Of a stretch of DNA of 64,000 nucleotides, positions 1 to 64,000 are shown in pieces. The notes below the pieces were generated by a model, which saw only the letters and a list, made by a program, of their open reading frames with translations, was not told the DNA's origin and searched no databases. Every line of letters begins with the position of its first letter. The stretch's first letter is position 1. Both the position numbers and the translations under genes were made by a program. Origin of the DNA: Raja brachyura (lineage: Eukaryota); the NCBI GenBank assembly GCA_963514005.1, contig OY740800.1, positions 42,780,001 through 42,844,000 on the forward strand, read 5' to 3'.

Positions 1-57
1 TGTAATGGTGAGATTTGAATTTATGCCCTGTATCTACCTTATCCAGGTAGATAAATA

Positions 58-98
58 AGTCTGAAGAAGGGTTTCGGCCCGAAACGTTGCCTATTTCC
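58..98 (+). ncRNA. Minimal type I hammerhead-ribozyme motif in a short PLE pseudo-LTR fragment
   Basis: CTGAAGA(61-67)-A-GGGT/TTCG/GCCC helix II(69-80)-GAAA-C-GTT-GCCT. Core residues are intact and helix II has a UUCG loop. Confidence 0.7.
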
Positions 99-261
99 TG
101 TCCAACTAAGAAACCACTTTTCTATCATATACCTTTATTAGAAGTACTGAAACATTCGTTTTTTGAAAATTGACCAGCTGGATTATGTGCTTGCCCTATT
201 TTGCTGGCTCACAGTACAAAGATGGTGTGATTGGTTTCCATGCCAATTAGATTGAAGTCTA

Positions 262-351
262 AAGAAGGGTCTCGACCCAAAACGTCGCCTATCTCCTTCG
301 CTCCTTAGATGCTGCTGCACCCGCTGAGTTTCTCCAGCTTTTGTGTAACCC
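262..351 (+). mobile_element. Short PLE-derived hammerhead-type element (subfamily A), core decayed
   Basis: aagaagggtctcgacccaaaacgtcgcctat...ccgctgagtttctccagc. Flanked by the 14-bp direct repeat TAGATTGAAGTCTA at 248-261 and 352-365. Confidence 0.8.
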
Positions 352-539
352 TAGATTGAAGTCTAGATGTTTTAAAATTGTGTGCTGTGGCTCAGTGTGC
401 TTTGGGTTATCTGTTACCTGTGGCTCCTGATACAGAGTTTCTCAGGACCAGAAAATTAATACATTACTGGTGATGTTGTATAATGATTATACCAAACATC
501 ACAGTAACTGCCTGATGTCATAAAAATTAATAATGGCCC

Positions 540-648
540 CCTCATTGGCACTTAAAGCTGCATTGAAGTATCAGCTTATGGAGTAAGGCTTGAATCTATA
601 ATAGTCTGACATGAAAGAGAGGGTGCTGTTACAAAGTCAAGCCTGATA
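540..648 (-). mobile_element. Ancient DeuSINE/SacSINE-like 5' relic
   Basis: Degenerate resemblance, from memory, to the reverse of a tRNA-derived SINE head (ctgcattgaagtatcagc...ggagtaaggcttgaatc...ctgac...gagggtgct). Confidence 0.35.
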
Positions 649-2749
649 CAAAAAATATAGAACAAATATTGTTTAGTGAATGGACCCAAGAAAGGTTGTG
701 AAATGCATTTCACAGTGTGCCCGAGCTATAGCAAAGTTGTTACAATGCATCAAATCTGTTCAAGCTAGCGAGTGTTGGCCTTGTTCCTGTGATAGACACA
801 TTCAACACTCGGCGTAGCAGTGCAAATACTGCCAATATATGGAGCTTGGGATTTGGCTGTGACTTGATTTAGAACATAGTTACATACATCTACGTTTTTT
901 CCGGAGCATCCTGAAGTACGTGACTTCTAGAAGCAATAGTCGCTGTTCCACTAATTATATTTTGGCCTTTCCAGATAGTGCAGATGTCCAACTAAGGTTC
1001 ACTTTGTATAGTGTGAATACAAGGTTGTAATTAACTGTTGAGCCATTCAGTTGACAAGAGCTGCACTCAACCTACACCCAGAGTTGTGTTTTCATAAAGT
1101 CACCACAAATTCATTTGTATGATTATTTATCTTTTCGAATGTTGAGTAAATATAATTCCTGGGTGTAATATGAACAGTGCATGTGGCTCCAGGTACCCGA
1201 GTTGATTGGAAATTTCTAAATTGTAATCATTCACAGATGTCGGTACGTAAAGTAATTTCAAAGAAGGCATCCTATGGCTTGCTGAGGATGATGAAAGCTC
1301 AGTGTGAGATCCGTAGGAAGTAATTATTTAATAATCCATTTCCCAGATGTCCCTACATTTAAATTCAGAATAACAGCAATGTGATTCCAATAGGCATCTT
1401 AATTCTTTAAATATAACAAGATCACATTTATTTCATCAGCAAAATATTTACTGCTGCAGCATCTCACTAATATCCAAATTGAGGAAGAAATCCACTTTAT
1501 CATCTCTCATTTAATTCTTTATTGTTCTGTGAGCATATGTTCTACAATTTGCAGTAGCCAAAATGATTACCTTTTCACAGTTTATGTAAGAGAAACAATG
1601 GTTGCTTGTGTCAGCTTTTATTCTTCATATATGTTATCAGAGTAGCGCGTTATAAATTGGCTCTGTCCTTACCATTCATGTTTCCAATGGAAGTCACAAG
1701 GTTACAAAAGGAGGAATTTACCAGCATTAGCAGCCCAAAGATGCTGAGAAATTTATAATCATGAAAAAGGTCATCCAACTTGCTGCTTTCCTTTTCTGTA
1801 TAACTTACTACAACATCATTTGCAGTCCTTATTCTCTGAACAATCAGACATTTGTCAAACTGTGTTTTCTGCATATTTATGGGGAAAAGAAAGTGGTTCT
1901 GCAAAATCGGTGTTACTACAATGCCTGTGGTGAATCTTAGGATCTGGATATATGTGGTGGTATTTAAGGTTGGGTGATATATGCATGGACACAGTTTCAT
2001 TGATTTCAGTTATGGTTCCTTGATGGTGTGAGCTGCTTCATAACCTTTGGGAAGCCTGCAGCAATGATATTTAAAAGGGATGTGGTCAACCAGGTCCAAG
2101 CCAATGTAATCTGGTACAAGGACCCTGCCTCAGATACGTCCCTCAAATAACTCCGTGCAGTGACTTAATAGTTCTTTCTCCTACCAGGCTTGAAAATAGT
2201 AACCTTTGCCCTATGTTGCTCCCCTCTTTGACTAATGATTTGATACCAAAATTCATCCCACCTCCAACCTACTGCACAATTTACCCCTACTCCTTCCTTA
2301 AACCGCCATCTCTCAACAGACCCTTTTCCCCTTCTGATCTAACATGGCTTGGACCTTGTCCTGACTGCCCTTCCATTAAACCCAGCATCCAACTGTGCGC
2401 AGATGCCTCCTCCCAATAACATGGCAACTAATGACTTCCCACCACCACATTTCAGATATCCCAACATCTCCCCCGCCTCACCAATCTCTGACTGACTCAC
2501 TCTCTCACCGCCCCTCTTACAAACCAACTACCATAACAGTTTCCAGCCCCCAGCTGCCCATCCCAGCTAACATTTCCAAGCCCCACCAAGAGCATGCTTT
2601 TGTGCCAATGACCAAAGGTGGCTCACCTGGCCTATTCCCTGCACAGCCCAACTCTCCACCATTGAGCTCATGAGATAATTCTCAGCCCAATAACCCCGCC
2701 CATCCCGTGCTTGACCATTTCCGTCCCTCCATGACATTTCTCGCTTGTA

Positions 2750-3265
2750 TCAAGTCAAGAGAGTTTATTGTCTTGTGTCCCAGATAGGACAATGAGATTC
2801 TTGCTTGCTGCAGCACAACAGAATATTGTAAGCATAAATACAGAACAGTTCAGTTCAATGTACACATAAATAAGCAGATAACGTGCAATAGGCTGTTACA
2901 GTTCAGAGTCTGTTTGTTGGCGAGTTTAATAGCCTGATGGCTGTGGGGAAGAAGCTGTTCCTGAACCTGGATGTAACAGATCTCAGGCTCCTGTACCTTC
3001 TGCCTGATGGTAGCGGAGAGATGAATGCGTGGCCAGGATGGTGCGGGTCCTTGATGATGTTGGCTGCCTTTTTGAGGCAGCGACTGCGATAGATCCCTTC
3101 GATGGTGGGGAGGTCAGAGCCGATGATGGACTGGGCACAACTTTCTGCATCCTTTTCCGCCCCTGGACGCTCAAGTTGCCGAACCATGCCACGATGCAAC
3201 CAGTCACCATGCTCTCTACTGTGCACCTGTAGAAGTTCGAGAGAGTCCTCTTTGACATACCGACT
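2750..3265 (-). mobile_element. Rex1/Babar-type LINE 3' fragment (RT C-terminus plus 3' UTR)
   Basis: Two minus frames give FYRCTVESMVTGCIVAWFGN and AQSIIGSDLPTIEGIYRSRCLKKAANIIKDPHHPGH...LPSGRRYRS...RFRNSFFPTAIRLLN. An AATAAA and a cttga-repeat tail lie at 2750-2770. Confidence 0.85.
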
Positions 3266-3568
3266 GTACCTCCCATCTCTTGAACATTCTCTCTTAATTT
3301 ACTCCACAATGTTGAAACAGTGCATTTGTAAGCCTGACCCACACCACCACCCTATTATCAGGCCTAAACATGTCCTATTCAACTTTGAACTTCTCAGCCA
3401 AAATATTTGAACCCACAATATTCTGCATCTCCTTGAGATCACCGATGAACATTTTGGGATATTGCAAATTTCATTGCAGCATTTTCTGCATTGGTTTTCA
3501 TTATTTTAATTATACAGAATGATAATGAAGAGTCTTTATTTTTAAAAACACTGTTTGCTTGTGTGAGA

Positions 3569-3683
3569 AGTTTGAAGAAGAGTCTCAGTCTGAAGAAGGG
3601 TCTTGACCCAAAACGTCACCTATTCCTTCGCTCCATAGAGGCTGCCTCACCCGCTGAGTTTCTCCAGCATTTTTGTCTACCTT
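3569..3683 (+). mobile_element. PLE-derived hammerhead-type element (subfamily A) with partial 5' duplication
   Basis: ctgaagaagggtcttgacccaaaacgtcacctattccttcgctccatag from 3590, preceded by the partial copy tttgaagaagagtctc. Confidence 0.8.
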
Positions 3684-4473
3684 GCTAGTATGATAGGTCA
3701 TTTCGCTGTAATGTATGAAAACTCCTCTCACTGACATAATAACAGCTGCTCACAGGTGATATACGTCTTGAACTCGCCATGCAATGAAAGCAAAATCGGT
3801 GCTTACCAGCTGATTTGTAGCTACAAAGCTGCTTGGAAGTGAACCATATTCAAACTGATTTGCGCTCTGCAGTTTGTAGACATGCTTCATTGTCATGGGA
3901 AGCCATGGGTTGGGTGTTGCTGATTTTAAGAAACTGATGTGCAGATGGATTTTAATTTTGGTTCACTTGATCCTGATGAATATGAGAGACTGGTCTGTGA
4001 TCCACTGGAACTATTTGCCGTTTGTGTTTTGTTGCAGAGCCACGCCATTTTTGAATCGCTTTGTTTTTGCGGTGAAGTGGTGTATATTTAAATTCATGTA
4101 TTTAATGCCCTGCCTCTTAATTCCTGGGAGAACGTAGAAGAGCAATAAGATTATCTGTTGATGACTCACAGAATGATTTTGTAGCCATTCATTCTGACAC
4201 TTTCCATTCATTATTTTTACATTTTTTAATTTTTCGTGGCCGTATATTTCTGCCCCAACATGAAATGTTCCGTTTTGCTCAGCCAAACCTGTATCTTAAA
4301 TTATCTGAATGATGTGACCTTGGACCACATTCACCAGTGGCCATCTACTGTAATGCACATCAATATCACAACATTTAGAACCTGGGATTTGACAGTGGTG
4401 TACACCTTGCATTACCTGTTTAAATGTTATTGCTTTTCCAGGATAGTAAACATGCCAGCCATTTCATCTGCAA

Positions 4474-5013
4474 GAGTATTGTGTGCAGTTTTGGTCTCCT
4501 AATTTGAGGAAGGACATTGTTGCTATTGAGGGAATGCAGCGTAGGTACACAAGGTTAGTTCCAGGGTTGGTGGGATTGTCATATGACGAAAGAATGGAGC
4601 GATTGGGCTTGTATACACTGGAATTTAGTAGGGTGAGAGGGGATCTTATAGAGGCATATAAAATTATTAAGGGATTGGACACGCTAGATGCAGGATTTTA
4701 GGGGAGTCCAGAACCAGAGGCCACAGTTTAAGAGTAAGGGGTAGGCCATTTAGAACTAAGATGAGGAAAAACTTTTCACACGAGTTGTGATTTTGTGGAA
4801 TTCTCTGCCTCAGAAGGCAGTGGAGGCCGATTCACTGGATGCATTCAAAAGAGAGTTAGATAGAGCACTTAGGGCTAGCGGAATCAAGGGATATGGGGAG
4901 ATGGCAGGAATGGGGTACTGATTGTGGATGATCACCCATGATCACATTGAATGGCGATACTAGCTCGAAGGGCCAAATGGCCTACTCCTGCACCTATTGT
5001 CTATGAATCTATG
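4474..5013 (+). mobile_element. CR1 (HER1-like) LINE 3' fragment
   Basis: YCVQFWSPNLRKDIVAIEGMQRRYTRLVPG...RGDLIEAYKIIKG, then the typical tail ggccaaatggcctactcctgcacctatt(tctatg)n. Confidence 0.9.
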
Positions 5014-5580
5014 TAAATAAGAAACTGGGAAATGACCAAATAATCTCTGTATTTGGTATTTTACATTCTCAACACAGAATGCTCAATGCTGTTCTGAGCT
5101 TACATCTGAAAAGGATTTAGATTCAAACTTACAATTTCCTGGACACCCAAGATAAAGAATTGTTCAAAGCAAATCTATTGTTAAATGTTCCTTTTCCCTC
5201 CCCAGTCCCCCATCTTATGTCATAGATAGTGGTACAATCACCCTCATACCACGTGCTAGTAGATTTCTCTCTCTAACCCGGCAAACTGCAATTAGTTAAT
5301 TGTGGAGGAAAGATGAGCATTAGTAAGATGGCCCTCTGGCTTCTAAAACTTTTGCCTACAGATGTTTTAAGCTATATTTAACCTGCTATTCATCATCAAA
5401 GTACACCCGATATGATTCCATGTGTTATTTCCATTTCCTGCAGCAGCCACCATTATAACCACTTGAGATTAGCTTTGGATGCCAAATTACGATCAGTTTT
5501 GTGTTGTGGTTTTGGTCCACCAGGAGCAGAGCTTGATATTGCTGTAGTTTATTTCATCAAGGACGCTTATGAACTGACAG

Positions 5581-5587
<7 letters not shown>

Positions 5588-5608
<21 letters not shown>
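5588..5608 (+). repeat. Poly-G tract (G21)
   Basis: Read directly from the sequence. Confidence 0.9.
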
Positions 5609-5612
<4 letters not shown>

Positions 5613-6723
5613 ATTGTACGTCTCAGCTGAATTGGAAATCCATATCTCATGGGATGGAGCAGAACCTTGTATAATTGATTGTCATGTACGTAGCAAGTTT
5701 TTTGAGGGGTATCTTTGTTCAGGGGTACAAGTAAATGCATTCAGTCTATTACCATAATGTTGATGGTCACTTTTTTGGCTTTGATTGCATTTTAATTTCC
5801 TCTGGTCATTTATCTGATATTTAAATGAAGTGTTGTACAGAAAATTATTTAAGAAGTAAATGGAAAATATAATTTATGGCATTTGTTATGGGCAGGCAAT
5901 ATATTAAGATTCAGACCCTTTCTCAGTTCCTTGAAGGAGAGAATATAAATGTGAAAAATTTATTGCCTGAGAGAAGAAGTTATTTAAGCTGCAAAAACAA
6001 AATTGTAAATCTTTGAGAAAAAGGCTTTTAATGTACCCTTGATGCATTAATCTTGCATTCGCATATATACGTCAGATTTGTGAATCGTCCCTGCAGCTCG
6101 TCAGTCTCCAGATAGCAGAAGGGGAATTTATGCAGTCAATGCTAAACAGGAAAACAGGAGCTGTACTATATCAGCAAGTAACAAGGTTCTGGCATGACAG
6201 CTCAGTCTTCCTGCAGCCCATCCAAAATACAATATGAACATGCAAGAAAGCGATCTGAAAAGACCTTCCTATATGCGCCTGTTTCAACATCATAGTTTAG
6301 CCTAAACATGTTGTCAAGACCCCTTTGGTTCCAATCCCACATCCACTTAGTTTCTTGGGAGAAGCAAAAAGATGAAGGAAAATGAATTTTCAGAACAAAA
6401 AATGTTAATAAATCAACTACTGATTAGAGATTGAAATTACACGTACCCCCAATGTTCTAATTTATTTGAAATGCGAAAAGATATTCGGAAATCCTCAAAG
6501 ACATAAAAAATGAACAATTGATTTTATAACTGTCTGGCATCATTTTATAAATGTATTAAGGATTTGTATCTTTTGCTGGATTAACAGTGAACTCTTGATG
6601 GTAAATATGAGCAACTGCATTTGTGGTACCAGTCTCAATACTGAACAGGTACTGGACTAAGTCAGAGGTGGTTGCTGTGACTGCTGCTATCTCAAGTTAC
6701 CCATCTTTCATCTTTGAGACACC

Positions 6724-6820
6724 AGTCTGAAGAAGGGTCTCGACCCAAAATGTCACCCATTCCTTCTCTCCAGAGATGCTGCCTAACCCGCTGAGTTACT
6801 CCAGCATTTTGTGTGTACTT
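6724..6820 (+). mobile_element. PLE-derived hammerhead-type element (subfamily B), core decayed
   Basis: agtctgaagaagggtctcgacccaaaatgtcacccattccttctctccagagatgctgcc...ctgagttactccagcattttgtgt. Confidence 0.8.
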
Positions 6821-7415
6821 TTGTCTTTGAGGTATTGGAGACCAAATTTTGAAGAACATTGCATCGAATTTCTTCAAAGCAGTTTTTCAATATTAATTTA
6901 ACTTTCAGGCGTTCGAATGTGGTTTAATAAGAAATGGGGATAGGACCCTGGTGGAATTGAGCCTGTGATGATCAATTTGCAATTAAAACAACGTATGAGA
7001 AATACTTACTGGGTCTTTTTACATCTGTGGAATGAGAAACAAGATTTAACACTTCACCAACTTTTCGTAAGATTGTTTTATAATTTCAGTATCTGTACAC
7101 TATTTCAAATTTCTCAGGTGTGAAGTATTTGCTTCTGCATTGGTACACTTTCAGTAACAGAGAAACTTTGGTGATCAGATGCTTTCTAAATCATTTTCTT
7201 GTTACAATCAATTTAACCGCCACATATTTGCTTTCAATGGACAAACTACATGACAAAGCACAACAGCTGTTCCCGTGGAACAGGGAAATGTAGCAGATCT
7301 GAAATATAGAACTATATCGAAGCAAACCCATATGCAAAATATAATAATGTCTTCTTTAATACCGTAATTTGTTAACCATCAATTATTAACTTGATTAGAA
7401 AGCCACAGATACCTT

Positions 7416-7683
7416 TGCCTACAGAGACCCAGGTTCGATCCAGACTACGGGTGCTGTCGGTAAAGAGTTTGTACGTTCTCACTTTGACCGCATGGGTTTT
7501 CTCTGGGTGCTTTGGTTTCTTCCCACACTCCAAAGACGTACAGGTGTGTAGGTTAATTGCCTTCAGTAAAATTGTCCCTAGTGTGTAGGATAGTGTTAGT
7601 GTACGTAGTGATTGCTGGTCGGCGCAGACTCAGTGGGCCTGTGTCCCGCGCTGAATCTTTAAAAGCTAAAAAGTAAAAGTCTA
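7416..7683 (+). mobile_element. HE1-like V-SINE, 5' truncated
   Basis: B box GGTTCGATCC (7432-7441), V-domain-like gggtgctttggtttcttcccacactccaaagacgtacagg and a CR1-like tail. Confidence 0.8.
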
Positions 7684-7978
7684 GACAGTGGCTTAAACAC
7701 ATTCAGAAAGTTCTGCCGATCAGTAAAACGTCCCGGGAAATTCTGTTCCTTTAAGCCCGTTATAGGTAGGTGTTAACCCGGTTATCAAAGTCAGTGTAAA
7801 TACACAGCGAAAGTAAGGTGTGTGTATCGCAAACTATAAAACTCAGAATAACCTGCAAATGGCTTCAATAATACAACAATGTTTCAAAAATAATCTTATA
7901 CTGTACCTATAAAACCGCTCAGTAAAAGACATCAATCATGGCCACTATTACAAAGGCATTGAATAAATAAATTCCTCT

Positions 7979-8339
7979 AAGGTAGACAAAAATGCTGGAG
8001 AAACTCAGCGGGTGAGGCAGCATCTATGGAGCGAAGGAATAGGTGAGGTTTCAGGTCGAGACTCTTGACCCAAAACGGCGCCTATTCCTTCTGAAGAAGG
8101 GTCTCGACCTGAAACGTCACCTATTCCTTCGCTCCATAGATGCTGCCTCACCCGCTGAGTATCTCACCCTTCTTCTGAAGAAGGGTCTCGACCCGAAACG
8201 GCGCCTATTCCTTCTGAAGAAGGGTCTCGACCCGAAACATCGCCTATTCCTTCGCTCCATAGATACTGCCTCACCCGCTGAGTTTCTCCAGCATTTTTGT
8301 CTACCTTTGATTTTTCCAGCATTTGCAGTTCTTTCTTAG
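7979..8339 (+). mobile_element. Composite PLE pseudo-LTR insertion: inverted 5' segment plus tandem hammerhead cores
   Basis: Inverted copy at 7979-8062. CTGAAGA cores start at 8091, 8175 and 8214. The 14-bp TSD AAATAAATTCCTCT lies at 7965-7978 and 8340-8353. Confidence 0.85.
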
Positions 8340-8429
8340 AAATAAATTCCTCTTTATCATATTCCATAGCAACACAGAAATTTGGAAGGAAGTCTGATAA
8401 TAAATTCTGTTTATTTAAAGGGAGCTGTG

Positions 8430-8825
8430 GCAGCATGTTCACTACCCCCTGACATTTCCACCTGAGAAAAAGATTCTGACGACGCACGCTATGCTCTCAA
8501 TTTACAAACTTTGATCAGTGTTCCCTCAACCTCCAACACTACAGAGAATTCAATGTGAGGTTTTCCAACCCCTCCTCATAACCGTTACACTCTAACCCAT
8601 GCAGCATCCTGGTAAGCCTCTCCAAACGCTGTACATCCATCCTCTAAAGTACAGAGGGATCCAAGTCTTTAGCTCTGCAACGGTGGCAGCATAAGGTAGA
8701 GAAAGTGTGTGGTGTGCTTGCCTTCACCGATGGGCATTGAGTATAAGTCAGGAATTCACGTTTCAGCTTTATATAACTTTTAGTTTGGCTGCATTTGAAT
8801 ATTATGTGCAGTTTTGGTTGCCCAG
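8430..8825. mobile_element. Two old CR1 RT fragments in opposite orientations
   Basis: 8430-8645 resembles CR1 3' RT on the minus strand. 8680-8825 (gtgcttgccttc...ggcattgagtataag...tgtgcagttttggttgccc) resembles CR1 RT on the plus strand. Confidence 0.6.
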
Positions 8826-10019
8826 AGAATGAAATAAAGAAAAGGGAGGACAGATGAAGGAATCTGTTATATACTGTAGCACCCTTAATTTCACTGCTCC
8901 ATATCTGCCCTTTGTTCGTGCCCCGGAACTAACTCCCAGGCCCACACAGCTTCCTGTTACCTCAAGGCCTCCTAGCTATAGCCATTCTGTAATGTTGAGC
9001 AGTTTGCTAGTGGTGACCAGGTCTCTTGCAGCACAAACTGACTTCTCACCTGCAGATTGGCATAAAACAGAAGTTTGGGACTGCAGAAAGTTGTGAAATG
9101 GGAGGAAAAAAAGTTGGATGATTTACAGCAGCTACGAACATTTTCGCTCTTTTCTGGTTCCGACAAAGGGTCTTCAAACTGAAGTTAACTCCACCTCTCT
9201 TACAACAGGTACTGCCTAACCTGCTGAGTGTTTTCAGCATTTTTTGTTTTTATACCAAGAGTATGTATATCTTTCACACTTGGTCCACTGTATTTTATTC
9301 GTCAGCATTTTTACTTTAAGCATTTTCACCGATACGTTCTACCCAAGTTATGCATTTATTGAAAATATTCAATTTCTTAAGAAAAGTACTAATTGCCTCC
9401 TGTGTTGTGCTATGTTTGCTGAATTTTCTGTCACCACTGCTTGAGCTACATTTACACATGCTACTTTCTTCATTCTGTGGGGTTCATTCTGCTATTTTTT
9501 GTGAGTTCACTTTGTCGCTGGCGATTTGGGCGAATCTATTGGTAGAATTAAGTAAAGCATTCTTTTTCTGCTATAACCACAGATGCAAAGTAATTATTTA
9601 ACATATCTATCATGTCCTTATTTTCAATTATAATGTTGCTTTTTGGACATAATATCCACTAACCATCCTCTTTTCCCGAATAAATATAGAAGTTTTCGTG
9701 TTGAATTTCACATCTGCTGCAAGTTTCTTTTCATGGTTCTTTTTATAAATCTCATCTTACATAGCTTTCACTCCCATGTGCTGTATCTTTTTAGTTTTAT
9801 GTTGTTCTTTACATCTTTGGTTATCTGAGACTGTTCATTTTGGCAAGTAGAGCTATTTTCATTTAAAGGTTATAAAATTGTTCTGAAAATATAAAATGTC
9901 TTTTTTTTCCCACATCTTTCCCAATCCTTTGGTCATTTCACACTTTAACAAATTTTCCAGTTGACCATGAACTGTCTATTTTGTCCAGTCTACGTTGGAC
10001 CATGGCACCTTAATCGCAG

Positions 10020-10120
10020 GTTAAAAGAAGGGTGTCGACTTGAAACGTCACCTATTCCATCTCTCCAGAGATGCTGCCTGTCTCGCTGAGTTACTCCAGA
10101 ATTTTGTGTCTGTCTTCGGT
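10020..10120 (+). mobile_element. PLE-derived hammerhead-type element (subfamily B), decayed
   Basis: aagaagggtgtcgacttgaaacgtcacctattcc...gctgagttactccag. Confidence 0.75.
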
Positions 10121-11965
10121 GTCAACCTCAACGGATGTTTTGGTGTTTCTTCCTTTCCAACATTATGTTCAATCATATTCTAATCATAATAAGATAAATG
10201 TTCATCTTATTGGCAATTGCATTGATGAGCTATTAATTTTATGTGGCTAATCATTCATTATTAAATCCAATGTGTCCTGTACCTTTGTTAGTTCAAGATC
10301 AAAATAATGTAGAAAATTGTCTTAAGCGTAAAAGACAATGTGTATCTTTCTGATGAACGTATCTGTTCATTTCAGTCTATGAGGGGGTTAAAATTTCCCA
10401 TTTAAAAATCAATTTGTCTATATTTAAGCAGTTGGTAAAACAAGCATAGAATTTGCTGTCAACCATACTTTGCACAAATATCACATTTCATTCTCCACTG
10501 CGTTAACAGAAGCATTAGCTGTCGGTCAATGCCTCCTTTATTTTAGTGAAGGGAAGAATTCAATCCAAAATGTTAACTGCTCAAAGAAGAAAAATGGTGA
10601 ATTTTGTACCAATATACTTAACCTCTTTGAATTCAAATTCAGCAATTTGTTATTTTCACTTTGTGTAAATTGTCATTTAATATTGAGTCAAGACAAACCA
10701 ACTTGTGTTCTTTAAACCCTAAGTACTTACAGATTTATCGTTCAAGCACGAGTTCTGGCTCAATAGTTTCTCTTGATTCTTCTACATGATGCCACCGTTA
10801 AACTCTCACACTCACCACTGTCCAACAAAACAAAAAGTTGTCCACACATAAAAGTTAATTTAGTCTAAGCAGAAAAGGAAATAATTCTGATTGAGTCGGT
10901 TGCTCTGATCCTTTGGCAGCAATTATTGGGATTGTTGAATGTTTTGATTTTTTTTCGACAAGGGTAGCATCCATTAGATCAGATGCCTTCAATTTGAAAC
11001 AAGAAGCTAGCTTCAGTGAGAATACATCCTCGAACACATAAACAGTCGTTTTTTACTTTGTCACTGCTTGTCTACTTGGAACAAAATATATAAACATGAA
11101 CCTCAATTTTACATTGATTTAACATTTCCTCTGTCTTTACATTCTCATGGAAACATTGAAGTCTCAGTACATTTTTTGGAATGAAATATTTGTATTTCTT
11201 GGATAGCATAGGAATATCAATCAATCAACAAAACTTCAACAATAGGCATTACAATTTTTTAAATGTTTGAAATTTTCCTAATTTTTCCCAAAAAGTGATT
11301 ACACGACCTGACTTGGTTTCGCAGCATCTGAATTCCAAAGGTTCTGGTGGTTCCTGCTATTTAAAGGGTTAAGAACAATTAGTGCATGACACTCCAAGAG
11401 CTATATGTCACCAGTACATCTCCATGAGAAAGAACTTATTTCCTGTTCTTATTACTATTATTTAATTACTGCTCGCCCACAAACATTAACAAATTGAACC
11501 ATAATCTTCTGTCGGAGACGAGACGTGCACTCATAGTTGATGTACCCACTGGGTCGGAATTTGTTGTTTCCAAATGATATGCATGTTGCCAAATTATTCT
11601 AGTTCATGCCTGTAGCCACCACCCTCCCAAACCTGGCCTCAGCTAGGAGAACCAAGCAGCATATTAGGAATTACAAAGATGTACAACCACCCTTTCATTT
11701 ATGCCTGAAGTCGTGGGCCTCGGGTGCAGGGACATTTTGCACCAGGTATGAAGGGGCAGATTCAGTAACGTACTCTAGAATTTCAAGGCTTGTCGGCCGT
11801 GAGGTAGCTAATGTTGATCTCATTTTTATTAAACGTGTCCTAGATCTTAAAGTAGACCATGTAAATTTAGTTATGTTTGGATCATACTCTCAAAGGCTAA
11901 TTGTCCATGTTTCCTCAAAGGAATCTCACTTGTAAAGAACAATGGCCGATCACAGTCTTATTTCT

Positions 11966-12023
11966 AAACGTCACCCATTCCTTCTCTCCAGAGATGCTGC
12001 CTGTCCAGCTTTTTGTGTCTATC
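11966..12023 (+). mobile_element. Short PLE-derived fragment (subfamily B)
   Basis: aaacgtcacccattccttctctccagagatgctgcctgtcc. Confidence 0.7.
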
Positions 12024-12626
12024 ACCATTTGAAATGACTTGTTTAATCAGCTCCTGTTGATCACTCTCAAATCCTGGAGCAATTTGGTCTTTGACCTTTT
12101 GACCCTCTGACTCATATGACCACTGACAGTTGTGTCAAACTACAACCTATTCTTGAGCTTGATACGTTGTCATCACGGTCACATAGGTGGTCACATGAGG
12201 AAATGGTTACTAACCGAAGAACAAATCAATTTAAGACCATTTTAATTGTGCAGCCAAACCTATTCAAACAGTTAAATTGTATCAAATTGCTGTCTTTGAC
12301 AATGCATTAATTGTTTCATCACATAAATCATTTAATCTGCATGTTAATTCCTTTCCCAAGTGTTATCAGACTGCTTGAGACAGTTTCATTCAGGACATTA
12401 TAATGACTGCACACAATTGCAGCAGTTTTCTCAAAGGACGATTGCAATTCGGAATTCTTCGCCACAAACGGTCTTCGGGGCTAAGATTATGGGATGACTT
12501 AATCTATGTATGTTAAAAAGAATGTGAAATGTTGTAGCGAGATGGTACCAGAGCAAATATGTTCATATAAAAAACAGAACTACTTGAGAGATGTCATTCT
12601 TCTGTGTCCCAGTTTCTTTCAATATG

Positions 12627-12698
12627 TCAAGAGTCATTTATTGTCATATGTCCCATAATGGAACAATGAAATTCACACTTGCAGCAGCACAACAGATA
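12627..12698 (-). mobile_element. Rex1-type 3' tail fragment, interrupted by a Helitron
   Basis: tcaagagtcatttattgtcatatgtccc...aacaatgaaattc...gcagcagcacaacag matches the tail at 2751-2822. Confidence 0.65.
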
Positions 12699-13235
12699 TC
12701 TATATAACTAAAACTCTCATCTTGTTTGTGTGTATGTATATGTGTGTGTGGGTGCGTGTCATCTGGATACAATCAGCTTGATTCTCATTTCCTTACAATT
12801 GCTAGGCCACAGCCTTCCCATTTTCACACATTCTACTCACATTTTTCCCCACGAGGCGATAAACTCGTGGGGATTCCCGTCGCATTCCCACCTATATTTC
12901 CAAACTTTTTAACCCTTTAAAGTTTTAAAAGTAGCCTGAAAACGCACTCATTTCGGAAAAAAAACTCCAGAGTGACGTCACAATGGACTTGCAAGGCAGG
13001 ATGGGACACTCCAGGAGGGAGGGCCACTGCAGCGCACCCGTGACGTCACAATGTGCTCGCGAGGCAGTAGGGGGCACTCCGGGATGGAGGGCCACTCCAG
13101 CACTCGTGCAGCGGCTGCGGGCGCCCAACATCTGGTGGCACCGCATACTCAACATACCGCATACCTCAATCAGCCAACATATTCCAGATATTTTTACCTT
13201 GCTCAAAAAAAAAATCAGTTTTAAGACCTTTAACA
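12699..13235 (+). mobile_element. Non-autonomous Helitron, 5' part (3' end not found)
   Basis: Starts A|TCTATATAACTAAAACTCTC and is homologous to the reverse complement of about 47065-47390. TGACGTCA occurs at 12973-12980 and 13041-13048. Confidence 0.75.
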
Positions 13236-13246
13236 TATGAATCCTG

Positions 13247-13388
13247 TTTTCAAGAGAGAGTTAGATTTAGCTTTAGGGCTAAAGGAATCAAGAGATATGG
13301 GGGAAAAGCAGGAACTGGGTACTGATCATATTGCTGGCTCAAAGGGCCAAATGACCTACTCCTGCACCTATTTTTCTATGTTTCTATG
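13247..13388 (+). mobile_element. CR1 3' tail fragment
   Basis: ttcaagagagagttagat...ggaatcaagagatatggggg...cctactcctgcacctatttttctatgtttctatg. Confidence 0.85.
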
Positions 13389-14566
13389 AATCCCTCCGTT
13401 GCCCAACCTGGCTCACCATGGTCATTTCTTGCACACACATGTCCTTTATGTCATATTCTTCTAACACTGACAACGTATTTGTCCCCTCGTTCTTTCACTT
13501 CATTGTCAGCAACAGCTTTTTCAACAAGTACAGTCTGATCTTTGCAGCCTTATTCTGCAAACCTCTCTTTCATTACCTCTCCCTGATTTCAAAAGCTTTT
13601 TAAAGATCTTTCTCCACAGCCACGCTTTCGATTACTTTAAAAGCCTCTGGTTCCTTCTCTACCCTCCTGTTTCTTGTCAATTTTTTAGTCCATCACTTTG
13701 TAAATAAAAATGAAACGTTATCTTGTACAGGACTTTAACAGAAGTGTGAGTTAGTTAAATAGTTATTAGTAATCTTGGAGTTTCTTGAATTTTCACTTCT
13801 TCAAAAAAACTTATTTACATTTGTATGTTCACAAATTACTGCATAAATGGGCAAAGCAACTGCAAATACAGTGTATAAATTACTGTTAGTGTAACATGAG
13901 ATATGATGTATACAACTTTTATATTACTTTCTGGTAGTAATATGTGATCAAACAAAACGTTACTAAAACTTGAAACTTGTGTTGGAATAAAGGATCAATT
14001 AATGAGAAGAATGGAAGCATTTTACGGCGAAAGTAACGTTTTCTAAAGGTGAACTGCTAGGTATATCTTTAAAGCATTCCTCACCTCCTGTACAAAGAAC
14101 CAGACCTTATTATTTGTGTTATTATGAAGGGCTGCAGAGGGCCATTCTGACTTTTTTCCTTCCATTCATAATGTTTATGTTCATAGTCACCTGGATGTCA
14201 TAAATTCACCACTTTTAAGTTATTGTAACAGGTTTTTTTGATTGTGTAAGAACAACTGTGTTCATAACGTTCACATTTGGATTTACTTTAACTTACCTCC
14301 CCCTTCTGTAACTTAGGACAAGGCATTTTCAAGTTATAATCAAGCATTTTTAATATTTTTCATTAAAATGCATTGATTTTTAATTGTCCAAGATTCTGAC
14401 TCTTGAGTGACTTGCTGGTTGGCAACTAACGCCGTGACTGTGTTCATGAAGCATGAAAATGTGAGAAAATTCCTGGTATCTCTTTCCCACAATATAATTA
14501 ATTAACAGTATGGGCAGCATTGTTTAATTTGATGTACATACGTGACCAAAAACAACATTGTCGTAT

Positions 14567-14660
14567 TTGAAGAAGGGCCCTGACCTGAAATGTCACCCAT
14601 CCATGTTCTCCAGAGAGGCTGCTTGACCCACTCAGTTACACCAGCATTTTGTGTCCTTTT
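14567..14660 (+). mobile_element. PLE-derived hammerhead-type element, decayed
   Basis: tgaagaagggccctgacctgaaatgtcacccatccatgttctccagag. Confidence 0.7.
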
Positions 14661-14994
14661 TTGCTTATTAATATCAGTAATGTTGCTATCAATATGAAGT
14701 AACACGTTTTACTGAGAAGCAATGTTAAGGACCATTTTAATTTCGGCTTAATTTCCATTCATCCCTTCCTCTTTACAGGGTTTGGATTAAATTCCCTGGA
14801 ATAACAGGCACCTTCTGATACTGTATGAGCAGCCATGCAACAGGAGTTGGCAAATCCGTTCATTGAGCCTGCTCTGCCATTGTTTTTGCAGACTACTAAT
14901 TGCACTAGGACGTGTGATAGGAATGAAATAGGGTGCTCTGAGCTAAATAATACTTGTGGTACAGGAGAATAAAAGTCAGCTGTTGGACAGGTAA

Positions 14995-15120
14995 ATGGTT
15001 GGCATTGGTTTAGAGGGAGATGTGCCAAATGCAGGCAGGTTGGACAAGGTAGATGGGCATCTGGGTTAGTATGGACAAGGTGGGCCAAAGGGACTGTTTC
15101 TGTGCTCTTCTACTCTACAT
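14995..15120 (+). mobile_element. CR1/SINE 3' tail
   Basis: ggtttagagggagatgtgccaaatgcaggcagg...gggccaaagggactgtttctgtgct. Confidence 0.7.
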
Positions 15121-15489
15121 TGTTGTAGAGAGAGAACACAAGGCAATTGTGTCCAAATCTTTTGGATTGAGGCGGAGGAAATCCTTGTAATTCAACCACT
15201 AATAGCTCTGCTCATTTTGCCTTTAGGTAAAATGTATCTGTTTCTGTAGTCCTGGCATCTCTCTCAGGTGGTCCAAATTAGGTTGGATTATTATTCATAT
15301 AAAACTATCTTGAGTGCCGTAGACTGTAAGACTTTGAAAATAAAATGGTTGACAATGTATATAATTCGAGAGCGAGAAAGAACAGAAACGGGCCTATTAA
15401 AATATGTCCATTAAAACATTGTTCCAACATGTTCACACTATCCCAAGCCAACAAGCGGCCTATTGGAGCCATCCAACCTGATGTAATCT

Positions 15490-15676
15490 GTTGCTGGCCC
15501 TGATTTGTCCTGGTCTTTTCTTGCTTCCAGTTCCCCCCCCCCCACCTACAATTCGTCCGAAGAAGGGTCCCGACCCCAAACTTTACCTATCCGTTTTCTC
15601 CAGAGATGCTGCCTGATCCGCTGAGTTACACCAGCATTTTGTGTCTATCGTTGGTATAAACCAGCATCTGCAGTTC
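15490..15676 (+). mobile_element. PLE-derived hammerhead-type element with upstream pyrimidine-rich pLTR part
   Basis: ccgaagaagggtcccgaccccaaac at 15557, then gatgctgcctgatccgctgagttacaccagc...ccagcatctgcagttc. Confidence 0.7.
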
Positions 15677-16844
15677 ATTTTCAGGTGTTCCATTAATATG
15701 TCAGTTCCTATTGTCTGGAATTCTCATTCTTAACCTCCTTTTCTCTCCCCTCCTTTAGGGTGTTCTTTGAAATATTTATCTGACTAATTATTTGTCATCA
15801 GTTCATCTTGCGTGAATCAGTGTTCAATAATTTTTTGATAATTACTACAATAATGATGGTAAATAATGTAGGTTTCCCTGTGAATTATTTCTGTTACTTT
15901 TTGGGGGTAAGAGTGTTGTGAAGTTTTTTTTAAATAATTCCAAGAAATGGTTTCTATTTGCTGGTCAATAGAAACATTGGCTTGATGTAACATAGCCTAA
16001 AGTGCAAATTCCACGGCGTATAGGTTAGAAGAGCAGAGAAAATAAGAATAAACATATGACGGGCATCGAGCTTGCCAAAAGAATAATTATATTTTACTAC
16101 CAATAAAGCCATGTATTATTTTAAATATGTAAAAACAAACAAAAGCAAAGTTATAAAACACAAAAGATTGGCAACAATCAAAATATACATTAAAAATCCC
16201 TGGCTAATGAGCATTTTTAAAATAAATCCAGTAACATGGATTCCTTTGGTATACCTCAAATTATTTATTCCCAAAATAAACATATGTTACCAATTTCATT
16301 AACTTCCCCTGATAATTTATTCTAGCTTGATAGGGTCCTGTGGAAAAGTAGTTCCACCTGACTTCATCTTTTTAATATTTAACTACATATATGAATTCCT
16401 CACAACACGAAACTTGGATAAAGCTCGGATCAGCTTTATTAAGTTTCCTTAATAATTTTTAAGTCTTCCATTTGGTGAGGTCAGCACTTTTTCCAGAAAA
16501 TAAATTTCCATAATCAGTTTTTTAATTCCTGAAACGCATAAAAGTCGTTGCAAGAGGATAAAAGTATTTGGAGCAGCAATTAATTAGCATTCATACAACT
16601 TATTTATAATTGGTTCTCTGTTCCCTGCTGAGACAAAACACACATTTGTTTCAAGTTTTTCAAGTAAGGAAAGTATCAAGGTTCTCTAATTTACTACACT
16701 GCATTTTAAACATGTACTCTGTCTTTTGGTTCCAGTTGTTTAAAAAACGCATTCACATTGAAAGTCCATAACAGTTTACAGATTAGTTTATTGTCACGTG
16801 TACCGAGGTACAGTGAAAAGCTTTGGTTGCGTGCTATCCAGACA

Positions 16845-16995
16845 CTGGAGGTCTGAAATAAAAACAGAAAATGCTGGAAACCTATTTTATTTTTGTGGCT
16901 GAGTGTTAACCCTGTTTCTCTTTCTCCAGATGTTGCCTGACCTGCTGAGTTGCTCCAGTATTTTCTGCTTTTGTTTCAAACTTCTAGCATCTAAT
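16845..16995. mobile_element. Old PLE pseudo-LTR relic with inverted arrangement
   Basis: aaaacagaaaatgctggaaa followed by tgcctgacctgctgagttgctccagtattttctgct. Confidence 0.55.
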
Positions 16996-18995
16996 GGTTT
17001 AGTTATTTAATAATAATTAAAGCCGTGATTTTACCTCCATGTGCAAGGATCCTTCAATTAGTAAGCCCAGGGAAGATCAGCGTCAACATTTTTACTCTCA
17101 GATTTCTTTTTACGGTTGAAGGTGAGGTTTTCTCTCAAACCGGATGTGAAACGTTTATGCATTGCGCCGTTGGGATTTTGAGTGACACAAGGCTGTTGCA
17201 AGGGATCGGCAACTCAAAGCTAAGTGATGAAGTGTGATCGTGAGTGCATTGAAGTATAGGGTGACTATGATAATCACTGGTCAGCTGATTACTTGCAAAA
17301 GATGGAAAACTGCAAACAGTCAGATTATTCTTCGAAGATCACAACTTATAATGAGAAAGATCTTTCTGCTATTTACTTTATCCAATCCACAGAAGTGCAA
17401 TCCCTACCCCGAGCTTATTGAGACATTCAACTGCTTCTTGAATTATTTCAAATATTCCAAATGTGCACTGTTATACAGAAAACTATTGCACTATTGCAGC
17501 CACTAGTTACCCTTGGCGTGAAGAAGTGCGTCCTGTTGACCGTCCTAACTCATTATTATACCCTTTAAGAGATCATGAGATTGAGGTAATATTATTGTTA
17601 AGAATGACTTCTCTCCAGTAGCAAGATCAGTGGCCAGCAACTACCATTGATCTTGCTACCATAATAAATTCTAGGCTGGAGAGAACTGTACAATCATACA
17701 ACAAAAGGGGGAGATTCAGCATTCAATACCAGGAACTACACCATGGGGTCCTGGTGGTCTGTTACTGAATGTCATTGGTGATACTGAACAATGGTCCACA
17801 CACTCTCCCTGCCTGCCCAGTGCAGCTCCATGACCCAGTACCAATTGGTCACCCCACTCTCCCATCCCACCTAACACCAGCCCTTCCAGTCTTGTGTCTC
17901 CTCACTGAGATATGAGATGATCCATCGCTGGATTCATGGCAACTCTCCAGCAAAACGGCATGCAGCGATGGAAAGAGAAGAGATTCACAACATGTTGCTA
18001 ATTTAGCAATGTGGAAGTCACAAGTTCACACCATGTTCTCAGCACTGCTACGCTCTCAGTGACATATCTATTTACATAAAAGGCTCTAATGACACCCATT
18101 ATCACTCCTGTGAATGCATCCTGCATGCAGAGTGAGGTACCAGTGTACTTCAAGATTTGTATACAGTTTATATTCTACTTTGTATTATACTCATGGCAAT
18201 GACATTGTCATGGTTTGGTTCTTATGACTTAGTTTAAGCCTTCCAACATTAATTGGAAAGCAGCATTGGCATTTGCTATCATTAGCTTATTTTTAGAAAA
18301 CAGATTATTTTACACAGATTACTCAAATTTTGTTAAATAATTTTGTTAAAGGTAGGCTATAATGTTATACATGAAAAGTAAAGTATAATTTCAAGTTGTT
18401 ACTTTAGAAGAAAATCCAGTTTTTATAAGTTTTTGGACTGATTACTCAGTAATTACTTAAGTGGCAGACAATACCAAGTAATGACAAAATAGCTTGACGA
18501 CGTTAAGCCTTTTTATTGCTGGTAAGTCAAGTGCAAGCATAAATTATCTAAAATACTTAAAATTATTTCCCAATTCCTGCAATGAAACCCAGCCCACAGC
18601 CCATTCTGATGTTCCCGTAAGTATATCCAGAGGATAGGCTCACAGCTGGTGGGAAGAAAGGAGTACGCAAGCTGTTATTTTTCCACTGATTTTGCAGATT
18701 AGCACATCCTCAGACTTGCTCCACCTTTTTGAGTACGGAGAATTAGGTTCAGACTTCTTATTCTTCATAGTCTTTGCAGGAGAACCGTCAGGCACTCTCG
18801 ATACAGCAGGAACGTGCAGTTAAACTGCTAAATGCTGCAAATGGACAGCAGGTCAGACGACATCTATAAAGTGGGAAACAGAATTAAACTTTCATCAGAA
18901 ATGGGAATAAAAAGAGACAAATCAAGATTTAAGATACAAATAAAGAAGGAACAGGAGACTTGTGAAAGAACGGTAGTTGGGATGACAGGCTAGGT

Positions 18996-19130
18996 GTTTA
19001 AGAAGGAACAGCAGATGCTGGAAAATCGAAGGTAGACAAAAGTGCTGGAGAAACTCAGCGGGTGAGGCAGCATCTATGGAGCGAAGGAAATAGGCAACGT
19101 TTCGGGTCGAAACCCTTCTTCAGACCCGCA
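18996..19130 (-). mobile_element. PLE-derived element (subfamily A) with intact hammerhead core
   Basis: Minus strand reads gggtCTGAAGAagggtttcgacccGAAACGTTgcct (about 19092-19127). The 14-bp TSD ATGACAGGCTAGGT lies at 18982-18995 and 19131-19144. Confidence 0.85.
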
Positions 19131-19854
19131 ATGACAGGCTAGGTTGTCACCAATAACCCATCAACGAGTGCTGGGAGCATTCACTTTAAATAGTGCTGGG
19201 GATGGTGACAAGGATGGGCATTTTGAATGGCTAGATGGAGGTGATTCTGCAGGCTGATAGTTCAAATTGTAGCAAAAGTAAGATAAAAAAGTTAAGGCCC
19301 AATTCACCAGACTGAAAGATCAGGGCTTGAAAAACAGGAGACTACAAGTTGCATGAGTTTTGGTTCAGTGTAAGGATTACCAAAATTCTTCACCTTCTGG
19401 CAGGCAGCTTTAAGTGAGAGGCAGCTGCAGAGATCATTATCTTTTTCCATTGACATAATCTCCAAGCAGATCAGCCGTGCTCAACATGTCCTTCACCACC
19501 GTCTCTCAGCTGGTACCCCCACCACTTCTAGCATTCAGACTCTCTTGGTCTCCACCTAATACAGACATTCCATTTATTCTGTTCATCCTGTTCCCCTTTC
19601 TGCAACATAAAACACATAATTTCTAACTTTTCATAGTTCTGATGAAAGCTCATTGACTTGAAATACTAACACAATTTTTCTCATAGGTAAACTTGATCTA
19701 CTCGGTTACATTTCATCTTTACAACAGGGGTAAAATTGATGGTCCCAGCAGCGTCGGTTTTTCAGAATTTTTTCAGAATGTTCCTAAAAGAGCATTATAC
19801 AAGGAGAGACATCATCATGACCTGGAAACTGAGGCACGAGTGCAAGGCTATCTA

Positions 19855-20692
19855 GAATAGAATAGGATAGAATAACGTTTATTATCATTTGAACCTAAGT
19901 TCAAACGAAATTACGTTTCTGCAGTCATACAAACAAGACAAAAAAACAAGGCACACAATGACAAAAACATCCAACACAGTGAATCTCCAAACACCTCCTC
20001 ACTGTGATGGAAGGCAAAGTCTTGTCTCTCCCCTGTTCTTTATTCTTCTCCCGATGTTAAAGCCCCCAGCAGGCGATGGTAAGTCCCGCGGCCGTTAATG
20101 CCCCGCCAGACGATGTAAGGCCCTGCTCCAGGTCTTGATGTTGGAGCCCCCGGCGGGCGAACGATGGCAAGTCCCGCGGCCGTTAAAGCCATGCCAGGCG
20201 GCGTAAGGCCCCGCTCCGGGTCATTTTTAACCCTGCGATTCGGGCGGAAGAAGTTGCCGTTGCGGGAGACTCTGAAAAGCGGTCTCCCACCAGGGACCCG
20301 CAAGCTCCCTATGCCACCGGGCTTGTGGCTGGAGTCTCCGAAGCTCCGAAGTCGGGTCACCGCCGCGCGCCACCACAGCTCTTTACGCTCCAAAGCCAGC
20401 CAGCTCCACGAAGATGAGTCCGCAGGCTCCGCGACTGGAGCCCCCAGGTCGTTCCGGTGGAGGCCTCTCCACGGTGCTAGGCCCCAACGACAACAGAGAC
20501 CCGACAGTGAAAAGGTTGGGTCCCCCGTACAGGGAAGAGATTTAAAAGTTCCCCCCGCCGCCCCCCCCCCCCACATATACACAGCTAAGAATAATATATA
20601 AACTACAACCAAAACATGCACTTAACAGTAGAAAAATTTAAAAAAAGACAGGCGGACTACAGAGGCCACTGCCGCGAGGCACCGCCACTTCC
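19855..20692 (-). mobile_element. GC/CpG-rich non-autonomous retroelement (LINE 5' UTR-like head plus AATAAA-(TATTC)n tail, possibly Rex1/L2-mobilised)
   Basis: Minus strand starts ggaagtggcggtgcc and ends aataaaacgttattctatcctattctattct. An internal duplication of about 87 bp period lies at 20075-20222. No RT motifs are visible. Confidence 0.55.
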
Positions 20693-23220
20693 AAATCTTG
20701 TGCCAGGAGCAAATTTCTGGAGTGCCACTAAATAGGCCTGAAATAAATATTATTGCTTCCCTCTGGGGAAAGTCCATTTCCAGTGGTGTATCTCTGAATA
20801 TTAATAGTATTATTCACTAGAGTTTCTAAGAACATGGAAACTGAATCACTGCATAAATTCTGGCATTTGTTTAAAGGTATTTTGCTCTGAAGATAAAATG
20901 TTTTAAAACTTTCGGAAAACGATTTGGAATAGCTGAAAAATAGGTTTTTTTATAAATCTAGAAATACTGTACCACATTTTGAGGTTGACCATAAGACGAT
21001 ATGAAATCTCTGGAGACAGTACAATTGAGTACATAATTTATCTGCATCCATTTGCTTTTTGCATGCCTTTGTGATTTATGTTCTCTACTTCTTCCCCCTC
21101 TGTATGATTCTCCTAGTTTATAGGAATAGGAGATTTTTTTCAATTGTACAATTCGGCCAAATAAATCATTCATTGCTTCAACATTGTGTCCACAACTGAG
21201 CCTTGCTTCAGGAAAATGAAGTGGGTAGGAGGTTTCCAATTGAGTTGAATAAGCAGATGGGATCTGCTGTTGCAGAGTTTATCATTGCAGATGGTTTAGT
21301 TTAATCCCAAGCCTGCACTATGTTTGAACCACATCATTTTGCATACATTCAAAACCATGTGCATGTGGTATCTTTTATTCCTCATCCCCAGGTTTGCTTG
21401 CTTGATAATATTTCATACAGAAGTATTAAGTAATCTGATCCAGCTTCGATTTCTCTAATCTTTACTTAGTTGACAACTGTTATAAAGACAGTACCAAGTG
21501 TAAATATGAGCATCTGAAGCCTACTGGAGAAGGAGAAACTTAACTGAGTTTTTAATCTTGTGTTGTGCAGTTAGTTAGTTGCTCTGAACCTCTCAGTGTC
21601 TGAGTTATTTAAATGGTACTAAAGCTTTTTTAGTGCATTGAGCATTGTCAGTTTCTAATAAACCTGCTGTGTTATATGAAAACTGTATTTGCATCTATCC
21701 TAAATTGGTGAAGCTGGAGTCTGTTTGATGCTCTGAGCAAAATTGTTTAACTGTTGTAATGTGTTTTGTGACAGATTTAGATGACGGTTAAAAATTGATA
21801 GGAGCATAAGTTCATTTTAAAAGGCCATGGGGATACCAAAGATGATAAATAGATTGTTATATAGTGTCCTCTGACACTAAAGGGTTTGGATGTTGCACCC
21901 AAAAATACCGGCTGTTTTTCTCAACAGAATTGTGGCAGAGCAGACGTCAGGAGCTTCCATTTCTCACCCTGGCTTGTATTTAGCATCTAACAGAGTCAAA
22001 GATGCTGTAACTTGGATGTTCAGAGATAGTGGATTGGAATAACAATTTATTTTTGCACCAAGTGAGGAAAAATTGGCACTTTAACCCTATGGCCTCATGC
22101 TGGCAAAGAAGCTAATCTTCTATTAGATGGCAAAACAAAGTGTGCCATAATTAACGGGGTGCCCAAAGGTCTCCAGGCTAGAACTCCATCACAGAAGCCT
22201 GAATGGGCCCGATATCTGTTCCTCAGAAGATGTCTATGTTCCTTGCATTTACTTTACTGAGCAATAAGGATGCGAGAGAGTTAAGGGACTTTTACAGAAA
22301 CGTATACGTCCGCCCTCTCTTGAACTTGGCTCATATTCGGAATATGCCTGGACCTTGCCTGGTCATGCCCAATCATAGTTTTACACCTTGGGTTGGAACA
22401 TGGAATTTTTGGATCCCTCTCAAATTTGCTGGGTTAATTGCTGCAATCCTGAATGATTTCCCAGAGGAAATTCAAGATATTTTTGTAGTCGTGCAGAGGG
22501 AATGTTGCCTTCTATGAGGCTCAGGCTTTACGTGACCTAAAGAGTGCATCACGCTGGGAGAAAAAACATCTCAATCACAAAGCTACGTTCTTCCCCACAG
22601 GATCCTGTTAAAACAAAAAATGACAAGCTCTTCTCTGAAATTATCCTTTGCAGCTGGGCCAGGGCAAGGTGAGGGATTCAATCCCATGATTTAGAGTTAA
22701 AGCTGGATTTTTTCAGCTGTATGCAAATACTTATAGCCCTTCAATTTAGCATGATGCAAATCAAAATATTGTTGTTATGCCAACAAGTAAATGAAAAATA
22801 TCTGTCGAACTGTGCTTCAGTGATACACCCCTCGACAGCCCCTCTGACAGGTTGAAAATATAGCCGCGTCTGTACACCGATCTTGTATAAAAACAAGCAA
22901 AGGCATTGGCTGGAATGGTAGCTGCAGATGGTCCCAACATTCCTTTCAATTTTACTGGTGGTAAATTCCAGTATATAATATCCTGCAAGGTAAATGTAAG
23001 TAAACTTTTGATGGGGTTATAGGGCTCTGCCTGCATGGCTGCAAAGTCATTTATGAAGAAGATAGACACAAAATGCTGGAATAACTCAGCAGGACAGGCG
23101 GAATCTCAAAATTTATGAATTTTGGCCAGACATTCAACATGCTTCTACATTTCCAATTTTTTAATTACTGCCTTATTGATATGGGATCATACCAGTGGAT
23201 GTTCACAGTCAAAATGATTT

Positions 23221-23313
23221 GAAGGTAGACAAAAATGTTGGAGAAACTCAGCGGGTGAGGCAGCAACTATGGAGCGAAGGAATAGGTGACGTTTTGGGTC
23301 GAGACCCTTCTTC
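23221..23313 (-). mobile_element. PLE-derived hammerhead-type element (subfamily A)
   Basis: gaaggtagacaaaaatgttggagaaactcagcggg...gggtcgagacccttcttca. Imperfect TSD TCAAAATG(A/G)TTT at 23209-23220 and 23312-23323. Confidence 0.8.
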
Positions 23314-26300
23314 AAAATGGTTTTCTTACCTCGGGTAATCTTATAATGTCAGCGTCGTGTAGGATGTTGAAGGTTGTGCCCTTGTATAATGCCTGTGCCA
23401 CACACCAGGGGTCTTCCTGCTTATGGTCCCTGGCATTCCATTCTTCTAAACCTTACTTAAAGGAAATTAAGTACATTAGTAAACATGAGAAATGTTCCTA
23501 TTTCCGAATGCTTCTCCTCCTCCCCGCCAAAGGTCTGATCCTGTAGTAGTTGCACCTTGAGTTCTTCATTCCTCGTAATGGAATTCTGACGTGACAGTCT
23601 GCCAATGATTAGCTGTTTCAACTTTCTAAACCAGTCTGACATTTATAAGTAATGCCACCCAAGGACAGTAGAACTGGTTAACATCTGGCTCATACAAGCG
23701 GAAGTCCTTTCCTGCCATCACCCAAGGGAAAACATAAGAATTTGTGTTGTTACAATATATATGACACTTGACTCGTGATTCCGTTGACTTGACTCTGACT
23801 CTTGACTAATTCAGTTAAACAGATGTTCTTCCTCCATTCTATATTAATTTTAACCAACTTAGTTTGAACATTCACTCTCATGACATTTCTTCATTATATT
23901 TATACCTTCCTAACTTCCCTTTGTCTTAGTTAATCCTATTTCTCTATTTACTGCTTCTTTCCAAAGTAAGACACCTGTCTTATCCCCATCACACCAAAAT
24001 ATGTTTATTCTAATAACTTCCAAGATTTACACAAATAACTTAGAAAATACTTAATATCTTTGATCAGGTCATGAGTGAGTTCATTTATAATATTATGTAA
24101 AGTTGATTATTTAGAATTATTGGCTAAGATATTCTTGAACAATTTAAAAAGGATGTTAATGTGGCGTTTTGTAAAGCTTGGACAAGTTTTAGGTGTCCAG
24201 GTGTGAGGAATGTATGGCCTTTAACAGTCACTGTTGTGTTAGAGTATTAGTTGTGAGATGAAAAGGATCTTGTACAAAGGACTCTCCACTTAGACTAGCC
24301 AAAACAAATTGGCAAAAGTAGTGTGGACAACCAGATCATTCATGACCATATCTTGGGCAAATGTATCATGGATTCAACCAAGTACATAACATAGCCTGTG
24401 CTTGGTTGGTTCTATGATATAGTCTTGAGAAACATCTTGTAGGTTTGCATGTTAGGTTAAAAAAAAATGAAATACCGGGGATACTCATCAGGCCAGGCAG
24501 CATCGATGGAGAAGTAGACAGTTAATATTTCAGTTAAGCAGAATTGTAAAGGTAGGAAAATAAGCATGTTGTAAATTCCGGAGAGTGCGAGAACACATAG
24601 GGAATATCTGTGATATATGTATTTAGTGCCCAGTTTAGGGAAATGAACTCTTAAGATTTTTCCAATCTTTGAAGCCCCCATAACTCTTCCATGAGTATTA
24701 AAGGCTTCAAAGAGAAAATTGAATACACTCTAAAATATGCCAAACAAAGTGTCAAGAAACAACGATAATAAGATGCTTGCAACTCTGTTTAGAAGATAAA
24801 TATCACTCCATATTTCCCTTCAGTAAGCTCTTATTTCATTACTGCAACAAATTAAATGAGTCTGCTTTCGATATTTCCTTGGCAATGAAAGCCATATGCC
24901 TAAAAATTGATCTTTGGTTGGTAGTGCTAAATGTACTCTATAGAATCATGAGCGCATTACATTGCCTCTGAAGTCTTTTCCTTTGAAGTCAATGGAATGA
25001 ATTTCAGAGGACGAATGCAATATGCTGAATTGACAATGTAGCATGTTTATTGCTATCAATCGGTGAACTTTGTGGGCAATAGTGTGTTGCTTAAGTTATA
25101 ACAAGCCCAATGCCACATTGTAGTTCTTAACTACTTGTCTCATTAGAGTTGCATTTGGTGCTCTTTCTGAGCTGTCAGTTATTTAACTTCTGGTATTATC
25201 CAGATTTACTGGAAAACTTGTTACATCCACAAATTACAGCAGACTGATATTGAAATAGTCCTGGCAAGTCACAATTATAGAGATGGGGCTTCCAATTTTG
25301 AAGAATGACTATTGCAAAAAATGATGGGAGGGAAATAAAAATCAGTTGTACAATTCAACTGTGAGTATGAGTATATGTGCACGTGATCCCAGTCCTAAAT
25401 GCCTGTGATAGCAATCAGAAAGGGATTGGCTCAGATAAGAGAAAGGGATTGGCTGAGGTAATCTACTACAATGTATTCTGGGAAACTGGGAATGATTCTT
25501 TGCCTTACCAACTTCCATCGTTGACAAACTGCTTGGAGCAATGCAGTACCATCTGGAGGGAATGTTAAACAGCTGTGGTATATGCTTCTAATAGTCTTCA
25601 TTTGCATTCATTCATGCCCTTCAGACAGATCCCATCCTCCTGCTGCATAGGAACTCATTTGAAAAATCTCTGCCTGCTGTTTTGAAAGGGTATTTCTTGC
25701 ATCAGCCAATTCACCTTCCCCGAACATTGTTTCCCTGTGGTAGACAAAAATGCTGGAGAAACTCAGCGGGTGAAACTGCTGGAGGGGTTACGTTGCTCTG
25801 CTCCGCCAAACTGCTGTTGCGATTTTAATCCCTCTGTCATCTCAGAACGCAAGCAAAGGAAGGCAGGTATGACCTGCTGTGAGTTGGCCTCAGAAAATGG
25901 GTGACAGTGAGCAGCATTATGACCTGCAGCCAGAAGACCGGTACCATCATATTTTGAATTGGAAAGAAAATCAGGCCTTTCAACTTTTTGTAGAATACTT
26001 TAAAACAAGGCAACGCAGATTTCTGCATGTGTGCCCACTGCGGACACACACACAAGCCTCCCCCTTCCCCATCTATATCTTCACACACACCTGTCAATCT
26101 TCTCTATATAATATTGCGTAATTGAATAACTTTGAACGACAGATGTTGGTCAGCAAAACCTTTGACAGAATTATTTTACCAATGTAATCAAATGATAACC
26201 AAATGTTGTAGGAAACAGCTTTACATTAAACATTGTGCACTGGCAAAAACATTTGGACATACTTGTCTAGATAGAACATTACAAAAGATAAATAGACAAC

Positions 26301-27053
26301 TTCAAATTACATGAATGTGTAAGAATTACTTTTGGTCATGAAACTGTAAAATTAATATGTCGAGTTCCTAACCACCATGCCAAGCAAACTATAAAAATAT
26401 TTTAGTACTAGTGTGCGATTAAGTAAATGGTTCTCCCAAAGACGGCATGGATTTCATTTTATATGGCAGAATGGACCCAATCACCCATCGCTCTGGTGGT
26501 GGCTTCTCTTTAGAGGGCAGCTGAATTAGTGAAGTAGCTTGTTGGTTGTAAAGCTCGCCACTCCTTCACAGGCGATGTAGGTTTCTTTATCATACATACT
26601 ACTGGCAACGAGAATCTCCCATCCTTGCTTTGGTGAGCAACGTCTGCTATTGAGTGATCCAGCGCGATTAGTTAGAATTTGTTAATTCTAACTAATCATT
26701 TTACAGATCTTTGCCACCGATTTGAAACAGGAGTTGCCGGTCCAGATATCTGCAACCTACACTAAGATGTTAAGAATATAATTGCATTTTCTAGCCTATA
26801 TCGCTCAGCTCTACACAAATGTTACATTTAACAGTTCTATATTGTACTTTTTCGGCTAAAGAGGAAAGATTCCCAAATGGGTGCCGATTCCAACCTTAGT
26901 TCTGCATATTTGTGATTTCCCAAAATGTCAGGGATACGCTGAATGTCCTTGCTTTTTTCTGAGCTATCCCATTTTGGAACCATTGGAAATTCAAAGTAGT
27001 ATGATGAAACAGCTAAGAAATAGAGGCTAAATATATAGGATGGAAAGGTTGCA

Positions 27054-27072
27054 CAGAGTCACCTAGTGGTCA
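27054..27072 (-). promoter_or_regulatory. Possible CTCF-type motif
   Basis: Minus strand TGACCACTAGGTGACTCTG resembles the CCACTAGGTGGC core. This is a motif match only. Confidence 0.25.
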
Positions 27073-27950
27073 GAAAAATACCCGAGAAGTCTTTTGAAAA
27101 ATGTATTAAACGAAACTGATATTTTGGAATGAAGATTGGCGAGTGGTGATCTGAAAAAACCACAACCCTGAACAATTATGTACCTCTGCTCTGTCTTAAA
27201 GCAGCTTACTACACATTGCAATCTCATTTTTGCAAAAGGGGAACAGGTAGGATCGATGCACAGAATCTGTTATTCAGGCTCGGGGAATCAAAAACAAGAG
27301 GACATACATTTAAAGTGAGAGGGACAAGATTTAATACAAACCTGAGGGACAACTTTCCACTCTTGGTCGTCAAGGAAGACTTGGTCTGAAGGGCCTGTTT
27401 CAGTTCCCTGTCGTTTAATCTTTTTTTATCTCCTGCTCATTGTGAGAACCTTTGTAAAGCACTGAAAGAATTTCTTCGGTCTGAGGGTGACATAACAACC
27501 TTTGCTGTAGAGGTTATTGCCCGAAACCCAGAGATGTATATTTTCATGCCATATTTTAATAGTTGTTCAATGATTTACGGTAGACTCAAATTACGTATGG
27601 TTTCAGTAATTTTCCAAAGTCAACATAGTATGACTTCAGTTCTCACTCAGACGAATATCTTGAACACACCAATGATGGTAACAGGAAATGGCATGTAATT
27701 GAACTTTAACAATGGTAACCATATAACAATTACAGCACGGAAACAGGCCACCTCGGCCCTTCAAGTCCGTGCCGAACAACTTTTTTCCCTTAGTCCCACC
27801 TGCCTGCACTCATACCATAACCCTCCATACCCTTCTCATCCATATGCCTATCCAATTTATTTTTAAATGATACCAACGAACCTGCCGCCACCACTTCCAC
27901 TGGAAGCTCATTCCACACCGCTACCACTCTCTGAGTAAAGAAGTTCCCCC

Positions 27951-30833
27951 TCATGTTACCCCTAAACCTCTGTCCCTTAATTCTAAAGTCATGTCCTCTT
28001 GTTTGAATCTTCCATTTCTCAAAGGGAAAAGCTTGTCCACATTAACTCTGTCTATCCCTCTCATCAATTTAAAGACCTCTATCAAGTCACCCCTTAACCT
28101 TCTGCGCTCCAGAGAATAAAGACCTAACTTATTCAACCTATCTCTGTAACTTAGCTGTTGAAACCCAGGCAACATTCTAGTAAATCTCCTCTGTACCCTC
28201 TCTATTTTGTTGACATCCTTCCTATAATTGGGCGACCAAAATTGTACACCATACGCCAGATTTGGTCTCACCAATGTCTTGTACAATTTTAACATTACAT
28301 CCCAGCTTCTATACTCAATGCTCTGATTTATAAAGGCTAGCATACCAAAAGCTTTCTTTACCACCCTATCTATATGAGATTCTACCTTCAAGGAACTATG
28401 CACGGTTATTCCCAGATCCCTCTGTTCAACTGTGTTCTTCAATTCCCTACCGTTTACCATGTAAGTCCTATTTTGATTTGTCCTGCCAAGGTGTAGCACC
28501 TCACATTTATCAGCATTAAACTCCATCTGCCATCTTTCAGCCCATTTTTCCAACTGGCCTAAATCACTCTGTAGACTTTGGAAATCCTCTTCATTATCCA
28601 CAACACCCCCTATCTTGGTATCATCTGCATACTTACTAATCCAATTTACCACCCCTTCATCCAGATCATTGATGTACATGACAAACAACAAAGGACCCAA
28701 CACAGATCCCTGAGGCACCCCACTAGTCACCTGCCTCCAACCCGACAAACAGCCATCCACCATTACCCTCTGGCTTCTCCCATTCAGCCACTGTTGAATC
28801 CATCTTGCTATTCCTGCATTTACACCCAACAGTTGAACCTTCTTAACCAACCTTCCATGAGGAACCTTGTCAAAGGCCTTACTGAAGTCCATATAGACAA
28901 CATCCACTGCTTTACCCTCGTCAATTTCCCTAGTAACCTCTTCAAAAAATTCAAGAAGATTAGTCAAACATGACCTTCCAGGCATAAATCCATGTTGACT
29001 GTTCCTAATTAGACCCTCTTTATCCAGATACTTATATATATTATCTCTAAGTATCTTTTCCATTAATTTGCCCACCACTGAAGTCAAACTAACCGGTCTA
29101 TAATTGCTAGGTTTACTTTTAGAACCCTTTTTAAACAATGGAACAACATGCGCAGTACGCCAATCCTCGGGGACTATTCCAGTTTCTAATGACATTTGAA
29201 ATATTTCTGTCATAGCCCCGGCTATTTCTACACTAACTTCCCTCAATGTCCTAGGGAATATCCTGTCAGGACCTGGAGACTTATCCACTTTTATATTTTT
29301 CAAAAGTGCCAGTACTTCTTTTACTTTGAAACTCATAGTATCCATAGCTACTCTACTAGTTTCCCTTACCTCACATAATTCAATATCCTTCTCCTTGGTG
29401 AATACCGAAGAAAAGAAATTGTTCAATATCTCCCCCATCTCTTTTGGCTCTGCAGATAGCTGTCCACTCGGTCTCTCCAATGGACCAATTTTATCCCTTG
29501 TTATCCTTTTGCTATTAACATAGCTGTAGAAACCCTTTGGATTTACTTTCACCTTACTTGCCAAAGCAACCTCATATCTTCTTTTAGCTTTTCTAATTTC
29601 TTTCTTTAGATTCTTTTTACATTCCTTATACTCCTCAAGCACATCATTTACTTCATGCTGCCTATAATTATTGTAGATCTCCCTCTTTTTCCGAACAAGA
29701 TGTCCAATTTCCCTTGAAAACCAGGGCTCTTTCCAATTTTTACTGGTTCCTTTCAACCGAACAGGAACATAAAGATTTTGTACTCTTAAAATTTCCCCTT
29801 TAAATGTCCTCCATTTCTCCTCTACATCTTTCCCATAAAACAAAATGTCCCAGTTCACTCCTTTTAAATCATCTCACATCTCGTTAAAGTTAGCCTTTCT
29901 CCAATCAAAAATCTCAACCCTAGGCCCAGTTCTGTCCTTCTCCATAATTATATTGAAACTAATGGTATTGTGATCACTGGACCCGAAGTGCTCCCCTACG
30001 CATACCTCCACCACCTGTCCCGTCTCATTTCCTAACAGGAGGTCCAGCACTGCCCCTCCTCTAGTAGGCACCTCTATGTATTGCTGCAAAAAACTATCCT
30101 GCACACATTTTACAAACTCCAAACCATCCAGCCCATTTACAGAATGTGTTTCCCAGTCTATGTGTGGAAAGTTGAAATCTCCCACAATCACTACCTTGTG
30201 CTTACTACTAATATCTGCTATCTCTTTACATATTTGCTCTTCCAATTCTCGTTCCCCATTTGGCGGTCTATAATATACCCCTATAAGTGTTGCTACACCT
30301 TTCCCACTTCTAAGTTCCACCCAAATAGCCTCCCTAGATGAGCCCTCCAATCTATCCTGCCAAAGCACTGCTGTAATATCTTCCCTGACTAGCAATGCAA
30401 CACCTCCACCTCTTGCCCCTCCAATTCTATCACACCTGAAGCAACGAAATCCTGGAATATTTAGTTTCCAATCACAGCCCTCCTGCAACCATGTTTCACT
30501 GATCGCCACAACATCATACTTCCAGGTGTCTATCCAGACTCTAAGCTCATCCACCTTTCTTACAATGCTCCTAGCATTAAAATATGCACATTTAAGAAAC
30601 CCCCCATCTCTTATTCTCTGTTTATTTCCTTTTTTTTCTTTCTCCTCTTGTGTCCGAGTGCTTCCCTTTTCTGCTTCCTGCCTCCCATTCTGTCTACTAG
30701 CTTTTGCTATTTGCATCCCTCGCCCCAACCATTCTAGTTTAAAGTCTCCCCAGTGGCCTTTGCAAATTTCCCCGCCAGGATATTGGTCCCCCTCGGGTTC
30801 AAGTGCAACCCATCCTTTCTGTACAGGTCCCAC
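27951..30833 (-). pseudogene. CR1 ORF2 (APE endonuclease plus reverse transcriptase) with one in-frame stop and one C-terminal frameshift
   Basis: EN motifs: YFNARS, ISETW, YYRPP, GDFN, SDH. The TGA at 29874-29876 is in frame with the RT ORF (EM*DDLKGVNWD). RT motifs: NYRPVSLTS, DFSKAFDKV, GVPQGSVLGP, YADD. A 1-nt loss near 28012-28017 is seen relative to the 60562 copy. Confidence 0.92.
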
Positions 30834-31669
30834 CTACCCCAAAAGAAGTCCCAATGATCCAGAAACTTGAATCCCTGCCCTCTGCACCAGTCTTTCAGCC
30901 AAGCATTTATCCTCCACCTTGCTTCATTTCTACTCTCACTGTCACGTGGCACAGGCAGTAATCCTGAGATTGTTACCTTTTTGGTCCTTTTCCTCAACTC
31001 TCCTCCCAAGTCCTTAAATCCTCCCTTCAGGACCTCTTCTCTTTTTTTACCTATGTCATTGGTACCTATATGTACCACGACCTCAGGCTCCTCTCCCTCT
31101 GATTTGAGGATATCTTGGACACGTTTAGACACGTCCAAGACCTTGGCACCAGGGAGGCAGACCACCATCCTGGTCTCCCGACTGCGTCCACAGAATCGCC
31201 TATCCGACCCCCTAACAATAGAGTCCCCAATTACTATTGCCCTCCTCTTTTTTTCCCTACCTTTCGGAGTAACAGGGGCGGTCTCTGTGCTGAAGGCCCG
31301 TCCGCTGTCGCTACCCCAGGGTAGGCTGTCACCCCCATCCGTACTCAAACAGGAGTACTTATTTGCCAGGTGTACTGACATTGGAGTACTCACTTGTTCA
31401 TGCCTCTGCCCCTTGCCCTTCCTTAGTGTGACCCACATGTCTCTCTCCTGTGGTTTTGGAGTGACCACCTCCCTATAACTCTCCTCTATCACCTTTTCAC
31501 TCTCCCTGACCAGGCAGAGGTCATCGAGCTGCTGCTCCAGGATCCTAATACGGTCCCTTAGGAGCCCCATCTCTCTGCACCTGATGCAGATGTGGACGTC
31601 AAGAGGGCCATCCGACACCATGACCTCCCACATCTGACATGCAGTACAGTACACTGCTCTGGCTGACAT
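30734..31669 (-). CDS. CR1 ORF1p: CxxC..CxxC zinc finger, coiled coil, SGNH/GDSL esterase domain (311 aa, intact)
   Basis: CTAC...CIRC; LRDRIRILEQQLDDL; IVIGDSIVR, VVHIGTND, DGLHLN esterase blocks. Confidence 0.9.
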   Translation of the reverse strand: MSARAVYCTACQMWEVMVSDGPLDVHICIRCREMGLLRDRIRILEQQLDDLCLVRESEKVIEESYREVVTPKPQERDMWVTLRKGKGQRHEQVSTPMSVHLANKYSCLSTDGGDSLPWGSDSGRAFSTETAPVTPKGREKKRRAIVIGDSIVRGSDRRFCGRSRETRMVVCLPGAKVLDVSKRVQDILKSEGEEPEVVVHIGTNDIGKKREEVLKGGFKDLGGELRKRTKKVTISGLLPVPRDSESRNEARWRINAWLKDWCRGQGFKFLDHWDFFWGRWDLYRKDGLHLNPRGTNILAGKFAKATGETLN

Positions 31670-31803
31670 TCTCTCGCCTTACCCTGGATCCGATATCAGT
31701 ATAATATAATGGAAACTGCTGTGAGAAATCAGCAGGTATCTGACTCAAACAGCAGCTCCCTCTTGACCTTTAACCTACACCTTTATTATGCAAACCAAAA
31801 GCA

Positions 31804-32141
31804 CTGTACCTTTACTCACCCCCTGTACCTTTACTCACCCACTGTACCTTTACTCACCCACTGTACCTTTACTCACCCACTGTACCTTTACTCACCCACT
31901 GTACCTTTACTCACCCACTGTACCTTTACTCACCCACTGTACCTTTACTCACCCCCTGTACCTTTACTCACCCCCTGTACCTTTACTCACCCCCTGTACC
32001 TTTACTCACCCCCTGTACCTTTACTCACCCCCTGTACCTTTACTCACCCCCTGTACCTTTACTCACCCCCTGTACCTTTACTCACCCCCTGTACCTTTAC
32101 TCACCCCCTGTACCTTTACTCACCCCCTGTACCCCCTGTAC
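31804..32141. repeat. 19-bp minisatellite CTGTACCTTTACTCACCC(C/A), 17 full units plus partial
   Basis: Full units span 31804-32126 with last-base pattern C, A x6, C x10. There are no spacers. Confidence 0.95.
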
Positions 32142-32299
32142 TGGTACACCAGTTCAATAAAAACTCACGGCTTTTTGACAACCTAAGAATGCATGGTAAC
32201 ATGCAGATAACGTTAAAGGCAGTGGGCATTACAAAATTAATTGTGAAGAGTGAAGTAAATGGAAGCACCAGCTAACGATGTAAATTCTTTCAATGTAAG

Positions 32300-32398
32300 A
32301 TCTGAAGAAGGGTCTCGACCCGAAACATCACCCATTTTTTTCTCTCCTGAGATGCTGCCTGTCCCGCTGAAGTTACTCCAGTATTTTGTGTCTATCTT
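32300..32398 (+). mobile_element. PLE-derived hammerhead-type element (subfamily B)
   Basis: tctgaagaagggtctcgacccgaaacatcaccc...gtcccgctgaagttactccag. Confidence 0.8.
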
Positions 32399-33554
32399 CA
32401 AAGTAAATTTGTATGCAGGTGATTGAGTATTACAACACATGACTCCCATTATTTGCTGCTGCAGTGATGAGGACACGGCATTAAGCATTTATGAGAATAA
32501 CAGTTCCACTTATCTGTCCAAGGCCCCATCCTAATTTGGTTAGTTTTGTAACATGCATAGAAACATAGGTGCAGGAGTAGGCCATTCAGCCCTGCAGGTA
32601 GAGAGAAGGGGGCAAGTGTCAAATGAGTATGGTCAGTGGCTTTAAGAACATTTTGCGTACGTGCATGCAGTAGGAAGTCCAGATCAGCATCTGCTCCTGG
32701 CTGAATCTAGATAAGGCAATCACCCATCATCAACAGAGTTAAGTGTACCAAAGCCCGCCGGTCAGGCTCTGCAAGTTATTCATTACTGCGGTAAGCTTTC
32801 TTTCATATAATGCTGTAGAAAATATGATTTGTCTGCTTCAAAGGAACTTTTAAATGTTTGTAGTTGTGGCTTTGTAGGAACAGGGTGGACAAATAAGCCT
32901 TTTTTTCCTTTCTATTATTCATTATTTTTCAGGTCTGAATTGGGTTTTTTTTTTACTTGAGTGGGGTATAAAAATTTGCCCAGAAGATCAGGGATGAAAA
33001 TAAGCACTTCTGGAAAGAGATGTGGAGCGAGGTGAATCGGGCTTGATTGGGGTCAGTTCAGGGAGATAGAACCGGATAAGGAGTTACTTTGGTGAGGTTC
33101 CAGTAGAGTACACACACCCGTTACCCTCCGCCCCCACCATCCCCCTAAAAACCCAATTATATATTGCAATTTAATCCAAAATTAATTCCAGCCAATTTTG
33201 AAAAAGCTGCAATTGATCTTTTTACTAATATGTGTTAAACAACAAAAATAAGAACTTCATTAGAAGGCAGCAAATAGGTTATATGGCCTTGGGTGTAGTG
33301 ACACAATAGTGGCAAATTAGTTTGTGATTATGATGATTTTGCAAGGAAAACATTACGATGAGTATTGACTAACAATGAACAATTAACAGCTGGATTATAG
33401 CAATCCTATTTACTGGTTTCCAGAGTGTTCTAGGCTAGGAGCTCATTTACTTATCAGGCCTGTTATTGTAGAGAGGAGTAGCATAAATTGAGCAAAGAGG
33501 GGGAACAAAAGGCAAACAGCTAACATTGAAACTCCAAAATAAGTTTATTTAAAG

Positions 33555-33840
33555 CTTAAAAAGACATAACGTGTTAGTGTAACTCAGCGGGTCAGACATC
33601 TCTGGAGAACATGGATAGATAACGTTTCAGATCGGCACCCTTTTGCAGACTGATGTGGGGGAGAAAGCTGGAAGAGACATGGGGTCAGGACAAAGCCCAC
33701 AACAATCAGCCTGAAGAAAGGTCCCAACCCAAAAGGTCAACAATCCATGTTCTACAAAGATGCTGCCGGATCCGCTGTGTTATTCCAGCCCTTTGTGTCT
33801 TTTTTTGTAAACCAGCATCTACAGTTCCTTGTGTTTCTTT
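33555..33840. mobile_element. Inverted (head-to-head) PLE pseudo-LTR pair
   Basis: Minus copy at about 33560-33700 and plus copy from cctgaagaaaggtcccaacccaaaagg at 33710. Confidence 0.7.
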
Positions 33841-34014
33841 ATTTAAAATGTATTAGTTAGTGTATGCCTATAATAATTCTGATATAAACAACAATGGCAT
33901 CCTTTTTAATTTATTCCTTTCAATCCATATTTCTGTCCTGCCAAAAGATAATCCTGAAATTCAAGTGCACAGAAGCAAGTTTGTTTTATTCTTGTATTTC
34001 CAGCAAAGGGAAAC

Positions 34015-34068
34015 AATTAAGCATCATTTAATAATTAAGCATAATTTAATAATTAAGCATCATTTAAT
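34015..34068. repeat. 18-bp tandem repeat x3 (AATTAAGCAT(C/A)ATTTAAT)
   Basis: Read directly from the sequence. Confidence 0.85.
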
Positions 34069-35272
34069 ATACTTTTTAAGGTGGTTTAAAAATGAAACTG
34101 CTTGGCATTAGCAGCTTCTCATTGTAAGTGTGCTAGTTGTTAGAGCTATCGCAGATTTGTTACATCTGTGCATTGTTGTAGCTGTGCCAAACAAGATAGA
34201 GTTGTTATCAGAACATTTTTATTGCACCACAAATGAACCCTGCATATTTTACAATAAAGAGGCACTGGTGGTTTGCATTGCAGGCTGCCAGGGTTGCAGA
34301 ATGTACTGTACACCTGGTAATTGCTCAGTAAACTAACAGCAGCATACCAATAAACCAGGAAGCTCAATTTCTCTAACTTGCCTTTATTTTCAAATTGATA
34401 ACTTGCCTTCATTTTGAGATCAAGAACTGTGATCTGCAGAATTAGTGGTGAATTGAAGCATTTGAATACTTCTTTAAATCTAACGCAGGCCTTCCACTAG
34501 CAACAGATTTGATTATAGCTTCTGCCATCTGTGTGAACCCGAATTGCCTCTCAAAAAATATCTTCATTGGAATGTCTGTGATTGTGCACAATAGAGAATG
34601 CACAACGAATCAGGGAGAATGAACCTTTTTCAAGAATTACTGACATTGTTTTATCTTTACCTATTAAATCCCACAGCAGTCTTAAAAAAATAAAAGACCA
34701 TCAGAATCAAAGCTTTAACCATCTGGTGCCTGTCTGACAGGGAGTGGTAATCGCTCATTTAACACGGCTTCTAGTTTGTTTATGCTTGACACACCATCTA
34801 ATCCCTGTACTTTGTCATGATCCCTTCAGTATTTGCATAACCTTCCCTATCTGAAAGCTTTCCTTGTAGTGATAAGGGGCGTTTATTTCCCTTGTCCACT
34901 CAAGGATCAAAATGTAACTTTGGCGTTATCTCTTCCCACTCCATTGCCATATCTTGCCATTGTGTGCAATGATCACCTTTCTGATAATTCACTGAATAAG
35001 GGGGCAAAGAAGAAGAATTAGATTATTATAAACAAATTATTGTTTTATTGTAAACTCACCAGGGAGCATAAAAAAAGAGTGGAACCTTTACAGTTGCATT
35101 CAGTTCTCTATCATATTTTCCAATGGCAAATTTGGAAAATTATATTTATTACTTGGCTCATGTCTTTAAAAAGTTTATTTTTTATCTATGTTGTTATTAT
35201 ATTGTGTATGCTATCCATCACATTAAAAAAAAATTCTTATACCAGGACTTTGTTTTTATTCTCCATTTTAAA

Positions 35273-35660
35273 TTCTTCTTCTTCTTCTTCTTCTTCCGAA
35301 TGAAACATAAACCAAAGGAATAGTTAGATCTCAGCCAGGTTGTTGTCTCTGCGTCGATGTCTGCCAGGCCCTGAGCTCCATTTGGTGGGTGGTAGAGCGG
35401 GCACCCAGAGATGACATGGTTGGCTGTCTGTTGTTCTGCTCCGCATTCATTGTCTGGGCTCTGGCGGAGGGAGTCCCCATCCCCACACGCTGGCATTGAA
35501 ACGCCCAACTCAAGTACAAAGTCTGTTGAGCTTCACCCATGCTCCTCTGGGGTGGTCAGACCCTGGACAGCTTTTATCTGGTGAAGAGATGTAGCTGTGT
35601 AATAGAGATGTGGTTGCCTTCCACTCCTGTGACCATATTAAATCTTGCCAGTCCTCAAGT
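35273..35660 (-). mobile_element. Vingi/Ingi-like (I-group) LINE 3' fragment
   Basis: PGSDHPRGAWVKLNRLCT*VGRFNASVWGWGL, then after a frameshift ECGAEQQTANHVISGCPLYHPPNG...ETTTWL (CCHC-like knuckle). A (GAA)8 tail lies at 35273-35296. Confidence 0.7.
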
Positions 35661-35789
35661 TGGTAGTGGACACAAGAAACTGCAGATGCTGGACCTCACT
35701 TTCTGAGAACAGAGAAGAATACAGGACGGGAATAGGCCCTTCAGCTCACAATGTCCATGTCGAACAAGATGCCTTGTTAATCTAACCTC

Positions 35790-36312
35790 ATAAAACCATA
35801 AGTGATAGGAGCAGAATTAGGCCATTCGGCCCCTCAAGTCTACGCCATTCAATCATGGCTGATCTATCTCTTCCTCCGAACCCCATTATCCTGCCTTCTC
35901 CTCATTACCCTTGACACTCGTACTAATCAAGAATCTATCCATCACTGCCTTAAAAATATCAATTGATAGCCTCCACAGCCTTCTGTGGCAAAGAATTCCA
36001 CAGATTCACCACCCTCTGACTAAAGAAATTCCTCCCCATCTCATTCCTAAAGGAATGTCCTTTAATTCTGAGGCCATGACCTCTGGTCCCAGACTCTCCC
36101 ACTAGTGGACACATCCTCTCCATATCCACTCTATCCAAGCCTTTCACGATTCGGTAAGTTTCAATGTGGTCCCCCTCATCCTTCTAAACTCCAGCGAGTA
36201 CAGGCCTAGTGCTTTCAAACGCTCATCATATGTTCACCCACTCATTCCTGGGATTATTCTTGTAAACCTCCCCTGGACCCACTCCAGAGCCGGCACATCC
36301 TTCCTCAGATAT
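35790..36312 (-). mobile_element. CR1 3' fragment nested inside an older CR1 tail (35705-35789 and 36317-36590)
   Basis: KGLDRVDMERMCPLVGESGTRGH...RNFFSQRVVNLWNSLPQ. The host tail resumes at about 36317 (cctctgcctgc...ccatatccctcc). Confidence 0.85.
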
Positions 36313-36914
36313 AGTGTCCTCTGCCTGCAAGTGATCCATATCCCTCCATTTCCTGCATATCCATGTGCCTATCTAAAAACCTCGTAAACAGCACTATTGT
36401 ATCTGCCACCTCCACCACTGCTCCGAGCATCACACATGCCACTCTCCGTGCAAAACAAATTTGTCCTGTTCATCTTCTTTAAACTTTGCCCCTCGCGTCT
36501 TAAAGCTGCGCCCTCGAGTCTTTGACATTTTCACCTTGGGGATAAAGGTTCTGACTGTCTACCACATCTATGGATCTCATAATTTATATACTACTTGCAC
36601 TCCTATCTTATCCTGCTCAGTGCTCTTCTAACTTTTTGAGCTATTCCAAATTTTTGTTTCTCTTTTCGTAAATTACTCCAATGATTCGCCTTCAAGTTAT
36701 TTATTATAATCTAATTGTTCAAAATATATTTGCATTTTTCAGCCAGTACAGATGGTGATCACATCAACATTTGCCCTGAAGGTTTCTTTGAGTAAGTTAA
36801 CTGCCATTGAGTTTCCACTAGGGTTTGGAATGGGCACCACAAGTTCTGCCTGAAATAGGCAAGAGCCTTGTAAAAAGCTAGTAATTGTAGAAAATATTTT
36901 ATTAATTTACAAGT

Positions 36915-37320
36915 TGTAGGCATTCCTGCTAAGGCCAGCCTTTTATGCCCAGGAGAAGGTAATAGTGAGCCCCTCAGTCAGTATATTTTTCTTCATTCAA
37001 GCAATATGGGCTTTGCGGCCTGAGCCAGCATTTAATTGCCCATCCCTGACTGACCTTGAGAAGGTGTAGTGAGTTGCCTTCTTAAAATGCTGAAGTTGGT
37101 GAGGTAAGGGAGAGCGTGTTGTTCAACCCAAAGTGTAGCCTTACCCCTTTTGCCTTCATAGATGCTGCTTGAAGTCAAACGAGGGTAGGACCTACTCAGT
37201 AAATGGCAGGTCTCTATGGAGTGTTGTAGAAGATAGGTATCTTGGAGTGCAGGTACATAGTTCCATTAAAGTGGCATCACAGGGAGAAAGCATGGTCAAC
37301 ATATTTTGTGCTGTATGACT
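36915..37320. mobile_element. Cluster of old CR1-type fragments
   Basis: gccagcatttaattgcccatccct...ccttgagaagg tail twice, and an RT-like piece ggtaggacctactcagtaaatggcagg...cttggagtgcaggtacatagttcc. Confidence 0.55.
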
Positions 37321-38071
37321 CTACTTCCCTGTCTTCATAATATCTATATTGTTTTCTCTTATTTTGAACTCTGTCTCTAGCTCATACTATTCACAGCCTT
37401 CCTCTCTTTCATATTGTCTAAGCCATCCACCAACTCCAGATTCATGAGCTCTCCCTCTTGTTGACTGCTTCAACTTTTAGTTATCACTCTAGCTCCAGCA
37501 GTCTGTGGAACAATTTCTTTCCTAGTTTGACATAGTGTGTTTGATGTAATTCCATGATCCTGATCTTCCTTTGGGAAACGGTGTTGGGTCACACGTTCCT
37601 CGTGAGCATGTTTTCATTCTTCGTATGGAATTGTGGGATTCACCTTGTAAAGAATATTTACTTATCGCAGTACAAAAAGGGCAAAGAAAATAAATATTTC
37701 CCCTTCATGTTTTATCTGCATGGGGGTGAAAAATGACCTGCAATGCATTTTCACTTAACTTGGCTTTGAGAAATCCAGCAAGATTAACTTCGCAGACCCG
37801 AAGCTTGGAGCTGCCAAGTTGCACAATTAATCTCCAAAAGATTTACTGTTCGAAATTCTAAGGTGGCCACCACCATGTTGTTCTTTACAAAGTCATCATT
37901 AAAGTACGTTAATTTAATGCATGGACAATTAGGGTGCCTCTGATAAGCAGCAGGGATATTTATTATACTCTGCAATGTCAGTCATTTATTCTTATGTGCA
38001 TTAGAATAATATCTGCTCATTTGTTTTAAGAACATTTTAATAGTCTACCGGTCAAGTAATTAAAGTATAAG

Positions 38072-38320
38072 GTATTTAAGAAAGAACTATAGATGCCGAA
38101 AAATTGAAGGAAGACAAAAATGCTGGAAAAACTCAGCGGATGAAGCAGCATCCATGGATAGAAGGAATAGGCGATGTTTCGGGTCGAGACCCTTCAGACA
38201 GATGTCGGGGCGGGTGGGAAAAAGGAAAAGGTGGAGGCCGTAGGCTTGTGGGAGAGCTGGGAAGGGGAAGGAGGGAGAAAGCAAGGACTACCTGAAATTG
38301 GAGAAGTCAATGTTCATACA
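38072..38320 (-). mobile_element. PLE 3' end: ORF C-terminus, pyrimidine-rich spacer, decayed hammerhead, pLTR tail
   Basis: Minus 38317-38288 encodes MNIDFSNFR*, which resembles PLE GIY-YIG C-termini. It is followed by tctgaagggtctcgacccgaaacatcgcc and the subfamily A tail. Confidence 0.75.
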
Positions 38321-39059
38321 ATGTTCATAGAATAAGATAACTTTGTTTGGAAATTGGATTCCAGGTGAATAGGATCATTAAACTTGTATTATGCGGATAA
38401 CTTGAACATATTTGTGCTGGTGCAGCTTGAACACAATGTTAAATCAAAACGTATTTATAAGAATTTGAAGTATGCAATGTTAACTTTAAGTTATTAATGC
38501 TGAGTCATTGTGATTATTGCCTCAAAACTACATGTTTGCTGACCCATTTCTGCCTTTACTGACAATCATTATTGTATCTCTTCATTAACCAAATACATCA
38601 TTGGAATATTTTATGATCTGCTACATCCATCCTAATCACAATAGGGGAGACTCTGCTGTGGAGTGTGGAGGGCATGTGCCTCCTCACTTTATTAACTTGG
38701 ATCCTGCGGCATGTGGTGGAGAGCAGGCTTCATGTCTTCCATGTCACGGATTCCCAAGGATCGAGCCTTCCTGCACCTGGATGCAACATTCTAAGTTCTA
38801 TGACCCAGCAAGAAATTCAAGGTTAATTCTCTGGTGCCTAAATTTCACCTACCTATTAAGCACACACAGGTTTCCACTCCCATTGTTCAGATCAAAAAAC
38901 ACACATTTTACCATTGCCTCAAAACAAAGGAGAGCAGAGACCTCCCGAAGCCTTCAATCAGACATAGGAGGAAAATGCGGTAGAGGAACAGCTATAGGAA
39001 GTGTCTGAAATGGAGAAGACAGGTAAAAGAGGCCCTGAATAGATGTAGTCAGAACTATT

Positions 39060-39145
39060 TTAGAAACATAGAAAATAGGTGCAGGAGGAGGCCATTCGGC
39101 CCTTCAAGCCAGCACTGCCATTCATTGTGATCATGGCTGATTGTC
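39060..39145 (-). mobile_element. CR1 3' tail fragment
   Basis: tagaaacatagaaaataggtgcaggaggaggccattcggcccttcaagcc. Confidence 0.8.
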
Positions 39146-40914
39146 CGAATGCCCGAAGAATCTCTTAGGAGCAACAATCCACAGGCTCCCCAGTCAGGCA
39201 AGTGGTTATGTGAAAGAGATAAACTACTTCACACCAACCTTGCCTGGATTCTAAGCGAAGATGTTATAGTGCGATAGTCATTCTTTACCAACTGTGCATC
39301 CTTCACCTTCTGAAAGTCTTAAACCTTTACCTGAGATGAACGTTGCACTAAACTGAACATGGCAGTCAACCTCAGTTCTACTGAGAAACAGAGAATGGCT
39401 TGGGTATATATGCAGTAGTAACAAAGCCATGGGAAATCTTGATAAATATCCTCTAACTGAAATGGCCATCTTATCTGTTGTTCAGAGTTAATTGAATGCA
39501 CTACAGAGATAGCATCATAATCAGCAGTTGTGTGGAGATTATTTCTCAGGGTAGCTCGTGGGATTATGCAAAACTATCAAGTGGTTTTGTTAAGGATCCC
39601 TGCAAAAAAAAAGCAAAAAAAAAGTCATGTGATTTAAGTTTCCACATCTGAGACATAATTACTATCCTTAAAATAATCGACAGAGTACTATTCAAGCCTG
39701 GATAGCACTAAACTATTGATTCCTTCAATTAATAGTCCTTATTGTCCCAACGGCAAGTTGCCAAGCAATTACACAAGCTTATCAGGTGCAGAGTTGAGCT
39801 GAGAATGATAAGGGTATTGTACAGCAGTGCAGGTGGCCAAAGCCTTGACCTTTAGTCGTGCAGAGAATGGAGACTACAAGTCTTTTTTTGCCATTGCTTT
39901 TCCAAATGTTCCAAATGTAAAACTTCCTTCCCAGTTAAATGTCACGTAAATTTTCCATGTGAGTAATAAAGTAATTGAATGTAATGTGAGAACTATTATG
40001 TCCTTTTCATGGTCAATTGCAAGTTGCACACCAGGATTGATGGAGTTCCAAGATCCAAAGGGGAACCTAATGTGCCACATGAGTGCAGTTCATCACTTCC
40101 TAAATCTATGGATAACCTACAATCCACGCTTCGTCAGCCAGATTTTTTAAAAAATCGTGAGCAGAGATGATCTACTTTCCTTGAGTTGTGGTCCCTAATG
40201 TTGAGGTATACAGAGGGCATTGTCTTAGAGGTTCCATAATTAGCTCTCGACAAAAGCTGCTATTCTAGATTCACAGATGTAAATGGCACATAAGGGGGGG
40301 GGGGGGGGCGCAATCATGTTTTTTCTAACGGTTCAGCATAATTCTGTTAGACTCATGCCAAATTATTTTCTCTCAACTACCTATCTTGCTTTGTTTAAAA
40401 GCCCCGATTGATCTTTTTCCACCACCCTTCCAGACAGTGGGTTCCAGATTACTACCATACTTGCATATCCCTCACAATCTCTTTGCATTTTGTTCATTAT
40501 TTTAAAATTATGTTTCCTGATTCTTCAATCTTTCACTAATAACTCCACTCATGATCTTGTATTTCTTTGTCAAATCTCCTCATAACCCTCTTTGTTCCAA
40601 TGAGTGCAACATGAGTTTTTCTGCACTTAATGCTGATATCCATCTGTTGGGACATTCAGGTAAATCTATTTGGCATCTTCTCTAGGATCTCCTCATCCTT
40701 CCAAAAGAGTGGTGACCAGAAATGAACATTTCTCATTTGTGGTCCAACACAATCTCTCTTGTTTTCTATTTCCGATACACTTTCTGAACTATTCTGTCAA
40801 CGTGCCCTGCTAACACTCAGTAAAATAATGCAAACCTCTTATCTCTGTTAATGTTTTAATATCAGGCCATGACATTCATGACCCTGCACATTTGGCTTTC
40901 AGGCATTCAGGGAT

Positions 40915-41155
40915 TCACTGTGGTGAATCTGTGGAATTCTTTGCCACAGAAGGCTGGAGAGGCCAAGTCAGTGGATATTTTGTAGGGCAGAGGTACACTG
41001 CAGATAGATTGCTGATCAGTATGGGCATCAGATGTTATGGGGAAAAGGCAGGAGAATGGGGTTAAGAGGGAGAGATAGATCAGCCATGATTGAATGGCAG
41101 AGTAGACTTGGTGGGCCAAATGGCCTAATTCTACCCCTATTCCTTAGGACCTTAT
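40915..41155 (+). mobile_element. CR1 3' fragment
   Basis: gtggtgaatctgtggaattctttgccacagaagg...gggccaaatggcctaattct. Confidence 0.85.
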
Positions 41156-41819
41156 AACATCCCAAACCAGAAAGTCAAATCCTGTGTTTGTATGCTTCCT
41201 ATCAAACCTTAAGGTTACATGATTTCACTCAATGTCTATTTAATGGTTTTCTATCCATAAACCACATTACGGTGATTTGTAATGCATCACATAATGTATG
41301 ACTCTTCATTTTGTAAATAAGCACTTAACTGTCATTGTAACCGTATTGTTCTAAACAAAGTTTAAGTGGGAGCAAACAGAGACCTTCTCACTCCTCCCCC
41401 TCAGTGATTCCTGTTACTCCCCTGCTCGTCAACCATGTTCTTTTCATCTCTGGTCTTTGTCTAACCATCTGCCTATCAACCTCCCTCCCCCTCACCTGCA
41501 TCCCCCCATGCTTTGTCCTGCCCCCACCTTCCAGCTTTCCTCCCTCCCCATTTTTGAAGGTCGCCGTGACAGGGGAAGAATTGGAAAGGACAATTTTGTT
41601 TTTGCAAATAGTTATTGGAAGGCTCATCATTCTGGTCATGAGTGGAGATAGCAGCACCGATGCAGTTGGTGATGTACCAGAAAAAAGAATGGGAGTGTGC
41701 GTGAGTAGGACTGAAACAAAAACTGTTCCATGTAACGCAAATGCAAGTCCCTATACAAAAAACTGCCAAACGGTTGACAGAAGGAGAGCTTTGGAGAGCA
41801 AGAAAATGGAGATGGATGA

Positions 41820-42165
41820 GTTAGCTGGACAGGAAAGTGTCCGATAAATTTTAATTTAGAAAAGTGCAAGGTAATGCTATGAAGAGGTGCAACAAAAATA
41901 ATTTACCATCAATTGGAGGATAGTCAGTAATGTGGAGGAAAAAAGGGGTATTGGAGCGTATATCCACAAATTGTTGGAGTGCAGGACGGAACAATCAGGG
42001 ACCAAAAGGAGACATGGAATGATTTCCTTTGTGAGACAAAGCCCCTGAATCTAAGGACAGGGAGGTTAGGTTGGAAATGTACATAATGTTAGATAGATCA
42101 CAGCATGAATGTAGCATAATATTCCCATCATCATGTTCCCACAAAGATGTAATTGCACTTTATGA
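41820..42165 (+). mobile_element. Highly decayed CR1 RT fragment
   Basis: tttaatttagaaaagtgcaaggtaatgc (FN.EKCKVM-like) and aaagatgtaattgcact (KDVIAL). Confidence 0.5.
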
Positions 42166-42329
42166 AAATAAATCTCTGTGCCTTGGACTTCTAGATCTGG
42201 TTTCTTGCTTTATTCATTGTTAATTGTGGACCGAACATCGACCACCCTTAGTTTTCAACTTCCCTCACTCACAGTAGCCTACCACCCTCCAAACTTCCAA
42301 CACTCTGCTCACGAAGGTTCATGATCAAA

Positions 42330-42680
42330 CCTGTATTATCCTGACCAGTGTAAGCAAGGGTGGCGCTGTTGTACTCTGGAGAATCAAAATATAGAAACCA
42401 AATGTCATCCTTGAGACAGGTCCTCTAACCTTTCTCTGGACCAAGACCCTATCATAGCATATCAGATCACTGCCTCCCACACAATCACAGACCTCGTCCT
42501 CAGGTGATCTTATCCCCATAACTTCCAATCCTCAGCCTACTTCTATCTTCAGCAAGAGATCTGCCCATGCAGACCCTTTGTTTAATCCTGCTGTGAACTT
42601 GTATTTTCCTACTCTGACTCGACCTCTCTCCCCTGGTCCAGTGCCTTCTCACTTGCGTCTGTGACACTTCATCTGCAAAC
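42330..42680 (+). pseudogene. Decayed Penelope-like reverse transcriptase fragment
   Basis: KGGAVVLWR (42356-42382), LDQDP and PLVQCLLTCVCDTS (42630-42671) resemble PLE motifs ADKGGAVVVW, LDxDPT and PLVQSLPTYxxDT. Confidence 0.6.
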
Positions 42681-45469
42681 ATCATTACCATGCCCTCTAA
42701 GTCTGTTGATATGCGAACGCACAAATGGATGTGGAGGAGATTGATGAGATATTGCCAAAAAATAAACATTTTAGGTACAAGGAAAGATTGAAATAGCAGG
42801 AGACCTGTGGAACCCCACTGGCAGCAGATTTTTGGGTAACTCTGCTTTCTCAAACACTTTTGCGCTGTATTATCTTTAAGAATATTAACGCAGGAAGGAA
42901 TTGTGTTTTATTTTTGTATCTTGTCAAGGTTACACTCAGTCGCTTTATTCCAAAGTGTTTGATTCATTTAGGAAACATTTTAAATATCGATCAATGTCAG
43001 TCCATCTGTTTGTATTGTAAGTGGTCTTAGTTCATTTTAAAACTTAAAAATCATTGACAGCCAAAATTTAAAATTATTAAGAAGCACCTGATGAAGGGCT
43101 TTGCTCATTTGTCTCCCTGGTAGCAACTTAACCAATACAGGCACATTTTATTTTCTCTGAATTTAAGTTTATTATTTCAGTAGCAGATAAGAGTTCTGTT
43201 ACAAATAGTGCTAAGTTACAATGATTAATTCACCCCGTTTATATCACAGTACGCCTGTACTTAAGCGCTGACCTGCGGTTCTCTATTTCCCCATGGTCTT
43301 TTTGAGATTATCAGATCTTATGGTTATAGCTAAGAGGTTTAAGTGGGCAGGAAATCTGTTGCATGATTAGTGCTTGAAAATGTTCAATTGAGTCAAAAGA
43401 TAGACTTCAAATGCTGTTATGCCTTTAACGTGGGAGCAGGACCAAACTTTTGATGACAACTTTCTCCTTAATATCTAAATAAACTAACTTACATGTTACT
43501 TAAGAAATCATGTGTAAACTTGCCATTAACCAAACATCAAACCTTCATTACTTTTTGAATTTCTTTTGAAACCAGCATGGGACTGCAAGTGCCCTAAAGC
43601 AAAACGTGTTCTCTGTAAGGGAGGAAGAGGAAGTAAACATGACAACAGCTTCTCTCCAGAAGTGGCAGTAGCTTGTTTCAGAGTATATTAATTTCAGGTG
43701 TTGATGTAGAACAGGCAGTATGGTTAGTGTCAGGAGATCTGCAAATTACTCAGCAGGGGTCCTTTATGGAGTCGGTGACATGAAACAGGCAGGCAGTATG
43801 GAATGAATGAATGAAGTATAGATGGGGATTCATTGAACATTATCAGTATTTGGGTTAACAGTGATCTGTCAGGAACAGGAAGGAGCTGATAATGGAGCCC
43901 TCTGGCACTTAAAAGCTCTGACAATGTCCAAAGGGTCACATATTAATAGACCCATAAAACTCATTAAATAACTCCTTCCAAACAGGAATTTGCAGAGTAG
44001 TGAAATTTGCAGCTCTGTAGTTGACAGGCTCAGTTGTCAAAGATACTTATGTGTTTTTTCCACTCTCCTTCATGGACGTTCTTTGGATTTGTTTAACTCT
44101 TCACAGAGCCCTTTTGCTGCATCGTTGCTTTCACACACTTTTCCTTTCTGACCCAATGTTCCATTAATTTCTGCCAAGTTTGTGCTGTCTTCCAACTTGC
44201 ACTCTGAAACACATTGGGATGACTCACCACACTTGTGTTTTATATATCTGCCCCTTACAACAGGATCGGCAAGTGTGCCCTGTGCCTTTGCACTCTGTAC
44301 AGGAAATTGTTACTTGTCCATCATGGTTACCACTTACTTCCATTAAAAAAATGCTAAATGAACAATCCAAAGCAGCAACTTTGCACTTCAGAACTGTGTA
44401 AATAATAAAATGTGGCAGCGATGCCAAAAGGCTAAGATTTGCAGAAAACCTAACGTAAAAAAAGAATGCTTAAAAGACTTTGATCAGGCAGTATACGGAG
44501 AGAAGAAGAACTGAATGAACATTGAATGTTGATGATCTTTCAAACTGGAAAGGCTGGTCAATTGAAATTGCTCAATGTAATGTGCCTTGTTGGAATGATG
44601 TTCCTTAAACTCATGTTTGGCTTCCTCAGTGTAAAAGGTTACAAACACCGTCAGAATGGAAGAAGATGGTGAATTAAAGTGATTAGTTTTGTTTATTTAT
44701 TGTCACAGTGAACAGATTGTTTTTGCATGGCATCCAGTCAAATCATACTACACCCGGGGGTCAAGGAAAGAACATTCACGTCGCGGCCCTGTTTCCACCA
44801 ATCTTTACACCACCACGCACAAGCAGCACTAGGCACCAAATGCAGAGAAGTGTGTTCACTCTGGCTGAACAACTTCTAATCGTGTGTGTGGACTCAATAA
44901 GAAGAAGATACTGCACCCGAGTACGATAGATCCCCTTCTGGAACAGCATGCAGAGAGTGCCACATTCCGGTGCCATCTTGCAACTTCCAAGTCTCTGGAA
45001 AGTCTGATTTTGGCCCAAGCAAATGTGCAATTTCTATTTTCTCGCTGGTGTCCTGGCGGCCCGACCCTGCATGATGCCATCGGCTTCTTCCAGTGCCACT
45101 CCATACGTCTGCCGCAGGCTGCGCTGATCCACGCTCTTACCCGCCTGCTATAGGGTGCCCCACAACTGTCTGGGACATTTTGGTGTGTCCATTGTAGAAA
45201 AGGCCATATCAGGAACATCAATTGCAATGCACTGAATTGGAAGAAGTACAAGTAAATGACAGCTTTACTGGAGGGAGTGTTTGGGTTAGGTTTCTTGACT
45301 CAAACTCATACAGCATGGAAAAAGGTCCTTTGGCCCACAGAGTCTGCATTAATATTTCCACCACATAGTTACAATAATCTTCCATTAATCTCATTTTGAT
45401 CCTCCCCATTTTCTCGTTAAGTATCTCTCCACTCCCCAGATACTACCACTCATTAATACGCCAACGGCA

Positions 45470-45640
45470 ATTTACAAAGGCCAGTTAATCTACCAACGCA
45501 CACATATTTGGGAGGTGGGTGCAAACCAGAGTACTCAGAAGAAAGCTGCTTAGTCACGGACAATGTGTAAAACTCCACACAAGGTCAGGATTGATCATGG
45601 GTGACACGAACTGTGAAGCTGCAGCTCTATGGGCCAATAT
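45470..45640 (-). mobile_element. Decayed HE1-like V-SINE
   Basis: ttgggaggtgggtgcaaaccagagtactcagaag...gtcacggacaatgtgtaaaactccacaca is the reverse of a V-domain-like stretch. Confidence 0.55.
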
Positions 45641-45775
45641 GTTGAACCCTTCTATTGAGAAAGGAAGAGATATGGGAGGGTGCGATGAGGAGGAGAGTGG
45701 GGGATGGTGAAGATGGAAGAGTTAACTGGGAAGTCACAGATGGAGATTATTGATTCAGTCCTTTAAATTCCCATA

Positions 45776-45975
45776 CAGATGCTCCCCGATTTATGATACT
45801 TCGACTTGCGATATTTCGACTTTACGATGGTATAAACGCTGGGCAACGGCAGGGAGCCGCAGCTCACTTCCAGTCATGTGAACAAATTATATTAAATGCT
45901 TTTTCGACTTAAGATATTTTCGATTTACGATGGGTTAATCGGAACGTAACCCCATCGTAGGTCGAGAAGCAGCTG
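45776..45975. mobile_element. 200-bp pogo/Tigger-type MITE (Tigger5/MER47-like)
   Basis: TA at 45774-45775 and 45976-45977. Imperfect TIRs CAGATGCTCCCCGATTTATGAT and ATCGTAGGTCGAGAAGCAGCTG. Subterminal TCGACTT(T)ACGA-type repeats. Confidence 0.85.
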
Positions 45976-46239
45976 TATGTGGAAATGTTTGTTTTCAGCC
46001 AAGAGGCATAATCAAGAAAATGTCAGGAATAATCCTTGGAGTATAAAGCAAATTTAATTCCATATCTCAACTTAAGTTTAGAATCATGTTGAAAGTAGGG
46101 TCTTATTGCAGCTGTCTTCTATTCCCACCTCGGCCATGACTGAAACATAAAGAAGAACATTATAATTAATAGCTATCAAAGATTAAAATGAGCTCTGAGT
46201 GATTTGCTGTCAATTTCTATGTTGCAAATTCATATAAGA

Positions 46240-47390
46240 CTAGACCAAGTGGGACCTGTTGGGTCCCGTCCCCCAACGCGGGCGCGCGGCATCACAGGGG
46301 AGGGTTGGTCCCCGAACGCAATATTCTACCACTCACCCTTAGGTCCCAATACTCGCCACTCCCTAGAGGGGGGGGGGGGGTATAGAGGGATGGGTGGTAG
46401 AGAGGGAGGGGGGTGGTAGAAGGAGGGGAGGCAGAGAGGGAGGGGGGTAGAGAGGGAGAGGGATGGAGAAGGGTAGAGAGGGAGAGGGAGGGGAGTAGAG
46501 AGGGAGGGAGGGGGAGAGGGGTAGAGAGGGAGAGGGGCAGAGAGGGAGGGGGGTAGCCACCCTACTCCATCTCCCTCCTCCTCATTTCCCACATCCTCCT
46601 CCCCTCACTCCCATTCCCTGCCCCAGGACCTACCCAGGTCGTAGATCAGCGCCAGGGCCTGGAACTCGGCCTGGTTCTCGTACTCGCCTTGGCCCTGGCT
46701 GTAGACCCAGGCTCGTCCTTGGTTCCAGCGGCAGTCTCCAGCCATCAGCTCGGATGCCACCCAGGCTGCAGTCCAAGCCCAGGCTGGTCCTTGGTTCCGG
46801 CGGCAGCCTTCAGCCGTCAGCTCAGCCGCTGCCTGGGCTCCTGACCCTGGACCCAGACTCGTCCTTGGTTGCACCGGCGGCTTCTTTCTCAGCCCCGGTC
46901 ATGGCCCCATCCCAAGCCCCGGGCTCAGCCCTCACTCCAGCTCCAGGCTCGGCTCCAGCCCAGGCCCAGTCACCGAGCTCGGTCGGCGGCAGCAGCCTCC
47001 CCACCAGGCACCGGGCGGCCGGCCGGCAGCAGCCGCCAATCTTCATTCACCACGAGCGCTGGAGTGCCCCTCCCTCCCTCCCGGAGTGGTCCATCCTGCC
47101 TTGCGAGTGCATTGTGACGTCAGTCGGATTTTTTTTCTCAAAATGGGTGAGTTTGGGCTGTTTCTAAAAATATAAGGATCGAAAAGTTCAGAAATATAGG
47201 TTGAAATGTGACGGGAAGATGTTTATCGCCTCCAGGGGAAAAATGTGAGTAGGGTGTGTGAAAATGGGAAGGCTCTGGCCTAGCGTTTGGAAGAAAATAG
47301 GAATTAACCAGATTGTGCCCAGATGACACACACACATATACATACGCACAAACAAGAGAAGAGTTTTAGTAATATAGATAGATAGATAGA
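46240..47390 (-). mobile_element. Complete non-autonomous Helitron (1151 bp)
   Basis: Minus strand reads A|TCTATC...GGGACC-caaca-GGTCCC-acttggt-CTAG|T. It has a 5' TC, a 3' hairpin (46251-46267) plus CTAG (46240-46243), an A/T insertion site and no TSD. Confidence 0.88.
46365..46560 (+). repeat. G/A-rich low-complexity tract inside the Helitron (G-quadruplex-prone)
   Basis: A G14 run followed by (GAGGG)n-like repeats. Confidence 0.8.
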
Positions 47391-60561: not shown

Positions 60562-61983
60562 AGGGTTCTAAAAGTAAACCTAGCAATTATAGAACGGTTA
60601 GTTTGACTTCAGTGGTGGGCAAATTAATGGAAAAGATACTTAGAGATAATAAATATAAGTATCTGGATAAAGAGGGCCTAATTAGGAACAGTCAACATGG
60701 ATTTATGCCTGGAAGGTCATGTTTGACTAATCTTCTTGAATTTTTTGAAGAGGTTACTAGGGAAATTGACGAGGGTAAAGCAGTGGATGTTGTCTATATG
60801 GACTTCAGTAAGGCCTTTGACAAGGTTCCTCATGGAAGGTTGGTTAAGAAGGTTCAACTGTTGGGTGTAAATGCAGGAATAGCAAGATGGATTCAACAGT
60901 GGCTGAATGGGAGAAGCCAGAGGGTAATGGTGGATGGCTGTTTGTCGGGTTGGAGGCAGGTGACTAGTGGGGTGCCTCAGGGATCTGTGTTGGGTCCTTT
61001 GTTGTTTGTCATGTACATCAATGATCTGGATGAAGGGGTGGTAAATTGGATTAGTAAGTATGCAGATGATACCAAGATAGGGGGTGTTGTGGATAATGAA
61101 GAGGATTTCCAAAGTCTACAGAGTGATTTAGGCCAGTTGGAAAAATGGGCTGAAAGATGGCAGATGGAGTTTAATGCTGATAAATGTGAGGTGCTACACC
61201 TTGGCAGGACAAATCAAAATAGGACGTACATGGTAAACGGTAGGGAATTGAAGAATACAGTTGAACAGAGGGATCTGGGAATAACCGTGCATAGTTCCTT
61301 GAAGGTAGAATCTCATATAGATAGGGTGGTAAAGAAAGCTTTTGGTATGCTAGCCTTTATAAATCAGAGCATTGAGTATAGAAGCTGGGATGTAATGTTA
61401 AAATTGTACAAGGCGTTGGTGAGACCAAATCTGGAGTATGGTGTACAATTTTGGTCGCCCAATTATAGGAAGGATGTCAACAAAATAGAGAGGGTACAGA
61501 GGAGATTTACTAGAATGTTGCCTGGGTTTCAACAGCTAAGTTACAGAGATAGGTTGAATAAGTTAGGTCTTTATTCTCTGGAGCGCAGAAGGTTAAGGGG
61601 GGACTTGATAGATGTCTTTAAAATGATGAGAGGGATAGACAGAGTTAATGTGGACAAGCTTTTCCCTTTGAGAATAGGGAAGATTCAAACAAGAGGACAT
61701 GACTTTAGAATTAAGGGACAGAGGTTTAGGGGTAACATGAGGGGGAACTTCTTTACTCAGAGAGTGGTAGCGGTGTGGAATGAGCTTCCAGTGGAAGTGG
61801 TGGCGGCAGGTTCGTTGGTATCATTTAAAAATAAATTGGATAGGCATATGGATGAGAAGGGTATGGAGGGTTATGGTATGAGTGCAGGCAGGTGGGACTA
61901 AGGGAAAAAAGTTGTTCGGCACGGACTTGAAGGGCCGAGATGGCCTGTTTCCGTGCTGTAATTGTTATATGGTGTTATATGGT
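60562..61983 (+). mobile_element. 5'-truncated young CR1 LINE, same subfamily as 27716-32141
   Basis: Nearly identical to the reverse complement of 27716-29128. The tail is gttatatggtgttatatgg. Confidence 0.95.
60603..61901 (+). CDS. CR1 ORF2 reverse-transcriptase domain and C-terminus (open but 5' truncated, no natural start)
   Basis: QHGF, DFSKAFDKV, GVPQGSVLGP, YADD, RRRLRGDLI, TRGH and WNELP motifs. Confidence 0.85.
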   Translation: MTSVVGKLMEKILRDNKYKYLDKEGLIRNSQHGFMPGRSCLTNLLEFFEEVTREIDEGKAVDVVYMDFSKAFDKVPHGRLVKKVQLLGVNAGIARWIQQWLNGRSQRVMVDGCLSGWRQVTSGVPQGSVLGPLLFVMYINDLDEGVVNWISKYADDTKIGGVVDNEEDFQSLQSDLGQLEKWAERWQMEFNADKCEVLHLGRTNQNRTYMVNGRELKNTVEQRDLGITVHSSLKVESHIDRVVKKAFGMLAFINQSIEYRSWDVMLKLYKALVRPNLEYGVQFWSPNYRKDVNKIERVQRRFTRMLPGFQQLSYRDRLNKLGLYSLERRRLRGDLIDVFKMMRGIDRVNVDKLFPLRIGKIQTRGHDFRIKGQRFRGNMRGNFFTQRVVAVWNELPVEVVAAGSLVSFKNKLDRHMDEKGMEGYGMSAGRWD

Positions 61984-63745
61984 AAAATGTAATCCTTGTT
62001 CTGAAGAATCTAATTTTTCAAATTTCAGATTCGTTGAAAACCTTACTTTAGATGTTGTAAATTTTGATTGCTGAAGGAAATGCAGGAGGAAAAGAATCTT
62101 CAGATAGCCTTTTGAGTAAACCATGGTACCTTGTGATCAAATTGTGCCTTTTTAACGAGGAATTGTATACAATTGGCATAGCCAAAATCTATAGTGCTAC
62201 TTGGCCTGCAATTTGACTATATGACACCAAATTGTCGCAGAAATAACAGCAGGCAGAAAACCGGTACCACCCAAAAGTGCACAAGACGCAATAAATATTG
62301 TGAAATTAAGTGTTACATTTAGATATTTAACACAGGTTTAGATTCCAATGTTAATTGTTAGACTAAATTGCTTCTATTTCACTGGTTATAACCATAGTCT
62401 TGATGCAAAACATATTATTGATCAAATAGTTACATCCTACAACTAAACATTAAGAGATGAGATGAGGTGGCTGGCTACCAACGTATTGAGAATATGTTTT
62501 CTCTTGAGCGGAATTTCACAACAGACACTGCACGGGAAATGTAGAAGTTGAGTCAATGAATATTTCAGCTCAGTGGAGAATAGGTAGAAAAGTTGTATTG
62601 AGAGCAGGATCATGGCCTCTGAGTGGCTTCGGCTCAAGGGCCAGATGGCATTCTCCTGCTCTGAATTCTTACATTGTTATGTTCATGATTTAGTGGACTA
62701 GTTCAGAGATTCTTTATGTCTTCCATTTTGGGAATGAAACCCAAAGGCCCTTTGTGTGAAGAGGCATTAGTGTCATTAAAAGTCATAGCGCATGATAGCA
62801 GACATTAGCTTTAAACATATTGGAGGATGGCCACAGTATTTAGATTGGGTAGGAAAAGCCTAAAGATGGAAATTTGTTTTTATATATTATCAATGTTAAA
62901 ATATAAATAGAACAGAGAAATGTGAAAATATTTGAGTGGTTATGTATGGCTATTTGAATGCAGCTTATTAGATGGTTGACTTGGATATTTGAGGAATAGA
63001 TATGCTGTTTGTGAGGGCATCTTGTAAGCGAGAGGGATGGTTGGGGGAATACTGAGGTGAGTTTACAACTTAAGGCTATGCCGAGAGAGTGTCAGAAGAA
63101 AAACATGGATGAATACATTTAAAGGAATATTTTAATGTCTTCCATGTCATTGAATACAGCGAGTAGCTCACAGACAAGGAGGAAATACCAGAGATGCTAA
63201 AAATGAAAAACAAAAACAGGAAACTATCTTAAATTTTCAAACTTAAAATCGAGATTGGAAGGCTGTAATGTGCTTAGTCAGAAGGCCATTAGGAACACTG
63301 GGGCAATGGGAGTTGAGAAATCCAAAGGATTAGAGCCACCAGCTCAGGGTTAGGGTTGGAACTGAAGGTTCTGGAATATGTGAGAGAGAATTGATGTAAT
63401 GTGAGTGGGAGACTGAAAGTGTGTCTTGTTGCAGTTCCAGTCCAATGCTGGTGCAACATGATTTTTGCAAGGTAATTAGAAAGAAGCAGTTATGATGGTG
63501 GACGATTGAAATGCCAGGCCACACAGATTCAAAATGTTGGAAAAAAGTTACAAGGGATATACGAAGTAAAAAAACATCCTTCTTTAGTCAGAGGTTAGAG
63601 TCCGAAACTCACCATCTGTGGGATGGTGCGAGTATCATCCATCATTCCAAAAGGCATTGGGCAAGCACTTGGGACGGAAAAATTTACAGAGCCATGGGAA
63701 AGAGCTGGGGGAATTCGAACTGCGCTCGGAGCCAGTATGACCAAA

Positions 63746-63840
63746 GATAGACACAAAATGCTGGGGTAACTCAGCAGGACAGGCAGCATCTCTGGAAAGA
63801 AGGAATGGGTGACGTTTCGGGTCGAGACCCTTCTTCAGAC
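63746..63840 (-). mobile_element. PLE-derived element (subfamily B) with intact hammerhead core
   Basis: Minus strand reads gtCTGAAGAagggtctcgacccGAAACGTCaccc (63840-63807). Confidence 0.85.
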
Positions 63841-64000
63841 AAGGTATAAGACCAATGGGTTTAGTCGTCTCCTGCTTGAGCTGTAACAATTCTATCACCA
63901 TACAATACTATCCAAGACAAAGCAGTGCTCTTGGTTGGCTTCCATACTTTAATCATTTGTGTACTCTACGACTAGCACACTGGAACCTTGTATTACCAGG

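Follow-up and report, generated by a model that had tools for sequence, protein, structure and literature searches.

The window analysed here, a 64-kb stretch of Raja brachyura DNA, carries many dispersed copies of a short repeat that is very probably the end of a Penelope-like element (PLE) with a minimal hammerhead ribozyme (min-HHR). Searching at E<0.02 with a profile built from 13 copies of the same 64 kb recovered 34 pieces, which resolve into 27 insertions, one every 2.4 kb, covering 2,901 bases or 4.5% of the window (Table 1). The reversed window gave two profile matches, both at E>=0.49, and none at E<0.02. An earlier sequence-only reading, which had described a dispersed repeat of about 100 nt in at least 20 copies, is borne out; its estimate of about one copy per 3 kb was somewhat low. 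The pattern CTGANGA-N8-20-GAAACGT occurs at exactly four sites (61-87 and 8091-8117 on the forward strand, 19097-19123 and 63812-63838 on the reverse strand), and a match appeared in 0 of 100 shuffled windows; scans for the exact pattern in viral contigs, metagenome contigs (two scans) and prokaryote genomes gave 0 matches. Alignment of the 19 better core-bearing copies separates three subfamilies, A, B and an older C, besides older decayed pieces; A and B had been recognised from the sequence-only reading, which had missed C. Single copies diverge by 2-17% from the majority of their own subfamily and come in two lengths, about 95-100 nt or about 125-135 nt.

Table 1. Insertions of the repeat family, and parts of them, by window position
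Feature	Position	Strand	Remarks
Short A-type copy, UUCG loop, GUU triplet, intact core 61-88	58..99	+	Predicted cut after 88; end about 11 nt past cut site
A-type copy, core broken (G5, G12)	257..351	+	14-bp exact TSD 248-261 / 352-365 overlaps 5' end (microhomology)
A-type copy, G12 lost by CpG decay	3569..3683	+	18-nt partial tandem of own head at 3569-3586
B-type copy, G12 lost	6719..6823	+	8-bp exact TSD 6711-6718 / 6824-6831
One complex insertion	7979..8337	both	Inverted piece 8066-7979 (-) head-to-head with three tandem + cores; tail on + side only; 14-16 bp TSD 7963-7978 / 8338-8353
Tandem cores of complex 7979..8337	8091, 8175, 8214	+	G.U at 10.1-11.1; U16.1 lost; palindrome lost, respectively
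Old decayed copy	9161..9250	+	Profile E 3e-7
B-type copy, core broken	10021..10135	+	Profile, alignment
B-type piece, start inside core, internal deletion	11965..12029	+	Profile
C-type copy, core broken	14566..14666	+	Profile, alignment
C-type copy, about 140 nt pyrimidine-rich upstream sequence, tail	15417..15688	+	Possible 10-bp TSD, left edge chosen by eye
Old piece without core	16917..16994	+	Profile
Best-preserved long copy, intact core 19123-19096 (GUU), tail to 18996	18996..19130	-	14-bp exact TSD 18982-18995 / 19131-19144
5' arm of 8-bp stem	19068..19075	-	Stem common to all three subfamilies
3' arm of 8-bp stem	19013..19020	-	Inside optional tail, about 19028-18996
B-type piece without core, start at 5' arm of stem	23056..23107	-	9-bp exact direct repeat at edges
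A-type copy, core broken	23221..23316	-	12-bp TSD (1 mismatch) overlaps 5' end
Old piece	24469..24533	-	Profile
A-type piece without core	25735..25779	-	Profile
B-type copy, 13 core letters kept, palindrome lost (CA)	32299..32396	+	10-bp TSD (1 mismatch)
C-type head-to-head inverted pair (33649 -, 33711 +), about 60 nt upstream sequence between	33554..33837	both	Tail on + side only; 10-bp exact TSD
Old piece	37123..37172	+	Profile E 0.003
Longest copy, A-type (copy 38195): frame end, pyrimidine-rich spacer, core with 3-nt deletion, tail	38074..38319	-	Present in four of four organisms compared
Last nine codons and stop of parent frame, MNIDFSNFR-stop	38288..38317	-	Likely GIY-YIG endonuclease end
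Pyrimidine-rich spacer, starts GT, ends CAG (intact copies) at foot of helix I	38199..38291	-	Possible intron
Very old piece	49674..49771	-	Profile E 0.015
Old piece	50025..50123	-	Profile
Old head-to-head inverted pair (50974 -, 50972 +)	50888..51043	both	Tail on + side
Old piece without core	52314..52359	+	Profile
B-type head-to-head inverted pair (52627 -, 52628 +)	52583..52761	both	Tail on + side; 12-bp TSD (1 mismatch)
C-type piece without core, with tail	57919..57978	+	Profile
B-type copy, intact core 63838-63811 (GUC)	63745..63846	-	9-bp TSD-like repeat (1 mismatch)

Other repeats share the window. A near-full-length CR1 LINE (27718-31678, reverse strand) retains an esterase (GDSL-like) ORF1 with pieces of the endonuclease and reverse transcriptase (RT), and a minisatellite at its 5' end (31804-32133) consists of 17.4 copies, 99% alike, of a 19-nt unit. 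The 5'-truncated CR1 copy at 60562-61973 (forward strand) is 99% identical to one at 27.7-29.1 kb, implying that this CR1 family has been recently active. The 3' end of another LINE-like reading frame, without Pfam match, lies at 2903-3351 (reverse strand), and we take it to be of the L2/Rex type; another GC-rich repeat family is present in two or three copies (12626-13388, 20053-20222 and 46706-47380). Two Rfam microRNA matches, at 7999-8163 and 46.5 kb, are really an inverted repeat and a low-complexity tract, and a Pfam match to COX6A (E 0.05) was taken as noise. Neither a simple predictor nor a Pfam search of the best 100 of 1,118 open stretches found host exons. Between 59 and 16917, eleven consecutive PLE-end insertions lie on the forward strand, followed by five on the reverse strand in 19124-25779. 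Such a strand run may mirror unrecognised host genes; as no host exon was found, it cannot be tied to a gene.

The majority sequences of the subfamilies display the core CUGANGA / GAAA / UH with an extra base after A9, the pair G10.1-C11.1, a palindrome at 15.2-16.2 and no loop 3. In the accessible text of Cervera and de la Pena (2014, PMC4209133) the min-HHR of metazoan PLEs has the same core, extra base, G10.1-C11.1 pair and palindrome and likewise no loop 3, so that these traits of the minimal type I hammerhead, to which the repeat had been assigned from its letters, are present; we also agree that helix III could form only between two copies. According to the same source, these motifs sit in PLE terminal repeats and are mostly dispersed singly; the Xena, Poseidon and Neptune elements of fishes are among the carriers. 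The helices are shorter here, helix II having 4 bp and helix I 2 bp at most, against 7-8 and 4-5 bp in the Schistosoma motifs, and the only published min-HHR given there with a 2-bp helix I is a D. virilis variant (PMC4209133). That text names no cartilaginous fish among min-HHR hosts, and the motif of the window family has no match in two of the three supplementary files of PMC4209133 or in the available supplement of PMC8557442. None of the 30 Rfam matches at E<=10 in the window is to a hammerhead family, as expected for a motif without helix III.

Few of the cores are whole. All 13 core letters and the CG palindrome are kept in only 3 of the 19 aligned copies (those at 61, 19123 and 63838), which are separated by 19 and 45 kb and not all on one strand. 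The four cores that had been called intact are all exact pattern sites; the one at 8091, however, has U for C11.1, which leaves a G.U wobble at the conserved 10.1-11.1 pair. Alignment confirms the CUCG, UUCG and CCCG loops and the U.G pair at 72/77 that had been noticed before, as well as the predominance of CpG decay among the damage, which also accounts for most one-sided changes in helix II. This helix is 96% paired in the 19 copies, and 76% of cells are paired in helix I. Two of the tests named in the sequence-only reading as able to refute its claim gave results. The first, covariation in helix II, went against it: the 19 copies hold no compensatory, double-sided change and the measures are no better than those of shuffles, in a comparison of low power among closely related copies. 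The second, conservation of the core relative to its flanks, was borderline in its favour: subfamilies differ at 1 of 21 columns in the core and helices II and III versus 17 of 72 elsewhere (p=0.064), which hints weakly that the source elements were under selection. Within single copies, by contrast, non-CpG decay affects 16 of 204 core sites versus 83 of 1,167 elsewhere (p=0.66). Once inserted, the cores decay neutrally, at the pace of the remaining element sequence.

The copies bear the marks of PLE insertion: target-site duplications (TSDs) or microhomology, an optional tail, head-to-head inversions, partial tandems and heavy 5' truncation, hallmarks listed in the available parts of PMC8557442 and PMC3846280, where the tail measures 30-40 bp. 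The TSDs are 8-16 bp long and mostly AT-rich. Repeats of at least 10 nt flank 7 of 21 insertion units, as against 19 among 400 sites drawn at random (p about 4e-5). This count excludes one further unit, whose edge was hand-picked, and unit edges were fixed from alignments with the copies already in view. The 3' ends that the TSDs define fall at +93..97 or +124..133 from C3, two classes that correspond to an optional tail of 30-38 nt. In PLEs the tail marks two internal starts of reverse transcription (PMC11167929, in the part available). An 8-bp stem is kept, without covariation, in six long copies from all three subfamilies, and its 3' arm lies inside the tail. All four inverted pairs are head-to-head with a tail on one side only; partial tandems occur at 8063-8253 and 3569-3603. 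A single duplication of 14-16 bp surrounds the whole complex 7979-8337, which implies that one event made its inverted piece and its three tandem cores. As far as PMC4209133 and PMC3846280 describe them, Penelope of Drosophila virilis and its counterpart in Adineta vaga share the short TSDs (8-10 bp there), an optional tail (31 bp), head-to-head inverted pLTRs and microhomology at 5' junctions. Unlike for those elements, the window holds no full-length copy.

The edge at which the copies begin is sharp. Upstream spacer is carried by only 3 of the 20 core-bearing pieces, and the starts of the other 17, at 11 simple insertions, 3 inversion junctions and 3 tandem junctions, lie no more than about 10 nt from C3. 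The same edge appears in public DNA data. Region 14001-24000 is represented in twenty runs from seven organisms, and for 37800-38600 we aligned the contigs of four runs from four organisms, about 20,000 contigs per run. Per run, 672-831 contigs diverge from the element some 10 nt upstream of its core and continue into mixed sequence. This edge could be where the RT stalls on meeting the C-rich spacer, where the element RNA begins, a splice acceptor or the start of a self-propagating short element. None of the 34 pieces starts at the cut site (model position 31), the nearest starts being 23 and 37; the template was therefore most likely uncut, and uncut RNA also served as template in vitro for the anole PLE (PMC11167929, available in part). 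Five core-less pieces (23107, 50972, 52627, 25779 and 57919) begin at model positions 47-60, at the 5' arm of the stem, as if copying had stalled there. Both A and C occur with upstream sequence, while B has no extended copy in the window. A pyrimidine-rich stretch at 41370-41560 (forward strand), missed by the profile, resembles the upstream spacer of C and may have a core remnant at its end.

The longest copy, the A-type insertion at 38195 (reverse strand), leads upstream through the pyrimidine-rich spacer into the end of a reading frame, MNIDFSNFR-stop, at 38317-38288. In all four runs, 172-203 contigs per run extend past 38319 with the same sequence, and this extension, read by eye, continues in frame without stops and completes the motif L-G-[ST]-x-x-P-x-G-[LM]-N, a few codons before the stop. 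The endonuclease end looks like the P-x-G-[LM]-N type, and the element may belong to the Neptune clade. In the available supplement of PMC8557442 the full motif closes the GIY-YIG domains of the Naiad and Chlamys PLEs; against the Naiad examples, 5 of 10 residues are identical, which is a motif match and not a profile match. The remnant is too short for the latter: 9 of its residues lie in the window, and about 10 more were taken by eye from a loose-end consensus (agreement 0.62-0.71). To judge from this motif, the frame end is likely that of a PLE GIY-YIG endonuclease and the stop so close behind would place the nuclease at the C terminus, its position in canonical PLEs. Database searches recovered no match to an RT or GIY-YIG domain, and the 64-kb window holds no long copy. 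Regular expressions for RT and GIY-YIG motifs found no PLE frame in its six frames. The 66-residue frame that follows the stop in copy 38195, used as a protein query, returned 29 candidates, of which none reached E<=1; this is weak evidence. The insertion 38074..38319 is present in all four organisms and is thus older than their split. The frame end reaches a summed depth of 0.67-1.06 million in the four runs versus 7-13 in the flanks, a measure that is not a copy number, and it also joins at least two other spacer types (contig loose ends at 38274 and 38277). Its own spacer, 38199-38291, is possibly an intron in the pseudo-LTR. The intron of D. virilis ends at the foot of the 2-bp helix I (PMC4209133 and PMC3846280, both available in part), and the GT...CAG spacer may do likewise. 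Contigs that skip 92-102 nt of the spacer were discounted as support for an intron, as the spacers of other subfamilies would look the same.

We consider it highly probable that the copies are 5'-truncated right ends (pseudo-LTR with or without the tail) of endonuclease-bearing PLEs, and that cleavage by their hammerhead would require either a dimer or the protein of the element. Truncated ends of autonomous PLEs most likely explain both the dispersed, TSD-flanked copies and the A copy linked to a reading frame. The protein of such an autonomous element would nick AT-rich DNA, and reverse transcription would start inside the element RNA, immediately ahead of the 3' arm of the 8-bp stem or immediately behind it, giving copies without or with a tail. 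The RT would copy through the uncut ribozyme and mostly stop within about 10 nt upstream of the core, after which microhomology or fold-back would seal the end of the insertion. Ribozyme activity would likely matter only in the tandem RNA of the parent element, as a dimer or assisted by protein, and the inserted fragments would be decaying passengers. Much of this scheme resembles the Poseidon PLE of the green anole, PAc (Frangieh et al. 2024), which, in the accessible portion of PMC11167929, also has a hammerhead in its pLTR, AT-rich targets, an uncut RNA template and protein-assisted cleavage. Two RT start sites bound its tail, one of them in a stem-loop about 120 nt downstream of the core, a distance similar to that seen here. 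The PAc frame starts at stem II, whereas the ATG frame that follows the core here is, judged by eye, closed by a stop in both B and C.

The best-surviving alternative, which we still regard as unlikely, is that the short copies form a self-propagating non-autonomous family, SINE- or retrozyme-like, derived from a PLE end, with its own short transcripts now serving as templates for the PLE protein. Such a family would be expected to have a sharp 5' edge, as 17 of 20 pieces and the contigs exiting upstream of the core do, and non-autonomous PLE derivatives have been described (10.64898/2026.07.22.740005 and PMC8557442, in the parts available). However, A and C occur with upstream sequence, A even with the frame end, and each of the four runs contains this frame end in great abundance, joined to several spacers. 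A tRNA-derived SINE was rejected: ARAGORN found 0 tRNA genes, although a decayed head could be missed, and no tRNA family is among the Rfam matches. We rejected a non-LTR retrozyme by definition, too, as this needs two consecutive intact units and our copies are single with TSDs; the window contains no tandem units with two consecutive complete hammerheads, its sole cluster (8063-8334) having three damaged cores. The non-LTR retrozymes of Li et al. (2026) share the type I hammerhead, the origin from a PLE pLTR and the dispersal of monomers over chromosomes, and were found in the one cartilaginous fish sampled. They are nevertheless tandem units, each with a complete hammerhead and with a mean of 363 bp in that fish, against single copies of 95-135 nt here (10.64898/2026.07.22.740005, available in part). 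The non-autonomous, retrozyme-like family proposed from the sequence alone thus finds no support in dispersed TSD-flanked copies, one of which, of type A, is joined to a PLE-endonuclease-like frame end.

The same reading had suggested that host transcripts may carry latent self-cleavage sites. In its stronger form, the intact copies would be working sites, acting as dimers, in trans or helped by the PLE protein, and either purged from genes or kept in them, which seems to us very unlikely. A few points agree with it: the 3 intact cores; the 11 insertions in a row on one strand (p about 0.005 in a post hoc runs test that excluded inverted pairs); the depletion of retrozyme copies from Xenopus genes (10.64898/2026.07.22.740005, in the part available); and the protein-assisted cutting of the anole hammerhead (PMC11167929, likewise partial). 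Against it, the core is not protected from decay and the intact cores are far apart on different strands; as to the strand run, both CR1 pieces of the same 17 kb lie on that strand as well, and no exon was found to orient a gene. Predicted folds also speak against it. In a 190-nt context, helix I has a probability of about 0, and that of helix II is low, at p<=0.01, in all but one of the 6 best copies. Several single-copy folds pair the core with the pyrimidine run behind the cut site, the ACGU self-duplex is predicted at only -1.7 kcal/mol, and the fold energies of 7 copies are no better than those of shuffles (z -1.5 to +1.0). The predicted misfolding of the best copies makes latent cleavage of host RNA by inserted copies unlikely, and with nearly all copies damaged or predicted to misfold, host RNAs would rarely be cut. 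In agreement with this, as far as the accessible texts go, published min-HHRs do not cut as monomers and are weak as dimers (PMC4209133; review PMC6765202), the anole ribozyme needs the protein of its element for cleavage and no reads end at its cut site in anole RNA (PMC11167929), and 8 of 9 Xenopus dimers did not cut (10.64898/2026.07.22.740005). It is hardly credible, finally, that the likeness to a hammerhead is incidental and the stretch kept as a promoter, splice acceptor or protein-binding site that never cuts, for even if the absence of covariation, the 2-bp helix I, the unremarkable fold energies and the borderline core conservation fit that idea, the core letters, the extra base after A9, the G10.1-C11.1 pair and the palindrome stand in the exact published order at the site expected in a PLE end.

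The repeat reaches a very high copy number, as the summed contig depth over 37800-38600 shows (1.6-1.9 million on the core versus 7-13 in the flanks in the four runs, without being itself a copy number). If the window were typical, the genome would hold several hundred thousand insertions, and some 75,000 cores would be intact, figures that rest on 64 kb, three intact cores and a genome of ~1.6 billion letters (contig letters, run X1). For comparison, about 4,000 hammerhead motifs have been reported in the coelacanth and about 9,000 in Xenopus (PMC4209133, in the part available). A bolder version of truncation from autonomous PLEs, tentative and rather doubtful, would have the sharp 5' edge mark the 5' end of the element RNA, be it a start site or a splice acceptor, with priming in the front pseudo-LTR of uncut RNA mass-producing fragments of 95 or 130 nt. 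Intact cores would then number on the order of 100,000, and some could undergo cleavage during expression of the PLE protein and so be purged from the sense strands of genes. If true, this lineage would carry about ten times the vertebrate counts given in the accessible text of PMC4209133.

The link between PLEs and hammerheads, the dimer rule and dispersed single motifs are all published, and our finding is mostly one of ordinary repeat content. The literature searched, with Repbase, Dfam and most subscription papers lying outside it, describes neither this family nor its ribozyme from any skate or shark, and the family may well be catalogued already in a repeat database. PLEs have expanded in whale shark introns (10.1101/443036, as far as available). 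On the in vivo role of the PLE hammerhead, PMC8557442, in its accessible part, asks whether it merely parasitises PLEs. With one insertion every 2-3 kb, the skate family offers the numbers to ask whether intact sense cores are purged from introns, whether any copies start at the cut site, and where reverse transcription of these elements starts and stops.
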